Below are positions 1-59,592 of a stretch of 59,592 bases of DNA, piece after piece. Where the stretch lies: IMG/VR virus record IMGVR_UViG_3300021976_000014, positions 1 to 59,592 of that record, one strand, 5' to 3'. The DNA comes from a virus. Lineage: Duplodnaviria; Caudoviricetes. Each line of letters opens with the position of its first letter. The first letter of the stretch is position 1. Made by a program: the position numbers and the translations under genes. The notes beneath the pieces are model-generated. The model saw only the letters and a list, made by a program, of their open reading frames with translations, ran no database searches and had not been told where the DNA came from.

Positions 1-186
1 CTCCCCTTGTGTGCCGCGCTGTACGGTTTCGACTGTTTGTCCGTTTCCTAAATTCCGGGACAAATACAGACAGTGAAATACCTTTATGTTCAACCGCCGT
101 GGATACTTACCGGCCTGAATATCGGCGCACATCGCTATAGGCATGCGTCAATCACTGCCTCGTCGCCCACAGTCCGGAGGACTGGC

Positions 187-870
187 GTGCCCTACCTCAA
201 CCGCTCTCTGACCAACTTCCGCGCCGCCGTCAACACCAAGTACCCGAGGCGGGATAAGCAATCCGATGGCTGGATTGGCGACGAAGCCCACCAGGCCACC
301 GATTCGGATCACAATCCTGACTCTGACGGCAGTGTAGACGCCTGGGATATGGATGTCGACCTCCGCAGCGGCGATGACCCGGCCGCTATTGAGTCGCTGA
401 AGGCAGTCTTCCAGAGGCACCCAGCCAGCCGTTATTGGATTCACAACCGCTGGATAGCCCACCGAAGTACCGGCTGGAAGCGACAGCCCTATCGCGGTTC
501 GAATCCCCACGACAAACACGTCCACTGGAATTCGGACCAAGCCAACGAAACAAACAACTCCCCCTGGATTTTAGGAGAACACATGGCAGTTACCACTACC
601 GAGATGGATGGCGTAGCCGACATGGTCTGGTATCGCGACACGGACCCTGATGCTGAGGTAAACGAACCTGCTTGGGTTGCACTGCACAACGCCCGCGTCG
701 ACTCCGCAGCCGCCCTTGCGATCGTACGTGGCCTCGAAGGTCGGCCGGTTCCAGGTGTAATCACTGTGGACGCCTCTGCTGTTGCTACGGCGCTTGCGGA
801 GAACGTCACTTTCTTAGCTGCTGTTGCGAAGGCCGTTAACGACGACACGTCCCGCCGGCTGGCTGCGTAA
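187..870 (+). CDS. Endolysin, Zn-peptidase (M15-like) catalytic domain
   Basis: Motifs DGWIGDxAH, SDHNP..VDAWD and HDKHVH. GGAGG RBS precedes the GTG at 187. Confidence 0.7.
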   Translation: MPYLNRSLTNFRAAVNTKYPRRDKQSDGWIGDEAHQATDSDHNPDSDGSVDAWDMDVDLRSGDDPAAIESLKAVFQRHPASRYWIHNRWIAHRSTGWKRQPYRGSNPHDKHVHWNSDQANETNNSPWILGEHMAVTTTEMDGVADMVWYRDTDPDAEVNEPAWVALHNARVDSAAALAIVRGLEGRPVPGVITVDASAVATALAENVTFLAAVAKAVNDDTSRRLAA

Positions 871-1085
871 TGAACTTCGGTGAAGCTCTTGTGGAGCTGC
901 GCAACGGCACTCACGTAACCCGCGCCGGCTGGAATGGCCAAGGGATGTACGTCGCTATGCAGATCCCAGACCGGCAGAGCAAGATGCGCAAGCCCTACCT
1001 CTATATGTGTCCTGTCGATGGCAATTTTGTCCCGTGGGTCGCGTCTCAGTCTGATCTGCTCGCAGACGACTGGCAGGTTGCGTAA
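870..1085 (+). CDS. DUF2829 / Thoeris anti-defence 2 (Tad2)-like protein
   Basis: MNFGEAL..L+.G..V.R.GWNG.GM...PWVASQSDLLADDW is the DUF2829 signature. Confidence 0.85.
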   Translation: MNFGEALVELRNGTHVTRAGWNGQGMYVAMQIPDRQSKMRKPYLYMCPVDGNFVPWVASQSDLLADDWQVA

Positions 1086-1741
1086 TGCTCGATACCCCAA
1101 TTGACGTCGCCGCGACGCTCGCTACGTTCGCAGAAGGCTCTTACGTTCAGGTGCACGACGGTTTGCAGATGTGGAAGCACCCTGACGACCTCGCCAGGCT
1201 GAAAGCCGTGATCGCCGCTACGAAACCCTCAGTGATCGTTGAGACGGGAACGAAGTGGGGTGGTAGTGCTGCTTGGCTCGCCGCTCAAGGCGTAGACGTC
1301 GTCACAGTCGACTGCAACCCCAACGACTCTCTAGAAGCCCGTAGGCGCCCCTCCAGCCGGGTTACGTACCTCTTCGGGGATTCCGTTGACCCTGCCGTCC
1401 TGGAGTCTGTGAAGGAGTCCGTAGGCCGGCGGAAGACCATGGTGATTCTCGACTCCGAGCACGCCTCAGGGCATGTCTTGAAGGAAATCGAAGCCTACGG
1501 GCCCCTCGTGTCGCCTGGCTGCTATCTCGTCATTGAGGACGGCATTTTCGACCTCACCACCGACCACGCACTGAAGAGTCGTGGTGGCTTCAGGATTCCC
1601 ACTGAGGGAGGGCCACTGGTGGCTGTTGAGAAGACTGTCGCCAACGACCCAGCTTGGAAGCGAGACACCCAGATCGAAGCATTGACGCCTCTATCACACA
1701 ACCCCGGCGGCTGGTGGATTCGCCAGAAGGCAAAGAGGTAG
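1085..1741 (+). CDS. CmcI/cephalosporin-hydroxylase family SAM-dependent (sugar) O-methyltransferase
   Basis: Motifs KxPxDL, KPSVIVETGTxxGGSA, VILDSxH, YLVIEDG and NPGGW. Confidence 0.85.
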   Translation: MLDTPIDVAATLATFAEGSYVQVHDGLQMWKHPDDLARLKAVIAATKPSVIVETGTKWGGSAAWLAAQGVDVVTVDCNPNDSLEARRRPSSRVTYLFGDSVDPAVLESVKESVGRRKTMVILDSEHASGHVLKEIEAYGPLVSPGCYLVIEDGIFDLTTDHALKSRGGFRIPTEGGPLVAVEKTVANDPAWKRDTQIEALTPLSHNPGGWWIRQKAKR

Positions 1742-1743
1742 AA

Positions 1744-1953
1744 GTGGCCCCTGAGGAAATTGACAACCGATTCGTGTATCACCCCCCGACGGACGATAAG
1801 ACCAGGGAGACGCATGAGTTTGTGAGGACAACCTTCCGGTTGGCGGCTGAGACCATCAACAACATCCTTCCGGAGGGCCGGGAGAAGGCTATAGCGATGA
1901 CGAAACTAGAAGAGGGTATGTTTTGGGCTAACGCCGCTATCGCGCGGACCTAG
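1744..1953 (+). CDS. Acb2/Tad1-hairpin-like small protein (putative cyclic-nucleotide sponge)
   Basis: EIDNRFxYHPP...PEGREKAIAMTKLEEGMFWANAAIAR resembles the Tad1 RENAIALTxxEExxMW helix. GAGG RBS precedes the GTG. Confidence 0.7.
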   Translation: MAPEEIDNRFVYHPPTDDKTRETHEFVRTTFRLAAETINNILPEGREKAIAMTKLEEGMFWANAAIART

Positions 1954-1960
1954 CAAACCA

Positions 1961-2031
1961 ATGGGCTTGGTGTAGTGGTAACACAGCGGTCCCCAAAACC
2001 GTTGACAGGGGTTCGATTCCTCTAGCCCGTG
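1961..2031 (+). tRNA. tRNA-Trp (CCA) with non-canonical C33, CCA end not encoded
   Basis: Cloverleaf: acceptor ATGGGCT/AGCCCGT, D arm GTGT-AGTGGTA-ACAC, anticodon arm GCGGT-CCCCAAA-ACCGT, T arm AGGGG-TTCGATT-CCTCT, discriminator G. Confidence 0.9.
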
Positions 2032-2417
2032 CTCTGGCTATTTACGCCTTCTTTCCTCAGTGCGTATTGTTCAGCCAGCCACGCCGCGACATCTACACGG
2101 TCAACTACGGTCCATGTATTCGGGGCACCGTCGCTGAGTGTGCGAACCACCAACCCGACGTCAGCGAGACGCCTGAGCGCGGTTTTCGCTTTGGTCGCAG
2201 ACACCCGTCCCTTGCTACCCGGACCTACGCGGTGTGCCCTACTGCGCCCCGGCTCGGTTCGACGGTCTCTCACCGTGCCTTGGACTCCATAGAAGTCCTC
2301 GAAGAAATCCGCGATCTCCTCGGTTGATCCCTTGCCCTCTAGTGCTAGGAGTGCAACAGCAGCTCTCAGCGCCCATCCTGGCGCAACGCGGTCGTCCTGT
2401 GTCATTCCCGTTGCCAT
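2022..2417 (-). CDS. Putative winged-helix DNA-binding protein
   Basis: GGAGG RBS. STEEIA...KAKTALRRLADVGLV..G.PNTW resembles a wHTH recognition helix plus wing. Confidence 0.5.
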   Translation of the reverse strand: MATGMTQDDRVAPGWALRAAVALLALEGKGSTEEIADFFEDFYGVQGTVRDRRTEPGRSRAHRVGPGSKGRVSATKAKTALRRLADVGLVVRTLSDGAPNTWTVVDRVDVAAWLAEQYALRKEGVNSQSTG

Positions 2418-2473
2418 CTAGCACACCTCCATGGACACAAAATGGCTTGCAGACTACCAATCGAGGAATTTAG

Positions 2474-3160
2474 TTGTCAAATCTCGTCATTATGGTGCCT
2501 ACGAAGGGCAGGCCACACGCCGTGGAGCCTCTGATGGAGGCTTTTCGAGGCACTTCCACCGCAGACAGCTCCGTCCTGCTGATTCTGGACGACGAAGACC
2601 CGAATCTAGAGTCTTACAAAACCGAATCGGCGCGTCTTTCCGTCGAATGGGCTATTCAGGACGGCCACAACCTTATAACCGGCCTGAATTTCGGCTACAG
2701 GGCTGTTTCTGATGCCTTCGCGGTCGGATTCATGGGCGACGACCACAGACCAATCACCGTCGGGTGGGATACGGAGTACCTGAAGGCTCTCGCCGACCTC
2801 GGGACGGGGATTGTCTACGGCAACGATCTCCTACAGGGCGAGGCATTGCCTACACAGGTCGCGATGACCGCTGACATCCCTCGTGCCGTCGGTTTCTTCG
2901 CCCCGCCGGGGTTGGTCCATCTCTACTGCGACGACTACTGGAAAGCACTCGGTGAGGGCGCCGGGTGTCTGAAGTACCTGCCATGTGTCACCGTCAGGCA
3001 CATCCACCCCGCTACGGGCGAGATCGAGTGGGATGCCCACCACCGACGGGTTAACGCCCCTGAGATGTACGTCAAGGACTCAGGCTCCTACCGAGCCTTC
3101 AGGATCGCTGGCGGCCTCCAGATGGCCGTAGACGCCGTCAGGGGGCTCAGAGAGCCATGA
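2474..3160 (+). CDS. Glycosyltransferase, GT-A fold (GT2-like)
   Basis: VIMVPTKGRP N-terminus, FMGDDH (DxD-like) motif and HLYCDD. Confidence 0.85.
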   Translation: MSNLVIMVPTKGRPHAVEPLMEAFRGTSTADSSVLLILDDEDPNLESYKTESARLSVEWAIQDGHNLITGLNFGYRAVSDAFAVGFMGDDHRPITVGWDTEYLKALADLGTGIVYGNDLLQGEALPTQVAMTADIPRAVGFFAPPGLVHLYCDDYWKALGEGAGCLKYLPCVTVRHIHPATGEIEWDAHHRRVNAPEMYVKDSGSYRAFRIAGGLQMAVDAVRGLREP

Positions 3161-3765
3161 GTGTAGGTATCGTCCTGCCGTGGCGGGACACGAGCCGTGA
3201 AAGGGCAAAGGCGATGGATACCGTCGTGGCCACCCTCAAGGATGTGCTACCGGAGGCTGTGTTGATCCCGGCCGACAGTTGGCACCAGGATTTCAACAGA
3301 GCCGCCAGCCGGAACGTCGGCGTCCGTGAGGCTCAAAAGCTCGGTTGTGGGGTCGTGGTCGTCTGTGACGCCGACTCCATTCCCGAGGCGGCTCCGCTAC
3401 GTGACGCCATCGCTGGCGCCCCTGACGGGCTCCTGCATCTCCCCTACACGAGGTTCGTCAGCCTCTCCCCGAAGGGTACGGCGCAATACCTGTCTGCGAC
3501 GCCTTGGTGGCTCTGTCACAGCATCCTTGATTGGGGAGACTCCGTGGGTGGGTGTTGGGTGATGACGCCTGAGGCTTGGTTTGCTGCCGGCGGGCAGGAT
3601 GAGCGGTTCTTGGAATGGGGTTGTGAGGACACCGCTTTCAAGGTCGACTGTGACAACAAGCTGGGTGCCACCGTTCGCCACGGCGGCACCCTCGTACACC
3701 TCTACCATCCAGCTACGCGGGAACTGAAAGATCCTGCGACAGCCCTCCTAGCGGAACATCTGTGA
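3157..3765 (+). CDS. Glycosyltransferase, GT2/GT7-like
   Basis: Motifs IVLPWR, FNRAASRNxG, VVCDAD, GGQDERFxxWGCED and HLYH. Confidence 0.85.
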   Translation: MSVGIVLPWRDTSRERAKAMDTVVATLKDVLPEAVLIPADSWHQDFNRAASRNVGVREAQKLGCGVVVVCDADSIPEAAPLRDAIAGAPDGLLHLPYTRFVSLSPKGTAQYLSATPWWLCHSILDWGDSVGGCWVMTPEAWFAAGGQDERFLEWGCEDTAFKVDCDNKLGATVRHGGTLVHLYHPATRELKDPATALLAEHL

Positions 3766-5548
3766 AGCCGAGATCCACGTTTCGCCCGAGCGCCCGAGGC
3801 GCTATGTCCTTCGGAATGGCCATGGCCATCCACATCCCCCGGTCATACGAGAAGCGGATGATGTCGGTTTCGGGACTCATGGAAACTTTAGTCCAGTCTG
3901 GCTGTTCCTCGCTCGTAGCGGCGTAAACCTTGATGCCAGCTTCTATCAGCATCATCCTTTGATCCAAGGTACCCTGTTTAGTCCAGTCCTCTGCATAGGT
4001 GGTGCCGACGCTACGCGTCTCGTACCCGGCATCTCGGGTGGGAGCCGAGGATAGTTCTTCGATCCTCGCCTCTAGCGCCTCGATCTCCTCTGTGTACACC
4101 TCCTGGACGGCAGGAGACTTTCCAGCGGACATCTTGATTGTGTCGCGAAGCTGTGACTTTGTTTCTAGAAGCTCTGCTTCGAACGACACCCCGGGTACGA
4201 ACATCCTCGCCAGCCGATCATGTGGTCCGATGATGTCGAGAAGTAGATCTTCGACCTTGAGGTCAAGTTTATTGATTCGGATGTACTTCGCGATGCAAGT
4301 TCCTTCGATCACCTTGCGAGCCTTCGGAATGGTGGTCTTCGCGCATCGGTAGTAGCCGTATTCCCCGCCGGTCTTCACTCGGGTGGTCCGGAAGGCATAT
4401 AGCGGTGAGTTGCAGTGAGCACAATAGCCAACGTCCAGCAGTAGCGAGTCTTGGCGTCCTCGGTACTTGCGACGGTTCACGCCGTCAAGCGCGTGCTGTA
4501 GGCGCTCCCACTGTTCCCGAGTAATGATCGGGTCGGCGCGGAGTACTGGAGCGGCGTTGGCATCCCTAACAGTCTTGTCGTCGTACGGCGTCTCGCCGAA
4601 GAGTGTTCGACTCCGGAGCGTCCGCTTGACAGTGCCTCCGGTCCACACCATTTTGTGAATAAGTCGTTCGCCTTGGGCTACGGGTTCTCCGTGGTCGACT
4701 GCCCACCGCCCCCCGCGCGGAGACTTCTCTACCGAGTGAGCTTCGCCGGTCGGATCGGTGATGACGAGGTGATCCTTCTCGATCGCCGTTACGATACCGC
4801 TCACGGGAGCGGTTGAGACTGGACGGGCTTGCGACTTATCTCTTGCCTTAGACTTCTCCATCTCGGCTTCCTTGGGTGCGGGTATGCCCTCTGAGTTGAG
4901 CCACACCGCGATGTCCTCAGCGGAGACTTTGTTCATTGCCTTCCTGATCATCTCTTCGGCATATGGAGCCAGCTCGGGGTTACGAATGAGTCGCTGGTTG
5001 TTCTCCCCATCCGCCTTGGTGGGAATGAGGTAGAAGAGATGCTTCCCGCCCGTCCAAAAGCCGTTTTTGACAAGATACTTCTTCGTCTTGCGGTTGCGGC
5101 TGAGGATACGGTTGGCTTCCATCTCCCCGAAGAAGGCGAACATGTAGGCCATAAACTGCACCATCGGGTCTTCGGGGCCGTTGCGATAGTCGAGAATGAA
5201 CGGTGCTCCGCTAATACCGTTGACAAAGTAGATGATCTTCCGGTGTTTGATAGCAAAGTTGCTCAGCGCAGCGAGGTCTTTCATGCTCCGGACGCCCCGG
5301 TCAGCATGAGCCCATATGATGCCCTGGTAGTGGTGTTGTCGCTCTGGGGTCAGCCATGGCCCGATACCGGGTCGCTCGAAGGGGTCGAGCGAGATTGCGG
5401 AGACGTCGAGGTCTTCAGCCCAAATCGTTATCCTAGCCGGGATCTTGGCAGCGTATGCTTTGATATCGTCGCGCTGACTCTGCGGCGACGTCGAGGGGTC
5501 TAGCTCTCCGCCGTGCTTGGAGAGCCTGAGGCCGGCTAGAAGGTCCAT
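3713..5548 (-). CDS. int: Large serine recombinase (integrase)
   Basis: Catalytic RLS..STSPxxQ, DxDVSA, DRxxR and AxxGEME motifs, recombinase domain, CxxC..YYRC zinc ribbon and coiled coil. Start placed at ATG 5548. Confidence 0.95.
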   Translation of the reverse strand: MDLLAGLRLSKHGGELDPSTSPQSQRDDIKAYAAKIPARITIWAEDLDVSAISLDPFERPGIGPWLTPERQHHYQGIIWAHADRGVRSMKDLAALSNFAIKHRKIIYFVNGISGAPFILDYRNGPEDPMVQFMAYMFAFFGEMEANRILSRNRKTKKYLVKNGFWTGGKHLFYLIPTKADGENNQRLIRNPELAPYAEEMIRKAMNKVSAEDIAVWLNSEGIPAPKEAEMEKSKARDKSQARPVSTAPVSGIVTAIEKDHLVITDPTGEAHSVEKSPRGGRWAVDHGEPVAQGERLIHKMVWTGGTVKRTLRSRTLFGETPYDDKTVRDANAAPVLRADPIITREQWERLQHALDGVNRRKYRGRQDSLLLDVGYCAHCNSPLYAFRTTRVKTGGEYGYYRCAKTTIPKARKVIEGTCIAKYIRINKLDLKVEDLLLDIIGPHDRLARMFVPGVSFEAELLETKSQLRDTIKMSAGKSPAVQEVYTEEIEALEARIEELSSAPTRDAGYETRSVGTTYAEDWTKQGTLDQRMMLIEAGIKVYAATSEEQPDWTKVSMSPETDIIRFSYDRGMWMAMAIPKDIAPRALGRNVDLGFTDVPLGGLSQDLSVPA

Positions 5549-5564
5549 AGCAAATGATCCTACA

Positions 5565-5610
5565 TCATCATTGGTGGTTCCTGGTGACCAGCAGGGCGAG
5601 CTAATGATGA
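5565..5610. other. attP: Candidate attP site
   Basis: 46-bp imperfect inverted repeat TCATCATT-N30-AATGATGA with inner CCTG.TG symmetry around a central AC/GT dinucleotide (5587-5588), directly upstream of int. Confidence 0.65.
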
Positions 5611-5849
5611 AGGGCTCCGCAGAAGAAACCCCCTGGTCAGAGCCGGCGCCCGCCTTCCTCGCCTGATCGGTTGTCGGCGCTCCGGAGAGCGCCACGCTAG
5701 CCCGACCCTCACCACGAGGGCGGGCTATTTCTTTGCCACCCGATACCCGATTTGCCATTTCTCTTGCACCCCATTCCGATTAAGTAGCCCATCTATTCGA
5801 CTCTAAAAGCTGCGTCCATAGTACACCACACCCCGACCCCGGAGGTTCA

Positions 5850-6323
5850 ATGAGCGACCGCAAAGACGAAGACCGCGTAAACCGCAACCCTTTAATTCAC
5901 AACATCGGAAACCTCCAGTGGGACGGCGTCAGGCGTGGCGCAGAGCTGCCCGAAGGCTACGAATGGTGCGACATGACGCAGCGGTGGTGGAATATCTGGC
6001 GAGACAGCCCTCAGGCAATGATGATGTCAGAGACCGACTGGCAGGAAATGCTCCTGTCCGCCAGGCTCCATAATTACATCTGGGGAATGCATATGGTCGT
6101 TGACAAGACCAACGGTGGGTTTATCTACACCGACTGCGACCCCAAGGACGCTAAGGCTTGCGCCTCGGAACTCCGGATCAGGCTCGAAAAGATGGGAGCC
6201 ACGATCAAAGACCGTGGCTCCCTCGGAATGCGTATCAACACCGGCCCGGCGGATGTCACGGCCGAAGCCGAGAAGATCACCAAGCAGTCCGCAGTTAACT
6301 ACCGCGACGCCCTAGGCGCCTAG
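5850..6323 (+). CDS. terS: Terminase small subunit
   Basis: T.RWW..WR.SPQA......DW..L...A.LH...ELR.R..K.GAT..DR pattern of actinophage terS; lies upstream of terL. Confidence 0.75.
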   Translation: MSDRKDEDRVNRNPLIHNIGNLQWDGVRRGAELPEGYEWCDMTQRWWNIWRDSPQAMMMSETDWQEMLLSARLHNYIWGMHMVVDKTNGGFIYTDCDPKDAKACASELRIRLEKMGATIKDRGSLGMRINTGPADVTAEAEKITKQSAVNYRDALGA

Positions 6324-6548
6324 CTAGTTCGGGTCCGGCTCCGGCGGGAAGTAGTCGGCGAATGGAACGATGTTCCCCACCGCCTTGACGGATTGGTTCA
6401 CCCCCGGCTTCTCAAGCCATTCGATAACGAGATAGTCCTCCCCTTTGTACTGGTAGGCATGCCGGAAGACCCCCCTGCGGTTGGAGTTGGTGTCTTCCAC
6501 CATCCGACCTTCCTCGAAATCGAGCAGGGTGAAGTCTGGTTTGGGCAT
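6324..6548 (-). CDS. Small hypothetical protein (possibly SH3-like beta barrel)
   Basis: Strong AGGAGG RBS; fills the terS-terL gap on the opposite strand. Confidence 0.6.
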   Translation of the reverse strand: MPKPDFTLLDFEEGRMVEDTNSNRRGVFRHAYQYKGEDYLVIEWLEKPGVNQSVKAVGNIVPFADYFPPEPDPN

Positions 6549-6654
6549 GGATCAACCTCCTAGAGCCCGGTCTCCGTCGGCGGTGATGAGTGTACGCCTC
6601 GCGCCCGGCCGGATGGAGCGGTTCTGGCAAAAATAAGTAACTCCTGGAGAGTTT

Positions 6655-8205
6655 GTGCTGCTCAACGATCGACCCCTTCCGGAGCTGAGCTTGGGTTGGG
6701 GGGTCCTTGACTGGTGCTCCGCCTACCTAAGCCAGCCAGACGGAATCAACAAAGGAGATACCTGGCGGTTCACTAACGAGCAAGCCCGATTCCTTGTCCA
6801 TTTTTACGCAGTGAACGAACACGGCAGATTTCTTTACCGCCGAGCCATCCTAGAGAGGGTAAAAGGGTGGGGAAAGTCCCCCCTTGTAGCGGCGGTTTGT
6901 TGCGCTGAGTTGCTGGGTCCGGTGTATTTCGATGGCTGGGATTCCGAAGGGAACCCCGTCGGAAGACCATTCCCGACTCCGCTAGTCCAGATCGCCGCTA
7001 TCTCTGATAGCCAAGCCGACAACACCATGAGCCTCGTCGGTGCGATGCTCGCCGACGGCGAAGCCGCCAATGAATACAACCTTGATATTGCCCTCTCTAG
7101 GGTTCTGGTTCCTGGTGAATTGCGAAAACTAGAGAAGGTAACCGCCTCACCGAGAGGCCGCGAAGGTAACCGTGCAACATTCATCTGCGCCGATGAAACG
7201 GGGCTTTGGGTACCGGCGGAACATGGACCTCAGCTAGCGGAAGCACTCCGCCGGAACCTAGGCAAAATGGGAGGTAGGTCAATTGAGACCACCAACGCTC
7301 CCGCGCCTGGCGAAAACAGCGTAGCTGAGGAGTCTCATAGGTACTGGACGCAGATCCAAGAGGGTCGGTCCTTTGATGAGTCACTGTTGTTCGACTCCGT
7401 CTCTGTGCACGTAGATGACATCTACGACAGAGCACTAGCGATGCCGGCGCTAAAGACCTGCTACGGCGACGCCACATGGGTTGACCTAGAGCGCATTTGG
7501 CAGGAAATCAACGACCCATCCAACCGAGAGTCCACTTGCCGGCGGTTCTACTTCAACGAAATGACAATCGGTGAATCAGGTTGGCTAAAACCCACCGAAG
7601 TGTACTTCTGTCGAGATGAAAACCTCAGACCACTAAAGAAGTCCGACCGAATCGCTATCGGATTCAAAGGTGCCGTCAGGAACGGTGCTGGCGCTGTTGT
7701 GGCTTGTCGACTCAGAGACCAGGCGCTATTCGTGCTTAAGGTCTGGGAGAAGCCCGATGACGCTCCGCGCGATTGGGAGGTCGATTACGTCGCTGTCGAC
7801 GACTTCGTTCGGAAGCAGCTAGAGAAGCGAGACGTCTATTTCGCGTACGCCGACCCCCATCAGTATCAAGACATCGTTGGTCGGTGGGCAGCGGATTTCG
7901 AAGACGTCTTTGAAGAATTCTGGTTGTCGAGCAAAACGAAAGCCGGGAAAGCAATTGAGCAACTAGAGAGTGCGATCAAGACACAGCGAGTCATCTGGAA
8001 GGACCAACCTGATCTCGAACGACACATCCTCAATTGCCATATCCAAGAAACACCTCAGGGGGATCTCCTACGGAAGGAGACCGCCGATAGCAAGCGATAT
8101 ATCTCGGTGGCCCAAGCCGCCGTACTAGCTCTTGAGGCATGTAAAGAGGCTATTGAGCGTGGGGGCCTGGAGCCCGAGGCGGATAGGACTTTGTATGCCT
8201 ATTAA
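6655..8205 (+). CDS. terL: Terminase large subunit
   Basis: Walker A-like RVKGWGKSP, Walker B ICADET, TTNA coupling motif and C-terminal nuclease region. Confidence 0.95.
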   Translation: MLLNDRPLPELSLGWGVLDWCSAYLSQPDGINKGDTWRFTNEQARFLVHFYAVNEHGRFLYRRAILERVKGWGKSPLVAAVCCAELLGPVYFDGWDSEGNPVGRPFPTPLVQIAAISDSQADNTMSLVGAMLADGEAANEYNLDIALSRVLVPGELRKLEKVTASPRGREGNRATFICADETGLWVPAEHGPQLAEALRRNLGKMGGRSIETTNAPAPGENSVAEESHRYWTQIQEGRSFDESLLFDSVSVHVDDIYDRALAMPALKTCYGDATWVDLERIWQEINDPSNRESTCRRFYFNEMTIGESGWLKPTEVYFCRDENLRPLKKSDRIAIGFKGAVRNGAGAVVACRLRDQALFVLKVWEKPDDAPRDWEVDYVAVDDFVRKQLEKRDVYFAYADPHQYQDIVGRWAADFEDVFEEFWLSSKTKAGKAIEQLESAIKTQRVIWKDQPDLERHILNCHIQETPQGDLLRKETADSKRYISVAQAAVLALEACKEAIERGGLEPEADRTLYAY

Positions 8206-8222
8206 CCCTTGACGGGAGACGT

Positions 8223-9866
8223 ATGCCCTATAGCGCAACCCTAACCGCCCCTCCGGGCAATCAGGGCTCTGGCCAGCCCTACAACTGGTCTATTTCTAAC
8301 ACCGCCGCTGGCGGTGCCAATTTTCCCCCGGGCTCTGCGGATTGGTGGTTGTTTCAGGGCATCCTCGCTATCGAGGGAAAACAACGCGACCACGCCGTAC
8401 GGCTTGCTTATGTCGACGGCGACCATCCTCTACCCAACGGTGACCCACGGTATGTCAAAGCCCTCCGTGACTTTCAGGAGAAGGCAAAGACTAACTATAT
8501 CGAGCTGGCGACGTACGCCATTCTCCCCCGTCTTGAGCTGAAAGGCTTTCGGTTCGGTCGCCCTGGCGGCGACGCCGACGGTGACGGTGAAGAGAAGCCT
8601 GCTGAAGCGACTCCACCGGCAAACGCCACTGCGACGCAGACAGCGGCTCCAAAGCCTAAGCCCGGTCGTAAGGGTCTAGCAGACGTAGACGCCCGGAAGT
8701 CGTGGATGGCTAACGACATGGACTTCCAGATGGAGCGGTTCCTGAAGGACGCCGCCACCTTCGGGGAGAGCTATCTACTCGTCAGCCCTCCTGAAGAGGA
8801 CTCGGACGAACCTGTGTTGACGGTTGAGGACCCGCGCGTTTGTCACGTCTTCGCGGACCCTATTCGTCCTACGCGGTCGCTCGCATCAGTCCGGCTGTGG
8901 AGGGATATCTACCTCGGTAGAACGATTGCCGTTGTGGACACCGGTGACAGCATTCATATCTACTACGGCCCGGCCAACAGCGAGACCGTTTCCGCGTCCG
9001 TAGCGCTGGTTAACGGTGGATTCCAGTCAGTTGAAGTCCTTGATAACGAACTCGGAGAAGTATCTCTCGTACGGTGCCAATGGCGTCCAGACGGGAAGTC
9101 TGAGGCTGAGGGAATCTTCTCTATCCAGGACCGTATCAACCTGACGATTCTCGATCGACTGGTAATCACGAAGTCTCAGGCGTACCGCCAACGGTGGATG
9201 ACTGGTGGCCAGATCGCTCAGACCGGCAAGAAAGGCAAATCCGGTGTAGACCAGAAGCCGCCTTTTGATCCTGGCGCCGACACCCTGTGGCACGTTCCAG
9301 CTCCGGATGCCAAATTCGGGGACTTCGATCAGGTCGATATCAATCAGATCCTCTCAGCCGTCCGCGACGACGTAATCGACGCCGCGACAATCCAGCAGAT
9401 GCCCGCTCACTATCTAATGGGCAGGCTTGCGAACATCTCCGGCGACACGCTGACTCAGGCTGAGAGCGGATTCGTGATGCGAATCAAAGCCCGGATGCGC
9501 TCAGTCGGGTGGACGCTAGAGAAGGCTATGCGCCTGGTCTTCAAGCTCAAGGGCCAAGAGGCGAAGGCGAAAGAACTCGACGCGGAAGTCATTTGGGGAG
9601 ACCCAGAGGTCCGGTCGTTGGCTGAGAAGTCTGACGCCGTTATGAAGTTCTCTTCAGCGTTCGCTACCGCCCCGCCATTCCTTGTCCCTGTGCTGGCTCA
9701 GTTTATGAATCTTGACCCAGACCAAACCGAGCAACTGATAGCTGACGCTGAGGTCTACCAGGCGGAGCAAAAGGCTCGCGAAGACCAGCAGCTACAGCAG
9801 CAAACCGAAAGCCAAATCCAGGTCGCTAAGGCGACCAAACCACTTGACGTCAAGAAAACTCCCTAG
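8223..9866 (+). CDS. Portal protein (SPP1 gp6-like)
   Basis: Position after terL; motifs IQDRIN.TI.DRL...SQAYRQRW and P.HYL...LANISGD. Confidence 0.9.
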   Translation: MPYSATLTAPPGNQGSGQPYNWSISNTAAGGANFPPGSADWWLFQGILAIEGKQRDHAVRLAYVDGDHPLPNGDPRYVKALRDFQEKAKTNYIELATYAILPRLELKGFRFGRPGGDADGDGEEKPAEATPPANATATQTAAPKPKPGRKGLADVDARKSWMANDMDFQMERFLKDAATFGESYLLVSPPEEDSDEPVLTVEDPRVCHVFADPIRPTRSLASVRLWRDIYLGRTIAVVDTGDSIHIYYGPANSETVSASVALVNGGFQSVEVLDNELGEVSLVRCQWRPDGKSEAEGIFSIQDRINLTILDRLVITKSQAYRQRWMTGGQIAQTGKKGKSGVDQKPPFDPGADTLWHVPAPDAKFGDFDQVDINQILSAVRDDVIDAATIQQMPAHYLMGRLANISGDTLTQAESGFVMRIKARMRSVGWTLEKAMRLVFKLKGQEAKAKELDAEVIWGDPEVRSLAEKSDAVMKFSSAFATAPPFLVPVLAQFMNLDPDQTEQLIADAEVYQAEQKAREDQQLQQQTESQIQVAKATKPLDVKKTP

Positions 9867-9879
9867 AAGGGGACTATAG

Positions 9880-10416
9880 ATGGCCGCCGAAGACGCGACT
9901 CAGGAAGTCACCGCTACCACCACCGAAACAGAGACCACCGAGACCGAAACCGTAGAGCAAAAGAAGACCCTTGAGCAGTTGTCGCCAGAAGAGCTGGTTG
10001 GGTACGTCAAGACTCTGCGCGCAGAGAATGCCAAGCACCGCACCGAAAAGAACGCGAAAGAGGCGGAGCTGACGGAATTCCGGACCTGGAAAGAGTCTCA
10101 GAAATCCGACATCGAAAAGGCTAACGACGCCGCCGCTGCTGCCAAGAAGGAGAACACCGACCTTCTTCGGAAGAACGCCGGGCTGTTCTACGGCCTTGAT
10201 GAGGATCTGTTGGAGTTCGTCAACGGTAGCACTCCGGAGGAGATTCAGGCTTCGGCAGCGAAGCTCGCTGGCAAGACCGCACCCGTGCAGAAAAAGACTT
10301 CTGCCAGTGACGTCTTTGCCGGCAACCGTGGCGAACCTGTTGGTTCGGGTCCCAAGGACACGAAGCAGCTCGCGAACGATTATATGTCTCAACTCATTTG
10401 GGGTAACGGTCGCTAG
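9880..10416 (+). CDS. Scaffolding protein
   Basis: Acidic coiled coil with LRAENAKHR and G.TPEEI.A.A..L; lies upstream of the capsid gene. Confidence 0.8.
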   Translation: MAAEDATQEVTATTTETETTETETVEQKKTLEQLSPEELVGYVKTLRAENAKHRTEKNAKEAELTEFRTWKESQKSDIEKANDAAAAAKKENTDLLRKNAGLFYGLDEDLLEFVNGSTPEEIQASAAKLAGKTAPVQKKTSASDVFAGNRGEPVGSGPKDTKQLANDYMSQLIWGNGR

Positions 10417-10440
10417 GACCCACCCCTTTCTACCTTCCTG

Positions 10441-10464
10441 AGGCGGCCTCTGGTCGCCTTTTTG
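10441..10464 (+). terminator. Weak terminator/attenuator-like hairpin between scaffold and capsid
   Basis: AGGCGGCC-TCT-GGTCGCCT followed by TTTT. Confidence 0.4.
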
Positions 10465-10488
10465 CTTTCCCTGAAAAAGGAGTACTAG

Positions 10489-11580
10489 ATGGCTATTGCC
10501 ACCACAGCCGGTCTTTACCGGCATGAACAGGATGCGTCGATCACGTCCGTCGGCAACCGCGTCCGCGAGTTGCCTCCGGAGATCGCTAGCGAAATCCTGG
10601 ATGACGTAATCACCGGGAGCGCGGCGCTTCAGCTCGGCGCCGTCAGCCGGATGACCCGGCGTGAGAAGATCTTCAACCTCACCGAGACCCTTCCCGAGGC
10701 TTACTGGATTCGGGGCACTACGGCTACCGATAAGCCGGCCTTCGGTCCTGGTTCTAGTCAGACAGATTCTAGCCGCGAGGCTAAGGATCTGGCGATGAAG
10801 CAGACCACGAGTATGACGTGGACCCAGAAGCGCATGGAAGCTGAGGAGATGGCGGTTCTCGTTCCACTGCCGGATACCTGGAAGGCTGATAGCGACGTCG
10901 ATTTCGAGGAGATCAAGCCCTACCTCGTTGAGGCTATGTCAAAGAAGCTGGACGCTGCGATTCTGTTTGGCGAAGAGGTTCCCACTTCGTGGGTTGCCAG
11001 CGGTTTCCGAGGCATCCTCCCGGATGCTATCGGGCGCGGTAACAGCGTCGCTGCGACGTCGTACCCGGTGGTTGGCTCTTCGCCGGCACGCCTGGATTAC
11101 GGCCTCGCGATTGCTGCTCTTGCTGAGCAGATGGCTGAGGATGGTTACGACCCGACCGGGTTTGTGACTTACCCCGGCTTCAAGTGGAAACTCGTGCAGA
11201 TGCGCGGTAACAACGGTGAGCCGATCTACCAAGGCGCTCTCGTTGGCGCGGACGGCCGACCGGCCCAGACCGTCTACGGCGAGACCCTTGCTGAGGTCCG
11301 CTCGGGTATCTGGAATACCCACAAGGACGACGCACTGATCATCGCGGGCCAGTGGAACACCCTGAAGATTGGTATCCGTCAGGATATTGAATTCGCGGTG
11401 ACCGATTCCGCTCCGATTTTCAACCAGGCCGGGACGCTGGTTCTGAATACGTTCCAACAGGACGCGAAGGTTCTTCGTGCGACGTTCCGCGTCGCCGCGA
11501 ACGTCATCAACCCGTTGATGCGCCTCGGTGGCGAATACCCGTTCTCGGTCCTTCGTCCGGACGCTGACTACTCCAGCTAA
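10489..11580 (+). CDS. Major capsid protein (HK97 fold)
   Basis: LPPEIASEIL, AEE.AV.VP and D.AILFG motifs; G.W.....GIRQDI...FQQD...LR. The C-terminus is ...DYSS. Confidence 0.92.
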   Translation: MAIATTAGLYRHEQDASITSVGNRVRELPPEIASEILDDVITGSAALQLGAVSRMTRREKIFNLTETLPEAYWIRGTTATDKPAFGPGSSQTDSSREAKDLAMKQTTSMTWTQKRMEAEEMAVLVPLPDTWKADSDVDFEEIKPYLVEAMSKKLDAAILFGEEVPTSWVASGFRGILPDAIGRGNSVAATSYPVVGSSPARLDYGLAIAALAEQMAEDGYDPTGFVTYPGFKWKLVQMRGNNGEPIYQGALVGADGRPAQTVYGETLAEVRSGIWNTHKDDALIIAGQWNTLKIGIRQDIEFAVTDSAPIFNQAGTLVLNTFQQDAKVLRATFRVAANVINPLMRLGGEYPFSVLRPDADYSS

Positions 11581-11582
11581 AT

Positions 11583-11937
11583 GGAGTCCGGCCCTGGGCG
11601 CAGGTGTGGAGACTGACGCTCCCGCCGGACATGAAGACGGCCTCTCCGTGGCAAGCGGAGAGGCCGTCAACCCAAGGGTGCCTACACAACCCAAACGACC
11701 CGTAGGGGGCCGCAGGAGTCTTCCCCCTTCCAGGGGAAAACCCCATCCTACCTTCCGGCACCGCTGAACCCTTCGAGGCCGTACCGGAAGGCAAGTCTTC
11801 AGTTGGAGTCCGGCCCTCCCCAACCAGGGGAGGGCCGGAAGGCCCCGCGTTTGCGGGGAGGCCGCCGCCGCGTAGCTCTTGGAAGGACCGTTCGCAGCGG
11901 TAACCCGCTCCCGCCGTGCCACCCACGGACGGAAGCA
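11583..11937 (+). ncRNA. Candidate structured non-coding RNA (about 9 tandem hairpins)
   Basis: Non-coding gap with stems such as GACGGCCTCTCCG/CGGAGAGGCCGTC, CCTTCCGG/CCGGAAGG and TCCGGCCCTCCCC/GGGGAGGGCCGGA, joined by A-rich linkers. Confidence 0.5.
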
Positions 11938-11973
11938 ATTTCGTTGAAATCCTCGCAGACCAGGAGTCTCAAA

Positions 11974-13002
11974 ATCAAGATCCTTGCCTACGTCCACCGT
12001 TATCGCGGCATGAACCGGAACGCCGGAGGCGAGGTCAGCATACACGCCCTCCTACGCCACCTCAACGCCGCCGGGCATCAGTGCGTCGCCCTGGTGGCGG
12101 AGCCCACGGAGGCCCCCTCCTACCACCTAGACGGGGTGGGGGTCATCACCACCAACTCTCCGGCGGAGATCAAGGCCGCGCCGGTCGAGTACTTCCACGG
12201 TGCAGACGTCGTCGTTACCCAGCTCAACAGCTCGTACCGAGCAGGAATCCTCGGGAGGATGGTCGGCACTCCAGTAGTGCATTACGCGCACAACACCGGC
12301 CCTTTCACGACTCGGATGGTCGGCGGGCAGTGTGATGCCGCTATCTATAACACCGAGTGGGTACGCCGACATTGCGAGAGTCAGGGTATATGGACACCCG
12401 GCGAGATCCTGAGGCCGGTTGTCGACCCGGCGGAGTACGCCACCCCTAACACCAGGGCTAGGCGGCACATCACCCTCGTCAACCTCTCGACCGGTGACGA
12501 CGGGCTTTACGACAAGGGCTATCAGACCTTCTTCGAACTAGCCCGCAGAAACCCCGATCTCCCGTTCCTAGCTGTCCGGGGCGCCTACGGCATCCAAGCC
12601 TACGAGCCTTTGCCCAATGTCACCTACCTAGACCACACGAACGATATCACCGAGGTCTACAAGCGGACGAAGGTCTTACTCGTTCCGAGCAGATACGAAT
12701 CCTATGGTCGAGTGGCTGTTGAGGCTGCCGCCTCCGGCATCCCGAGTATTTGCACCCCCACCGAAGGGCTAGTGGAAGCCATGCAGGGCTCGGCGGCGTA
12801 CGCCGAATACGGCGACTACGACGCATGGAATGACCGGCTGAGCTACGTCCTCGGTGACCTCTCCACCGTATCCGGCTACGCCAAAGAGCGTTCCGCATTC
12901 CTCCACACCCAAACCCGGCAGGAACTAGAAGCCGTCGACTTGATGTTCCAGATCATCCACGAAGGCGGGCTACAGGATTTCTACGACTACAAACAGAGGT
13001 GA
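11974..13002 (+). CDS. Glycosyltransferase, GT-B fold (GT4-like)
   Basis: Motifs AGGE, KG...F and LVPSRYESYGRVAVEAAASGIP. Start uncertain (ATC 11974 behind AGGAG, or TTG 11944). Confidence 0.9.
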   Translation: MKILAYVHRYRGMNRNAGGEVSIHALLRHLNAAGHQCVALVAEPTEAPSYHLDGVGVITTNSPAEIKAAPVEYFHGADVVVTQLNSSYRAGILGRMVGTPVVHYAHNTGPFTTRMVGGQCDAAIYNTEWVRRHCESQGIWTPGEILRPVVDPAEYATPNTRARRHITLVNLSTGDDGLYDKGYQTFFELARRNPDLPFLAVRGAYGIQAYEPLPNVTYLDHTNDITEVYKRTKVLLVPSRYESYGRVAVEAAASGIPSICTPTEGLVEAMQGSAAYAEYGDYDAWNDRLSYVLGDLSTVSGYAKERSAFLHTQTRQELEAVDLMFQIIHEGGLQDFYDYKQR

Positions 13003-13005
13003 GAT

Positions 13006-13548
13006 TTGATCACTCTAGAGGAGTTGGGGGTTGCTCTCAATCGACCTATCGCCGCCGAAGAAGAACCGTACTACCAATACCTAATCGACTCCGTCACCGC
13101 GTACATCTCCTCTGAGACAGGTGTCGCGTTCAGCCTCCATACCGCTGAAACTGTTCGCTACCGCGCCGACGGTAGAGGGATTGTCGAGCCAATCGGCCCG
13201 GTGGTCAGCGTCAGTGCTATCGATCCAATCAGAGACCTGTGGTTTCCCTGGGACTGCACCCCGACGTACGACGGCCTCAGCGAAATCTACGGCCTCAATC
13301 CCTACGACGTCGTGGACGTCACGTACACCTACGGGTACGCACTCGGTGAAGCCCCTGAGGACATCAAGAACGTTGCGATAGAAGCCGTCGTAGGCGTCAT
13401 TGAAAGCGACGACCACCTAGGCGACCTCTCCGAAAAGACCGTAGGGGATATTACCTACAAGTACCGCTTCTCCGATCTCAACTTCTCATCCTTCTCTCTG
13501 GCGACTTTGAACGCCTACAGAGGGGTGGCGAAGACATGGCGGCTGTAG
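13006..13548 (+). CDS. Head-to-tail adaptor
   Basis: Synteny; motifs V.VTYTYGY...PEDI and E.TVGD..Y.Y. Confidence 0.75.
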   Translation: MITLEELGVALNRPIAAEEEPYYQYLIDSVTAYISSETGVAFSLHTAETVRYRADGRGIVEPIGPVVSVSAIDPIRDLWFPWDCTPTYDGLSEIYGLNPYDVVDVTYTYGYALGEAPEDIKNVAIEAVVGVIESDDHLGDLSEKTVGDITYKYRFSDLNFSSFSLATLNAYRGVAKTWRL

Positions 13549-13892
13549 GGACGACGACTGTCGTCCTCATCCGGGCTCCACTGGTGCCGAGCGTGCGCGG
13601 CGGTCAGCTCCAGCGGGATTGGGATAACGCCGTTGAGTACGTCATCACAGGCTGCTCTGTCCAGCCGTATGCCCTCTCCGAAAAGCTCTCCGTAGAGACT
13701 CTCGACAACCGCGAGCATGCCAGGTCGTCCGTGCGAGTTTACGCACCGTCTGGGTCTGAGATGCCTGAGTCGACCGACCGGGCGAGGTACGCGGGCATCA
13801 CCTGGGAGATATGGGCTTTCCCGGATGAGTGGCGCGACTTCGAAGACCGCCGGCACCACATCGCCTTCTCAATGCGCCACCGGGAGGGCTAA
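13536..13892 (+). CDS. Head-to-tail stopper
   Basis: Synteny; DWDNA...GCSVQP...DR..Y.G..WE...P..W pattern. Confidence 0.75.
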   Translation: MAAVGTTTVVLIRAPLVPSVRGGQLQRDWDNAVEYVITGCSVQPYALSEKLSVETLDNREHARSSVRVYAPSGSEMPESTDRARYAGITWEIWAFPDEWRDFEDRRHHIAFSMRHREG

Positions 13893-14251
13893 TGGGTTTT
13901 CGGGTCAAGGACGTTCGGATCGACAAGCAGAAAGTCCTAGCGATCACTGACGGACCTAAGTACGCGGAGTACGCGAAGTCCAGAGCTGAGCGACTGGTCG
14001 ATCTCGCGGTAGCGGTATTCGAGGCCGCTGAGACTGAGCCCGGCCACCGGAAGTCCGAAACCACTCCACCTGTGTACGTCCAGTCATTCGAGATCCGGAA
14101 GATCGGTCGGCGGTGGCGAGTCGTGAACACCGACCCCGGGGCGAACTTAGTGGAGTTCGGCGCACATCCACGAGGTGGGCCTACCCCAACTCTGCGCTAC
14201 GCGCCTATGCGGAAAGCACTTGATCTGCTGGAAGCGGAAGGAAGGTTGTAA
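13892..14251 (+). CDS. Neck/HK97 gp10-like protein
   Basis: A.LVEFG...P..PMRKAL motif; TAATG coupling to the upstream gene. Confidence 0.6.
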   Translation: MGFRVKDVRIDKQKVLAITDGPKYAEYAKSRAERLVDLAVAVFEAAETEPGHRKSETTPPVYVQSFEIRKIGRRWRVVNTDPGANLVEFGAHPRGGPTPTLRYAPMRKALDLLEAEGRL

Positions 14252-14683
14252 TTGGCCGAATGGATTCTCCACGGAGATCCAGCGTCAGCGGCGGTAGACA
14301 TCCTCACCAATCACACCCCTGAACTATCTCCTTATGCTCTCGTCGGCATTTCGAAGGACCTAGTTGGGTGGAGTGCGCCCGAACGATGGATTGTAGTTAC
14401 GCGCGAAGGCGGTCTGAAGCAGTGGCCGAAAATCAGTAAGCCTCGGCTTGATTTCTACGTCTACGCCGAAAGCGACAACACCGCCGCTGACATCATCGAT
14501 CTCGCCTCAGCAAGCATATTCCGCGCCGCAAAGCTCTATCGGGGCTATGGCGTCCGGTTACACCGGGTTGTGGAAGAGGTCGGGGCTATCGATTCCTACG
14601 ACAAATTCTCGGAGTGCGACAGGTATTTCATGACTCTGAGATGGACTACTACTCCCGATCCCGAATCACTTCCTCAACCCTAA
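14252..14683 (+). CDS. Tail terminator
   Basis: Synteny; V.REGG and P.LD..VYA motifs. Confidence 0.7.
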   Translation: MAEWILHGDPASAAVDILTNHTPELSPYALVGISKDLVGWSAPERWIVVTREGGLKQWPKISKPRLDFYVYAESDNTAADIIDLASASIFRAAKLYRGYGVRLHRVVEEVGAIDSYDKFSECDRYFMTLRWTTTPDPESLPQP

Positions 14684-14698
14684 AAGGAGGGTTACCTT

Positions 14699-15262
14699 TT
14701 GGCTACCAATTACAATCCCACTGAAGTTCGGCTTGCGCCGGATGGCCGGGTACGTGTTTCCCCGGTGGGCACTGCTGAGCCGGTTGACGCAACTACTGCA
14801 TTCGATCCCCTGTGGGCCGAACTTGGCTGGGTCACCGAGGACGGCGTCTCTGTTACGCCTTCGATTGACACCAACGATATCAACATGTGGCAGAGCATTA
14901 CCCCGGTGAAGCGACCGCTTACCGGCATGGGTCTTGAAATCTCTGTTCCGCTTGGCTCCTTTAATAGGGACACCCTCGCTTTGTATTTCCTGAATTCCGA
15001 GTGGTCGACCGTTGGTGCCACCGGCCGACTTGAGATGCCCAATGCGCCGGTGTCTCAGGAAGTCGCACTTTCTGTTGAATGGGAGGACGACGAAGGCGAT
15101 ATGAATCGCCTGATCTTCCCTCGCGCAACCATGACGGACCGCGACGCTCTCAACCTGGTGCGAGCTGACGCAATCACCCTTGGTTTGACTTTCGCGACCC
15201 TTGCCGGTCCTGACGGCTACAGCGCCGTTCTCCTGACCAACAACCCCGCCCTCGTTAGCTAA
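14699..15262 (+). CDS. Major tail tube protein
   Basis: LGWVTEDGV...I..WQS motif, strong RBS; C-terminus is ...PALVS. Confidence 0.85.
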   Translation: MATNYNPTEVRLAPDGRVRVSPVGTAEPVDATTAFDPLWAELGWVTEDGVSVTPSIDTNDINMWQSITPVKRPLTGMGLEISVPLGSFNRDTLALYFLNSEWSTVGATGRLEMPNAPVSQEVALSVEWEDDEGDMNRLIFPRATMTDRDALNLVRADAITLGLTFATLAGPDGYSAVLLTNNPALVS

Positions 15263-15289
15263 ACCACCCAAACCAAACCGAAAGAGTAA

Positions 15290-15565
15290 ATGATGTCCAG
15301 CGAGGCAATCAAAACCGAGGCGCAGGCCGCCGAAGTTACCTTCGAGTTCCGTGGCGAGACTTTCACTCTTCCGCCGAGCCTCAACGAAGCTGACGGCGAT
15401 GTCCTGGAATTCTATGAAGACGACAAGCCTATTAGCGCCTTGAAGGCGCTGCTTGGTGCCGATCAGTTTGCTCGGTATAAGCGCGTACTGCGGCCGAAAG
15501 TGAAGGATCACGTTGAGTTTATCGAGGCTGCTTTCGCTGCGCTCGGGACCAGCTCGGGGGAATAG
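15290..15565 (+). CDS. Tail assembly chaperone (G)
   Basis: Lies between tail tube and tape measure; ends at the slippery sequence GGGGGAA. Confidence 0.8.
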   Translation: MMSSEAIKTEAQAAEVTFEFRGETFTLPPSLNEADGDVLEFYEDDKPISALKALLGADQFARYKRVLRPKVKDHVEFIEAAFAALGTSSGE

Positions 15566-15993
15566 CTTGGCTAGCTAAGACACTCTCTGATGATCAGCTT
15601 CGCGAAATGATAGAGGCGGATTTCTGCCAATACTACAGCGGAGCTGATCTCAGGGACTTTTACCGCCGGGGTACGGGGATGACCTACCGGTGGGTGGCTA
15701 GTCATATCCGTCAACTCCCCCTCGATAGCCGTTGGGTCAAACACCACCGGGACAAAGACGGCCGGATCTGGGATCAGCAGGACCACCACCGGCAAGACAC
15801 CGTCGACATTCTTACTCAGATCCTCTACTACCTCCAAACTGACGTTCTGGCGACGATCAAAAAGTCTGACCGCCGGAAGGTCACCACGAGTTCTCCTGCC
15901 CGCCCGCTTCGACCGGGGGAGGAAAAAGCGAAACCCCAAATGACAGCGAAGGAAGATCTCAAGGTCTTCTTCTCTCACGCCCGAGGAGGGTAG
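15556..15993 (+). CDS. Tail assembly chaperone GT extension via -1 programmed frameshift
   Basis: GGGGGAA at 15556-15562; the -1 frame is open from there (GIAWLAKTL...MIEADF) to 15993. Confidence 0.8.
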   Translation, partial: GGIAWLAKTLSDDQLREMIEADFCQYYSGADLRDFYRRGTGMTYRWVASHIRQLPLDSRWVKHHRDKDGRIWDQQDHHRQDTVDILTQILYYLQTDVLATIKKSDRRKVTTSSPARPLRPGEEKAKPQMTAKEDLKVFFSHARGG

Positions 15994-15997
15994 AAGA

Positions 15998-18900
15998 ATG
16001 GCCGGTGAGAACCAAGTCGGCGCCGGGTATATCGAGCTTATCCCGGAACTCGACAACCGTCGACTAGCTAGAACGACGGACCAAATCAGGGCTCATCTCA
16101 AGGGCATGGGTCGGGCTGTAGACAAAGAGTGGAAGGCTCAGAACCAGGACCTAATCGGTGAAGCCTCCCGGCAATTCAAGAGCCTCCACAAGGGTCAAGC
16201 TGAGGGCATCTTCAGGGCTCACCGGGCTGAGATCAAAAGCTCACAGTCGCTTCAGAAGCAACGTCAATCGGCGATGTCCGGAGAGCAGAGGGATCAGCAG
16301 AGGCGGATCTCGGAGCTAGACAAGTGGTACAAGGACAAGAACGCCCTTGACGCCCGCGCGATGGCTGAGTCCAAGAGGGCTCAGAAGGCTTTCGCGTCGG
16401 AAATGGACAAGCTGTTCAGCGACTCCGTGATGAAGGGCGTCGGCGCCACTCCGACGCCTCCGAAACCCGGCGCAGCCGGGAGGCTCGGCTACCAGGCCGC
16501 TACCCCCCCGCCCACATCTCCCAACGTCGGTGCACTAGGCACTTCGGCTGCGAACCTGGACAGGCTCTCTAGTAGCCTCTCTCAGTTGTCCACGCGAATC
16601 GGTATTGCGTCTTTCCAGATGCAAATGCTCGGTGTGATGCTGACGACCGCTGTCACCGGTCCGGCGCTTATGGCGTTCGGCGGGCTCGCGCGGTCCGGAT
16701 TGCAGTTCGCCGTGAACATCGACTACGCCCGCGCATCCATGAAGGCGCTACTGAAGCCGTCGGATGACGTCGAGCAGATCCTGAACGACATTAAGCAGAT
16801 CTCGATAGATAGCCCGATGTTCGCCGCTCAGGACGCAATTCAGTACGCCCAACAGATCGCCGCCGTAGGCGTCAAGGGGCGAGACCTGACACGGACTATG
16901 CAGGCGATGTCGAATATCTTCTTAACTCAAGGCGTCGCCGGCCCTGAGCGAGCCAAGCTAGCGATGCTCGCGTACACCCAGATTTTGTCAAAGGGCAAGA
17001 TCGGGATGGACGACCTTCGCCAACAGTTCGCCGAGCATGTTCCTGGTGGCATAAAGATTTTCGAACAGGTCGCCCTGACGATGGGCTACAAGTCCATTAA
17101 GGCACTCAACAAGGGGCTCGTAGAGGGCAAAGTCTCGATGGTCGACCTCAACGAGGCGTTCATCAAGTTCGGCAACAGCGAGAAGTACGTCACCGGTGCC
17201 GCCAATGCTGCTCAGACTCTTGGTGGAGTGTGGCAGGCGTTCACCGAGGAAATCGTATCGACCGTCGGTAGTGCGTTCGACAGGAACCGCGCGCAGATCA
17301 TCAACGCTATCAACGGCATACGTCCAGTCGTGATGGCATTCATCAATTGGTTTGTGGCGGCACTGCCGGCGATGATCCAAGCCGTCAACAACCTCGTGAT
17401 TAAGATTCGAGGCATAAAGGCCGCGTATGACGCCTTGAACCCTGAGACTCAGAAGGTCATTCAACAGCTCGGGTTGATGGTGTTGGTCGCCGGTCCGGCT
17501 TCCGTGGCGCTTGGCATCCTCGGGACAGCTCTGTCAACGGTCGCTAACGCCGCGAGTCTGTTGGTTAAGGTTCTGTCGCTCGCCACCGCTGGTGGGTCGC
17601 TGGGAGTACTCGGCGTCCTGATGACGACGGTAGCGGTTGCAGCAGTCGTCCTCGGCGGCGCGATGGTCTATCTCTACAACAAGAGCGCGCCATTCCGGAA
17701 AGTCTTCTTGCAGGTCGCCAATCTGCTTAAGGACGCCATCGGTACAATCATCCTCCCGCTAGTCGACGCGCTTTGGGGCGCGATTGTATCGCTCGGTAGG
17801 ACATTCGAAGGTCTCGGACTGAAAACCGAACACCTGGCGTACGCACTTCTCATCCTCGGTGTTCCGATCGCGATGGTAGCGCTTGCTCTCGGCGTACTGC
17901 TCATTGTCGTAAAGGCTATTCAGATCGCCGTTGCGGTATTGATCAGTGCGTTCGATGCTCTGATGCACATCCTTGCGTCAACGATGTATACCGCTCAGGC
18001 GCTAATGGAGGCTCTAGCAAACATCCCTGGGCCTCTTGGTGAGAGCGCCGGGCAGACCGGTAAGGATATTCAGGCTCTCCGAGACGGAATGGTCGGGCTT
18101 GTCGACACCACCGGAGCATGGAAAACCGTTGGCACTGGAGCTGACAGCGTAACCCAAGGTCTACAACAGACTCTCGCGAACACTGACTTGACTGCCACTG
18201 GGCTTGCCGGGGTCTTTGATCACTTGGGCCTTGGAGTCGACGACCTCACCAAGAAGGAAATTGGGCTAGAAGAGGCTCTCCAGAACGCACGCCGGGCGAT
18301 GGATGCTCAAGGTAGCGCGGCGGCTGGCGCAGCAGACGCAAACGACGCCTACAAGCGCGCCAAGCTGGCTTTGACGGAGTCCGTTGATCGCAACGGACGG
18401 TCGCTGACGGACAACAGCCGAGCCAGTTTGGACAACCGCGATGCACTGAAATCTGCCGGGCAGGCGTCCTACGAAAAAATGCTCCAGGATATCCGTAGTG
18501 GTGTGCCGATGGATAAAGCCATCGCAAGGCACAAGGCGCGGACCAATCAACTTATCAAGGAGTTCGGCGCCAACAAGGCGACGAACACCGCCGCGAAAAC
18601 GCTGATTGACACGTACGCAAAGGTGCCAAAGGACGTCAAGACCCTGCTTGGCATAATGGGGTACAAAGACGTCAACGCCCGAATGATCGAACTGCTGGTT
18701 AAGCAGCGAACCCTTCGGTATCCGGAGACCAGCGCGGCAGCGGTGCGAGCCGCGATTGCCAAGCAAGAGCGGATTAAGGCTGCCACTGGTGGCTTGGTCC
18801 GTGGGCCTGGTGGTCCTGTTGCAGACAAGATCCCCGCGATGCTCTCTAACAAAGAGTACGTTGTCAAAGCCTCCGCCACCCGTGCTGTCGGCACGGGGAT

Positions 18901-19561
18901 TCTGGACTACATCAACAGGTACGGTGACGTACCCGCGATGTACGCCCGAGGTGGATTGGCGCAGACGTGGCCTTATAAGGCTGACGTCAGCAAAACAAAG
19001 ATACCGCAGATCCTTGAGGGTGGCGGTGGTAGCGGCCAAGTAGCCCGAATGATGTCCATCCTTCGGAACGCGTTCCCTGGGTTGGCTCTTATCAGCGGCT
19101 ACAGGCCGGGCGCTATTACCTCCACCGGAAACAAATCCTATCACGGCATGGGTCGGGCTGTAGACGTTCCGCCTCGGTGGGATGTCTTCAGTTGGATCAA
19201 GTCGACCTACGGCGCAATGACGAAGGAACTAATCTTCACGCCCGCCGGTGACCGGCAAATCAAGAACGGCCGGGAGCATGTCTTCAGCGGCGGGACGATT
19301 AAGCAGGACCACAACGACCATGTTCACTGGGCGTACGACAACGGCGGCGTCATCCCGCCTGGTGCGCCTTTCGTCAACAACTCCAACTCGGCTGAGCTGG
19401 CGCTGAACTCCGCTCAGGGGTCGGCGCTTGAAGACCGAATCCGGGACTCTGATCGAAAGATCGACGTCGCGGTGTACGTAGATGGCGTCCGGCGAGATGC
19501 CGAGATCGTATGGAACGAGAAGGCTGATGAACTGACGCGCGCATTAGGGGGTGGGGCGTAG
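15998..19561 (+). CDS. Tape measure protein with C-terminal putative peptidoglycan peptidase domain
   Basis: 1187 aa helical protein with a tape-measure domain, hydrophobic repeats, ATGG.V.GPG and SGYRPG..SYHG.GRAVD..HNDHVH motifs. Confidence 0.92.
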   Translation: MAGENQVGAGYIELIPELDNRRLARTTDQIRAHLKGMGRAVDKEWKAQNQDLIGEASRQFKSLHKGQAEGIFRAHRAEIKSSQSLQKQRQSAMSGEQRDQQRRISELDKWYKDKNALDARAMAESKRAQKAFASEMDKLFSDSVMKGVGATPTPPKPGAAGRLGYQAATPPPTSPNVGALGTSAANLDRLSSSLSQLSTRIGIASFQMQMLGVMLTTAVTGPALMAFGGLARSGLQFAVNIDYARASMKALLKPSDDVEQILNDIKQISIDSPMFAAQDAIQYAQQIAAVGVKGRDLTRTMQAMSNIFLTQGVAGPERAKLAMLAYTQILSKGKIGMDDLRQQFAEHVPGGIKIFEQVALTMGYKSIKALNKGLVEGKVSMVDLNEAFIKFGNSEKYVTGAANAAQTLGGVWQAFTEEIVSTVGSAFDRNRAQIINAINGIRPVVMAFINWFVAALPAMIQAVNNLVIKIRGIKAAYDALNPETQKVIQQLGLMVLVAGPASVALGILGTALSTVANAASLLVKVLSLATAGGSLGVLGVLMTTVAVAAVVLGGAMVYLYNKSAPFRKVFLQVANLLKDAIGTIILPLVDALWGAIVSLGRTFEGLGLKTEHLAYALLILGVPIAMVALALGVLLIVVKAIQIAVAVLISAFDALMHILASTMYTAQALMEALANIPGPLGESAGQTGKDIQALRDGMVGLVDTTGAWKTVGTGADSVTQGLQQTLANTDLTATGLAGVFDHLGLGVDDLTKKEIGLEEALQNARRAMDAQGSAAAGAADANDAYKRAKLALTESVDRNGRSLTDNSRASLDNRDALKSAGQASYEKMLQDIRSGVPMDKAIARHKARTNQLIKEFGANKATNTAAKTLIDTYAKVPKDVKTLLGIMGYKDVNARMIELLVKQRTLRYPETSAAAVRAAIAKQERIKAATGGLVRGPGGPVADKIPAMLSNKEYVVKASATRAVGTGILDYINRYGDVPAMYARGGLAQTWPYKADVSKTKIPQILEGGGGSGQVARMMSILRNAFPGLALISGYRPGAITSTGNKSYHGMGRAVDVPPRWDVFSWIKSTYGAMTKELIFTPAGDRQIKNGREHVFSGGTIKQDHNDHVHWAYDNGGVIPPGAPFVNNSNSAELALNSAQGSALEDRIRDSDRKIDVAVYVDGVRRDAEIVWNEKADELTRALGGGA

Positions 19562-20826
19562 TGGCGACTCTGAACGCTAACCCCTTCTTCGAGACGAACA
19601 TCACCAACTGGACCGCAGTCCAAGGCACTGTTGCCCGGTCGACAGCGCAGTTTCACCAGGGCATCGCTAGCCTCCTTCTGACTCCGAACGGCACCGGCGC
19701 GACGACGGAAGCGCGAGCCGAGCTGGTTCCTGTGACGGCGGGTGGCAAGTATCGTGCGTCAGCTTGGGTGCGGTGCGCTGTTGCCCGTAGTGTGTCAGTG
19801 AACATCAACTGGCACACGGCTGCTGACGTCTACATCATTACGTCCACCTTCACTGCCGCTGTCGCTGCTAACACCTGGGCCTTCTTGGATCTCGCTGAGG
19901 CAACCGCTCCACCGACGGCGGCCAAGGCTCGAATCTTAATAACTCTCTCAACAACCCCACCGATCACACACACCCTTTATGTCGATCAGGCAATCCTTTC
20001 TCATCTCTCGATTACTGCGGTCCACAACGGCAACCCTGACAGTCCCGGAATCGATATCACGGTTAGCGATATCGATGCAGCCCGAGATCGCCTGAGTATC
20101 GTCCGACACGACATCTTCGGAGAACACCCTGATGCCGCGATCAGGGGGGCGGACAGCATTACCATATCCGGGATCACTTCGTTCGCGATCACAGATTACG
20201 AAGCCCCGGTTGCCAACCCTGTTGAATATCTGGTTACCGTCTGGAATAACCCTAGTAGCAACCTCAACTCAGCGACGTCGAATGTCGTCACACCTCCGGC
20301 GTTCTTTCCGGGTGACACCTGGATTAAGAGCGTTTCTCAGCCGGCGCTCTCCCGGCGAGTAAATATGGTTGACTTCAGTGAGGTCTCAAACCCCGGTCGA
20401 GTACTAGGCGAATACGACGTCCTAGGCAAGCGAAACAAAGTTGTCATCATGGATGTCCCTGGCGGACGCGAGGGCGCCTTCTCTTTGTTGACCTACGAGA
20501 TAACTGGCAACGCCGTCAACTCCAATCCAAACGACCTACGGCTGTTGTTGGAGCAGGGTCGGACGCTGTTCCTTCAGACAATGGGACGAAGCCAAACCGG
20601 CGAGACAGATATGTACCTCGAACTTAAATCGGTCGACCGGACGCGAGTCGGGCCGATTGGCAACGACCTCGTATTTCTGCATCGGATTTCGTACGTAGAG
20701 GTCGATCGGCCATCAACCGCTGAAGAATCTCTGGGCCTGCTGAGCTGGCAAGACATTCTTGACACCTACGCCACCTGGCAAGACGTTCTTAGCCTCAACA
20801 CCACCTGGCTTGATCTACTCGAATAA
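19561..20826 (+). CDS. Minor tail (distal tail-like) protein with N-terminal carbohydrate-binding module
   Basis: LNANPFFET...W..V.AG..Y..SAWVR is CBM4/9-like; position after the tape measure gene. Confidence 0.7.
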   Translation: MATLNANPFFETNITNWTAVQGTVARSTAQFHQGIASLLLTPNGTGATTEARAELVPVTAGGKYRASAWVRCAVARSVSVNINWHTAADVYIITSTFTAAVAANTWAFLDLAEATAPPTAAKARILITLSTTPPITHTLYVDQAILSHLSITAVHNGNPDSPGIDITVSDIDAARDRLSIVRHDIFGEHPDAAIRGADSITISGITSFAITDYEAPVANPVEYLVTVWNNPSSNLNSATSNVVTPPAFFPGDTWIKSVSQPALSRRVNMVDFSEVSNPGRVLGEYDVLGKRNKVVIMDVPGGREGAFSLLTYEITGNAVNSNPNDLRLLLEQGRTLFLQTMGRSQTGETDMYLELKSVDRTRVGPIGNDLVFLHRISYVEVDRPSTAEESLGLLSWQDILDTYATWQDVLSLNTTWLDLLE

Positions 20827-20838
20827 TAAGGGGAACAG

Positions 20839-21201
20839 ATGCTCGATTTCAAAATCCTGCAATACGCGGATCAGGTCGACAACCTTCAGAAGGAGTACAC
20901 CTACAGCCTCTATGACGACCTCGATGGGTATCGCGTCATTAGTGGCGGTGGTGCGGTAAGCTTCACCGCGACCCTCACCGGCGTCAATACCTGCTATCAC
21001 CACCAGTCAGTCAACTGTCTGATACCCGGATACGGGCCGAATGGCGAAGACGGTTGGCGGTTCGCGGGGAAGTTCAACAATTCGTATCGAGGTATCGCCA
21101 CCGTCAGCGTACGAGCTGTCGCGGTCAAAGAGCTGCCCGACCCACCACCGCCAGAGCCTCTGGCGACTCTGGCGGAAGAGCCGCCGGTGGAGGTGGTGTA
21201 G
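20839..21201 (+). CDS. Hypothetical tail-region protein
   Basis: RBS present; in-operon ORF. Confidence 0.55.
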   Translation: MLDFKILQYADQVDNLQKEYTYSLYDDLDGYRVISGGGAVSFTATLTGVNTCYHHQSVNCLIPGYGPNGEDGWRFAGKFNNSYRGIATVSVRAVAVKELPDPPPPEPLATLAEEPPVEVV

Positions 21202-21204
21202 TAG

Positions 21205-22323
21205 ATGTATCCCGTCTCCGACACTTTCCTGCGACGGATTAAGCAGTCGGGGCGGCGAAAGACGGTAGTAGACGTCTACTACGACGGACAACAGGTCGCC
21301 ACTGGACTCCCCGTGTCCAGTGGCGCTATCCGGGCGGAACTGGACGCAGATGTCCGGCGGACGGGGACTATCGCAATCGCCGATCCAGGGTTAGTGCCGA
21401 CATTCGATGTCACTACCCTTTCTCCACTCGGTACTGAGGTGTTGGTAAAACAGGGCCTCACCTATCCGGGGAGCGCCGAAGAACTCGTACCCCTCGGGAT
21501 GTTTCGGCTAGAGACAACCGGTTGGAACGACGCCGACGGCTCAATTCCAACTGTGCAGATATACGACCGGAGCAAGGCGCTTCAGGTCGAGCTGCCAACG
21601 GCCATCGGTTTCGCCGGCTGGATGGCGAAAGACGCTTTGCTGTATATCCTCCAGTGGATATACCCGACGCTCGGGTTGGACGCGGGAGGGGTTTTCGGCC
21701 CCGATATCCCGAACTACCGAATCCCCGGCGGGCATTCCTTTAGCGGTGGAACGCATTACTCGGCTATCTCGACCCTCGCGTCCAACCTTGGCGCTCGATT
21801 CTTCTTTGACGTCCTCGGAGCTGCGAGGGTAGAGCTTATCCCGGACCTCTCTCCTGGCGCCGACCCTCAGCCAGTGGTGACGCTCGGAGTAGGCGAAGAC
21901 GGCGTCCTGATGGACGCTGAACACACACACAGTCGAGAGGGTGTTTACAACTCTGTGACCGTAGTCGGTGCGGCTAACACCAACGGGATCACTGTCTCAG
22001 CGACAGCCAGAAATACGTATCCTGGCTCGCCCACGAGGTGGGATGGTCCGTTCGGACGAGTGCCGGTGACAATCATCGACGATTCGTTGGTTACCGGTTC
22101 CCAATGTGCCGTGCGGGCGAACGTTGAACTCCGGAAGTACACCGGAGCGTCGTACTCGATTGACTTCTCGGCGGTTCCGAACCCAGCGATTCACGAAGGC
22201 GACGTGGCGCAGTTCGACTACCTCAATGGCACCTCCGAGCTTCATGAAATCGCATCCCTCAACATCCCTCTTGGCGCTGGAACGTATTCCGGCACCAGTA
22301 AGGTTGTGGTGCTTTATGGATAG
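21205..22323 (+). CDS. Minor tail/baseplate hub protein (DUF5047-like)
   Basis: MYPVS..F, ELVPLG.F, YN.V.V.G, GPFG.VP and PNPA...GD motifs. Confidence 0.75.
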   Translation: MYPVSDTFLRRIKQSGRRKTVVDVYYDGQQVATGLPVSSGAIRAELDADVRRTGTIAIADPGLVPTFDVTTLSPLGTEVLVKQGLTYPGSAEELVPLGMFRLETTGWNDADGSIPTVQIYDRSKALQVELPTAIGFAGWMAKDALLYILQWIYPTLGLDAGGVFGPDIPNYRIPGGHSFSGGTHYSAISTLASNLGARFFFDVLGAARVELIPDLSPGADPQPVVTLGVGEDGVLMDAEHTHSREGVYNSVTVVGAANTNGITVSATARNTYPGSPTRWDGPFGRVPVTIIDDSLVTGSQCAVRANVELRKYTGASYSIDFSAVPNPAIHEGDVAQFDYLNGTSELHEIASLNIPLGAGTYSGTSKVVVLYG

Positions 22324-22606
22324 TGTGATGCGGCTCGCAAATGCTATCGAGCGTAAGGCGGCCAAGGCCGCCGGGCGGGCACCCATGTACTACGGCGTAT
22401 GGATAGCCGCCGAGTCGATTGATGCCAACCTCTCTCAGGTCAGAGTCCCCGGTGCCGCACCGGACGGTGCCAGCGCGACCGTTCGGTTTATGCCAAAGCT
22501 GGCTCACGTTACCGGGCTGACAACGTCATCGACGGTCCTTTGCCTCGGGTCTCCTCTTTGTATCATCGGGATTCTAGTTGGGGACATTAGCCTGGCTGCG
22601 ATCTAA
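22316..22606 (+). CDS. Small minor tail protein
   Basis: Coupled to the hub gene; size and position typical of a tail-tip protein. Confidence 0.55.
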   Translation: MDSVMRLANAIERKAAKAAGRAPMYYGVWIAAESIDANLSQVRVPGAAPDGASATVRFMPKLAHVTGLTTSSTVLCLGSPLCIIGILVGDISLAAI

Positions 22607-22621
22607 CCATGAAGGATATGC

Positions 22622-23116
22622 ATGCAGACAACCCCAATTGCCAATCTCCCCTACCCTGAGCTAACAGATCTTCCTAACGCCCAAACTGGATTTTCCAATC
22701 TTGCTAACGCACTCGACGGTATCCTCATCCCGAGGTACAGTAATGCGTCCGCGCGGAATCTCGCCATTACGTCTCCCGTCGCCGGGATGATGAGCTATTT
22801 GACGTCCGAGGCGCGGTTCGAGCGGTATACGGGGTCGGCGTGGCGACCAATCAATCACACCGAGGCCGGAACGCTGGTCGTCACTTTTGGTGTCTCGGCG
22901 CCCACTGTAACGAGAGCTGTTGTCTTCGGGCATACGTTCGTTTCCGCTCCAGTTGTGTCGACCAACATCAACTCGACCGCCGCGAGCACGGCGCAATGGT
23001 GTAGCAGGGCATACAACATCACCACGACCGGATGCGATCTCTTTCTGTTCTCGGCTGTCAACGTCGCTAACACCTGGTCGAGCATCCCCGTCCAGTGGTC
23101 CGCTACGGGCGTCTAG
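22622..23116 (+). CDS. Tail fibre/minor tail protein with H-lectin-like C-terminus
   Basis: TP..NLPYP, AR..AI.SP..G...Y and V.F...F...PVV...T.TG motifs. Confidence 0.65.
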   Translation: MQTTPIANLPYPELTDLPNAQTGFSNLANALDGILIPRYSNASARNLAITSPVAGMMSYLTSEARFERYTGSAWRPINHTEAGTLVVTFGVSAPTVTRAVVFGHTFVSAPVVSTNINSTAASTAQWCSRAYNITTTGCDLFLFSAVNVANTWSSIPVQWSATGV

Positions 23117-23419
23117 GTGGATCTGTACACAGTCATCTTCGTAGCCAGCGCCCTAGGCGCTGGCGCCATCCTAGACAAACTCCTCACGAAGCTCCTGAAC
23201 CGGAAGACCTCTCAGGTTGACCTCGCCGCGATGTCCGTAGCGGTCGCGAAGGAAGTCTTGGCTGAGGCTCGGGTTGAGATGGCTAAGCACAGGATTGAAA
23301 TGGCTGAGATGCGAGCGGAGCTGGCGGAGACCCGGGCCGCGCTCGCGCACGCACACCTAGAGATAGCAGCTCTACGAGCTGAGATTGCGGCTTACCGCCG
23401 CACAAACGGAGAGAAATAA
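23117..23419 (+). CDS. Membrane-anchored coiled-coil protein (lysis accessory)
   Basis: N-terminal TM helix plus heptad repeat; adjacent to the holin. Confidence 0.55.
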   Translation: MDLYTVIFVASALGAGAILDKLLTKLLNRKTSQVDLAAMSVAVAKEVLAEARVEMAKHRIEMAEMRAELAETRAALAHAHLEIAALRAEIAAYRRTNGEK

Positions 23420-23420
23420 T

Positions 23421-23606
23421 ATGAGAGTATCTGAGGCCGCTAAGGCGGTGGTGGCTGCGGTCGGTACCGCCGTCACCGCGCTGAGCGCGGCGTTCGCCGA
23501 CAACATCCTGAATGACAACGAAACCGCCGGCCTGGTCAGCACAATCGTGCTGGCGGTCCTGACTGTCTATGGCGTCTACAAGACCGACAACGAACCCGCT
23601 GAGTAA
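23421..23606 (+). CDS. Putative holin
   Basis: 61 aa with two TM helices; KAVVAA...GVY pattern. Confidence 0.6.
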   Translation: MRVSEAAKAVVAAVGTAVTALSAAFADNILNDNETAGLVSTIVLAVLTVYGVYKTDNEPAE

Positions 23607-23612
23607 GTACGC

Positions 23613-23657
23613 AGAAGAGCCCGACCCCGGAGATGGGGTCGGGCTCTATTTCTGTTT
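23613..23657. terminator. Bidirectional terminator at the arm junction
   Basis: AGAGCCCGACCCC-GGAGAT-GGGGTCGGGCTCT lies between convergent operons. Confidence 0.8.
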
Positions 23658-23663
23658 GGGGGG

Positions 23664-23861
23664 TTAGCAGCGCACCCAAAAATCAGCAATCTCGGTTCCG
23701 TCGGTCAACAACCGGACGCGCTGCCAAGACACAGTGCCGCCGTGCAGCCGAGCGATTTCGCGGGCGTCCACCTCGGAAATGCCTTTGAGCGTGGCGCCGG
23801 CGGCCAGAACGACCTTCCATCGCCGGGCCTCTACCAGCACCGGGGCAAGGTTCAGAATCAC
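23664..23861 (-). CDS. Hypothetical protein
   Basis: GTGA coupling to the upstream gene. Confidence 0.5.
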   Translation of the reverse strand: MILNLAPVLVEARRWKVVLAAGATLKGISEVDAREIARLHGGTVSWQRVRLLTDGTEIADFWVRC

Positions 23862-24724
23862 TTCGCTCCCAGGATGATCCCCGGATTGATGCATAGACCG
23901 GGAGCGGTGCCGGAGTGTTCGCTGATCTCCAGGCACCTGACGACGTTGTTAACCTCAGCGTTCTTCTCGGTGACGGCCTTTCGCTTCGCGGCGTTGATGA
24001 GATCCTGGTCGAGGTTACGGCCCTCGGCTAGCTTCGTTCCGAAAGCCTTGATGTTGGCCTCGGTGGTGGCGTCATGATTCACGCGGACCACGGATACCGA
24101 AACGATCGTGATGTCCTCACCGAGCCGCTCAACCGCCAAGTCGCGGACCTTATCGGCGTACGGCTTCAGGTCGACGTTGAGATTTCCCGTGTTCGCGTCG
24201 ATGTTCGCGAGTGGGTTGTAGGTGGCGAAAGCGTCGTTCAGGATCGTGTCGAGCTGTGTGCCGACGCGCTGACCTCGGAACGCTTCGAAGTCCTTTTTGT
24301 AGTCAAAGAACTGCTCGGCGGCCTTGGCGTCCTTGGCTTGCCACTCAATGAGGACTTCAACGTACGCGTCCGCGAGAGTCGCGGTCCGGACCGTGACGTC
24401 CCGGTCCGGGGTGAGGTGGTCGTACTTCTGCCGGCTGGCGTCCCACTCCCCAATCTTCTGCCACGGCAGCACCCATTGCAGGCCGGCACCGGTTATCCGT
24501 CCGGTCGGCTTGTTGAATGAGGTAACGATGCCGACGTTCCGAACCGGGACGGTGTTTGCGGAAGACAGCACCGTGAATCCGATTCCGATCAGCACAGCCA
24601 GTCCGGCGAACAGAGACATGACCTTCTTGTCTGCTGGCATCGTTAGCACCTTACGCCACACCAAGCAGCCGAGAGCGCCCGCGAAGAACCCGATCCCGAC
24701 CACGAACCAACCTGGCATTTCCAC
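23858..24724 (-). CDS. SPFH/Band-7 family membrane protein
   Basis: Two TM helices, V...NVGIVT.F.KP...GL.W..PW motif and coiled-coil tail. Confidence 0.8.
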   Translation of the reverse strand: MEMPGWFVVGIGFFAGALGCLVWRKVLTMPADKKVMSLFAGLAVLIGIGFTVLSSANTVPVRNVGIVTSFNKPTGRITGAGLQWVLPWQKIGEWDASRQKYDHLTPDRDVTVRTATLADAYVEVLIEWQAKDAKAAEQFFDYKKDFEAFRGQRVGTQLDTILNDAFATYNPLANIDANTGNLNVDLKPYADKVRDLAVERLGEDITIVSVSVVRVNHDATTEANIKAFGTKLAEGRNLDQDLINAAKRKAVTEKNAEVNNVVRCLEISEHSGTAPGLCINPGIILGAK

Positions 24725-24757
24725 TCCTCGTTAAGGGGTTGTTGGGCTGCAACACCG

Positions 24758-25504
24758 TCAGCGGTCTAGTAGCTCTTCCACGAGATCTTGTACCGAGTTC
24801 GGGCAGACACGACGCAGTTGTCGCAGCAGCGCCAGAGCGAACAACCTGACCTCTTCGTCAGCAGCGTCACTGGCTCGCTTGGTGATGATGTCCCGGTAGG
24901 TACCAATGGAGGCCGTCATTAGGATCTTCGTTTCCGTGGCCTCCGGCAAGTATGCCCGAGCAGCGCCGCGTGCCTCCGGCACTGTCATCCCGCGCTTAAT
25001 GAGGTCGTCGTACGCTTGGCTATATCGCTGTAGCGACATCTCAAAATGCTCTTGCAGACTGGTTCGCTCGGCGAAAGTAAATAGCGGCGGTGTCACGACC
25101 CCCATCTTGTTCGCATCGAGGTACCGCTGACTGAGGACGCTCAGGTTGATGCCTGGCTGTCTCAACTCGTGTAGCAACGACCGGGAGATGCCGTCCGCGT
25201 ACACAGTGGCATGCCCGTGCGCCAACACCTGGAAGTGTTCGGCGTCGATAACGGACGCCCGAAGGTATTCCCGGTTCTCTGTATTGGACGCCGAATGATC
25301 CCAGATCCGACCGGCGGCCTCGTGAAGTTCATCGATGTCCAAAGGGATGTACTCCCTCATCCACGTCTTCCACTCCGGGCTCGGCTCACCGTTGACGACC
25401 GGCTCAGGCTCCTCTTCTATCCGCCGGGAGATGTGGCTGGCGTAACCGGTGTGCACCAGTGCATCGTAATCGAGCGTAGTGGAAGCAACAATCCTGACGA
25501 ACAC
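24758..25504 (-). CDS. thyX: ThyX-like FAD-dependent thymidylate synthase (divergent motif)
   Basis: E.AGR, H..VL.H, ISRS..HEL, SQRY, AR.AARA.LP.A.ET and R....AD.E.R motifs; the canonical RHR is replaced by RQP. Confidence 0.8.
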   Translation of the reverse strand: MFVRIVASTTLDYDALVHTGYASHISRRIEEEPEPVVNGEPSPEWKTWMREYIPLDIDELHEAAGRIWDHSASNTENREYLRASVIDAEHFQVLAHGHATVYADGISRSLLHELRQPGINLSVLSQRYLDANKMGVVTPPLFTFAERTSLQEHFEMSLQRYSQAYDDLIKRGMTVPEARGAARAYLPEATETKILMTASIGTYRDIITKRASDAADEEVRLFALALLRQLRRVCPNSVQDLVEELLDR

Positions 25505-25939
25505 CTAGACCTCGATCCCGTAGCGGTCCTTCAGCGCCCGACGGAGGTCGGCGGTGTCCTTGATCGTGAAGTCGTAGAAGATGTTCGTGTTCGGCAACGC
25601 AAGGAAGTTTCGTGCAAATCTGTCTGCGTAAATGTCCGCTCCGTCGGCGTCAGTGAAGAACACGCTCCAGTAGTCGAAATCCTCGTCTTTCTCGTACGCT
25701 AGCTTTCCGCCTCCGGCCAGAACAGCCCATCCGGCGAAGCACAGTGCCGTGCCACAGATTTCGGGGGGGACGCCCGGCTGCAACAGTTGTACGAACGCTG
25801 ACATCCCGAACTGTTTCTTCTCGCTCTGCTCACGTTCGATAAGGTCGATGGTGGCGCGGATGTTGTCGACGTTGCCCGGCTGGTCTTCTGGCCGGTCAAG
25901 GAGATCTACGGACCCCTCAGCTTCGCGGTTACAGCCCAT
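25505..25939 (-). CDS. Hypothetical protein (CGT..CFAGWA motif)
   Basis: Motif recurrent in actinophage hypotheticals; RBS before ATG 25939. Confidence 0.6.
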   Translation of the reverse strand: MGCNREAEGSVDLLDRPEDQPGNVDNIRATIDLIEREQSEKKQFGMSAFVQLLQPGVPPEICGTALCFAGWAVLAGGGKLAYEKDEDFDYWSVFFTDADGADIYADRFARNFLALPNTNIFYDFTIKDTADLRRALKDRYGIEV

Positions 25940-26006
25940 CTTCGTGTCCTTTCGTCGGCTCTCCCATACCTTCGTTTTATGGGAGCTTGGCCACAGTACC
26001 TCGCGG

Positions 26007-26492
26007 CTAGGCGTTTGCCAAATGTCCGAGTTTGTCCCGTAGCTTCGCTCGCGCTCCGTGACGGCTGTCGTACCAAAGGTTGCGGGAGTACCCCCGGTCA
26101 ACGAGCCCCGGAGTACCGAGGTCTTCCCAGAACCGCAGGCGGATGTACTCGCGTTGACGGCTGCTCAGCCCGGCTATGGCGTCGCTGATCTCGCGACTGT
26201 GGTAGGCACCTCCGGCATCCCGGTCCGTGACGGCCAGCTCGGTGAAGGCAGCCTCGGTGACAGGGACGTCGGAACGGTGCCGAAGGGCGTTGAGCATCGT
26301 CCACCGTCCGCGCTTCCGGAGGTAGGAGACGTTCACCTCCCGGCCGGATTCCTTCGCTGCCACAAGCTCCTTCCAGACAGCGACAGACGCTTCCTGAGCG
26401 AGGTCTTGAGCGGTCGCGTAATCGCGGACGAACGACGCCGCCAGGCGGTGGAGCCATGGCATCATGTCACGTACTGTCTGTTCGATCTCCAT
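26007..26492 (-). CDS. ECF-like sigma-70 family factor
   Basis: Region 2 AQDLAQEA..AVW and region 4 AIAGLSSRQREYIRLRFWED. Confidence 0.8.
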   Translation of the reverse strand: MEIEQTVRDMMPWLHRLAASFVRDYATAQDLAQEASVAVWKELVAAKESGREVNVSYLRKRGRWTMLNALRHRSDVPVTEAAFTELAVTDRDAGGAYHSREISDAIAGLSSRQREYIRLRFWEDLGTPGLVDRGYSRNLWYDSRHGARAKLRDKLGHLANA

Positions 26493-26670
26493 CAACAATC
26501 TCCTGTACTTTGTCGATAAACAACAGTGCGGCATGGGCCGCGTCAGGTCCGTACGTCTCAACCCTCGCCCGGTATGTCTCCGTGATCGCGGCCTTCGCTA
26601 CCAGTAGGTATTCCCGAAGTGTTTCTTCGTCAATCAGAGTGCTCCGCCCGCATTGTGACCTCATCAACAA
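26467..26670 (-). CDS. Hypothetical protein (start uncertain)
   Basis: Fills the operon gap. Confidence 0.45.
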   Translation of the reverse strand: MLMRSQCGRSTLIDEETLREYLLVAKAAITETYRARVETYGPDAAHAALLFIDKVQEIVDGDRTDST

Positions 26671-26839
26671 GGATCGTCACCTGTACGGCGTAGCATGACG
26701 GACTCCCGCCGAAGCCCGGCACCAACCAGTCCCCGACTACAATATCGGGGTCGATCGGCCAAGGGAATTCGGTGCCGTTGATAAACAACCTCTGACCGTT
26801 CGCGGTTGGGACAATTACAGCCTTCAGGTGTTCGCTCAT
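26630..26839 (-). CDS. Hypothetical protein
   Basis: GGAGG RBS and ATGA coupling. Confidence 0.55.
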   Translation of the reverse strand: MSEHLKAVIVPTANGQRLFINGTEFPWPIDPDIVVGDWLVPGFGGSPSCYAVQVTILVDEVTMRAEHSD

Positions 26840-27348
26840 TTCCGCCTCCGATAGTCGTTGAGCACGCGCATCAGGTTGTTTAGCGCCCATTCGGCTTCCT
26901 CTGGAAAATCCTCGTCACCGAGTCCGTACCATCGCCATAGCCGGTATCGGTTTATGACGTGCAGCCCTGTGAGTGCCTCAAGGACGTCCGTGTGGACGTC
27001 AACCGCGTCCATTGCACGCCTCAAACTCCTGGCGTCCTCGGGGACGTGGCCTCGAATCCAGTCGGACCTTTCGAAAACCGTCGCTAGGATCTGGGTTACG
27101 TCGGTGCGTTTGTAGTTGTACTGCACTGACCGGTAGAGGTCTTCCGCCCGGCGGGCTGTTGCGTACTCCTCCGCTAGCAGCAACAGCACCCCCGCTGTCC
27201 GCCCGTCGTCTCCGTCCAGCTCAGGGGTCCGCTCCACCACAGCTAGGAGGTAGTTGGACACCTCCGAGGCTGTGACATCCGGGTAATCCCCCGCGACTAC
27301 CAGGGCGACGCGCTCAACCAGCTCCGCCCACGCGGAGAGGTCTCTCAC
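26836..27348 (-). CDS. Actinophage sigma-factor-like protein
   Basis: Helical; Y.Y...DV..IL...DV..AL..L...Y...Y pattern shared with 40369..40998. Confidence 0.45.
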   Translation of the reverse strand: MRDLSAWAELVERVALVVAGDYPDVTASEVSNYLLAVVERTPELDGDDGRTAGVLLLLAEEYATARRAEDLYRSVQYNYKRTDVTQILATVFERSDWIRGHVPEDARSLRRAMDAVDVHTDVLEALTGLHVINRYRLWRWYGLGDEDFPEEAEWALNNLMRVLNDYRRRK

Positions 27349-27485
27349 CCGTCCTTCCTCCCGAGGTACAGGTTCAGGTAGAAACCGAGGCAGTCGATCC
27401 AAACCGTCTGACCCACGATCCACACACCAAAACTCTTCCAGCCGGCCTTGTCGAATCCGAACGCCATCCGCCTACCGACGTTCAC
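27345..27485 (-). CDS. Small hypothetical protein
   Basis: GTGA coupling on both sides. Confidence 0.45.
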   Translation of the reverse strand: MNVGRRMAFGFDKAGWKSFGVWIVGQTVWIDCLGFYLNLYLGRKDG

Positions 27486-28219
27486 AACCCCACCTTCTCT
27501 ACACCTTCGAGCCGGCGGTTTCCTCGCGACCAGCCGCCGCACCCCCGGCAGCTATAGCGCTGGTAAGTACCGAGGGCGGTGTACGCTCGCCCTTCCTTCG
27601 TCAGCTCAGCACTACCGCACTTCGGGCAACCGTCGGTGTCGGTGGTGTAGAGGTTGACGTTCGGGTGACCTGGAATCCATGGCAACAGTCGGTCGTAGAC
27701 GTCCTCCAGGACTGTGACGTCTCTCCTGTTGTACCGTTCCATGTCGGCCCACGACTGGTCGTCGTCAGTCATCACGCCCAGCCACATGTCAAAGCCCCGG
27801 TGCTTTTCCTTCCCTCCCAAAGACAGAAGGTTATCGGAGACGTACTGGAGTTTGTTGCTCGGCAGCCGGAATTGCTTCTTCGCGACCCGGCAGAGATCGA
27901 TCTGCTTGAAAGGACTAGGCGGAGGCAACCCCTCAAGTAGCATCTCACCATTCAGAGTCGGGATGTCGAACTGTTTACCGTTGTAGTGGACGACGGTGTC
28001 TGCCTCGTCCAAGAGATCCCACGCCGCCCGCACCATCCCGGTCTTCCCCGGGTTGCGCAACGAATAGAACTCCGTGTCGGGCTCGTGCAACCACTTCGCG
28101 GCGAAGCACAGCATATAGCCGGACTCAACGAGCATCGCCAGGGGAATATCTTGCTTCCATAACCCCCAAACCCAGGCGAGATTCGGAGCGGTTTCGATGT
28201 CCAGTAGGAGTGTCCTCAA
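27482..28219 (-). CDS. RNase H-like/DnaQ-type 3'-5' exonuclease with C-terminal zinc ribbon
   Basis: LDIET, HYNG..FDIP, YN..DV and CPKCG..C..CG motifs. Confidence 0.85.
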   Translation of the reverse strand: MRTLLLDIETAPNLAWVWGLWKQDIPLAMLVESGYMLCFAAKWLHEPDTEFYSLRNPGKTGMVRAAWDLLDEADTVVHYNGKQFDIPTLNGEMLLEGLPPPSPFKQIDLCRVAKKQFRLPSNKLQYVSDNLLSLGGKEKHRGFDMWLGVMTDDDQSWADMERYNRRDVTVLEDVYDRLLPWIPGHPNVNLYTTDTDGCPKCGSAELTKEGRAYTALGTYQRYSCRGCGGWSRGNRRLEGVEKVGL

Positions 28220-28543
28220 TCAGTGGTTCCAATCGAATAGGTCGTCAAGGCTGGTGCCTTCATTCCTCGCTAGACCTTGGAGGTTGAACGCCGCCCTCGC
28301 GAGGTGGTCTTCGGTGCGGTCGCCGGAAAGGTAGGCGTACACATGCCTCAGGAGGCCCGCTGCGTACCGCTGGCTAGGGATGCCACGAGTCCAGTTGTGC
28401 TCGCCGTAGTGCTCGGCACCCTCAGCCATCACGTCCGCTACGCGCCTAAGGAATATCGGGTCGATGAGGTCGAACCTCGGTTTGCCGGCCTGTGTGTCCC
28501 GATGGGCCCCGGACTCCCACTGCTGCATCGACGCCTCACTCAA
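28220..28543 (-). CDS. dATP/dGTP diphosphohydrolase (DUF5664-like)
   Basis: GKPRFDLI....L..VA.V...GA..YG..NW..G......LLRH...EDHL motif. Confidence 0.8.
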   Translation of the reverse strand: MSEASMQQWESGAHRDTQAGKPRFDLIDPIFLRRVADVMAEGAEHYGEHNWTRGIPSQRYAAGLLRHVYAYLSGDRTEDHLARAAFNLQGLARNEGTSLDDLFDWNH

Positions 28544-28811
28544 CTGTTACCTCATCGGGGTCGCCTTCATCGTCAAACCAAGCCTTACCCATCTCGGCGA
28601 TCAGTCCGTCACCAAGCAACGTCGCGGTCTTTTGTGCCGCCGCGATCAGTCCGTCAGCTATCGACCGGTAGCGCGCCGCGATCTGGTCGTGTTGCTCGGC
28701 AAGCTCAAGTACTTCGCCTACGGTTTGCCGGGTCCGCTGAATGATGTCAGCGTTGAACTCCAAAACCTCCGAGAACGTCTCGGCAGGACTGAATTCCTTC
28801 TCCTCAGCCAC
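28536..28811 (-). CDS. Hypothetical protein
   Basis: Coupled ORF in the operon. Confidence 0.55.
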   Translation of the reverse strand: MAEEKEFSPAETFSEVLEFNADIIQRTRQTVGEVLELAEQHDQIAARYRSIADGLIAAAQKTATLLGDGLIAEMGKAWFDDEGDPDEVTVE

Positions 28812-29430
28812 TTTCCCCCACCAACCCTCTCAATGCGCTCCGGCCGTACTTGCAGTAGTAGTGATTGACGTCGTCCTCTGGCATCACCACAACCTTTGTA
28901 TCCTCTATGTCAGCCCGGACAGCGCGCGCTAGCTTCTCCCCGGCTTCTCCAGCGTCGCTCAACACGACCACTTGCCGATACCGGAAGACGCGCCAGTAGT
29001 ATTTCTTCCAGTTCGATACCCCTGGGACACCCACCGCCGGGAGGCCACAGATTTCTGCCGTGATGCAGTCAATCTCGCCTTCGCAGACGTACACCCGTTG
29101 TGCACTGCTCCGGAGGACTATGGTGTTATAGAGACCCGTCGGCGTTCCCTCTGTACCGAGATACTTTATTCCTGTCCCGGTGCCAAAACTCCTGAATCGG
29201 ATCTGCGTTATGCCGCTCCAACTGAGATACGGAATGCTAATCTTCCGTGCCGGGTCTCCGACGGCGGGATCGTTTCCCGTCCAGCCGAGCCGAAATCGAT
29301 CCACCGCCGCGCTCGTAATCTGTCTTTCCCGAGTTAGGTAGTCTAGGACCTCCGGGTTGACCGCGAGATTCGCTGCGTATCGTTTTGACTCTCTCTCCAG
29401 TGATGCTCTCATAGCGTCGGATGGAATCAA
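28804..29430 (-). CDS. DNA primase, TOPRIM domain
   Basis: YL..R, IPY, VCEGEID, GVPG..W and D..EAG motifs. Confidence 0.9.
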   Translation of the reverse strand: MIPSDAMRASLERESKRYAANLAVNPEVLDYLTRERQITSAAVDRFRLGWTGNDPAVGDPARKISIPYLSWSGITQIRFRSFGTGTGIKYLGTEGTPTGLYNTIVLRSSAQRVYVCEGEIDCITAEICGLPAVGVPGVSNWKKYYWRVFRYRQVVVLSDAGEAGEKLARAVRADIEDTKVVVMPEDDVNHYYCKYGRSALRGLVGESG

Positions 29431-29665
29431 CGAAATCGCATCTCTCCCTCCACATGATCAGGCTGAAGACGTCGCCCTTTGCGTCACAGGCTTGGCATTT
29501 ATATGCTCCTGCATCAACCGAAACTCTTCCGCTAGCTCTACGGTCGCCGTGGAAAGCGCAGCGAACTGTGCGCCAACCTCCGCTATCCGGGACGTCATCA
29601 ACGTCATCGAAACCATAGAATTCAAGAACTTTCCGGATGTCTCCGGGGTCGCCGTCAATCGTCAA
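29237..29665 (-). CDS. DNA primase zinc-binding (CHC2) domain, separate ORF
   Basis: C.FH.D..AS......Y.C.AC...GD motif. Confidence 0.85.
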   Translation of the reverse strand: MTIDGDPGDIRKVLEFYGFDDVDDVPDSGGWRTVRCAFHGDRRASGRVSVDAGAYKCQACDAKGDVFSLIMWRERCDFVDSIRRYESITGERVKTIRSESRGQPGGPRLPNSGKTDYERGGGSISARLDGKRSRRRRPGTED

Positions 29666-29803
29666 TTACCTCTATGACATCGATACAGAAGAAGCCGTAT
29701 GCTTGGGGCGTGTTGTCGTTGTCATAGACGATCTCAGCCTGGAACCACCAACCATCAGTGACGCGCTTCCGAAAAAGGTCATCATCGACTTCAACGACCA
29801 GCT

Positions 29804-29998
29804 TCACGCCTTCCCCCGGCGCTGAAGAGCATCATCATGCGCGAGCGTCACGACCCCGGTCTTGAGAATGCAGATCGGGACAGCCCAAAGACGATTCTCG
29901 TCACGGATGCTGAACTCAACCACCTTCGCTTTCAGCCCATGGAACAGCACTTTGTCTCCGACGTTCCACCGCCCGGCGTACACGTAGTCCTCACTCAT
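29804..29998 (-). CDS. Hypothetical protein (SH3-like)
   Basis: VGDKV motif; coupled ORF. Confidence 0.5.
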   Translation of the reverse strand: MSEDYVYAGRWNVGDKVLFHGLKAKVVEFSIRDENRLWAVPICILKTGVVTLAHDDALQRRGKA

Positions 29999-30158
29999 CG
30001 TCTTCCCATCCTTGGGCATCGAAAATACTGTTCTGGCAGCGAAGGCACCAACCCGACATACGGAACTCTGCTTTGCTGAGATCGTCCCACCGGTTGAATT
30101 CCTCCGCAGTAATAACCCGACCGCAGCCCAGCGGGGCTGAGAGACAACTAAGATTCAT
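29991..30158 (-). CDS. Small Cys-rich hypothetical protein (not in ORF track)
   Basis: Translates as MNLSCLSAPLGCGRVITAEEFNRWDDLSKAEFRMSGWCLRCQNSIFDAQGWEDDE; ATGA coupling. Confidence 0.6.
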   Translation of the reverse strand: MNLSCLSAPLGCGRVITAEEFNRWDDLSKAEFRMSGWCLRCQNSIFDAQGWEDDE

Positions 30159-30859
30159 CGCTTCCTTTTTCGCGCTTGGCGTTTCCTCTTCGGTTGTTTC
30201 TTCGGGGCTATGACCTCGCCGATGGCCACAATCGCCGGTGGGCTGTCTAGATAGTTCGCAGCGCTCCGGAACAGGTCACTATCGCGATGCTTACCGATCA
30301 CCCGCAGATTGCACGAGCTACAGAGAGCGCCTCTGATAATGCCCGTCAAGTGGTCATGGTCTACCGCAAGCAGCTTTCCTCGCGGTGGCCGAAAGCAAAC
30401 GGCACAGACTCCGTTTTGAGCAGCTAGGATCTTCCCGTACTGTTCAAGCGTAATCCCATAAGCGCTCTTGAGGTGGTAGACGCGACGTGTCATCGTCGCG
30501 TCTTTCCTTGTGCCGTTGCCTTCCATCGTGCAAGCTTTGCATTCTGGCCTGAGTCGGTCGGCTGTGGTGCCGTGCGGGTAAAACTCGCTGAGTCTTACGT
30601 CCTGTTGACAACCCGTGCATATCTTGCTGCCACGAGCAATCAGTTCCGCATACAGTCGAGTTTGGTACTCCGAGCTACAGGCCAGTCCACAATATTTCGT
30701 TTGCCGGCCGGACAGTTCCCCACCACAGTTGACACAGTACAGTTTCTCTCTGTACTTGATGTTTGCTACTCGCTGCTTTTCGGCATCGAAACAGTTTGCA
30801 CTACACCATTTTCTACGGCGGCCAGTGAGGGGTTTCGAGCAGCCGTGACACTCCTTCAA
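30155..30859 (-). CDS. Endonuclease VII-domain protein with N-terminal zinc fingers
   Basis: YGIT.E.Y..IL..Q.G.CA.C, LAVDHDH.TG.IRG.LC..CN and two C..C...KxC...C repeats. Confidence 0.9.
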   Translation of the reverse strand: MKECHGCSKPLTGRRRKWCSANCFDAEKQRVANIKYREKLYCVNCGGELSGRQTKYCGLACSSEYQTRLYAELIARGSKICTGCQQDVRLSEFYPHGTTADRLRPECKACTMEGNGTRKDATMTRRVYHLKSAYGITLEQYGKILAAQNGVCAVCFRPPRGKLLAVDHDHLTGIIRGALCSSCNLRVIGKHRDSDLFRSAANYLDSPPAIVAIGEVIAPKKQPKRKRQARKRKR

Positions 30860-30885
30860 TCATCTCCCGATAGGTTAGGTGTGGA

Positions 30886-30913
30886 TGGGCGCCCGTTGCG
30901 GGGCGGGCGCCCA
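30886..30913. terminator. GC-rich hairpin (terminator or processing site)
   Basis: Intergenic TGGGCGCCCG/CGGGCGCCCA stem. Confidence 0.4.
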
Positions 30914-30934
30914 CGCCCAATTGCCCTCTGACAG

Positions 30935-31228
30935 CTATTCGTAGAACGTCACCATTCGCTCAACCGGCTTGACCTCCGAGAAGGGTCCGTCGTAGTAGCC
31001 GCCGTCGTAGCTGGCGTAATAGCCGTCCATCCGAAACCACCGAACAGAACCCGCAGTGTCAACGACGTTGAAGACCAACCAATACGCGTCGCCCTGGCCC
31101 TCACCACCGCCGCTCTTGACACAAGTCACGGTCCCGAGGCCGGGGATCTCCTCCGCTAGACCCTCGTCCCACCGATACCAGCCATCCCCGGCGTCCCCAA
31201 TAAGGGCCTCGATCTCACCCAGCGTCAT
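30935..31228 (-). CDS. Hypothetical protein, paralog A
   Basis: AGGAG RBS; GGEGQG...VF.V...F..DG.Y.SY.G....F.EV.P pattern. Confidence 0.7.
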   Translation of the reverse strand: MTLGEIEALIGDAGDGWYRWDEGLAEEIPGLGTVTCVKSGGGEGQGDAYWLVFNVVDTAGSVRWFRMDGYYASYDGGYYDGPFSEVKPVERMVTFYE

Positions 31229-31236
31229 CAGTGCTC

Positions 31237-31593
31237 CTAGAGGAAGTCGTAGACGGTCTCGGTACGCGGCGAAGGCTGCACCTGGCGGAAGTGACCATTC
31301 CATTCGATGTCAGCGTAGGAATCCCCGATGCCGTCCTTGCGGAAGTACTTGCCGTCGACCTCCAGGACGACGAACACCACACCCTCTTGACGGGTGCCGT
31401 AGGAGTCGAAACCTGTGTCGAGTTCTTTCTTGACAACCTTGAATGTCAGGCCGTCAACGGTCTTCGCCTGACCAATCTTGTAGGTCCAATCGCCCACCAT
31501 GCTTGGCCAATCGATGACGCGGTCGAGCTTGTCGGCGGTGATGGCGGGGTGGTCGTCTGGGAGGTCGGTAGCGCAGAGCGGGCAGGCTGTCAT
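31237..31593 (-). CDS. Hypothetical protein, paralog B
   Basis: VFVV.EV.G.YF.KDG..DSY....W.G.F.QV.P, similar to paralog A. Confidence 0.7.
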   Translation of the reverse strand: MTACPLCATDLPDDHPAITADKLDRVIDWPSMVGDWTYKIGQAKTVDGLTFKVVKKELDTGFDSYGTRQEGVVFVVLEVDGKYFRKDGIGDSYADIEWNGHFRQVQPSPRTETVYDFL

Positions 31594-32372
31594 CGGGCGT
31601 TCTCCTTCAGTGGGATGAGGTATTCCGCGCGGCTAAGGTGCCTTGCGACGTAATCCGTATCCGGACGCGAAATCCGGTCGTAGTTCTCGATGAGAAAGAG
31701 ACTTGACTTGCCCTTGGTTAGGCTCGTGATGGTCCGGCGGAGAGCCCAGACGTACGCAGCCCCAGGGGAGCACCTGTAGTTCCGAGGAACTACTATCCGT
31801 TCCAGTGCCGTCGCGTACACCTCTTCGCGGAACAACTGCAACTGCGTGTCGTACGGCAGAGCCCAGACCTTCTTCATGTCCATCTCGACTGAGGCGTCAT
31901 CCTTCAAGACGCTCTCATACAGCGGCCTGTCTCCGTAGGCCACCGAGACATGCAAGCTGTCGTGGTCGTATTTCCGGTTGACGGCGTCAGCGAAGAACCC
32001 CATAGACTCTTTCGTCAGGTCAACCTTCTTGGCGCCGTGCTTCTCCTCCCAGACTTCATAGAGGAGTTTGTGAAGCCCCGGAATCAGCGTCGCGCCCTTC
32101 GCCTTCAGGAACATCGCGTCAGCGATGTGCTTCCCCCACGAACCATTCTTCAGCTCCCACGCACTATGGGAAACTTTCAGCGTATACAGCTCGTCGGGTG
32201 TTGCTACCCGTACCGGCTTAGACCACCAATACTGATAGAAACTTGGGTGCCAGAAGGAATCGTCGCTGTCCCCCGGTCGGCTATACGGACTCAGGACATC
32301 CAAGTCCTTCGGCTCGCGGGGAAAGTCTGGGAAGTGATGCTGGATTGCAGTCGAGCCGATGATCAGTCGCAT
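31590..32372 (-). CDS. Nucleotidyltransferase-like protein
   Basis: N-terminal hIGS.A.........P.DLD (Pol-beta-type GS..DxD); also YDHD.LH. Confidence 0.6.
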   Translation of the reverse strand: MRLIIGSTAIQHHFPDFPREPKDLDVLSPYSRPGDSDDSFWHPSFYQYWWSKPVRVATPDELYTLKVSHSAWELKNGSWGKHIADAMFLKAKGATLIPGLHKLLYEVWEEKHGAKKVDLTKESMGFFADAVNRKYDHDSLHVSVAYGDRPLYESVLKDDASVEMDMKKVWALPYDTQLQLFREEVYATALERIVVPRNYRCSPGAAYVWALRRTITSLTKGKSSLFLIENYDRISRPDTDYVARHLSRAEYLIPLKENAR

Positions 32373-33637
32373 CTCTGACCCTCCTTGGTACGTTCAATAC
32401 GGGAAGCGATTAGCGGTAGATAGGACTCCTCACGCTCGACTGCGATGCAGCGGAAACCCTCAAGAAGGCACGCTTCGGCTGTTGTGCCTGAACCGGCGAA
32501 CGGGTCGAGCACTACGCCGCCCGGCGGCGTCACGAGCCGCACGAGCCAACGCACCAGGGCGAGTGGTTTCACGGTCGGGTGGGCGACGCCGTTCACCCTC
32601 GGGCGCTCGCGGGTGGGCGCCTTTGCCTGGTACCGGAACACCGGGAAGAACCGCGACGCACCGCCGGTGTCGCCGTACGTCTCCACCGTGGTGTACCCGT
32701 CGGCCGCGTTCTGTCCGTAGACGCTGCGCCTACCGATCGGGCGGGTCGGCCGCATCTTGCCGGAGGTGAGCACGCCGCTCTGTGCGTCCAGCTCGGCGAC
32801 GGGGCAGCCCGGCACGCACCCGTCGGCGCACGCATCCCCGACCCGCTGACCGTCCTCGATCAGCGGGACGTGGGACAGCACCACGTTCGACGGCCACCGG
32901 CCGGCGGGGTTCCGATCCTCGCCCGCCGTCCACGACTTGCTGTATTCGTCCTGTGCATAAGCAGCGCCCGTCGCCTTGCTGTGACCGGTCGGAAACTTCG
33001 CCTTGTCGGTTGCTGGCACCCGGCAGGCGTCGATGTTCAGCGCCCCCGTGCCGTACGCGAGCACGTTCGCGGCCACCGTCCCGGCGAGGGGCTTCCGTGC
33101 TACGACGATTGGCTCTCTGGCTGGCTTCAGTGCGGTGCCCCAGCCGGCCCAGCGCGCGGCGGCGTCGGTCGCGGGGGCGTCGTAGATCGTGCGGGTCTGC
33201 GTCCCCAGGTTGTCACCGAGGATGCCCGCCGAGCGCTGCCCGCCCGACCACTCGCGCCCACCCTCGGTGCGCGTCGCCCCGGCGGCCTTGTCGATGGCCT
33301 TGGACACGTCAAGGCTCTTGGGGAAACCGCTCCCATAAAGCCAATCAATACCGTCTCTAATTTCAAAACCCGCATCCTCGATCGCAGACGTCAAGCGGTG
33401 AACGGTCCGGGTGCCGCCAAATGCAAGCAAGTGCCCACCCGGCTTCAGTACCCGTAGCGCCTCGCGCCACAGGTCGACGCTATAGGCGATTCCCGAGGCA
33501 TCCCACATCCGTCCCATGAACCCCATTTCGTATGGAGGGTCGGTAACCACTGCATCTACCGATGCGTCCGGCAGTTCGCGAAGCGCATCGAGGGCATCAG
33601 CGTGCATAACCTGTACTTCGGCAACACTGCAATTCAA
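32363..33637 (-). CDS. DNA methyltransferase (N4-C/N6-A, beta class)
   Basis: VTDPPY, LKPGG, HPTVKP..L and VLDPFAGSGTT motifs. Confidence 0.95.
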   Translation of the reverse strand: MNCSVAEVQVMHADALDALRELPDASVDAVVTDPPYEMGFMGRMWDASGIAYSVDLWREALRVLKPGGHLLAFGGTRTVHRLTSAIEDAGFEIRDGIDWLYGSGFPKSLDVSKAIDKAAGATRTEGGREWSGGQRSAGILGDNLGTQTRTIYDAPATDAAARWAGWGTALKPAREPIVVARKPLAGTVAANVLAYGTGALNIDACRVPATDKAKFPTGHSKATGAAYAQDEYSKSWTAGEDRNPAGRWPSNVVLSHVPLIEDGQRVGDACADGCVPGCPVAELDAQSGVLTSGKMRPTRPIGRRSVYGQNAADGYTTVETYGDTGGASRFFPVFRYQAKAPTRERPRVNGVAHPTVKPLALVRWLVRLVTPPGGVVLDPFAGSGTTAEACLLEGFRCIAVEREESYLPLIASRIERTKEGQRCD

Positions 33638-33816
33638 CACTCCGGGGCGAAGTCCCGGATGAACCCGACCCAATTGTCATTATCGGGGTCATCGAGGTCT
33701 CGGAACTCATATAGCCCGGCGAGTTCATCCACAACGCCAACGACCTCACAGGCGGTGTTGTCCTCTAGCCAGAATCCCTGCGTACCAATCATTCCGCCCC
33801 TGCTCCCATCTGTCAT
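33634..33816 (-). CDS. Hypothetical protein
   Basis: Coupled ORF. Confidence 0.5.
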   Translation of the reverse strand: MTDGSRGGMIGTQGFWLEDNTACEVVGVVDELAGLYEFRDLDDPDNDNWVGFIRDFAPEC

Positions 33817-34013
33817 CGCATCCCTACTTCCGCTACGGACTGGGGCTCCCGTTCAAGGCTGGCGGTAACGTCGTCCGTCGTCACGTAAGAGAACGTCGTC
33901 ACTCCACCTTCTGTCCCGACAACCACGAGGTGTTCCCCGAAGGCATTCGGTCCGACGATCGTCCCCGGCTCGGGTGGGCTCGGGTAGCGCGCACTCCCCG
34001 CGACAGCTCTCAT
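33813..34013 (-). CDS. Hypothetical protein
   Basis: ATGA coupling. Confidence 0.55.
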   Translation of the reverse strand: MRAVAGSARYPSPPEPGTIVGPNAFGEHLVVVGTEGGVTTFSYVTTDDVTASLEREPQSVAEVGMR

Positions 34014-34180
34014 CGGTCGGTGCTCTCCATATACAACCCAGCGGTGAAATCCTGAATCGCCGCCAGGGCCACGGACGCGGCCGAAAGCGCCAACCCTCGC
34101 CGGGTCTCGTCTCCCTGCCAGACCTTCTGTATCAGCCGGTCAGCGATGAACGCAATCTCTGACTCGTTCTTCTTAGTCAC
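34010..34180 (-). CDS. Small hypothetical protein (not in ORF track)
   Basis: 56-aa ORF MTKKNESEIAF... fills the gap and is coupled to the next gene. Confidence 0.5.
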   Translation of the reverse strand: MTKKNESEIAFIADRLIQKVWQGDETRRGLALSAASVALAAIQDFTAGLYMESTDR

Positions 34181-34188
34181 TTAGATAC

Positions 34189-34974
34189 TCACCCACCCAT
34201 CCAAGATCGTTCAGGGAGCCAAGGAATCTGGCAGAACCAGCTACCGTTGCTGTTAGCCGGGCCACTCGAATTTTTCACGACGGACACGGATAGCAGACCT
34301 GGATTAGACTGATGAAACGTCAGAATCAGCCTTGGGCGCTTGTCGACTTTGTTGAGAATGGCGTCTTTCCCGAGCGGGCTATTACCGAGGACGTTCCCCC
34401 CGGTGACGTGGCAGAGAAAGGCGATGTGCGCCCCGATCTCCCGGGACTTACTACTCCCCCACAACAGCGCCTCCCGTTGGTTAGAGCCTTCGTCAGCGCC
34501 GTACCCGGCGTCAACGTCCATGAGGTTGTCTACCACTATCAGATGTGGATACGCTCCGTTGGCGACGGAATAGGCATCGATCTCTGCGTCAAAGTGACTG
34601 AGCGTCGGACCGACCGTGAAGTCCCACCACACATGCTCCGTCGCCTCGTGGAAGACTTCCCATCTCTCCTCTAGCAACTCCGCTGCGTCGTCCTGGTTGC
34701 AGTCAAGAACGCTCTGAGCGACTCGGATACCTACGGTGTGTTGGTCAGAATCGGAAGAGAAGTAGATCGTTGGGATAGGGGAGATGCCGTCATAGCGAGC
34801 CGCCTGAACCCAATGGGACCAGAACGCCGTCTTACCACCCCCACTAGCGCCAGCAGACAAACTGATCTGACCCCGTCTCGCGAACGCCCGCATCCGCTCC
34901 AATGAGGGAAAGGGCGAGGGTAGAGGGCTCCCAACGGAGCCCCTCGCCCTCATCGCTAGCGACAGCGACGCCAT
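34189..34974 (-). CDS. DnaB-like/RecA-fold helicase
   Basis: Walker A GASGGGKT, YFSSD, LIVVDNL, HV and V.VVKN motifs. Confidence 0.85.
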   Translation of the reverse strand: MASLSLAMRARGSVGSPLPSPFPSLERMRAFARRGQISLSAGASGGGKTAFWSHWVQAARYDGISPIPTIYFSSDSDQHTVGIRVAQSVLDCNQDDAAELLEERWEVFHEATEHVWWDFTVGPTLSHFDAEIDAYSVANGAYPHLIVVDNLMDVDAGYGADEGSNQREALLWGSSKSREIGAHIAFLCHVTGGNVLGNSPLGKDAILNKVDKRPRLILTFHQSNPGLLSVSVVKNSSGPANSNGSWFCQIPWLPERSWMGG

Positions 34975-35355
34975 TTATTCGATCCAATCTCCGGTGCCCT
35001 TGCTGTCGGCGCAACCGAACGTCTTGCAATACCAGCGGTTCTTGTAGGGATCACCCTGCTTATTCCGCTTCCCGCGCATGTCCTTCATCGGTCCGTGCGT
35101 AGGACACGACGGTGTCTCGCCAGGCGCAGTACTACCTGACGCCGCCTTCGGCCGCGCGGCGTCGGCGGCGCTCCCGGTAAATACGCCATTCACTAACGCA
35201 GCCTGCTTGATGTCACCCAAAGCCTTGAAGATCTCTCCGGAGTTCTTAGCGAACCCCTGCATAACATCAAGCATGTCATCACCACCACTGGCGCGGACAT
35301 TGACCAGGTCTCCGTTGACGTTCGTGTTTACCTGGATTTTGTAGTCGTCGCTCAA
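34975..35355 (-). CDS. Hypothetical protein with C-terminal zinc ribbon
   Basis: CPTHG.M...G.....W.C..C motif typical next to actinophage helicase/RecB genes. Confidence 0.65.
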   Translation of the reverse strand: MSDDYKIQVNTNVNGDLVNVRASGGDDMLDVMQGFAKNSGEIFKALGDIKQAALVNGVFTGSAADAARPKAASGSTAPGETPSCPTHGPMKDMRGKRNKQGDPYKNRWYCKTFGCADSKGTGDWIE

Positions 35356-35627
35356 TTGCTCTCCTTGTCTTCGGCGGACATCTTCTCCCGTGCTGCACGG
35401 AATAACAGATAGCTCGCGATACTAGCGAGCTGAGCGGGCGTCATCGCGGCTGCCATCAACACCGCCCATGCCGTCACCGACACCAACGGATCTGCACGCA
35501 GCATGTCCACCGTCGCATCGATTGTCATATCGACGTGATCAGAAGCCTCTTTTTCCGCCTGGTCAAGCTGTGCGACGCTGGCGGGGTCAAGATAGGTCTC
35601 CGGCCGGAGTAGGTCAGGGGTCATCAT
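35352..35627 (-). CDS. Hypothetical protein
   Basis: GGAGG RBS. Confidence 0.55.
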   Translation of the reverse strand: MMTPDLLRPETYLDPASVAQLDQAEKEASDHVDMTIDATVDMLRADPLVSVTAWAVLMAAAMTPAQLASIASYLLFRAAREKMSAEDKESN

Positions 35628-35673
35628 GTCTATTGCCTCCCAGATCGGATTGCATCGGTCTTCACGAGATCAG

Positions 35674-36504
35674 TCACGCAGACAAGTGCCCCTTCAATCG
35701 GCAATAGGGTTGGACACCGCACAACGTGCAATGGTCACCGGGGTTGGCGACAAACACTCGCGCCTCGACCCCCCGGTCTAAAGCGCCGTACTCAGCAGTG
35801 AGGTATTCCTCGGTGTACCGACTGATGGATTCCCATTCGGACGGGACGCCGTCTTTCGCATACCAGTACCGGAGTTCTTCAATCGGCTGAGGGAGATCGT
35901 CAGCAAACAGCCTGTTCGCTACGAATCCATACAACCCCGGCTGGCGGTAGTCGTTCTCCCGGTTGCCAGTCTTCAGGTCTTCGATGGTGACGACCTGTTG
36001 CTTAGGCCACCACAACAACCGGTCGATGCCACCCCGGACTACAACCCCATTCGGAAACTCCCATTCGAACTCGACCTCAAGTGCCAGGTCTCCAAAGGGG
36101 TCTTCCCATATCTCCCACTCCGCCTCGATGGCGTACTGGACGTAGTTCGGTATCCAGGACGTCAACCCCCGATTGAGGCGGTTTTCGATGTCACTCTCGA
36201 CGGTCTTCGTCCGGGGCGGCTTCAGCCACATACCCATATCCGGCTGACGCTGCCTCAATTCCTCAATGCGTTCTCGGTAGATCCGCTCGAACTCCTCCGC
36301 TATCTTCTGCTCGCCGTAGCTCCTGCCGGCACGTTCCCAATCGTCAACCGCCGTTTGGAATGAAGTGCCCCCAACAAGCCAACTAGCCGGCCTGGAGGGT
36401 AAGCGAGGACGGACCATCCTTTCGAGACGGAAAGCCTCTGGACACCTGGAATAGCTCTTCAGTTGAGAGAAGCTACGGGTGTAGCGCTTGGTTTCTTCCG
36501 TCAT
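35674..36504 (-). CDS. RecB/Cas4-like PD-(D/E)XK exonuclease
   Basis: RSFSQL..Y..CP, G.IDR...EDLKTG, Q..LY and C..C.....C motifs. Confidence 0.9.
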   Translation of the reverse strand: MTEETKRYTRSFSQLKSYSRCPEAFRLERMVRPRLPSRPASWLVGGTSFQTAVDDWERAGRSYGEQKIAEEFERIYRERIEELRQRQPDMGMWLKPPRTKTVESDIENRLNRGLTSWIPNYVQYAIEAEWEIWEDPFGDLALEVEFEWEFPNGVVVRGGIDRLLWWPKQQVVTIEDLKTGNRENDYRQPGLYGFVANRLFADDLPQPIEELRYWYAKDGVPSEWESISRYTEEYLTAEYGALDRGVEARVFVANPGDHCTLCGVQPYCRLKGHLSA

Positions 36505-36526
36505 ATCTCAATCATATCGACGTGCA

Positions 36527-36745
36527 TCACTGGTTGCCCAACCCACTGTGCACGCACGGAAGGTCGTCAGTGTGAATCAGGTCACACAGCGGGCAGCAGT
36601 GAGCGAGAGCGAAGAATACACCCCCGTACTCTGGGTTGGGGCTGGAGTATCGGTGGCCACAACACGCTTGGTCGGCTGGGATCTGACGGTCACCGAACTG
36701 CGTCGAACAGTGCGCGTGCCAAGGCTCCTCGTACTCCGGCGTCAC
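36527..36745 (-). CDS. Cys/His-rich hypothetical protein
   Basis: Fills the operon gap. Confidence 0.4.
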   Translation of the reverse strand: MTPEYEEPWHAHCSTQFGDRQIPADQACCGHRYSSPNPEYGGVFFALAHCCPLCDLIHTDDLPCVHSGLGNQ

Positions 36746-36746
36746 C

Positions 36747-37160
36747 TCAAATCCAGAACCTAAGAACTGCGTCAGCACCTAACCTCTCCTCTGCTAGGTC
36801 AGCCGTCCAGCCGGACCCGTAGGACCTCTGTCCGACGTGCTTACCGATCCTCACCAACCGGTCGTGCGGGCGGCTGAGCGTCGCCACGATCTCTTCGTTC
36901 CGGCGCTTGTATCCGCGCACCCCGGGCGGGTCCCATTCGTGGACGTCCGGAGTAATCACATTCAACACACGGTCCGGATCGCCGTCGCTGCTGTATCCGA
37001 ATCCACTCGCGACACCCGCCACAACAGAGTCGACGCCCGTGGCTCCACCACTGACAACTTCGGTCGCTCCGTGGTGCCAAATCAATCCGCTGATCAGCAC
37101 CCATGCCACTTCGGCTTGTTGCCTAGTAAGGATGTGACCGCCTACTATCGCCAACTTCAT
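36747..37160 (-). CDS. SLOG/DprA-like (DUF2493/YspA-type) protein
   Basis: MKLAIVG, VVSGGATGVD, RN..IV and S.G..WT motifs. Confidence 0.7.
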   Translation of the reverse strand: MKLAIVGGHILTRQQAEVAWVLISGLIWHHGATEVVSGGATGVDSVVAGVASGFGYSSDGDPDRVLNVITPDVHEWDPPGVRGYKRRNEEIVATLSRPHDRLVRIGKHVGQRSYGSGWTADLAEERLGADAVLRFWI

Positions 37161-37264
37161 CTGGTAGCCGCCCCGATTGCCACACCAACGAGGTATGCGA
37201 CAGAGAACGCCATCACAGAAGCGAAGAGGACGTTCCGCTTGTACCACTCCACGATCCGTTTCAC
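37157..37264 (-). CDS. Small membrane protein
   Basis: One TM helix; GTGA coupling. Confidence 0.45.
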   Translation of the reverse strand: MKRIVEWYKRNVLFASVMAFSVAYLVGVAIGAATR

Positions 37265-37944
37265 CACAACACCGCCTCTCGTTCTTGTTCGAATAGCTCT
37301 TCGATGCCTGTGATATCCTCGCCGTTCTGAGCCACAAACGACTCCCGTTGTAACGGCGCGACGACCCCACGAAGGAACGGACCGCACTTCCAACGGAGCA
37401 GGTCTCCGTCCCAGTGAAAATCCACTGGGTATTCGTCCTTGGTGCTGGGACTCGGTGGAGTCCTCAACAACCGGAACTTAGTAAACCTCGCCGCTCGGAT
37501 TGCGAACGGAATCCCGATGTGCTGGAAGGGATTCGGCGGAAGGTTGAGGATGTCCATCACCGGCTGGAAATCCGGAGGGTCTTCCGGAAGTGGCAGCAGT
37601 ACCGAAACGAGATCGGTGGCGTCGTCGTTCCGCGACATCACTTCAAGTGCCTTTCCGTCCCCAGGAAACTGCGTCTGAGCCGAGCCGTCTTTATCCCGAA
37701 GGAACTTCTCTAGCTCCTTCAGCTCTTTCAACCCGAGGTAGAAATGGTCTCCGCCCATGCTCGGTGCCGAGAACGTCCTAGCCGGTGCCGAGTCCTCCAT
37801 CGCTACGTAATCATCGGAGGCGCACACAAACAGTTGACTAGTGGTCGGATAGAACATAACCGTTCCGCCAAGGCTGCTGTCTTTTGCCGAAAACTGCACG
37901 CCGTTGTAGCAGAGCCGAGCGAGATCAGCGGCTTGGATTTGCAT
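37261..37944 (-). CDS. Hypothetical protein (weak beta-clamp-like pattern)
   Basis: L.V.ASDDY, P.F..V and final G...PL are reminiscent of clamp domains. Confidence 0.45.
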   Translation of the reverse strand: MQIQAADLARLCYNGVQFSAKDSSLGGTVMFYPTTSQLFVCASDDYVAMEDSAPARTFSAPSMGGDHFYLGLKELKELEKFLRDKDGSAQTQFPGDGKALEVMSRNDDATDLVSVLLPLPEDPPDFQPVMDILNLPPNPFQHIGIPFAIRAARFTKFRLLRTPPSPSTKDEYPVDFHWDGDLLRWKCGPFLRGVVAPLQRESFVAQNGEDITGIEELFEQEREAVLW

Positions 37945-38437
37945 CCAATTCCTCAGCAATCGCGATCAGCCCCTCCAAGAGCTTCGAGAAGTTGTAGTCG
38001 TAGGTGTAGACGCGATCCTCGTCGCCCTCCCACAGACTGACACGACGTTTCATTCCCGCCGTGCGGTAGTAGATGTCGACGGAGAATTCCTTCTCGGTGT
38101 ATTCGTACGAGTCATAACCGGTGGTGTAGGCGTCGCAATCGTCATCCCACTGAGTGACCTCAGTCGCCTCGATCCCCTGGCGACGAAGGAACTCCAATAA
38201 CAGACCCTTGAAGGTCTCCTTGAAACTCATTCCCCCCCCCCACTCTCTGTCGCTGTAGCCTGAGCCGTCGGGCTGCCATCCATCGACCCGGTAAAGGAAC
38301 GTCTCCCCCTCGAAGACATTCCACTCCACCCTGAAGACTCGCTCCGAGTGCACGAACCGTCCGCCGGCTGATCCGCTGAGGCATTGGGAGTAGCGGTTAG
38401 ACCACGTCGCCCGAGAGAGGGTGATGGTCTCCTTCAC
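37925..38437 (-). CDS. Hypothetical protein, probably two genes fused across a G10 tract
   Basis: Internal ATG at 38230 directly after G10. Confidence 0.55.
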   Translation of the reverse strand: MKETITLSRATWSNRYSQCLSGSAGGRFVHSERVFRVEWNVFEGETFLYRVDGWQPDGSGYSDREWGGGMSFKETFKGLLLEFLRRQGIEATEVTQWDDDCDAYTTGYDSYEYTEKEFSVDIYYRTAGMKRRVSLWEGDEDRVYTYDYNFSKLLEGLIAIAEELDANPSR

Positions 38438-38812
38438 TCACACCTCCCGATAAAGGCGCACCATGGATTCCGGGGGGTGATCTCCGATCGGGATCGACGG
38501 CTTCACCGCGTTAATACAGACGTAACAGCCGCCGCTTGTCTGATAGACCGCGCCACTCAGGGTGTCAGAGTAGACGTTCGTCCCCTTGAGCGTCACTGGT
38601 GGTGGTTTCTCTTCCACGGCCACCGGCGTTTCCAGGTGTTGATAGAAGATGTAGCTGGGTGTAAGGGACGACAGAAAGAGAACGGGGATGTAGTGTTCCG
38701 ACTCGTAGGCATACTGCGGGTTGGTTACATTTCCGAGAGTGCCCTGGAATCGAACCTCCGTCCCCTCTGGGAGTGCAGAGCGGAGCTTGTATTGACCCCT
38801 GAACTGCGTCAC
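38438..38812 (-). CDS. Hypothetical protein
   Basis: Coupled ORF. Confidence 0.55.
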   Translation of the reverse strand: MTQFRGQYKLRSALPEGTEVRFQGTLGNVTNPQYAYESEHYIPVLFLSSLTPSYIFYQHLETPVAVEEKPPPVTLKGTNVYSDTLSGAVYQTSGGCYVCINAVKPSIPIGDHPPESMVRLYREV

Positions 38813-39636
38813 AGGTCATCCTCGGTGTCCGGCGTGAAGTATTCGAAGCTCTTGACGACCGCGCGAAGGCCATCCTCAAAGGCGCCTTCCAGCTGCTCGT
38901 AGAACCGGACGCTTGTCCGCCAGCTAGTCTCCACGGAGTCGAGATCGAAGGGGTCGTTGTTGTTCTCGGGATCAAGCAGTTCGTCAATCTCGACCACCAA
39001 CCGGAGCTTCTGCGGCGTCACCGGCTCAATGCCTACATCGCTGAGGGCCTCCTTGACGACGCCGCACCAGTCGTGCACCTTGGCGTACCTCATCGCCGTG
39101 CGCCCGACCGTGACTTTGAAAGCGTCGAACTCCGCCTGAATTTCCGCTGCGGTCTTCTCAGGCTTGGTGGTGGTAGTAGTGGTAGACACGTCGGTAGATC
39201 CTTCCTGGTCGGTTTCAATGAGTTCGGTAACGGAGGTGACGCGCCGGTCCTCTCCGAGGGCGGAGCGCCACGCTCCCACACAACAAACGGGCATTGAGAC
39301 GTCAGCGAACCTTTCGTGACCGCCGGCAGAACGCGCACAGATACGGAAGCCGCGCCGAGCCTCGTTATGGCGTGTATACGTGTTGAGATTTCGCCACGCC
39401 ATAGCGGCGGCATTTCCGGCCGGAGTTGTGGTTGTGGCGTTGAACGTCCCGCCGAAACGTTCGACGGTATCTTCAATCCGGACTACCATTCCTGTCTCCC
39501 CCGTGGTCGTTGTGGTACTCAAAGACCACACCCGTCCTGGTATGGGTGCCAACACTTGCTCTGTGAGTAACCGTTCGATGTCCGTCGCGGCCCACTGCGT
39601 GATCTCGTCTATGACGTAGAGCCCTGTGTCTGTCAT
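38809..39636 (-). CDS. Hypothetical protein
   Basis: AGGAG RBS; HDWCG.V...L motif; possible internal second start near 39190. Confidence 0.6.
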   Translation of the reverse strand: MTDTGLYVIDEITQWAATDIERLLTEQVLAPIPGRVWSLSTTTTTGETGMVVRIEDTVERFGGTFNATTTTPAGNAAAMAWRNLNTYTRHNEARRGFRICARSAGGHERFADVSMPVCCVGAWRSALGEDRRVTSVTELIETDQEGSTDVSTTTTTTKPEKTAAEIQAEFDAFKVTVGRTAMRYAKVHDWCGVVKEALSDVGIEPVTPQKLRLVVEIDELLDPENNNDPFDLDSVETSWRTSVRFYEQLEGAFEDGLRAVVKSFEYFTPDTEDDL

Positions 39637-39928
39637 GTCCGTACTCCTGGTAGAGGTCGCAGTCGTCACAGGCGACACAGCTCCCCCCGATCACGCGGCA
39701 CGTCTCCCACTCGTCGCACCGGACGCACCAGAGAAGGTCTCCGGTGGTTGGTGGCAGCAAGAACGTCTGTAGTCGGCCGCAGCGAAGGATTGCTATGTAC
39801 TCCTGCGTCGGTGGTTGTGGTTTTGTCCACAGCGGTCCGTGGTTGCCAACGGCAAGGCTCCCCCTTAGTACTAGGTCGCTAAGAGGTGCGGTAATGGGTG
39901 GCGCTAGGTCGTCGTTGTGAACACCCAT
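39473..39928 (-). CDS. Cys-rich hypothetical protein (boundaries uncertain)
   Basis: C..C motifs; RBS before ATG 39928. Confidence 0.35.
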   Translation of the reverse strand: MGVHNDDLAPPITAPLSDLVLRGSLAVGNHGPLWTKPQPPTQEYIAILRCGRLQTFLLPPTTGDLLWCVRCDEWETCRVIGGSCVACDDCDLYQEYGHDRHRALRHRRDHAVGRDGHRTVTHRASVGTHTRTGVVFEYHNDHGGDRNGSPD

Positions 39929-40137
39929 TCCTCTCCTTCGCTCCCTGCTCCCATACCTTCGATGTATCGGAGCGCCATGAGCACAACGCTAGTCCGGAGT
40001 TCTGGGATCACCAACGTCCGAATGCCCCGGTTCGACCCGGTCTGTGACGTGGCGTGAGCCACATCTGAGGGTCCCAGGCTTGACAACAGGCGGTGGTATA
40101 TGGCAGCCAAAGGCCAGTTAAGATGTCCTAGTTTGGC

Positions 40138-40161
40138 GGGGTTGCACTCTTAAGTAAGTGA
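40138..40161 (+). repeat. 24-bp direct repeat, copy 1 (GGGGTTGCACTCTTAAGTAAGTGA)
   Basis: Exact match to 41001..41024. Confidence 0.9.
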
Positions 40162-40368
40162 AGGGCTCGGAGAGCCCGTCAGCCTTGCGGCCCTAATGGC
40201 CGCTACTCAGGCTTGGCTCTTACTCCTCGCCCTTCTAGTTATGGCCGGCCAAAACCGGCCACCTACCTAGTAGAGTTAATACTAGGGATCGAACACCATC
40301 GTTCGATCCAATAAGTAAAGAGGCGAACACGTAGGGTGTTCGCCTCTACTAACTAGGGAAAAACTTAC

Positions 40369-40998
40369 TTGACCAATGAAGACACTTTAGAATACCTCCG
40401 CCTCTGCCGTAAGGCAGCTAAGATCGCTGCCAATGGAAAGATCGTAGACATCGAAGATGTCTCTCAGGAGCTATTCCTCTGGATACTACAAACGAAGACC
40501 ATCACAACACCAACGTACAAAGGTCTTCTCGACTTGCTAGTCAGAGAAGCTCGGCAACACCTCATGAACCAGAGCCGCCAGCACAACCCCGCTGGCTGGT
40601 CTGGAATGCCTTGGTCGGTTGAGGAGATCCGCGAAGCCCTTCGGGACTCCTTCGAAGACCTTCCACCGCAGATCACCGAGGCCATGACGTCCAGTCGGAT
40701 GCCTGAGCACTACCGTGCAGTACTGCATCAGACCTACGGTAAGCAACTGATGCCACCGAAGAGCAGCACCCTACGTTCTACGATGTATCGAGCCGTAGAA
40801 CGGCTCCAAGAGGTCATCAATTACCCGACCGATGGAATTCCTTCCGGCACCATTGAGATCGGAGACCTCACCGATGCGGACGAGGGTCGCTGCTCAATCT
40901 CGACCGAAGATGCTCTCAGCGACCGTCGGCGAGAGAACTCAGAACGCGGTGCTCTGACGGACCGCATCGAAAGCGTCCGGGGCATTAGTGCTGCGTAA
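40369..40998 (+). CDS. Sigma-factor-like protein
   Basis: Region-2-like DIEDVSQELFLW; WSVEEIREAL; RA.ERL..VIN. Confidence 0.6.
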   Translation: MTNEDTLEYLRLCRKAAKIAANGKIVDIEDVSQELFLWILQTKTITTPTYKGLLDLLVREARQHLMNQSRQHNPAGWSGMPWSVEEIREALRDSFEDLPPQITEAMTSSRMPEHYRAVLHQTYGKQLMPPKSSTLRSTMYRAVERLQEVINYPTDGIPSGTIEIGDLTDADEGRCSISTEDALSDRRRENSERGALTDRIESVRGISAA

Positions 40999-41000
40999 CG

Positions 41001-41024
41001 GGGGTTGCACTCTTAAGTAAGTGA
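41001..41024 (+). repeat. 24-bp direct repeat, copy 2
   Basis: Exact match to 40138..40161. Confidence 0.9.
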
Positions 41025-41098
41025 GGGATGAAATAAGCCCAACGTAACCAGACTAACTATTAGAACCGCTGGAATCCCGTTGGTGTCACCCCTCCACC

Positions 41099-41329
41099 TC
41101 AGAGGTTTTTGAAGAGGCTGCCTAGGTCTACATGTATCCCGTCCGGCAGGGGTGGGAAATCGGCGTTCTTGAGCGCCAGGTACCGGCAGGCAGCCATCAG
41201 CGTTGAACAGATTTCTGTTCCGCATTCAGGGCAGCGACCGCATACCGGCCAGTGCTCAGCGACGAGGCTTTGCGCGCCCGCGATCAACGACTCACGGTAT
41301 ACCCCTGGAGTCCACCACGCGCGGCTCAC
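41099..41329 (-). CDS. Small Cys/His protein
   Basis: H.P.CGRC..CG...C motif; coupled. Confidence 0.5.
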   Translation of the reverse strand: MSRAWWTPGVYRESLIAGAQSLVAEHWPVCGRCPECGTEICSTLMAACRYLALKNADFPPLPDGIHVDLGSLFKNL

Positions 41330-41532
41330 CGTGCACCCCTCGTCCAGTCAAGGACCCGCTCAGCCCAGGTCAGCAGCGGGCAGCCCTGCGGGGTGCATCC
41401 GCCGCACACACCTGGCGCGTACGACCTGCCCGGCCGGGCGAGGTGCTGTTCAACGGTCAGGGTCGCGGACAGCACCACGGCTGCGAGGCTCGCCGAGTCA
41501 TAGCCGGCTAGCGTCATGGACTGCTCCATCAC
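41326..41532 (-). CDS. Small Cys/His protein
   Basis: H....G.C..C...GC..L.WA motif; coupled. Confidence 0.5.
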   Translation of the reverse strand: MMEQSMTLAGYDSASLAAVVLSATLTVEQHLARPGRSYAPGVCGGCTPQGCPLLTWAERVLDWTRGAR

Positions 41533-41777
41533 AACACACCCTCGGTACCGCCGGAAGGCGGCTGAAACTGCCGCTGCTGGCCGTAGGTGAGGCTCTGGTG
41601 TCCGTCGATGACCGTCTGGTCGTTCCAGCCGTGCCGGTGGTTCTGCGCCATGATCCGCTGACGAGCTGCTTCAACATCATCGAGGTCATCGAGACGCGCC
41701 GCCAGCAGGATTTCATCGGCTGCTAGCCGTAGGCGCCAAGATGATAGCCGTAGGCGCCACCGTCTGATCGGGTTCAT
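41529..41777 (-). CDS. Small hypothetical protein
   Basis: GGAGG RBS; W...T......LT.GQ..R motif. Confidence 0.55.
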   Translation of the reverse strand: MNPIRRWRLRLSSWRLRLAADEILLAARLDDLDDVEAARQRIMAQNHRHGWNDQTVIDGHQSLTYGQQRQFQPPSGGTEGVL

Positions 41778-42005
41778 CGCCCCTCCATCTCGGAGGGTGG
41801 CGGGCCTGACCCCTTAACCCCAAGCCCGCCACCCAGCTAGGGGACACGGCGCGCGGCCGAAAAGCCGTTTGCCGACGGAGGTCGAGTCACCGTGTCCTCG
41901 TACAGCGAGGCACAGTGCCTTGAGCCACTGTGCACCGCCGCACATTGCAGCGTGCCACGACGGCCGTCAACATCACAAGGGGTCGATGTGGAGTGTTTTG
42001 GGGAC

Positions 42006-42037
42006 AAAAAAGGGCCGGCACCCGTAGGTGCCGGCCC
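42006..42037 (-). terminator. Rho-independent terminator after DUF397 gene
   Basis: GGGCCGGCACC/GGTGCCGGCCC stem plus T6 on the minus strand. Confidence 0.85.
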
Positions 42038-42055
42038 CCCTGGTGGTGCTCGGTG

Positions 42056-42250
42056 TCAGGCGACGAACGTCGACGACCTCACGGCCTTGACGAACCCGGT
42101 CCACTGCGGACCGGTGAAGGTCAACGTCCCGCCCTCTCGATCCTTGGTGTCACGGACCTGAGCAGCGCTGCCGTCGGTGGCCTCCCGGACCTCCACGCAC
42201 TGTCCCCCGTCCGCCGATCGACTGCTCTTGCGCCAGTTGCCGTACTGCAT
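42056..42250 (-). CDS. DUF397 (BldB-like) protein
   Basis: WRKSSRS..GG.CVEV......VRDTKD..G..L.F....W..FV signature. Confidence 0.95.
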   Translation of the reverse strand: MQYGNWRKSSRSADGGQCVEVREATDGSAAQVRDTKDREGGTLTFTGPQWTGFVKAVRSSTFVA

Positions 42251-42259
42251 GGTTTCCTC

Positions 42260-43123
42260 CTAGCTCCCGGCAGCGTTGCTGGCTGCCTCGTAGATCATCC
42301 TCGCACTCACCGTCTTGGACAGTGCAGCCCTGGTCATCTGGGTATGTAGCTGTACGTATCGCGCTGCTTCGGCAGGCGAGGTGATCAGTTTGTCAGCGTC
42401 CACCGTATCCACGCTCACCAAGGTCATGTCGCCGGGGTCCCGGTAGCTGAAGATCTCGAAGGGGCTCCGAGGGGCATATCCCGTGTCGAACTTCGCCCTC
42501 ACGGGTAGTACGCGAATGCTTACGCTACTGTTGTGCGTCGCGACGTCATACAGATGCATCAATTGTTCATGCACCACCTTCCCCGGTGCGTATTCGCGGT
42601 CAATAGCTTGTGGTTCGAGGATGACATCCAATCTGACCCCCGGATCTTTCAGCACCTCCTGTCGCCGTTTCCTACCCCTGACCGTGCCCTCGATATCGAG
42701 TTGTGCGCCTTCCCTCACCGCCACCTCTGCTCGGTATCGGGCGTAGCTCTCCGCCTGCAACAGTCCCGGCGGCAAGACATTCTGATATAGCCGCCCGAGC
42801 ACGATCCCGCACTCCAGGTCGGCAGTGCGCGCCTGGCGCTCACCCATGCCCGCGTACTCCGGACGCTCCCACCATCCCCGGTTGATGCCATCCCGTGCCA
42901 CCCGGACCAGCTCGGCGTAGCGCACAGCGTCATCGGGCAGCAACTTATCGAGGATCTTGAGGATAAGGTCGAGAGGCCGCCGTTCGCCATGCTCAATCCG
43001 GCTGAGCGCGGTTCGGTCTACGCCTGCCTCGCGGGCGAGGTCGAGACCTGTGAGGTCGGCTTGCTCACGGAGCGCACGTACCTCGACTCCGAGGCGTAGT
43101 CGTCGGGCTGCTGGGCTCACCAT
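42260..43123 (-). CDS. XRE HTH regulator with DUF5753 domain (WhiJ-like)
   Basis: RRLRLG.E.R.LRE...LT...LA.......SRIE.G, GWW, PGLLQ.ESYA and R..RQ.VL motifs. Confidence 0.92.
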   Translation of the reverse strand: MVSPAARRLRLGVEVRALREQADLTGLDLAREAGVDRTALSRIEHGERRPLDLILKILDKLLPDDAVRYAELVRVARDGINRGWWERPEYAGMGERQARTADLECGIVLGRLYQNVLPPGLLQAESYARYRAEVAVREGAQLDIEGTVRGRKRRQEVLKDPGVRLDVILEPQAIDREYAPGKVVHEQLMHLYDVATHNSSVSIRVLPVRAKFDTGYAPRSPFEIFSYRDPGDMTLVSVDTVDADKLITSPAEAARYVQLHTQMTRAALSKTVSARMIYEAASNAAGS

Positions 43124-43220
43124 CTGCTGCACACCACTGAGGATCGCACACGGACGCCACTGCACACACACCCTGGAGTCACTGTGCCTCGTCTCGCCGA
43201 CTGAAGAGGGGGGGGGCTGC

Positions 43221-43550
43221 GTGCCGAGAGCCAAGAAGCGCTGCCCCCAACCGGCCTGCCCCCTCTACAGCCCGTGCCCTAAGCACAAGGTCTGGCGGCG
43301 TTCTTCTGGACAGCGAGAATTACCGGGTAATTGGAAGACCTTGAAAAAGCAAGCCCGAAATTTTTCGACCAAACTCTGTGTTTTTTGCAACCGCCGTGAC
43401 CCCACCGGCCAAGTTGACCACATCATCCCCCGTGCTGAGGGCGGCACCGACGATCCCTCGAATCTCGGGTGGATCTGCACAGCCTGTCACGCAACTAAGA
43501 CGGAACGAGAGAAGCAGAGAGGCATCCTGAGGAGAAAGAGGAAGCGGTGA
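43221..43550 (+). CDS. HNH endonuclease (packaging-type)
   Basis: PRAKKRC..P.C....CP.H N-terminus; VDHIIPRAEGGTDD.SNL..IC..CH..KT. Confidence 0.9.
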   Translation: MPRAKKRCPQPACPLYSPCPKHKVWRRSSGQRELPGNWKTLKKQARNFSTKLCVFCNRRDPTGQVDHIIPRAEGGTDDPSNLGWICTACHATKTEREKQRGILRRKRKR

Positions 43551-43636
43551 GGCGCCCACCCCTCTCAGTATGCACTGTAGGCCGCTGAGACGGCCGCTGA
43601 GCGCTTTTCTGTCGCTAGGGGTACTCAGGGTACACC

Positions 43637-43673
43637 AAAACGGAGAGAGACCCTTCCGGGCCCCCCTCCGTTT
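43637..43673. terminator. Probable bidirectional terminator
   Basis: AAAACGGAG...CTCCGTTT between convergent genes. Confidence 0.5.
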
Positions 43674-43685
43674 CCGCGACTTGCG

Positions 43686-43880
43686 CTACGCGGGCAGGTC
43701 TACTTCGCCGCGCTTCACGCTGTCGGTGTGGATACTCCACTCGGTGTGAGTGAACTCCACGACCGGCCCGTCCTTGTCCTTGGAGTTCCGGACCAGCACT
43801 TTGTCTGCGGTGAACATCGCCTCAAAGCAGTTGGTGAGATTTGATGCCGTGAACCACTCGTCCGGTTGCCATTGCCGCAT
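43686..43880 (-). CDS. Second, orphan DUF397 protein
   Basis: WF.AS....C.E.......V.VRNSKD..GP...FT..EW motif. Confidence 0.85.
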   Translation of the reverse strand: MRQWQPDEWFTASNLTNCFEAMFTADKVLVRNSKDKDGPVVEFTHTEWSIHTDSVKRGEVDLPA

Positions 43881-43935
43881 ATCAAGATCCCTCTCTCCAT
43901 GACCAGCGGGCGCCAGCCGCCCGCGAGCCTAACAC

Positions 43936-43970
43936 AAAAAAGAGGCCCACCCCCGAAGGGGTGGGCCTCT
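43936..43970 (-). terminator. Rho-independent terminator
   Basis: AGAGGCCCACCCC-TTCG-GGGGTGGGCCTCT plus T-run. Confidence 0.9.
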
Positions 43971-43994
43971 CCTCTTATCTCACGATCCTCAGTT

Positions 43995-44207
43995 TCAGCG
44001 GTTTCTCTGTGACTGTGACACAATCTCGCAATCCTTGATCATGTCGTAGTCGTACTCCAGCAGAGACGCGACGTACCGGTAGCCGCACCCCCCTGACGCA
44101 TGCGCTATGCCCTCGGCGCATCTTACCTTGGTCGTGGGGTCTGGACAGATCCAGGTCGTAGGTTCTTGGCAGATCCATTGTTTGGTAAAGAACGCACCGA
44201 GTTTCAT
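43995..44207 (-). CDS. Small Cys-rich hypothetical protein
   Basis: ATGA coupling. Confidence 0.45.
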   Translation of the reverse strand: MKLGAFFTKQWICQEPTTWICPDPTTKVRCAEGIAHASGGCGYRYVASLLEYDYDMIKDCEIVSQSQRNR

Positions 44208-44509
44208 TGTGCACCCTGTACCACGCTGTAGACCGCCATGACGATTGCACCCAGCCATATCGCCGAGCCGGCGTACCCGAGGGAGATCCCGGTTACCGCC
44301 CGACCCCGACCCGCGAGCTTGGGATTTTCCTTCAGCTCCCGGAGCGCGAGGTGCCCAGAGACGATCGCGGCGACCGCAGGCACACCGACGAAGCACGGCA
44401 CCAACCCTGCTATCCCGAGCCAGATGCTAATCGATGCCTGTTTCGATCGCGTCAGGGGCGTCCCGTAATGGACTTGGGCCGGTCTGTGCTGCGGGTGGTA
44501 GGACATCAA
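44204..44509 (-). CDS. DUF4190-like membrane protein
   Basis: AS..LGI.G......AIV.GH.AL.E......GRG.AV.GI.LG motif. Confidence 0.8.
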   Translation of the reverse strand: MMSYHPQHRPAQVHYGTPLTRSKQASISIWLGIAGLVPCFVGVPAVAAIVSGHLALRELKENPKLAGRGRAVTGISLGYAGSAIWLGAIVMAVYSVVQGAQ

Positions 44510-47500
44510 AGACTCCTAGGGACTCTATGGCCGGCTCAATCGCCGGCCAATCTGCCGCCGGCAGCATGATGGTAGCCGCCCCGATCAACATCCGTAGTCC
44601 TGTCTGGCCGGGGTGCTGACTGATGACACTCCTCAGCCACACCAACTCCGCTTCTAGTAGCCGGCGCTTTGCGACGAGGCTCACCAGGTCTTCGGTAACG
44701 ACTGTGGACAACACCTCCTGCTCCCAGAGTTGCCGTGTCGACACGGAGTAGAGACCGGAGTCACCGACGCCGAACCACACCCCAAACAAGCTCTTCTGGC
44801 CGTTCTTAGTCTCTTGTCTGTATACCGTCGCACGCAGCGCTAGCGTCTCAGCCGCAAGATACAGCTCCTCCCGGTAGGGACACAGGCTGTCGAATGCACC
44901 GCCCTTGACTAACGCTTTCAGGCTGCCGGCATTCAACACTTTCGCGTCCACTCGCCGGAAGAAGTCATTCACCGACGAATACGGAGCTTTCTTGGCGAGT
45001 GCGTTCACGACGGCTGGGCCGACGCCTTTGATGGCGTCAGGACCGTAGTGTATCCCCATGTCCCCTGATTGGAATCCAACGCCGGAGAAATTGACGTTAG
45101 GTGGGAGGATCTTGATTCCCAACCGCCGACACTCCGCGAGATATTCAGGTAGGTGATCCGGGTCGTCCGCCACACTGGAGAGCAGAGACGCCATATACTC
45201 TGTTGGGTGATTGGCCTTGAGAAATGCAGTCCAGTACGCGACCAGACCGTAACCCGCAGAATGGGCACGGTTGAAACTGTAGTCTGCGAAGGGTACGAGA
45301 ATCTCCCATAGCGCGCTGAGAGCAGCGCGGTTGAATCCCTGCGTTTCGCCCGAACTGAAGTACTCCGGTTTCGTGGCCTCCATCTTCGCATGGTCCTTCT
45401 TTCTCATCGCGTTAAGCAGGTTGTCCGCCTCAGCGTAACTCCATCCGCAGACGGCATTAAGCACTTGCATCACCTGTTCTTGGAAAACGATTAATCCATA
45501 GGTGCCAGCGAGGACGGGTCGTAGAGCCTCCTCCAGGTCAGGGTGAATTGCCCACTCACTGTCCCATCCACCCTGGCGTTTGCGGTGGGCATATTCAGTG
45601 TGAGCACCCGCTCCCATAGGACCCGGCCTGAAGAGTGCGAGCACTGCGGTAATGTCGTTAAAGTTCTCAGGCTTGAGGAGTCTAAGCAAGCCTCGCATAC
45701 TAGGACTATCGAATTGAAAGACTCCGAGTGTGTTTCCACTGCTGAGGATCTCGTATGTCTTCCTGTCGTTGCACTCGTCTGGCAGGAGGGGCAGGGTCGG
45801 TCGGCCGTAACCGCCCGCCACAATTCTTTCAGTCGCATCTTCGATCACCGTCAGGTTTCGTAGTCCGAGGAAATCCATTTTGACGAGCCCGATGCTTTCG
45901 GTCTCTTTATCTGTGTAGCCGGTGATGTTCGGGCCTTTGCCCCCGGTTCTGCGGAGAGGCAGCAACCCCGCTAGCGGCTCTGGTGCGATCACCACTGCCG
46001 ATGCATGGACGCTTTCGTTTCGGACCGCACCATAGAGACCCTTGGCGGTGTCGTAGATCTCGTCGTCCGGTCCTATGTACGCATCGATCCCTGGCGGCCT
46101 CCCGGCTCGGGGAGGCGGAAGGTAGCTGACGCGCCTCTCCCCCTCAGCGGGGCTCCCACCGTGCACCCTGACAGCGTCCTTGAGCGCCGCCTTGGCGCCG
46201 ATGGTGCCGTAGGTGGTGATCTGCGCTACCAGGTCATCTCCGTACAGCTCGCGGGCTATTTCGATCACTTCGTCTCGCCGTTCGGCGTCTACGTCGCTGT
46301 CGATGTCCGGGAGTGACCGCCGCTTGTGGTTAAGGAACCTCTCAGACAGCAACCCATGCGCGATTGGGTCCAGGTCCGTGATGCCCAGGGCGTATGCGAC
46401 GAGGTTCCCCCCGACGGACCCCCTTCCCGGACCGACCCGAATTCCCCTCCGTTTCGCTTCACTGAGGATGCTCCCTTTCACCAAAAAATAGTCGGGATAG
46501 CCCATGCCGTTGATCACGTCAAGCTGCTCTTCCAACGGTCGGGCGTATTCGTCCGGCACCGGACGCCCTAGCCGAGCCGCTAGCCCGTCAGTCGCTACAG
46601 AGATCAGCGCGTCCTCGGATGTCCAGCCGTCCGGCACCGGATACACCGGCATCCTCAACTTGTGCTCGAATACACCGCTGTAGCGTTCTACCCGCTCGGC
46701 AATATCAAGCGTTCGAGCCAGAGATCCGGCCGGTAAGCCGAGCGCCTCCATTTGCGCAAGGCTGCGCAGAAAATAGCCACTCCCGCTAAATTGCATCTTC
46801 GGTGCGGCAATCGTAGACTGAGTCTGTACGCACAAAAGAGCACGGTGGATGGGAGCCTGCTCAGCAGTGCAATAGTGAGAGTCATTGGTTGCCACCGTCG
46901 GTGTGCCGTGGCGCTCGGCGATCCCGATGAGTTGGCGGTTGAGGTCGGCCTCGAAATCGATGCCATGAGTCATCACCTCCACAAAGAAGTTTTCCCCGAA
47001 GGTCTGGCGGTAGAACTCCATCAGCTTGTCCGCCTCGCCGACCTGCCCGAGGCGGAGCCGGGTGGAGATTGCGCTACTGGCGCACCCACTAAGGACAATC
47101 AGTCCGTCGCGGTGCTCTTCAAGACTCTCAAGGTCAATTCTAGGTTTTCGATAGAATCCGTCGCTGTACGCGAGATGTTGCAGTGCGAACAGGTTGCGGA
47201 CTCCCGCCGAATTCGCCGCAAGGACCGTAAGGTGTGTGTAAGCTCCGTTACCGCTAAGATCAACATCGCCTGGTGCTTCAGCACTTCCCCACCGGACCTT
47301 CTCTTTCAGGTGTCGTGACCCTGGCGCCAAGTAGAACTCGCAGCCGGCGATATACTTGATCTCGTGTTGCTGGCACGCCTCCCACATCGCGGAAGCGTCA
47401 TTGAGGTTGCCGTGGTCCGTGAGAGCCAGCGCCGGCATGCCTAGCCGATAGGCGGTGTACGCGGCCTGCATCGGATCACCGAGGCCATCAAGCAGCGACT

Positions 47501-47537
47501 TCCGGAGGTGTACGTGCAAGTGTACGAAGCTATCCAC
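44427..47537 (-). CDS. dnaE: DNA polymerase III alpha subunit (C family)
   Basis: PHP motifs HLHVH/TDHG/NDSH, GPGRGS, PDIDSD, KMDFLGL, GVFQF, RPGP and YSFN.AH. Confidence 0.97.
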   Translation of the reverse strand: MDSFVHLHVHLRKSLLDGLGDPMQAAYTAYRLGMPALALTDHGNLNDASAMWEACQQHEIKYIAGCEFYLAPGSRHLKEKVRWGSAEAPGDVDLSGNGAYTHLTVLAANSAGVRNLFALQHLAYSDGFYRKPRIDLESLEEHRDGLIVLSGCASSAISTRLRLGQVGEADKLMEFYRQTFGENFFVEVMTHGIDFEADLNRQLIGIAERHGTPTVATNDSHYCTAEQAPIHRALLCVQTQSTIAAPKMQFSGSGYFLRSLAQMEALGLPAGSLARTLDIAERVERYSGVFEHKLRMPVYPVPDGWTSEDALISVATDGLAARLGRPVPDEYARPLEEQLDVINGMGYPDYFLVKGSILSEAKRRGIRVGPGRGSVGGNLVAYALGITDLDPIAHGLLSERFLNHKRRSLPDIDSDVDAERRDEVIEIARELYGDDLVAQITTYGTIGAKAALKDAVRVHGGSPAEGERRVSYLPPPRAGRPPGIDAYIGPDDEIYDTAKGLYGAVRNESVHASAVVIAPEPLAGLLPLRRTGGKGPNITGYTDKETESIGLVKMDFLGLRNLTVIEDATERIVAGGYGRPTLPLLPDECNDRKTYEILSSGNTLGVFQFDSPSMRGLLRLLKPENFNDITAVLALFRPGPMGAGAHTEYAHRKRQGGWDSEWAIHPDLEEALRPVLAGTYGLIVFQEQVMQVLNAVCGWSYAEADNLLNAMRKKDHAKMEATKPEYFSSGETQGFNRAALSALWEILVPFADYSFNRAHSAGYGLVAYWTAFLKANHPTEYMASLLSSVADDPDHLPEYLAECRRLGIKILPPNVNFSGVGFQSGDMGIHYGPDAIKGVGPAVVNALAKKAPYSSVNDFFRRVDAKVLNAGSLKALVKGGAFDSLCPYREELYLAAETLALRATVYRQETKNGQKSLFGVWFGVGDSGLYSVSTRQLWEQEVLSTVVTEDLVSLVAKRRLLEAELVWLRSVISQHPGQTGLRMLIGAATIMLPAADWPAIEPAIESLGVFDVLPPAAQTGPSPLRDAPDAIETGID

Positions 47538-47772
47538 CGTTAGCCTTCGATGCTCCCGCTCTCATCTGGAACCGGATTTCCTCCTCCGTCGGCCACAACG
47601 CCGCTAGTACCAGGTCGGGATGCGGAATCCATGGCTTAGCGTACAGGTTGGTCACCTTCAGCCGGATGGCCCGTATTATTGCCTCACCTCTTGCAGCTCT
47701 TGCCGAGCTGAGCTGGGCCCTCATGATATCTGCCACCGAACTCAGCGCCTCAGGTGTCATGTTTTTGTCCAT
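47530..47772 (-). CDS. Hypothetical protein
   Basis: Coupled ORF with RBS. Confidence 0.5.
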   Translation of the reverse strand: MDKNMTPEALSSVADIMRAQLSSARAARGEAIIRAIRLKVTNLYAKPWIPHPDLVLAALWPTEEEIRFQMRAGASKANGG

Positions 47773-48127
47773 GGCGGCACTCCCTCATTGTCGTGATGAC
47801 CGGACCCAGCAACCAGCAGACGTCACAGATGGCGCCCAACACATGCGCCACCGGGTGGTATCCGTCGTCGTTGATCTCGCACCGGCAGAACCCCTCAGGA
47901 TTCTCACTATGCTCCGCCGGGGCGTCACACTTTATCTGGATCATCGGCTGGATGTGCATCGTGCTTCCCCAGCGCCATCGGCTGCACACCACGCCGTCTA
48001 CCTCAAGGCGGTTGCACGAAATTTTGTACCACAGTAGCCCCTCGTCTCCTGAGAAAATCGGCGTCCTGCATATCTCTGCCCCTGCGCTGTCCACATATCT
48101 ACGGATCTCATCGATGGCTGTTACCAC
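47750..48127 (-). CDS. Cys-rich hypothetical protein
   Basis: GGAGAGG RBS; coupled. Confidence 0.5.
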   Translation of the reverse strand: MVTAIDEIRRYVDSAGAEICRTPIFSGDEGLLWYKISCNRLEVDGVVCSRWRWGSTMHIQPMIQIKCDAPAEHSENPEGFCRCEINDDGYHPVAHVLGAICDVCWLLGPVITTMRECRHGQKHDT

Positions 48128-48321
48128 GGTAGTTTGACCTCTCCTTTCGCGAGCCCAATACTCATTTTTTCTTCGAAGACAACCGAGATAGATGTCTGCT
48201 GCCGGAATTCTGCGACCCAGAATTCGAACGACAGAACGGTAGCCACCATCAGATCGACGTCATGTTCTAGCGTCTCGTGATCCCCCGCGTACATGTAGTC
48301 AGCGGCGGTGTCGTCATCCAT
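48121..48321 (-). CDS. Hypothetical protein
   Basis: Coupled ORF. Confidence 0.5.
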   Translation of the reverse strand: MDDDTAADYMYAGDHETLEHDVDLMVATVLSFEFWVAEFRQQTSISVVFEEKMSIGLAKGEVKLPW

Positions 48322-48553
48322 GGGAGACTTCTTCGATGGACCTTCGAACTACAACGGCACCTCGCCCGCGCGCCCCGGCGTGCGCCAACGCTTCGCCGGT
48401 CGTCCTGAAATTCCTCGGTGTTTGCCACCAACTATTCACCCCCTTCCCATCGAGCAGCCCCGGTCGCCAGTACTGATACGTGCACCATTCCTCTCCGGCT
48501 GCGAGAGGCGGATGGGTTGGGTTGTCGAATTGTGGCTGAGGCTGCGGAGTCAC
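48314..48553 (-). CDS. Hypothetical protein
   Basis: GAAGGA RBS before GTG 48553. Confidence 0.5.
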   Translation of the reverse strand: MTPQPQPQFDNPTHPPLAAGEEWCTYQYWRPGLLDGKGVNSWWQTPRNFRTTGEALAHAGARGRGAVVVRRSIEEVSHG

Positions 48554-48846
48554 GTCGGTTCCTTCTTCAAGGGGCGAATCCGGACCGGCTGATTGCCGGC
48601 TGGTTCCGTGATCCGTGCGCGGGGGTCTGGGCGCGCGGCTCCGGGGGGGGTACCCCCCCGGTGAAGAGGTCCATAAACGACTGCGACTAGGCGTTTCCGA
48701 CCAAACCGGACCGGACGTGCCTACCAAGATCCATCGCCGTTGTCAATCCTCCGCGCGAGTGAGTTTGTTGTACCCGCGCGCTCCTATATGTTGCGGTATT
48801 CTGAGGTGGTTGAAAACAAGACTGCCGATCAGGGGGATCAAGGCAT

Positions 48847-49119
48847 ATGGCGCGCACGATGGAATCGTGGCCGGCGGAAATCAAGAAAGCACCTACGCTT
48901 GTTGGTAGGCAGATCCAGATTAACGCGGTCGTGGATGAGAACGGTCGCCCGATTGTCGCTTACATCGAGCTGTCCCGAGCGGGATGGTTCCTGCGGGCGT
49001 TCGCGCGATGCTTCGCTACCGCCGTGAGCCGTGAGTTGGTGCGGGCCGAAGACGGCCTCGCCGGGCTCGATCAGCCGTCCATCTCTGAGGACGACCTGGA
49101 AGACGAATCTGACGACTAG
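48847..49119 (+). CDS. Small rightward protein with acidic tail
   Basis: Isolated plus-strand ORF flanked by CCGGAC repeats. Confidence 0.5.
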   Translation: MARTMESWPAEIKKAPTLVGRQIQINAVVDENGRPIVAYIELSRAGWFLRAFARCFATAVSRELVRAEDGLAGLDQPSISEDDLEDESDD

Positions 49120-49121
49120 GC

Positions 49122-49270
49122 TCGGTTCACAACGGACCGGACTGCGACCTGGTTCACACCGGACCGGACTTTTTTGGGTGGTCCGTCGGTTTTTCGGGTT
49201 GTGCGAGAACGACCGGACGCACGCAAACCGGACACCGGACCCAGCGCCGACCGGACCGGACACGGACACC
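49122..49270 (+). repeat. Cluster of (A)CCGGAC repeats
   Basis: About 10 CGGAC units including GGTTCACA(A/C)CGGACCGGACT twice; further copies at 48580 and 48707. Confidence 0.7.
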
Positions 49271-49473
49271 ACCCCCTTAAACGGGATCTCTGAGGCTTCC
49301 CAAGCTAGCATTCCTTCCAGGTATGAGACTTCCGGCGGCGGTTTTCACGTCCTGCCGTACGGGTGAAATAAAACACCCCCCCGGCCGGTTGACCAGGGGG
49401 GCGACTGTGTGCTACGGCGCGGTCACTTTGTGATCTTGGGTGAACCAAGATGACATCGGTAGTCGCACCCTCC

Positions 49474-49707
49474 CTATTCCTTGTCGTTGTGGTCCATCTG
49501 CCTGACGACATACAGCGCGACGCGGTGTCTCCGAATGACCAGCGGTACCAACCTCCGTCCAGCTAGCATCACAACCAACCCGAAGTAGCCGACGCCAAAG
49601 AGCGTCAATAGCAGGCACAGGAACATCATTCCATAAGCCTCGTCCTCTCGTCGGGTGAATGGGGGATAACGTAGAATGGTAAGGGGGAGCACGGACGGAC
49701 CTACCAA
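49474..49707 (-). CDS. Small membrane protein (start uncertain)
   Basis: TM helix. Confidence 0.4.
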   Translation of the reverse strand: MVGPSVLPLTILRYPPFTRREDEAYGMMFLCLLLTLFGVGYFGLVVMLAGRRLVPLVIRRHRVALYVVRQMDHNDKE

Positions 49708-49734
49708 TCTTCCGGCCGCGCTCCCGATACCGCG

Positions 49735-49944
49735 CTACTTGCGTCGTACAACTCTCGTGATGTTGCGAAGGTTTGTTGCCAGTGTCCGGCCGTTCTGTTT
49801 CAGGTAGTACTGCCATTCCGGCCCGACGCGGTATTCAATTGTCTGTTCGTACCGGCTCTCTACCGTCCACTCGCCAGGATTCCGGCCCTGTGAGTCGACC
49901 GTTACGACGTCTCCGACGTCCGGTACGTAGGCTGCGTTTTCCAC
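49735..49944 (-). CDS. Hypothetical protein (SH3-like)
   Basis: VGDVV motif; RBS. Confidence 0.55.
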   Translation of the reverse strand: MENAAYVPDVGDVVTVDSQGRNPGEWTVESRYEQTIEYRVGPEWQYYLKQNGRTLATNLRNITRVVRRK

Positions 49945-49948
49945 TCAC

Positions 49949-50434
49949 TTACCCCTTGATCGGTTCCAGCTCTAGCTTGCCCTCAGTGACGCCGCGCTGG
50001 CCGCGCTCGAAGGACTCGCCGTCACCGGCGCACAGCGTGATCCACGGCTTCCCGATGACCTGCACAGCACCCACGTTCGGGCAGTCATCCCTGACACACC
50101 CCGTCTTCTTCACCTCCGGCAGGCTGACCAGGCCGCCACGCTGGCGAGGTGCCCTCGTGCCGGGCGCCTTGACCTCCGCACGCTCCGTACGCTTCAGCGG
50201 TGCCCTCATGGTCCTGGTGCTCTTCGTCGCCTTGACGACCGGCTCGGGTGTCTCCGTCGCGCTGAATGCGACCTCCGGTACCTTGCCGTTGCTGTTGCTG
50301 TCCTTCTGCGCTCCGAGGATGGCTTCGATCAGGTCCGGCTTTTTTGCCGTCCGAGGGAAGGTCAGCCCAACCTTCTTGGCGACGCCGATGAGACTAGGCT
50401 GACGCATTCCTTGCAGCTCTTCCGTGGTGTGCAC
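49949..50434 (-). CDS. Rho-N/HeH-like domain protein
   Basis: EEL..M....L..VAK..GL......KK.DLIEAIL motif. Confidence 0.6.
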   Translation of the reverse strand: MHTTEELQGMRQPSLIGVAKKVGLTFPRTAKKPDLIEAILGAQKDSNSNGKVPEVAFSATETPEPVVKATKSTRTMRAPLKRTERAEVKAPGTRAPRQRGGLVSLPEVKKTGCVRDDCPNVGAVQVIGKPWITLCAGDGESFERGQRGVTEGKLELEPIKG

Positions 50435-50520
50435 TTCGGTTCCTTCCGTAGTGGATGCGTGGATGCTAGCCGTACAACAGGGCGCACACTCCCCCCCTAG
50501 GCTGTGCGCCCGATGAACTT

Positions 50521-50919
50521 CTAGCTGCCTAGGGTCCGGGGAAAGTGTGTGCTCGATATCGTGGCGACGTCCGGCTGTGCCAGTAGCGCGGCGATCTCCT
50601 CAGCCACCTGACGTAGCTGACCCTTGACGTCCCTGATCAGTTGTCTCGGGACCCCCTCTTTCGCGCGGCTGTCGTGCTTCGGCAGGCCGTATTCCACGGA
50701 CCAGCATGTCGCGTCGGCCGGCAGGTCTCCGTACAGGTGCACGGCCGTAACAGTGATTCCGACGTACCTCCATTCTCCGTCGTTGAATGCCTTGATGTCC
50801 TCCGGGGTGTGCTGGTCGGTGTCGGTATGCCTGCTCTCGTAATCAGGGTCGATATCGACCCTGAAACGGATTGGGTCTTTGATGTCACCGATCATGAAAC
50901 TGTCAATCTCTCCGGACAT
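50521..50919 (-). CDS. Hypothetical early protein
   Basis: RBS; W.YVG..V motif. Confidence 0.6.
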   Translation of the reverse strand: MSGEIDSFMIGDIKDPIRFRVDIDPDYESRHTDTDQHTPEDIKAFNDGEWRYVGITVTAVHLYGDLPADATCWSVEYGLPKHDSRAKEGVPRQLIRDVKGQLRQVAEEIAALLAQPDVATISSTHFPRTLGS

Positions 50920-50921
50920 CT

Positions 50922-51233
50922 TTACGGCCTCTCCTCGTGCATGCGTAGGTCGTTGAGTGCGTTCTTGTAGCTGTGCACGCAACCGTCATCGGCGTCGCGT
51001 GGCTTGGCGACGAAGGGTAGCCGTTGGCTGTTGTGGTCGAACACAAACAACCGACGCACCCCATTCAGGAATGGGCAAAGATGCCCACCGAGATATCCGA
51101 TAGGTGCGAACAGGTCGAGACGGTACACCTCCCACCGGGGCATGCCGTCGTGGTCCGGCGACCGTCGAGCCTGATAGGTATGGTCGCCAAACTCTAGTGG
51201 CTCCTCTGAGACGAGCCTATTCCAGTCCGCCAT
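50922..51233 (-). CDS. Hypothetical early protein
   Basis: AGGAG RBS. Confidence 0.6.
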   Translation of the reverse strand: MADWNRLVSEEPLEFGDHTYQARRSPDHDGMPRWEVYRLDLFAPIGYLGGHLCPFLNGVRRLFVFDHNSQRLPFVAKPRDADDGCVHSYKNALNDLRMHEERP

Positions 51234-51259
51234 CTTCTCTCCTCTTTGCTAGCTGCCAA

Positions 51260-51451
51260 CTAGAGCGTGACGGGGATGAGGTCTTTCGGGAAGAATTTCA
51301 GAGTCCGTTCGGACCGGTCCATCTTGACGTGCACCAACCGCCGACCAACCTTCGTGACGTTGCCGTATCGGTCACCTCGTATCCATGCATTCGTCGCGGG
51401 GTGCGACTCTACGCGCTGCCCCTTGCTGAAGTCGCTTAGTTTGTGGTCCAT
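51260..51451 (-). CDS. SH3-like small protein
   Basis: G.RVE.HPAT..W.RGDRYG.V.KVGR..V.V..DRS motif. Confidence 0.65.
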   Translation of the reverse strand: MDHKLSDFSKGQRVESHPATNAWIRGDRYGNVTKVGRRLVHVKMDRSERTLKFFPKDLIPVTL

Positions 51452-51511
51452 CTTTCTCCAATCTAGTCACTGAGTAATGCGGCCGGTTGCCCGGCCGCAC
51501 GGACTCAACGA

Positions 51512-51691
51512 CTACGACGGGTTGCGTTGCCACGCTTCCGGAAGGGAGCCACCCCGTGACATCTCTTCGTCCAGGGCTTCGAAGTATTCGGCAATTTCGT
51601 CCGCATGAGCCCGACGGATATCAGGGTGCTCATCTACGCGCATTTGCGCGATTGTCAGTCGTAGCACCCGCAGCGTTTCGTTAGGGTCCAT
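51512..51691 (-). CDS. Small hypothetical protein
   Basis: MDPN.TL...ALDE.MS.GG.LP.AW, a recurrent phage motif. Confidence 0.65.
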   Translation of the reverse strand: MDPNETLRVLRLTIAQMRVDEHPDIRRAHADEIAEYFEALDEEMSRGGSLPEAWQRNPS

Positions 51692-51734
51692 TACTTGACC
51701 TCTCTCGTTATCTAGACGGTTGCCTAGCACCCGT

Positions 51735-52061
51735 CTAGCTCCGGTTGAAATTGATCCTGCCGTGCCGACCGCTGACGCACGCCCATTGCTGGTAACGCGC
51801 TTCCTTCAGGTATGTGTAGTAGTGCGGCGACGGGTCCCACGCGCCGTAGACGCTCTTGCCGTAAGGCTCTTTGAGTTGCGCTGCGCGCGCTAGCGTATCC
51901 AGCCACCCCGGGGCGCACTCGACGCAAACAGGTCCCTCATTTCTCGGGTCACCGTAGGGCGAGACCTTGATACCGCTTCGGCTGTCATCGATCGGCAGCA
52001 CCCAACTGTGCTTTGCTAGTAGGGATTTCCGGATATCCTCGTCTGATAGGTAGACCATCAT
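51735..52061 (-). CDS. Hypothetical early protein
   Basis: GGGAG RBS. Confidence 0.55.
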   Translation of the reverse strand: MMVYLSDEDIRKSLLAKHSWVLPIDDSRSGIKVSPYGDPRNEGPVCVECAPGWLDTLARAAQLKEPYGKSVYGAWDPSPHYYTYLKEARYQQWACVSGRHGRINFNRS

Positions 52062-52397
52062 TTACTCCCTTCCGGGGATGTTTCCGAGGTACGCGATCAA
52101 AGCGTCCAGCTCCAGTACCTGGTCTGATGTGTCGACGTCCTGAGCGAGTAGGTTCATGCGCTCCGCCTTCACCTCGTCAAGCAGGCTGTCTGTGACGGTT
52201 CCCGAGGACGCGAACGTCGTAATCCCGGGGTTGCTCGCTGCCTGCCACCAGGCCGCGATTTCTAGTGCGGACTCCGGATGGACCGGGGTGTGATAGACAA
52301 GCCATTCCATAACCTGACGTTGGATGTATGCCGATGTGTTGTCGCGCGGGCATTCTTGGGTCTGGTCGGGTGGAGTGTGTTTCCAGCGCTTGCGCAT
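52062..52397 (-). CDS. Hypothetical early protein
   Basis: GAGG RBS; A..IA.WWQ....FAS.G motif. Confidence 0.6.
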   Translation of the reverse strand: MRKRWKHTPPDQTQECPRDNTSAYIQRQVMEWLVYHTPVHPESALEIAAWWQAASNPGITTFASSGTVTDSLLDEVKAERMNLLAQDVDTSDQVLELDALIAYLGNIPGRE

Positions 52398-52421
52398 TGT
52401 GTTGCCTCTCTAGTCTCCGAT

Positions 52422-52778
52422 TCACTCGGGAAGGTGCTCGTCGGCCAACTCTGCCGCGATTACGCGCATGTACGGGTCGCCTAGTTCGGCGGGCACCGAT
52501 CCGATAGCTCCGAGCACTTCACCCGACGTCGAGCCCGCGACAGACCACAGTGTTGCGATCCACAACGGGCCATCGTAGGGCTCATCCCCGTTCCATGGTT
52601 GATCGTCCGGCTTGTAGTTGACGTAGTACGGCCCATCCTTAAGCCGTCTCTCTGCCGCCGCCAGCTTGCGCGCGCCACGCGCCCTTCCCTCCTCTGGAGT
52701 TTCCGTCCCCCGGTTGTAACTCCATCCGGCATGATCGTAGAAGAATTGCTCTGTGTCGGTTAATGCCTCGGTTGCCAT
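52422..52778 (-). CDS. Hypothetical early protein
   Basis: FFY.HAG.SY....ET.E.GR.R.A..LA.AE motif. Confidence 0.65.
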   Translation of the reverse strand: MATEALTDTEQFFYDHAGWSYNRGTETPEEGRARGARKLAAAERRLKDGPYYVNYKPDDQPWNGDEPYDGPLWIATLWSVAGSTSGEVLGAIGSVPAELGDPYMRVIAAELADEHLPE

Positions 52779-52878
52779 ACTGCTTCCTTCCCTAGGGGGT
52801 TGCGCAACTTGCACCAAGGACCGGCAATTTTACCATCGGTCCATGATGCAAACCGAACATCCTACGGGTCTAGCTGGA

Positions 52879-53184
52879 TCACGGACGACTGTTGGCTCGG
52901 TTCGCAGCCTTCCGGATACGCCGAGCCTGACTAGGAGTCGGCTTGCTCGTTGCACTCCCCCGCTGGTCTGCGTAGTTCATACCCCGGACGTCGTTGGTCA
53001 TCGGCCCCGTCCGGGCGCCCCGGTCACCAGCGGCCTTAGCGAGGATGCGCCGTGCGCCGAGGATTGCTTTCACCAGACCTTCACGCTTCCATTTGCTGTG
53101 CCCCTTCAACCCAAGGTCTGTGGCGCACTGGTGGAGTTGCCTGACGTTCATCGACGCGAGGTCGCGCTTGCTAGGGATGGTCAC
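52879..53184 (-). CDS. Rho-N/HeH-like basic protein
   Basis: L..MNVRQL...A..LGLKG.SK.K.E.LV.AIL motif. Confidence 0.6.
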   Translation of the reverse strand: MTIPSKRDLASMNVRQLHQCATDLGLKGHSKWKREGLVKAILGARRILAKAAGDRGARTGPMTNDVRGMNYADQRGSATSKPTPSQARRIRKAANRANSRP

Positions 53185-53282
53185 TGTTGTCTGCCTCTCG
53201 TGCGTGCGAGTGCTAATAGGACAACGAAAGGCGCCATCGTTCAACGATGGCGCCCTAGGGTTGAACTATCAGGACGGGCTAG

Positions 53283-53639
53283 CTAGTCCTCTTGCGGCTT
53301 CGTCCATCGGGGGTTGTTCTGTGTCGGCTTGATCGTGGATTCTTCCACCTTCCATCCCGCTGGGATTAGTTCATCTAGGCTTGGCTCTTCTTCGCAGTCC
53401 GCGTATCCGTAGAAGTAGTCGGTGTCTTCGCCGGGCTTCGAGCAAATCACCTCGCCGTACCACATGGCGCGCTGCGGGTGTGCGCCCCAGAGGCTGCCGG
53501 GGAAGGATTCTTGACTCCAGTTCGGGTAATGCGCGCTGTCCGTGTGGCCCGCGTCATCCCATTCCCCGATGTTGCGCGGCGCGTCCGGCACTGGTGACTG
53601 CCCACACGTTATGCACATGATCTCTAGTAGGTCCATCAT
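53283..53639 (-). CDS. Hypothetical early protein
   Basis: RBS; ORF fills the gap. Confidence 0.55.
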   Translation of the reverse strand: MMDLLEIMCITCGQSPVPDAPRNIGEWDDAGHTDSAHYPNWSQESFPGSLWGAHPQRAMWYGEVICSKPGEDTDYFYGYADCEEEPSLDELIPAGWKVEESTIKPTQNNPRWTKPQED

Positions 53640-53730
53640 TCTTTACCCTTCCCCTCATCCGTCCCGATAAGACAACAGGGGACACGACTAGCGATAGCTC
53701 GTGCCCCCGATGGGTCATCGGTGCGGCTGG

Positions 53731-54069
53731 TCAGGACTGTTCGCGTTCCTCCCTAGCGGCATCCGCAGCGGCGAATGAGGCTGCCTGCCTGGCAGCCCGT
53801 GCCGTTGCATATCCCATGAATTCCCCGATGGTAGAAACCTCGCCGTCGGCATCGATCATCCGGACGGAGTATCGCCGCGCGGAATCCTCGCCTTGTTTTT
53901 CCGAGGTCACGAAATACCGAGCGTGTAATACCCCGTCGAGGATGACACTGGAGAAAAACGCCATGCTGCCTTTGCTGAACCAATGGCTACTGTGTGCCGA
54001 GTGTTGCGCCGCAAGCCGGATTTCGGCCATGTTCCCATAGCGCTCTTTGCCGTACTTATTCTCTGCCAC
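53731..54069 (-). CDS. Hypothetical early protein
   Basis: HWF....M.FF.S...YFVTSE....R.Y.VR, a recurrent phage motif. Confidence 0.65.
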   Translation of the reverse strand: MAENKYGKERYGNMAEIRLAAQHSAHSSHWFSKGSMAFFSSVILDGVLHARYFVTSEKQGEDSARRYSVRMIDADGEVSTIGEFMGYATARAARQAASFAAADAAREEREQS

Positions 54070-54139
54070 GTCTTCCCCTTTAAGCGTCGATTGATAGGAC
54101 ATCACAGCCTACCTTCGGCGAGGCAGGCTGTAGACCCCG

Positions 54140-54439
54140 TCAAGCCGTAGCTCGGTGTTGTTCTTCAGACATCCGCTCTAGCCTCTCCTTGTCTCTCCAC
54201 TGCTCAAGCCGCGCGGTATCCGTCATCGGGCCCCACTCTGTGAAGACTCCGGCGAAGCTGGTCCGCTCATGGTGCCAGCGGGCATCATCTGCTAGACCCT
54301 CTAGTCTCCGGCGTTGTGCGTCGTGTAGATCCTCATACACGATGACGCTGGCCGCGTTGCTTGGGTGACTCTCCATTGTCTCTTGGCTAAACAAACGCCC
54401 TCTGTGCGTCGCTACCCAATACCGTGCTTCGTCCGACAT
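54140..54439 (-). CDS. Hypothetical early protein
   Basis: RBS. Confidence 0.55.
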   Translation of the reverse strand: MSDEARYWVATHRGRLFSQETMESHPSNAASVIVYEDLHDAQRRRLEGLADDARWHHERTSFAGVFTEWGPMTDTARLEQWRDKERLERMSEEQHRATA

Positions 54440-54514
54440 TACCTAGCCTCTCGTTAGCTCCGATAGGTCAACGATGCGGCCGGTTCCCCGGCCGCACGGG
54501 TTGAGTCATCGGCT

Positions 54515-54727
54515 CTAAGCCTTTGCAAGTCGCTTCGGGGTGAGGTTATGCAGCCTGCCCGCAGAGTCCCTAACGCATATTTTGCCAGTCGCAGCCAATC
54601 CGTCCGGGGTGTGGATCACAACCCCATATCTCCGATGGTAGGCATCCGTCCATGTGACCTTGGTGCCTTCCGGAAATTCAGCCTGTGGCGTCTCTTCGCT
54701 CACCATTCCGTCTCTCCGTTCTGCCAT
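54515..54727 (-). CDS. SH3-like small protein
   Basis: F..G.KV.W...G.V motif. Confidence 0.5.
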   Translation of the reverse strand: MAERRDGMVSEETPQAEFPEGTKVTWTDAYHRRYGVVIHTPDGLAATGKICVRDSAGRLHNLTPKRLAKA

Positions 54728-55011
54728 TTCACGTAGGCATCCTCAACGTTCAGCCGATGACCTCGCCGTTCTAGCATGTACTCCGCAGCATGGATACCGT
54801 AGGCGTACCCGAAGCTGGTCGCGGCATCGGTGTCTCTCTCGACCCCGGTCGACCGTAGGGCATCCTGCCAGCCTTGCGCGTACCCCATAGCAAGATGCCG
54901 GTACCGCTCGGCGAGACTCCTCATGGATTCATCCGTGAGCGCGGTATACCTCTCGTATAGCGTTGTGCGTCCGTTCTCTTTCTCTACCTCCGTCGTGCCC
55001 GGTACTGCCAT
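54700..55011 (-). CDS. Hypothetical early protein
   Basis: GGAGG RBS. Confidence 0.55.
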   Translation of the reverse strand: MAVPGTTEVEKENGRTTLYERYTALTDESMRSLAERYRHLAMGYAQGWQDALRSTGVERDTDAATSFGYAYGIHAAEYMLERRGHRLNVEDAYVKWQNGETEW

Positions 55012-55095
55012 GTTCTCTCTACCTCCCTAAGAGACCAGCCGAACGGACGGAACGTGCCGTCCGCTCGATGATGCCTCATGGATGCCGCTAGACCT

Positions 55096-55356
55096 TCACG
55101 CCTTCACACCGTAGGCGTAGAACCCGTCCCCGTCCCTGTCGTAGATGCCTGCTTCCCCCAGCGTCACGGGGAAGCTGAACGGTTCCCCGGAGTCGTTGAG
55201 AATCTGTGCCATCCGTGACGGCAGGATCTTGACTGTCATCACGCGCCCGGCGATCCGCATATGCATGCAGACCTCCGACCATGGCAAATCGACTTTGACG
55301 CTGTCCCCGATGTCGAGCTGGACTTTGTTCTCGTCACACGCGCTGTACTCGCTCAA
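55096..55356 (-). CDS. Hypothetical early protein
   Basis: RBS; TTG start. Confidence 0.55.
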   Translation of the reverse strand: MSEYSACDENKVQLDIGDSVKVDLPWSEVCMHMRIAGRVMTVKILPSRMAQILNDSGEPFSFPVTLGEAGIYDRDGDGFYAYGVKA

Positions 55357-55398
55357 TGTGCCCTTCCCTCTTGAAGTCGAGCCCGGTCGGTTCGTAAC

Positions 55399-55578
55399 TC
55401 AGTCAACCGCCGTATGGATTACCGTTTCGCCGTTCTTCTCTGCCAGATGCACATGCACCATATGCGCCTTGCTCTTGCTAGGGCGGAAATGTTTTACCGC
55501 CTCTTGTTTTGCTTCGTACAGACTGTTTGCTTGGATCTCCACGCGTCGTCCGTTGAAGAATCCGATATAACCGTTCAT
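55399..55578 (-). CDS. Small hypothetical protein (not in ORF track)
   Basis: MNGYIGFFNGRRVEIQANSLYEAKQEAVKHF...V.LAEK.G..V.H, a recurrent phage motif. Confidence 0.65.
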   Translation of the reverse strand: MNGYIGFFNGRRVEIQANSLYEAKQEAVKHFRPSKSKAHMVHVHLAEKNGETVIHTAVD

Positions 55579-55611
55579 GGCCTTATCTCTCTCCCCTAGG
55601 CTTGCCGGTCT

Positions 55612-55947
55612 CTAGAGCTTGCGCGCTACTGCCCAGCCGTCGGAATCCTCTTCGTCGCCATCGGCGATTACCGCTACGTACACGCCTGGAGTAGTCAGTA
55701 TGTCATCCGCCATCCGCCCACCGATGAATTCTGATGGATGCATAACGGGTCCGGAGTAGCCATACTGGCCGGAATAGCCGTTCATCAGTTCCCAACCGTC
55801 TGAGACCGTTTCGGCGTACAGGTCCGGCGCATAAACCTCGCTAGGTCCGTCCGTCACCGTACCGTCCTCGTGCACCTGGATGACGTGGTCAAAGTCCATC
55901 ACGGCATTCAGCGTTCTGCCGTCCGGCAGTGTTCTGTGTGCGCCCAT
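55612..55947 (-). CDS. Hypothetical early protein
   Basis: GGAGG RBS; GYSGQY.YSGPVMH.SE.IGG motif. Confidence 0.65.
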   Translation of the reverse strand: MGAHRTLPDGRTLNAVMDFDHVIQVHEDGTVTDGPSEVYAPDLYAETVSDGWELMNGYSGQYGYSGPVMHPSEFIGGRMADDILTTPGVYVAVIADGDEEDSDGWAVARKL

Positions 55948-55967
55948 TCTGTTACCTCCGTAGGTTC

Positions 55968-56399
55968 CTAGCTGTACGTCACTGCGCCGAATAGGCCACA
56001 TTCCATTACCGCCATAGCATCGATGCAGTCGAGATCTCCGTCATCTAGGTTGGTTCGATCTGCCAGCAAGATGTTGCGCCGCATCGTTTCCGACATATAC
56101 AGCCGTTGCCCGGTCTTCGAGTTGTGGAGCACTTCAACCTCTGGATCGCCGTGCACTGGTCGCATCTCTGCATCTTGGATGGCGCATAGGCCGCTAGCTA
56201 GGGTGTCCAGGTTGACGAGGTACCGCTTGTTTGGCTCGTCATGAGGCATCAGGACAGCATGCGCTGCGCCTAGTGCCGTACCATCCTCGGTGTCCCACCT
56301 GTATACGTCGACACTGAACCATCCGTGCCCACCATTCTCAATTGCGGTGGTGAGGATGTCGGTTAGGAATTCCATGCGCTTGTCTGTCCGGACTGCCAT
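55968..56399 (-). CDS. Hypothetical early protein
   Basis: FL.DI..TA.E.G...W...D...A....GLFG...Y motif. Confidence 0.65.
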   Translation of the reverse strand: MAVRTDKRMEFLTDILTTAIENGGHGWFSVDVYRWDTEDGTALGAAHAVLMPHDEPNKRYLVNLDTLASGLCAIQDAEMRPVHGDPEVEVLHNSKTGQRLYMSETMRRNILLADRTNLDDGDLDCIDAMAVMECGLFGAVTYS

Positions 56400-56483
56400 T
56401 CTCTTTCCCTTCAAAGTGCCATGACAACGCACGGAACAGTATACCGTGCGCTCTCGATTGCTCTTTGATTGGTCGGACTGTCC

Positions 56484-56651
56484 TTACGCCCGGTCGCAAT
56501 TGGATACGAAAACCTCAGGCGTTCCCTGTTGTTTGACTTCGAACCAATCGTGTATGTCTAGGTCGTCTTCGCAAACGGGACAGACCTGGACTAGTACGAA
56601 CTTCTGTAGCGCTTCCCGCATGCCCCTAACGACGTAGATTCTCGTTGCCAC
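56484..56651 (-). CDS. Small CxxC protein (not in ORF track)
   Basis: AGGAG RBS; 55-aa ORF. Confidence 0.5.
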   Translation of the reverse strand: MATRIYVVRGMREALQKFVLVQVCPVCEDDLDIHDWFEVKQQGTPEVFVSNCDRA

Positions 56652-56669
56652 TCTCTCTCCTGTCTGTGC

Positions 56670-57158
56670 TCAGTAACCCCGTAGGTCGTTCCATGCCGCG
56701 TCCAGTGCGGGCATGCCGTGCAGGAGTGGCGACTTCGCGACAGCCGGCCCGTCACTGGCGCCCGTGTGGTCACTGTGGCGCGTAATCCATGCCGTGCCGT
56801 CCGCTGTGATGTGCGCTGTGTAGCGGACCCCGCCGAGCGTGTCTCGGTATTCCACGGTTCCGACGCTGCCGAACTTGGTTTGGTCGGTGCCCGTGAGGGG
56901 GATGTCCACGGTGATTATGTCTTTGCGCGGAACGATGACGATATCGAAAACACTCGGGTAGCAAGTCTCATCCCACGTTGGCTCGTTACAGTCGCGTACG
57001 TGGATACGACCAGTTGACGCGTTCGCTCCACCCGACGCCTTCGTAATCCCAAGGAATTCCCATAGGTCGCCTCTGAAGTCGCGTAGATGGTCGCCTGCAT
57101 TCACTTCGTCGCCGGTAGCATCCAGCACTGCCTTGTGTGTCTCGTTTAACGGGTACAT
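56670..57158 (-). CDS. Hypothetical early protein
   Basis: G..V..GD...DFRG motif. Confidence 0.55.
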   Translation of the reverse strand: MYPLNETHKAVLDATGDEVNAGDHLRDFRGDLWEFLGITKASGGANASTGRIHVRDCNEPTWDETCYPSVFDIVIVPRKDIITVDIPLTGTDQTKFGSVGTVEYRDTLGGVRYTAHITADGTAWITRHSDHTGASDGPAVAKSPLLHGMPALDAAWNDLRGY

Positions 57159-57222
57159 GTCACGCCTTCCGATTCCCTAGGCAACTAAGCGAGCGCTCAC
57201 AGCGTGAGCGCTCGATAGTGGT

Positions 57223-57675
57223 CTAGGCGTCGATTAGTTCGTAACCTGACAGACACGTCGCTGCGCAGTCATTACAGATTGGCCCTACCCACGGGTGAGC
57301 CTTGCTTTCCGAAGTCGCGGCCTGGTAGTCGTGTTTCGTCTGTGGGCCGAATTCGTCGTTAAAGTGATCCGTGTGTTCACACCCGCACTTATGTTTTTTC
57401 CGTCGCTTCACGATGATCGAGTGAACGGGTGACCACGCGCACCCAAACCTCAGAATGCTTGCTAGCGTCATATCTCCGTTGGCAACGAATTCCGCGCAAT
57501 AGCCGTTGTACTTCTGCACGAAGTGTCGACGTTCGCCGTCCGGCATCAGTACGAACGTGAAGGAATACGGCGTGCCGTTGATTGTCCGGCTGTAGGTATA
57601 CGACGTGCCATGGCCGGTATCTTTCCGGCTAGGCTCATGAATGTATTTTGAGACAACGCGCGGGGTGATTTCCAT
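57223..57675 (-). CDS. Hypothetical Cys/His protein
   Basis: GAGG RBS. Confidence 0.55.
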   Translation of the reverse strand: MEITPRVVSKYIHEPSRKDTGHGTSYTYSRTINGTPYSFTFVLMPDGERRHFVQKYNGYCAEFVANGDMTLASILRFGCAWSPVHSIIVKRRKKHKCGCEHTDHFNDEFGPQTKHDYQAATSESKAHPWVGPICNDCAATCLSGYELIDA

Positions 57676-57743
57676 TGTGTGGCCTCTCAGCTAGGGATGT
57701 ATGAGACCACGCGGCCCGTAGACCGCGTGGTCTCGCTACGCCT

Positions 57744-57977
57744 CTAGATAAATTCAATGCCGAGTGTCTGAGCGATTCCGCCCGCGAACGAGCCTGCCCA
57801 CGCCACAGTCTCTTCGTCCAGGTCGGGCGCGTCGTGCGCGGCCTGTAGTGCCCACAACAGACTCTCTAGGTCTGAGTGATTCAGTGTCATTGCGTACGGG
57901 TCGTTGGTCTCTCTGCTGGCACTGATGACTGCCTTGATACCGTCATTGCTCATCGCGGTAAATGATTTCATTGCCAT
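57744..57977 (-). CDS. Hypothetical early protein
   Basis: RBS; ends TLGIEFI. Confidence 0.55.
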   Translation of the reverse strand: MAMKSFTAMSNDGIKAVISASRETNDPYAMTLNHSDLESLLWALQAAHDAPDLDEETVAWAGSFAGGIAQTLGIEFI

Positions 57978-57995
57978 GCCCCTACCTCTCTATCT

Positions 57996-58178
57996 CTAGA
58001 TCTTCCACCATGCAGGGACCTTCATACCTCGCCTAAGCCAAGCCTCTTCGTGCAATCCCTTAGGCTCTTTGATCCCTGCACTCCACATGCCGACGTGACC
58101 ACAATGGCGAGATAGCGCGGTTAGGTTGCGCCGATACCTTCGCCATTGTTTGCGCCTTACATTTCTCGTCTTGTGCAC
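57996..58178 (-). CDS. Small basic protein
   Basis: GAGG RBS. Confidence 0.45.
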   Translation of the reverse strand: MHKTRNVRRKQWRRYRRNLTALSRHCGHVGMWSAGIKEPKGLHEEAWLRRGMKVPAWWKI

Positions 58179-58210
58179 CTCTCTGGCCTCCTACGCCACT
58201 GGGTGGCGGG

Positions 58211-58495
58211 CTACTTGCGGAACCCGCACATGCCGCACTCCTTGCCGCCCATGGCATCGTGCCACAGTCGACCGTCCTCAGTTTTCCACTCCGCGCAACA
58301 CGCGTTGCAACCCTTGAAGAGCGACACACCGTGCGAGCATTGCGACGCGGGATCAGTTAGCGCGCGTTCCCGTTCCTGCTGTTCGTGACGTTCCCGGTCG
58401 TTGCATTCTTTGACATACGAGAAATACTGCTCGGCGCCCCCGGGGTAGAGATGCACTCGCTTAGTCCTCTCAGTAAAGGTAATAAGGCGTGTCAT
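58211..58495 (-). CDS. Small Cys-rich protein
   Basis: C.HG.....C..C motif. Confidence 0.5.
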   Translation of the reverse strand: MTRLITFTERTKRVHLYPGGAEQYFSYVKECNDRERHEQQERERALTDPASQCSHGVSLFKGCNACCAEWKTEDGRLWHDAMGGKECGMCGFRK

Positions 58496-58778
58496 CGATC
58501 GTTACGTAAGTTCTGCCTCTCCCCTCGCTGCGCTTGCCAGCAAGCCAGATACACGGGCCGATGTCATCCTCCACCCCACACTCCGGGAGGTATGCATCTT
58601 CCCGCAAGCTGAGAGAGTCGCAGAACGCTTGAGTGACGCTGCCCTTAGTGGCGTACCAACGGCACGTTTCCGGCCTCACAGCAGGCTGTGAGGCCGTTTC
58701 CTGTTGCTTCACGCCGTTGCACCCTGCCAGCAGTGCCAGCGCGAGCGCCAGCACTGCGCTTGCCATCCTGTTTGTCAT
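58470..58778 (-). CDS. Lipoprotein
   Basis: Signal peptide MTNRMASAVLALALALLAG-C with an LAGC lipobox; P.C..ED....C.W motif. Confidence 0.65.
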   Translation of the reverse strand: MTNRMASAVLALALALLAGCNGVKQQETASQPAVRPETCRWYATKGSVTQAFCDSLSLREDAYLPECGVEDDIGPCIWLAGKRSEGRGRTYVTIDDTPYYLY

Positions 58779-59193
58779 GTGCCCTATGGGAGAGTCGCAC
58801 CCCCCTAGCCCGCTGTGAGGCATGCTCGCTGCCCTTGATAGGGAGAGGCTTACGCGAGCGACACAGCCTATTCGGCTAGCCCTAGGTAGGGCTTGTGTAG
58901 CGCTAGCTAGTGCGCGGCGATCCAGGGAGACAGTGTCTTTGCCGCGCCGCACATAGGCGTACGCGAATCCCCATCCGGGCCACGAACAAGCTAGCTATAG
59001 GCATGCGGCATCGCCGCATGAGTAACCATGTCAATAACACAACGCCAGTAATGCCCATTCGCGTCGCGACACGCGCGAGACATCCGGCCTTTCCGCTTTC
59101 CCTTTCCGTTGACTAGCTCTATCGTACTCTCTCAGCTCCCATATCCCCAATGAATAGGAGTCTGCCAGGCAGGCGTTATCAACCCGTTACCGC

Positions 59194-59368
59194 CCGTCTA
59201 TGGGGCTCGTCCGTCCTATGTGCACAACGCTACCGTCCTATGTGCACACTGCCCATAGACGGCACTCTATATAGTCATAGATGCCTATCCATATGTGCAC
59301 AGTAGACAGTTTAGATAGACATACATCTTTGTATTACTATGCACTCAAGGGCTACTGTGTGTGCACAC
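59194..59368. repeat. Right-end repeats (packaging/operator-like)
   Basis: CCGTCCTATGTGCACA twice (59211, 59233) inside the inverted repeat CCGTCTATGGG/CCCATAGACGG; two further TGTGCACA copies. Confidence 0.7.
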
Positions 59369-59592
59369 ACCATGAGAGTACTCACAGTAGTCAGTCAGTA
59401 CTCATTGATAGATGTCTTCATGGCTCATCACGTTTAAGCAGCTCAAAGCACTTATTCATCATAGTGTTAGAGATCACAACATCCATGAAGGTCTATAGGC
59501 CAGAGCGCAGACGTCACCGTGAGTCACGAGTGTGATGTATGTTTATGCACTAGGGGGGATACCCAACGCCGCTCGCGGCCGGCTCACGGTCT

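Follow-up and report, generated by a model that had tools for sequence, protein, structure and literature searches.

Two candidate immune-signal sponges interleaved with a methyltransferase-glycosyltransferase module at the left end of a temperate actinophage genome

Do tightly coupled phage genes necessarily serve one function? The question is raised by the left end of the phage genome studied here (IMG/VR record IMGVR_UViG_3300021976_000014; the window is the whole stretch analysed, 59,592 nucleotides), which consists of a rightward coupled gene string: a probable endolysin gene, a Tad2-like gene, a methyltransferase gene, a gene encoding a small helical hairpin protein and a tRNA-Trp gene. 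The first-pass annotation had described a DUF2829 ORF and an ORF with a YHPP motif, flanking a methyltransferase and coupled behind the endolysin. Both ORFs and their motifs lie where it had placed them, and the tight coupling holds as well, the genes overlapping or nearly abutting from stop to start. The features of the locus are as follows.

187-870, plus strand: probable endolysin-like protein, first gene of the coupled string
870-1085, plus strand: minimal Tad2-type (DUF2829) sponge candidate, 71 amino acids, PF11195
1085-1741, plus strand: SAM methyltransferase of the CmcI / rhamnosyl-O-methyltransferase family, 218 amino acids, PF04989
1744-1953, plus strand: hairpin-only sponge candidate of the Acb2/Tad1 family, 69 amino acids, GTG start, PF24729
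1961-2032, plus strand: tRNA-Trp (CCA), found by ARAGORN, 8 nt 3' of the hairpin gene
2022-2417, minus strand: opposite-strand ORF of 131 amino acids, from the ORF list
2474-3160, plus strand: glycosyltransferase GT1, phrog_14945, E 2.8e-37
3157-3765, plus strand: second glycosyltransferase GT2, phrog_1721 galactosyl transferase, E 5.1e-21
3713-5758, minus strand: large serine recombinase (integrase), NCBIfam XisF/CcrB-type recombinase with scores below cut-off

Reading the sequence, we noticed TAATG stop/start overlaps at 868-872 and 1083-1087. The methyltransferase stop codon TAG at 1739-1741 is followed by the GTG of the hairpin gene at 1744, with AAGAGG 5 nt upstream of this start. A scan of positions 1-4000, of a kind that covers actinobacterial promoters poorly, detected no sigma-70-like promoter on the plus strand. 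The opposite-strand ORF at 2022-2417 gave a sub-threshold Pfam match only (DUF7122, E 0.082) and nothing in PHROG and NCBIfam; were it real, it would part the coupled string from the glycosyltransferases. Megablast of positions 1-6000 against 50,697 phage records returned no DNA match. The left end of Mycobacterium phage Curiosium likewise carries a DUF2829 gene, one small gene and tRNA-Trp(cca), all before the terminase. Curiosium gene 5, located 3' of the DUF2829 gene, was compared with the hairpin gene and is unrelated to it.

The large serine recombinase at 3713-5758 indicates that the phage is temperate; a homologue of it (E 2e-80) is found in a Micromonospora relative (L246). The portal protein is 81% identical to that of a Plantactinospora solaniradicis prophage and 64% identical to that of a prophage in Micromonospora sp. 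By these sequence relationships the phage belongs to the temperate phages of Micromonosporaceae-type actinomycetes, its relatives being Plantactinospora and Micromonospora prophages. Among 151 sampled genomes of the host family, SMODS/CD-NTase domains are present in 21 (one of them, G067, unpublished) and ThsB_TIR domains in 35. No SMODS domain was found in the two genomes that hold the related prophages (G001 and G002).

The first gene of the string had been labelled an endolysin. Its longest version starts at GTG 73, and homologues favour a start near GTG 187. Pfam and NCBIfam gave no match for the ORF (73/187-870), and sequence searches of the PDB, phmmer included, gave none of significance; its PHROG is phrog_32486, of unknown function, and the best hit of its profile against the PDB is a weak match to a LysM protein (E 0.46). 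In the ESM Atlas it falls into unnamed viral clusters only; in one of these, 16% of the members carry PF26571. Homologues directly precede annotated holins in Actinoplanes phage phiAsp2 (Pas66/Pas67) and Glutamicibacter phage Montesquieu (MONT_30/31), and PG_binding_1 is detected on one of five aligned family members (E 5.6e-4). The five-sequence alignment shows invariant H35, H42, D45, D54, D56, H108, H111 and H113. A PHROG scan of nine ORFs in 19.5-26.1 kb and of ORF 5850-6323 revealed no lysin elsewhere. Support for the label is indirect, coming from the holin-adjacent homologues, the single PG_binding_1 domain and the invariant His and Asp residues, and the product is probably endolysin-like. 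The same scan returned tail proteins, a lectin-like protein, a weak holin-like match, a thymidylate synthase and one terminase small subunit / minor tail match.

The ORF at 870-1085 matches PF11195 (Tad2-like) over profile positions 1-72 of 73, with an E of 2e-25 and 89.6 bits against a cut-off of 25, and phmmer against the PDB retrieved seven Tad2/AcrIIA7 sequences (E 1.4e-12 to 5.5e-10). Its AF2 model (pLDDT 94.5) gave 24 Foldseek matches in the PDB at E<=1e-3; among the matches listed all are Tad2 structures, with TMq 0.82-0.91 and E 3e-7 to 5e-6, and rank 25 drops to E 0.14. The protein shares Pfam family and fold with SPO1 Tad2 (8SME, 8WJE), MoTad2 (8V3E, 9EIB) and HgmTad2/AcrIIA7 (8KBI-8KBM), and differs from these solved proteins in its size of only 71 amino acids. 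The assignment to DUF2829/Tad2 made in the first-pass annotation is therefore borne out by profile, structure and pocket alike, and the product is a minimal Tad2-type sponge candidate.

The gcADPR contacts given for HgmTad2 in the part of Li et al. (bioRxiv 10.1101/2023.11.15.567273) available to us, W21, N22, G23, M76, A78, V84, W87, L88, S90, T92 and D93, align with W21, N22, G23, M46, P48, V54, W56, V57, S59, S61 and D62 of the present protein. Eight of the 11 are identical (W21, N22, G23, M46, V54, W56, S59, D62), two changes are conservative (L88V, T92S) and one residue is different (A78P). All of 85 Tad2-like relatives keep W21, N22, W56 and D62, and conservation is 90% or higher at G23, V54, V57 and S59. 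In HgmTad2, SptTad2 and SaTad2, as far as the published descriptions seen here go, an insertion of 35-41 residues between beta2 and beta5 builds a cyclic-dinucleotide pocket (R31, S47, F70, N85). In contrast, the loop from beta2 to the next core strand spans only about 11 residues here (32-42 in the AF2 model), R31 of HgmTad2 is replaced by Q31 and N85 falls in a gap; with Q31 and the N85 deletion, the protein would not be expected to form a cyclic-dinucleotide pocket. The pocket residues argue for a known ligand class, namely ADPR-derived signals.

Some of the phmmer matches are PDB chains named AcrIIA7 or 'Inhibitor of Type II CRISPR-Cas system' (8kbi, 9kzr), and one homologue, from a Klebsiella phage, bears an anti-CRISPR annotation, which would suit an AcrIIA7-type anti-CRISPR instead of a Thoeris sponge. 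We find this barely credible, since inhibition of Cas9 by HgmTad2/AcrIIA7 was not reproduced in vitro or in vivo according to the accessible part of Li et al. (bioRxiv 10.1101/2023.11.15.567273), where the protein is a sponge for gcADPR and cGG.

The second small ORF, 1744-1953, reads ...FVYHPP...PEGREKAIAMTKLEEGMFWANAAIART and matches PF24729 (Acb2_Tad1_hairpin) over profile positions 2-58 of 58, with an E of 2.2e-18 and 66.6 bits against a cut-off of 27. An alternative start, TTG-1654, would overlap the methyltransferase gene by 88 nt and is unsupported because the homologues begin 6-10 residues ahead of the NRF motif. The family is large, comprising 3359 cluster representatives at E<=1e-3. 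A profile built from 94 relatives matched, in the PDB, Acb2_43 (9ptq, E 3.9e-12), CbTad1 (E 2e-4) and CmTad1 (E 6.6e-3); canonical Acb2 was not among the matches of this search, and hhalign of the family with JBD67 Acb2 was not significant (E 0.38). The Acb2/Tad1-like identity proposed earlier can thus be refined: by sequence profile the protein is nearest to Acb2_43 and to the hairpin of Tad1, not to canonical Acb2, and appears as a hairpin-only form.

The AF2 model of the hairpin protein (pLDDT 90.8) shows two long antiparallel helices, 18-41 and 46-68. Foldseek with the monomer retrieved nothing from the PDB at E<=1e-3, and VIA-align scored T4 Vs.4 (Z 6.6), PaMx33 Acb2 (Z 5.6) and CmTad1 (Z 5.1) amid many unrelated helical hairpins of equal Z, so that the hairpins superpose but the monomer fold is not diagnostic. 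When four copies were modelled, the ipSAE was 0.63, compared with 0.01 for the best control, a pass that may reflect likeness to the Acb2 and Tad1 complexes already solved; of the solved one-chain pairs, 20 of 30 reach the mark applied, as does 1 of 23 single chains. Contact agreement between runs was at least 93%, partner pLDDT at least 73, and residues 50, 53 and 57 make the contacts between dimers. Self-association of the hairpin protein is thus supported by the predicted models.

We compared the hairpin protein with its solved relatives residue by residue. CbTad1 R90/T97, equivalent to CmTad1 R88/T95 and PaMx33 Acb2 R67/T74, bind the phosphates of cA3 and build the hexamer. R46 and T53 of the hairpin protein align with this pair in the profile alignment, conservation of each among the 94 relatives is 90% or more, and the R-x-x-A-I-x-x-T spacing equals that of the PaMx33 cA3 pocket (R67/A70/I71/T74). 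The pair is not sufficient for binding, as T4 Acb2 D61R still failed to bind cA3. Of Tad1 (CbTad1 7UAV/8KBE, CmTad1 8KBB) only the C-terminal hairpin is matched, the aligned span of CbTad1 being ~51-107; the CbTad1 interface residues R90, K96, T97, E99 and W103 have counterparts in the set R46, T53, K54, E57 and W61 (K96=K54, E99=E57, W103=W61). Unlike Tad1, the hairpin protein carries no N-terminal beta-sheet domain and no C-terminal lid, and A65 and T69 occupy the positions of R109 and R113. Canonical Acb2 (PaMx33 8H2J/8H2X, JBD67, T4 Vs.4 7UQ2) shares the PF24729 domain family; equivalents of its Y11 and K26 (Y12 or H13, and R28) follow from an approximate structural register alone, and its C-terminal tail with P90 is absent. 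The two are alike in gene context, JBD67 acb2 lying between head and adaptor genes, so that both it and the hairpin gene are found among late-type genes.

The best solved relative, Acb2_43 (PDB 9PTQ, 76 amino acids compared with 69), has the same helix hairpin and PEGREKS..TKLEEAMF core. In the part of Hadary et al. (bioRxiv 10.1101/2025.08.24.671296) accessible to us, Acb2_43 binds 3'cADPR and blocks type I Thoeris and not two tested CBASS systems, and the CBASS screen covered cGAMP and cUA systems only, with no cyclic-trinucleotide system. The 3'cADPR contacts described there are T4, H5, L6 and V7 (beta1), K19, K55 and the beta2 strand. K19 corresponds to R28 in the hairpin protein and K55 to A64, at a position that is not conserved; the T4-H5-L6-V7 strand has no HMM alignment, H5 falling on H13 by ungapped extrapolation only, and the C-terminal beta2 strand is absent. 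The hairpin protein stops at residue 69 and so has no counterpart of the C-terminal strand of Acb2_43, the lid of Tad1 (R109/R113) or the tail of Acb2 (P90). The pocket residues that are present argue for a known ligand class, in this case cyclic trinucleotides.

Are these two proteins sponges at all? They might be true members of their families and yet serve an undiscovered actinobacterial signal or another role, a reading we regard as rather unlikely. It draws on the hairpin protein's short C-terminus, which lacks the elements completing the vertex pocket of Acb2, Acb2_43 and Tad1, and on the survey of Hadary et al. (bioRxiv 10.1101/2025.08.24.671296), in the accessible part of which 19 of 84 tested homologues from the Acb2, Tad1 and Tad2 families inhibited none of seven systems, for which the authors suggest unknown signals. 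Further, none of the papers we found reports a tested actinophage sponge, and the section available to us of another source (PMC11953737) describes as unknown what Acb2 homologues do in mycobacteriophage infection. In favour of sponges, 65 of the 84 homologues in the survey acted against one or more signalling systems. Against the alternative also stand the gcADPR pocket of the Tad2-like protein, kept nearly residue for residue and conserved across its 85 relatives, the conservation of the cyclic-trinucleotide/hexamer motif R46/T53 in the hairpin family, and the presence of CD-NTase and ThsB-TIR genes in the host family.

We next consider whether the methyltransferase gene between the two candidates belongs with them. 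The ORF at 1085-1741 matches PF04989 RMNT_CmcI (E 2.7e-34, 119.2 bits, cut-off 23.2); with 66.5 bits against a cut-off of 400 for the NCBIfam rhamnosyl O-methyltransferase equivalog NF045824, it is not that mycobacterial enzyme. Searching the 50,697 phage records by tblastn yielded no match, and IMG/VR contains 83 relatives. A homologue of GT1 (2474-3160) lies within 5 kb of the methyltransferase in 60 of 80 IMG/VR loci, a Tad2-like or hairpin gene is beside it in 0/80, and in 160 sponge-centred loci the methyltransferase never occurs near the sponge genes. By tblastn GT1 has relatives in 71 phage records, mostly annotated as glycosyltransferase, of which 63 are Streptomyces phages and phiAsp2 is at 34%; GT2 (3157-3765) has weak Pfam Glyco_transf_7C/7N matches. 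The methyltransferase thus belongs to a methyltransferase-glycosyltransferase module, apart from the sponge pair.

The sponge genes themselves do occur together. At 7 of 80 Tad2-like IMG/VR loci a same-strand hairpin gene (E<1e-5) lies within 122 bp, and 9 of 80 have any hairpin match (E<=1e-3), compared with 0/80 methyltransferase loci as control (Fisher p 0.014 and 0.003, respectively); in the seven loci the two genes are directly adjacent with no gene between them. Among 80 loci centred on hairpin genes, a Tad2-like gene is a neighbour in only one, which makes the pairing occasional and not obligate.

These neighbourhoods weigh on the reading implied by the first-pass annotation, in which the Tad2-like, methyltransferase and hairpin genes form one three-gene anti-defence operon whose methyltransferase might modify the signal, the sponges or DNA. 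Translational coupling in a single string speaks for it. It is nevertheless highly unlikely in view of the counts above, with GT1 homologues and not sponge genes adjoining the methyltransferase relatives, no methyltransferase at the sponge-centred loci and nothing between the adjacent sponge genes. The family, of the sugar O-methyltransferase/CmcI type, also argues against it, as do the cassettes of cluster O mycobacteriophages, in which, by the portions seen of PMC11600133 (citing Freeman et al. 2023) and PMC4351075, O-methyltransferases and glycosyltransferases modify capsid and tail-tube proteins. The present module resembles the cluster O cassette (Corndog gp35-38) in gene order, with a gene of O-methyltransferase type preceding those for glycosyltransferases, and in being carried by an actinophage; it differs in that the methyltransferase is of another family and the relatives of GT1 are in Streptomyces and Actinoplanes phages, not in mycobacteriophages.

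Taken together, the locus probably holds two interleaved modules, an immune-signal sponge pair and a methyltransferase-glycosyltransferase module. As to the stoichiometry and ligands of the pair, we infer that the Tad2-like protein would form the Tad2 tetramer and trap ADPR-derived Thoeris signals of the gcADPR/3'cADPR class in a W21-N22-G23 / W56-S59-D62 pocket, and that the hairpin protein would assemble as an Acb2/Tad1-like hexamer. Cyclic trinucleotides (cA3 or cAAG, for example) would be trapped in the three-fold pockets of the hexamer (R46, A49, I50, T53), and there may be a second pocket, accepting a dinucleotide or 3'cADPR, that R28 makes with the N-terminal segment F10/Y12/H13. The methyltransferase and the downstream glycosyltransferases would build an O-methylated glycan, and as its target we infer most likely virion proteins, as in cluster O mycobacteriophages. 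Of the compact anti-defence island that had been proposed, the two sponge families, tightly packed on one strand, are retained and the methyltransferase is not part of it.

Both proteins are new members of known families, and the island is of a known kind with a known strategy. Anti-defence islands and anti-signalling hotspots are an established concept in the portions seen of the literature (AntiDefenseFinder, PMC11724313; an N4-like phage hotspot, bioRxiv 10.64898/2026.06.04.730250). Like known islands, this one packs several candidate inhibitors of signalling immunity into about 1 kb; it differs from them in its location, which is the left genome end in a temperate phage of actinomycetes, after a probable endolysin gene, and in being interleaved with a glycan module and a tRNA gene.

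At least 60 uncultured phages carry the module of methyltransferase and glycosyltransferases and none of the cultured phage records searched does, and the locus is an example of tight translational coupling that does not mean common function. We found no literature on DUF2829 in actinobacteriophages and, to our knowledge, nearly all characterised sponge proteins come from phages that infect Bacillus, Pseudomonas, Escherichia and gut Bacteroides. A bolder idea, which we consider distinctly unlikely, is that the hairpin-only subfamily, lacking all accessory elements of the vertex pocket, may bind a new actinobacterial immune signal, and that its recurrent pairing with minimal Tad2 (7/80) may be the sign of two sponges that are selected together as a module and complement each other in specificity; if true, the module could be used as bait for that signal. 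The locus supplies two compact candidates with residue-level predictions from a phage of the antibiotic-producing Micromonosporaceae: what appears to be a Tad2 stripped to its ADPR-signal pocket, and a 69-residue hairpin that seems to keep only the cyclic-trinucleotide and hexamer motif.

The window is rated 100% complete by CheckV over its 59,592 bp, with an even GC content of ~59%. At its left end, four ORFs are packed on one strand, beginning with ORF1 (73/187-870, read from GTG 73 or GTG 187). The features that follow it are:

870-1085, plus strand: Tad2-like ORF (Pfam PF11195 Tad2-like, 2e-25)
1085-1741, plus strand: methyltransferase ORF (Pfam RMNT_CmcI PF04989, 2.7e-34)
1744-1953, plus strand: hairpin ORF (Pfam Acb2_Tad1_hairpin PF24729, 2.2e-18)
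1961-2032, plus strand: tRNA-Trp(CCA), starting 8 nt past the hairpin ORF
2022-2417, minus strand: 131-aa ORF (sub-threshold DUF7122 match only)

The first-pass annotation had described a Tad2-like ORF and an Acb2/Tad1-type ORF flanking a methyltransferase, translationally coupled behind an endolysin. The HMM search that it proposed against Tad2 and Acb2/Tad1 models was run, and the Pfam placements of the three ORFs demonstrate that the observation was correct. The packing is close: the junctions of ORF1 with the Tad2-like ORF and of the latter with the methyltransferase are TAATG overlaps, and the hairpin ORF follows the methyltransferase after a 2-nt gap (TAG, two bases, GTG), its start lying 5 nt past an AAGAGG Shine-Dalgarno motif. 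The 131-aa ORF shares 11 nt with the 3' end of the tRNA and could encode a small DNA-binding regulator. Beyond it lie two glycosyltransferases, a large serine recombinase (minus strand), the terminase and the portal.

Two further observations concern this end. Mycobacterium phage Curiosium (NC_051618.1, 774-1433) also carries a DUF2829 gene at its left end, then a tRNA-Trp(CCA) within ~1 kb (1961-2032 in the window), with the terminase next, although the gene separating the DUF2829 gene from the tRNA is not the same as in the window. In the non-coding right end, ATGTGCACA occurs in three exact copies within 84 bp (59218-59301; 0.16 expected by chance), with a near-copy at ~59360. In a circular form this stretch would precede the gene string that starts with ORF1, and the copies could be repeats of an operator or an origin.

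A phmmer search of the 71-aa Tad2-like protein against the PDB returned seven distinct sequences, all Tad2/AcrIIA7 (E 1.4e-12 to 5.5e-10). The AlphaFold comparison of the monomer likewise matched the Tad2 fold. The AF2 model, built with 85 relatives as input (pLDDT 94.5), gave 24 Foldseek matches in the PDB at E<=1e-3; the matches listed through rank 24 were all Tad2 structures (TMq 0.82-0.91), and the next had E 0.14. We mapped the gcADPR contacts of HgmTad2, as listed by Li et al. (bioRxiv 10.1101/2023.11.15.567273), by the phmmer alignment, with numbering verified at R31, M76, N85 and D93.

Table. gcADPR contacts of HgmTad2 and the aligned residues of the Tad2-like protein.
W21 to W21: identical
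N22 to N22: identical
G23 to G23: identical
M76 to M46: identical
A78 to P48: different
V84 to V54: identical
W87 to W56: identical
L88 to V57: conservative
S90 to S59: identical
T92 to S61: conservative
D93 to D62: identical

Among the contacts listed in that source, 8 of 11 positions are identical and 2 of 11 conservative, and most are invariant across the 85 relatives or conserved there at 90% or more. According to the same study, the cyclic-dinucleotide pocket of HgmTad2 is formed by a beta2-beta5 insertion of 35-41 residues together with R31, S47, F70 and N85. In the window's protein, by contrast, the insertion stretch is only ~11 residues long, R31 is replaced by Q31 and N85 falls in an alignment gap. 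We infer from the alignment that this protein would be a minimal Tad2 retaining the ADPR-signal pocket alone. Roughly 50 of these 85 have a similar length (71-75 aa; 59-74% identity), Amycolatopsis prophage copies among them.

The hairpin protein (69 aa) belongs to a family of 3359 cluster representatives at E<=1e-3. Its AF2 model (pLDDT 90.8) has a short N-terminal helix, a YHPP loop and two long helices (18-41 and 46-68). Monomer fold searches did not discriminate among helical hairpins, so that the assignment rests on sequence. A profile of the family matched Acb2_43 (9ptq, 3.9e-12), CbTad1 (2e-4) and CmTad1 (6.6e-3) in the PDB; canonical Acb2 was absent from these matches, and an hhalign comparison of the family with JBD67 Acb2 was not significant. 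By sequence the protein is nearest to Acb2_43 and the Tad1 hairpin rather than to canonical Acb2. Hadary et al. (bioRxiv 10.1101/2025.08.24.671296) found that Acb2_43 is a 3'cADPR binder that inhibits type I Thoeris; the cGAMP and cUA CBASS systems that they tried were not blocked. In the alignment with this protein, K19 corresponds to R28 and K55 to A64; the beta1 strand of Acb2_43 does not align and its C-terminal strand is absent.

Near-invariant residues in 94 relatives are F10, H13, H24, R28, A35, P43, R46, E47, T53, E56, E57, W61, N63, A64, A67 and R68. Of the functional elements, the Arg/Thr pair R46/T53 is the best conserved; it aligns with R90/T97 of CbTad1. The CbTad1 pair and its equivalents in CmTad1 (R88/T95) and PaMx33 Acb2 (R67/T74) contact the phosphates of cA3/cAAG in three-fold pockets, and in Tad1 the pair additionally stabilises the hexamer; the T4 Acb2 D61R variant indicates that it is necessary, not sufficient, for cA3 binding. 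The spacing R46-x2-A49-I50-x2-T53 equals that of R67/A70/I71/T74 in PaMx33 Acb2, and K54, E57 and W61 correspond to the CmTad1 interface residues K96, E99 and W103. Two loci from IMG/VR (L119 and L147) have two PF24729-like hits each within 8 kb, which may be tandem sponge paralogues.

Modelling of four copies supports a self-associating hairpin protein. The ipSAE of 0.63 (best control 0.01) passed the mark of the complex tool, which 20 of 30 one-chain pairs of solved structure reach, as against 1 of 23 single chains, although the pass may reflect likeness to Acb2/Tad1 because their complexes are solved. Contacts agreed by at least 93% between runs with partner pLDDT of at least 73, and the predicted assembly comprises hairpin-hairpin dimers that touch each other at residues 50, 53 and 57.

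We then compared gene neighbourhoods. Around Tad2-like genes (80 IMG/VR loci, 540 kb), 9 loci had a hairpin-family hit at E<=1e-3, and in 7 (E<1e-5) the hairpin gene lies on the same strand, 11-122 bp upstream or downstream. The 80 methyltransferase loci, serving as control, had none (Fisher p 0.003 for nine hits, 0.014 for seven). Only 1 of 80 hairpin-centred loci had a Tad2-like neighbour, and its contig also carries one of the seven Tad2-like loci above. The two sponge genes thus recur together, but only occasionally. This agrees with published anti-defence islands (17.8% of the anti-defence systems of phages are reported within 1 kb of another; PMC11724313) and also with the multi-sponge hotspot described for N4-like phages (bioRxiv 10.64898/2026.06.04.730250).

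The methyltransferase, placed by implication in one unit with the sponges in the first-pass annotation, behaves differently. Relatives were absent from 50,697 cultured (GenBank) phage records by tblastn and present in 83 IMG/VR stretches, of which 80 loci (739 kb) were kept. In 60 of the 80, a gene homologous to the window's glycosyltransferase at 2474-3160 (GT1) lies within 5 kb, mostly just downstream and on the same strand; 0 of 80 contain a Tad2-like or hairpin gene, and 0 of 160 sponge-centred loci contain the methyltransferase. These counts argue against membership in the sponge unit: the methyltransferase forms a widespread module of its own, seen in uncultured phages only across the records searched. 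Its nearest named relative (63% identity) comes from Plantactinospora solaniradicis and belongs to the CmcI family of methyltransferases. Cassettes of O-methyltransferase and glycosyltransferase genes in cluster O mycobacteriophages are reported to act on proteins of the capsid and tail tube (PMC11600133, citing Freeman et al. 2023; PMC4351075); the cluster O methyltransferases have no detectable kinship to the window's. The window's methyltransferase and glycosyltransferase would form a glycan O-methylation module. In several loci (e.g. L213, L218 and L201) the methyltransferase sits inside a stop-to-stop frame of ~500-560 codons, suggesting that it is fused to a further domain upstream. In the window the two modules are interleaved: the methyltransferase occupies the 658 bp separating the two sponge genes, and GT1, its usual partner, comes only after the hairpin gene, tRNA and antisense ORF.

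For ORF1, Pfam, NCBIfam, PDB sequence/profile and ESM Atlas searches gave no family, and the endolysin label is kept as putative. It is plausible given that homologues directly precede annotated holins (phiAsp2 Pas66, Montesquieu MONT_30), that H35, H42, D45, D54, D56, H108, H111 and H113 (187-870 numbering) are invariant, and that one homologue carries a peptidoglycan-binding domain. Further members occur in a Micromonospora relative (L246, 2627-3307) and in another locus (L003, 2950-3717), and the gene of the closest Tad2-like relative (66% identity) is closely preceded by membrane-protein ORFs and a homologue of ORF1. A scan of ten ORFs in the window, nine of which lie at 19.5-26.1 kb, turned up no other lysin. 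The family probably represents a catalytic domain of endolysins not described before.

The portal is 81% identical to that on a Plantactinospora solaniradicis contig and 64% to that of Micromonospora sp. CB01531. Upstream of its terminase, the Micromonospora relative carries a hairpin gene, an ORF1 homologue, a serine recombinase and a GT1 homologue, with neither the Tad2-like gene nor the methyltransferase in the stretch examined. This partial overlap indicates that the window's left end is a shuffling accessory region. In the family of the Plantactinospora genome, 21 of 151 sampled genomes (one of them unpublished) have SMODS/CD-NTase domains and 35 of 151 have ThsB_TIR domains, four of the latter being strong stand-alone matches; SMODS was not found in the two genomes bearing related prophages. 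With both domain types in the host family, sponge targets in the host clade are plausible.

Both small genes clearly add new members to established sponge families, in an arrangement of a known kind. What the analysis adds is residue-level predictions for both candidate sponges, a methyltransferase set apart as its own module, a recurrent sponge pairing and a host assignment.

Follow-up and report, generated by a model that had tools for sequence, protein, structure and literature searches.

Does this phage glycosylate its own particle, and are the C-termini of its capsid and tail tube proteins the acceptors? The window, by which we mean the whole stretch of 59,592 nucleotides analysed (IMG/VR record IMGVR_UViG_3300021976_000014), is a complete temperate siphophage genome. 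Virion glycosylation by gp108–gp110 of mycobacteriophage Che8 was reportedly described by Freeman et al. in 2023. A sequence-only reading of the window had proposed a comparable system, in which three glycosyltransferases (GTs) and an O-methyltransferase encoded between positions 2474 and 15262 modify two structural proteins that both end in serine. It had also placed the phage in a different host lineage from Che8, which fits our results, as the nearest relatives are Plantactinospora and Micromonospora records; the host probably belongs to the Micromonosporaceae.

The protein ends reported earlier, ...DYSS for the capsid and ...ALVS for the tail tube, were both confirmed in the translations. 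The major capsid protein, which has the HK97 fold (10489–11580, + strand; 363 aa; PF05065), ends in ...PDADYSS, with Ser-363 encoded at 11575–11577. In the AF2 model, residues 357–363 are coil, and Ser-363 closes this 7-residue tail after the last strand; the top Foldseek match of the model is the Muddy capsid (8EDU, E 6e-28). The tail tube protein (14699–15262, + strand; 187 aa; PF25681, 1.5e-24) ends in ...NNPALVS, and its last residue is Ser-187 (codon 15257–15259). Ser-363 of the capsid is a predicted glycan attachment site.

The enzyme encoded beside the capsid gene, GT-B, is a GT4-family glycosyltransferase (11944–13002, + strand; 352 aa) with Pfam matches to Glycos_transf_1, Glyco_trans_1_4, and Glyco_transf_4 and profile matches to the structures of MshA, BshA, and GlgA. 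Two Rossmann-like domains are present, covered by PF13439 and PF13579 at residues 75–209 and by PF00534 and PF13692 at residues 264–352, in the numbering of the long ORF. Glu-252 and Glu-260 in the C-terminal domain are invariant among 38 aligned family members and form the EX7E motif of GT4-type enzymes. The ORF is open from 11803. The start proposed earlier, 11974, is an ATC codon, and the homologues support instead a TTG at 11944, which gives the same protein as the public gene call. The gene does lie inside the structural operon, flanked by the capsid and head–tail adaptor genes, but it does not follow the capsid gene directly, as had been thought, since a structured spacer of 363 nt (11581–11943, + strand) intervenes. 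The spacer holds three strong hairpins, from inverted repeats with stems of 13–14 bp (11636–11668, 11751–11791, and 11809–11839), and a direct repeat of 14 nt, with one copy close to each end (at 11582 and 11804). Its RNA fold has z = −4.66, and no Rfam family was found for it. The distance from the capsid stop to the GT-B start in the relatives has a median of about 70 nt and is ≤150 nt in 49 of 70 loci.

This gene order is conserved. The GT-B family has 550 relatives in IMG/VR, and among the best 80 of these a homologous capsid gene lies upstream of GT-B in 70; in 4 the sequence ends first, and in 6 there is none. An adaptor gene is directly downstream of GT-B in loci of the family, which is also present in prophage regions of many Actinomycetota. 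The GC3 of the GT genes (0.70–0.76) is similar to that of the capsid gene (0.71).

If the terminal serines are acceptors, they should track the GTs across relatives, and for the capsid-adjacent GT-B they clearly do, for capsid and tail tube alike. Among the 141 loci in which the 3′ end of the capsid gene is complete, the raw counts of capsids ending in serine were 89/92 with the GT vs 1/41 without it. After clustering at 90% identity and addition of six isolates and the window, which gave 105 rows, the counts were 61/65 and 1/40. Distinct tail tube sequences behave in the same way, with 51 serine and 4 threonine ends among 58 at GT-B loci and 1 serine and 2 threonine ends among 26 at loci lacking GT-B. 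The residues before the capsid serine are diverse (FSS, TLS, VGS, GAS, PAS, AGS, HQS, QQS, TYS, and others), in capsids of 28–80% identity. Furthermore, the serine is not a general feature of proteins from these loci. In the same set of GT-B-bearing loci, it ends 56/58 capsids and 24/29 tail tubes, compared with 5/39 TerL, 5/46 portal, 0/25 adaptor, and 0/12 scaffold proteins. None of seven GT-less isolates with related capsids (Muddy, JacoRen57, ReT1v-2, FF47, Bbif-1, Eileen, and Pajaza) has a capsid ending in serine. Named prophage regions were also examined, from Plantactinospora, Micromonospora, Kutzneria, Streptomyces, Pedococcus, Actinomadura, and a Pseudonocardiaceae MAG; of 32 loci, the 11 with a capsid match have capsids ending in serine (10) or threonine (1) and tail tubes that all end in serine (11/11).

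The exceptions are four GT-bearing capsids, which end in GSN, GSA, SLT, and ALT, and three tail tubes that do not end in serine. The single serine-ended capsid among the 40 GT-less rows (locus L295) is followed directly by genes for a Glyco_trans_1_2 GT, an FkbM methyltransferase, and a weakly matching GT47-like protein. In another locus (L110), the capsid ends in serine with no GT4 gene within 8 kb, and an unassigned 490-aa ORF follows the capsid gene. Gordonia phage Sephiroth has a Che8-like GT cassette, yet its capsid ends in ...DTSA.

The main weakness of the association of terminal serine with the GT is that it rests on only about five independent gain or loss events. On the capsid tree, only 5 changes of the GT-B label occur. 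The independent contrasts were concordant (4/4); in a larger set the number was 5 when every branch was counted and 2 when only the well-supported ones were. A sign test is unable to reach 0.05 on these contrasts, so the Fisher p value of 4.9e-20 for the association is inflated by shared ancestry. This scarcity of events lends something to the view that no virion protein is the target, all of the enzymes modifying phage DNA or host surface polymers, with the terminal serines serving another purpose or inherited by descent. Some phage DNA glucosyltransferases have the GT-B fold, and genes for ThyX and a DNA methylase are present. However, GT-B belongs to the GT4 enzymes and has MshA and BshA among its relatives, and no ThyA-type hydroxymethylase was found among the 20 non-structural ORFs scanned, which are part of all the ORFs. 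A target outside the virion also fits poorly with a GT-B gene that stays fixed between capsid and adaptor genes while the capsids diverge, with structural proteins other than capsid and tail tube that seldom end in serine, and with a terminal serine on two unrelated proteins of one particle. The same pair of ends recurs in Che8, Corndog, and TurkishDelight, whose capsids either do not match window proteins (E ≤ 0.01; Corndog MCP and TTP) or are of very different length (273 and 575 aa). We consider it improbable that virion proteins are not modified at all.

What are the functions of the other enzymes? Two GT-A genes, as claimed, are present at 2474 and 3157. The first, GT-A1 (2474–3160, + strand; 228 aa, TTG start), has a GT-A fold and belongs to an uncharacterised family; searches of Pfam and NCBIfam gave no match, and it matches PHROG 14945, 'glycosyltransferase', at 2.8e-37. 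Its AlphaFold (AF2) model is a single Rossmann-like GT-A fold (pLDDT 92.7, pTM 0.90), and Foldseek matches it to the GT2-type GT-A enzymes K4CP, TarP, WrtF, and AvpGT (E 1e-9 to 4e-10, probability 1.00). The family has 1232 homologues, and in 36 aligned sequences Gly-88, Asp-89, Asp-90, and His-91 are invariant, forming a candidate DXD-type metal and nucleotide-sugar motif. The second, GT-A2 (3157–3765, + strand; 202 aa), overlaps GT-A1 by 4 nt and is a homologue of Che8 gp109 (BLASTP 26% identity, E 4e-9) and Corndog gp37 (28% identity, E 3.5e-13). It matches PHROG 1721 (5e-21), its only Pfam matches, to Glyco_transf_7C/7N, being below threshold; the 217 phage records that match it are from phages of Mycobacterium (202), Gordonia (14), and Mycolicibacterium (1).

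The CmcI methyltransferase is also real, although it lies at 1085–1741 (+ strand; 218 aa), outside the interval 2474–15262 to which it had been assigned. This putative sugar O-methyltransferase of the CmcI/rhamnosyl-O-methyltransferase family matches PF04989 at 2.7e-34 (119.2 bits vs a cutoff of 23.2; profile positions 11–205 of 206). It also matches Methyltransf_24 (1.9e-8), as does the C-terminal domain of Che8 gp108, with no pairwise similarity to either gp108 or Corndog gp35. It fails as an equivalog of the mycobacterial rhamnosyl O-methyltransferase (NCBIfam NF045824, 2.2e-18), scoring 66.5 bits against a cutoff of 400. No homologue was found in 50,697 phage records or in the flanks of the best 80 of the 550 GT-B loci.

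The position of these three genes, at the edge of the structural arm beside a serine integrase gene (3713–5758), is typical of lysogenic-conversion genes and counts against a single system. The functions may be split. GT-B would act on virion proteins, while GT-A1, GT-A2, and the methyltransferase would be active in the prophage and alter a glycan or glycolipid of the host envelope, for instance to prevent superinfection. TarP, a structural neighbour of GT-A1, is a prophage-encoded wall-teichoic-acid GT, and the methyltransferase family takes its name from a rhamnosyl O-methyltransferase with envelope glycolipids as substrates. Furthermore, in the closest relative (G001) GT-B and the terminal serine are retained but GT-A2 and the methyltransferase are missing, and among ten GT-B-bearing records four lack GT-A1 and eight lack a PHROG 1721 gene. 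On the other hand, GT-A1 is confined to GT-B-bearing records (6/10 vs 0/10 of those without GT-B), and it lies upstream of the terminase genes in four relatives (G001, L014, L045, and L057). All three genes are oriented with the late operon. GT-A2-type genes occur within the capsid/GT-B module itself, separating the capsid gene from GT-B in L022 and following GT-B directly in L080. In addition, GT-A2 belongs to the gp109/gp37 family, whose cassettes in Che8 and Corndog are reported to modify capsid and tail tube (PMC11600133). A division of labour of this kind appears unlikely, if less so than a system with no virion target, and we infer that GT-B shares its target glycan with GT-A1, GT-A2, and the methyltransferase.

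The resemblance to Che8, whose virion glycosylation is discussed in the citing papers PMC11256854, PMC12363180, and PMC11600133, is considerable. Both phages have three GTs and a methyltransferase function, GT-A2 and gp109 are homologous and share PHROG 1721, both structural proteins end in serine (Che8 capsid ...KTGS, tail tube ...SDGS), and the terminase genes are closely preceded by GT genes, in Che8 once the genome ends are joined. However, the window has no homologue of gp108, a GT2 fused to a TylF-like methyltransferase, its own methyltransferase being free-standing and CmcI-type; there is no GT-B gene beside the Che8 capsid gene, and the capsid proteins are not alignable. No homologue of the GT25-like gp110 (PHROG 854) or of Corndog gp38 was found by BLASTP among 21 window proteins (E ≤ 0.01) or by TBLASTN in the whole window (E ≤ 1). 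This gp110/gp38 family is termed essential in PMC12363180. Corndog (cluster O), a lytic phage with a prolate head (PMC11600133), encodes a methyltransferase and then three GTs (gp35–gp38) in the structural block. Its capsid and tail tube end in ...LVGS and ...KGDS, but its GT genes all lie shortly before the capsid gene, and GT-B and GT-A1 have no match among them. Thus, the earlier proposal of a different GT-A/GT-B combination holds for GT-B, GT-A1, and the CmcI-type methyltransferase, which have no counterpart in Che8 or Corndog, and for the absence of a gp110-type enzyme, but not for GT-A2.

The only isolate phage with a GT-B homologue among the 50,697 records is Streptomyces phage TurkishDelight. 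Its gp20 (36% identity), annotated 'glycosyltransferase', is encoded between the capsid and major tail genes, the products of which end in ...GSTS and ...CVAS. In contrast to GT-B, gp20 has two GT-B units fused into one protein of 678 aa, and the 93.6-kb genome encodes a capsid protein of another type (575 aa); a literature search found no study of gp20. TarP of S. aureus likewise resembles GT-A1 as a GT-A fold enzyme of a temperate phage, but its target is host wall teichoic acid, whereas the GT-A1 family tracks the capsid-linked GT-B.

Taking as the observed basis the identified genes and their folds, the conservation of gene order, and the way in which terminal serine accompanies the GT, we propose the following mechanism. 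GT-B, encoded between the capsid and adaptor genes, would be made with the late structural proteins and would start the glycan on both capsid and tail tube, with a nucleotide sugar as donor and the C-terminal serine hydroxyl as acceptor of the first sugar. Given that these two proteins share only their last residue, what GT-B recognises is probably an exposed C-terminal serine and not a sequence motif. The two enzymes encoded ahead of the terminase genes, GT-A1 and the gp109-like GT-A2, would then lengthen the glycan, and the CmcI-type methyltransferase would O-methylate a sugar. Head and tail would end up coated with glycan, as has been described for Che8 and Corndog, but with another enzyme starting the process. 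What we infer from these data is the acceptor, the sequence of enzyme steps, the sugars, and any shielding of the particle, and we regard the proposal as a whole, with initiation by GT-B, extension by the GT-As, and methylation, as reasonably likely. The virion glycosylation put forward in the sequence-only reading is partly supported by this computational evidence.

Glycosylation of the Che8 and Corndog type is already known, and the variant described here is a capsid-linked GT4 module lacking a gp110 homologue. It may be, with about even chances, that O-glycosylation of the last-residue serine of capsid and tail tube is widespread in environmental Actinomycetota siphophages, with a GT4 gene fixed beside the capsid gene, rather than an oddity of mycobacteriophages. 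The serine handle would then have several origins, with initiating enzymes that are unrelated to one another: a GT4 here, in Che8 and Corndog a GT25-like enzyme, and in L295 a Glyco_trans_1_2 cassette. If this is true, a terminal serine on both proteins together with a phage GT would allow a glycan-coated virion to be predicted from sequence alone.

The window comprises an entire IMG/VR virus record (59,592 b), linear and with a CheckV completeness of 100%, for which a megablast of positions 2000–15500 against 50,697 phage records found no close relatives. The left arm runs rightward on the plus strand, beginning with a 265-aa protein with no assigned function (73–870), a 71-aa ORF, a CmcI-type methyltransferase (1085–1741), and the glycosyltransferases GT-A1 (2474–3160) and GT-A2 (3157–3765). 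A large serine integrase gene on the minus strand (3713–5758) separates the GT-A genes from the small terminase gene; its homologue in the closest relative, G001, has the opposite orientation, and there GT-A1 stands between the integrase and terminase genes. On the plus strand, the small and large terminase subunits, portal, and scaffold are followed by the major capsid gene (10489–11580), a 363-nt spacer (11581–11943), GT-B (11944–13002), the head-tail adaptor (13006–13548), three small head-tail genes, the tail tube (14699–15262), chaperones, and tape measure. A protein encoded after the tape measure (19561–20826) has a CBM_4_9 carbohydrate-binding domain, which suggests that the host receptor is a glycan. 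The right arm, leftward, encodes ThyX, nucleases, a DNA methylase, a repressor-like HTH protein, and a DnaE-type polymerase. ThyX and the DNA methylase would be in keeping with glycosyltransferases that modify DNA, but no hydroxymethylase was seen among the 20 non-structural ORFs scanned.

All five elements named in the sequence-only reading, namely GT-A1, GT-A2, GT-B, the methyltransferase, and the capsid and tail tube ends, are real, and the two structural proteins terminate in ...DYSS and ...ALVS as claimed. However, GT-B had been said to start at 11974, directly after the capsid gene. The start is the TTG at 11944, which has a purine-rich stretch upstream and agrees with the public gene call (P0003, 352 aa), and the strongly structured spacer intervenes after the capsid stop. 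The methyltransferase gene was also recognized correctly, but it lies outside the interval of 2474–15262 to which it had been assigned. GT-B is a GT4-type enzyme, and both glutamates of the EX7E motif are invariant across its family. GT-A1 has no sequence match in Pfam, NCBIfam, or the PDB; because the PDB search gave chance-level matches only, a fold prediction was made. The model (pLDDT 92.7) has a GT-A fold near those of K4CP, TarP, WrtF, and AvpGT, and the sequence matches a PHROG annotated as glycosyltransferase, in a family of at least 1232 unnamed proteins. GT-A2 matches PHROG 1721, with only sub-threshold scores in Pfam.

GT-B has 424 database relatives, the nearest named ones being from Plantactinospora solaniradicis (69% identity) and Micromonospora sp. 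CB01531 (55%). Since a scan of IMG/VR with the single GT-B protein found no relatives, an alignment-based scan was needed, and the profile scan gave 550, of which the best 80 were examined. A homologue of the window capsid is encoded upstream of the glycosyltransferase in 70 of these best 80 loci; four others are cut off, and six have no capsid match. In GT-B loci that lack a capsid match, which are GC-rich, the upstream ORFs are not reliably readable. The gap between the capsid and glycosyltransferase genes is ≤150 nt in 49 of the 70 loci, and the adaptor gene comes next; some loci (L012, L013, and L023–L025) have the order capsid, tail tube, GT-B, adaptor. Overall, the gene order is conserved. 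Among isolate phages, only Streptomyces phage TurkishDelight has a GT-B homologue, a double gene flanked by those for the capsid and the major tail protein, which are both Ser-terminated. GT-B is thus present twice behind the capsid gene in some phages, as a tandem pair in locus L109 (6874–9478) and as one fused 678-aa protein in TurkishDelight (L007, 7945–9981).

The 363-nt spacer of the window compares with a median of about 70 nt in its relatives. It contains three hairpins with stems of 13–14 bp, folds far better than shuffled sequences (z = −4.66), and carries a 14-nt direct repeat at 11582 and 11804, 222 nt apart. A comparison with Rfam assigned it to no family, the two matches (E = 0.4 and 0.98) falling far below the gathering score, and no promoter-like or terminator-like site was found inside it. 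The spacer may represent a small element that was inserted here, or it may act as an attenuator and keep the expression of GT-B lower than that of the capsid.

Does a terminal Ser accompany the glycosyltransferase, as would be expected if it were the acceptor? Relatives without the enzyme were obtained by scanning IMG/VR with capsid alignments, the best 80 matches of each scan being used, and a locus was called GT-less if at least 2.5 kb downstream had no GT4 match, which left 8 of 141 loci undecidable. In the raw counts, where several contigs are present twice, the capsid ends in Ser in 89/92 GT-bearing and 1/41 GT-less loci. Once identical sequences had been merged, the set clustered at 90% identity, and the window and six isolates included, there were 105 rows, with Ser in 61 of 65 GT-bearing and 1 of 40 GT-less capsids; 4 GT-bearing capsids, ending in GSN, GSA, SLT, and ALT, and 39 GT-less ones lack it. 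The tail tube behaves similarly, with 51 Ser and 4 Thr among 58 proteins from loci with the glycosyltransferase vs 1 Ser and 2 Thr among 26 from loci without it. Terminal Ser and the glycosyltransferase co-occur across relatives, a positive outcome of the check put forward in the sequence-only reading. In 11 named prophage regions, 10 capsids end in Ser and one in Thr, and all 11 tail tubes end in Ser. Other structural proteins in the GT-B loci seldom end in Ser. In seven GT-less isolates with related capsids, for which no glycosyltransferase gene is annotated within the 13–15-kb stretch surrounding the capsid gene, the last capsid residues are E, P, P, E, K, F, and A.

The sole GT-less capsid with a terminal Ser in the de-duplicated table, from locus L295, ends in ...PASS. 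In this stretch of L295 (6001–10910), the capsid gene is directly followed by genes for a Glyco_trans_1_2 glycosyltransferase, an FkbM methyltransferase, and a weak GT47/RXYLT1-like protein. Because this capsid precedes another glycosyltransferase/methyltransferase cassette, it supports the terminal-Ser rule rather than breaking it, and the cassette looks like a second, independent capsid-linked glycosylation module. Locus L110, a Ser-ending capsid with no GT4 within 8 kb, stays as an exception to the pairing.

A FastTree phylogeny of the capsids, computed without their last 8 residues, has only 5 changes of the GT label. The independent contrasts are concordant in 4/4 cases, and so are those of a larger set (2 if only well-supported branches are counted, 5 for all branches), but they are too few for a sign test. 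Hence, the Fisher p of 4.9e-20 overstates the evidence. Two observations carry weight beyond it. The capsid tail past the last conserved motif is 3–7 residues long and variable save for its last residue, which stays constant while its neighbours vary; in the window capsid model this tail is a low-confidence coil. The other observation is that the Ser end recurs, both on an unrelated second protein and in three more phages, Che8, Corndog, and TurkishDelight. The Corndog capsid has no match to that of the window, and the capsids of Che8 (273 aa) and TurkishDelight (575 aa) are greatly different in length. We consider it quite improbable that the enzymes have no virion target at all.

Several other features of the structural proteins were observed. 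Gordonia phage Sephiroth (L252), which has a Che8-like glycosyltransferase cassette, has a capsid ending in ...DTSA and a tail tube ending in ...AAGS; together with the capsids ending in GSN and GSA (L046 and L051), this is a hint that Ser in the penultimate position might do as well. Homologues of the small head-tail protein encoded at 14252–14683 end in Ser in 9/16 distinct sequences from GT-B loci, and that of the window ends in ...SLPQP; the pattern may mark this protein as a third substrate in some phages, or may reflect chance or shared descent. In GT-less Muddy and FF47, the capsid and tail tube both finish in an acidic tail rich in Gly and Glu (...GEGESE and ...GEGEGE); the two C-termini thus seem to vary together also where glycosylation is absent. 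A Ser-rich insertion of about 25 residues (residues ~88–115, of low model confidence) in the window capsid recurs only in its closest relatives L008, L009, and, in a shorter form, L011, and it might form another surface loop or site of modification.

G001, the closest whole-genome relative, is syntenic throughout and has GT-B, an integrase, and GT-A1 just upstream of the terminase genes, but has no GT-A2 and no methyltransferase. GT-A1 homologues also lie upstream of the terminase genes in four other loci (L008, L014, L045, and L057), and in whole records the family is present in 6/10 GT-B-bearing vs 0/10 GT-less, 5 of the latter 10 being at least 90% complete. PHROG 1721 genes occur in 2/10 GT-B-bearing records, one of them with a copy adjoining GT-A1, as in the window. 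A GT-A2-type gene is found between the capsid and GT-B genes in locus L022 and directly after GT-B in locus L080. The CmcI-type methyltransferase has no homologue in 50,697 deposited phage records or in the flanks of the 80 GT-B loci, and is the least supported member of the proposed system. A division of labour, with GT-B acting on the virion and the left-end genes on the host envelope, is possible but unlikely in our judgement.

Virion glycosylation in phages is documented for a few mycobacteriophages, where it is reported to shield particles from antibodies (PMC11256854, PMC12363180). In Che8, gp108 is a GT2 fused to a TylF-like methyltransferase, gp109 belongs to PHROG 1721, and gp110 is GT25-like, while Corndog has a methyltransferase and three glycosyltransferases directly upstream of the capsid gene. 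GT-A2 of the window is homologous to Che8 gp109 and Corndog gp37, and in isolate phages its family comprises 217 records, only from phages of Mycobacterium, Gordonia, and one Mycolicibacterium. The window has no match to Che8 gp108 or gp110 or to Corndog gp35, gp36, or gp38. Pairing the enzymes in the same order (GT-A1/gp109, GT-A2/gp110, and GT-B/gp108) gave no similarity, and GT-A2/gp109 alone matched. As in the window, capsid and tail tube are Ser-terminated in Che8 (...KTGS and ...SDGS) and Corndog (...LVGS and ...KGDS).

In the mechanism we favor, GT-B, made with the late proteins, would add the first sugar to the exposed C-terminal Ser of the capsid and tail tube, GT-A1 and GT-A2 would extend the glycan, and the methyltransferase would cap it. 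We regard this scheme as reasonably probable as a whole; the acceptor, the order of the steps, and the sugars are those that we infer. Virion glycosylation by phage glycosyltransferases is already known, and the present case is not new in kind. Three points appear to be unreported: that a GT4 gene keeps a constant place next to the capsid gene in hundreds of sequences from phages and prophages across Actinomycetota, that a gp110-type enzyme is absent, and that both proposed substrates have a nearly invariant terminal Ser. A literature search found no report of a capsid-adjacent GT4 module or a terminal-Ser rule, with overlap possible with the genomic survey of Freeman et al. 2023.

If the proposal is correct, one small enzyme able to modify an exposed C-terminal Ser would offer a convenient means to coat phage particles, or protein assemblies of other kinds. 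Soil and prophage-borne actinophages, among them those of Streptomyces and Micromonospora, would commonly have glycan-coated particles, and these would be recognizable by a simple sequence signature. This would raise an ecological question: of what use is a glycan coat to phages that never meet an immune system?
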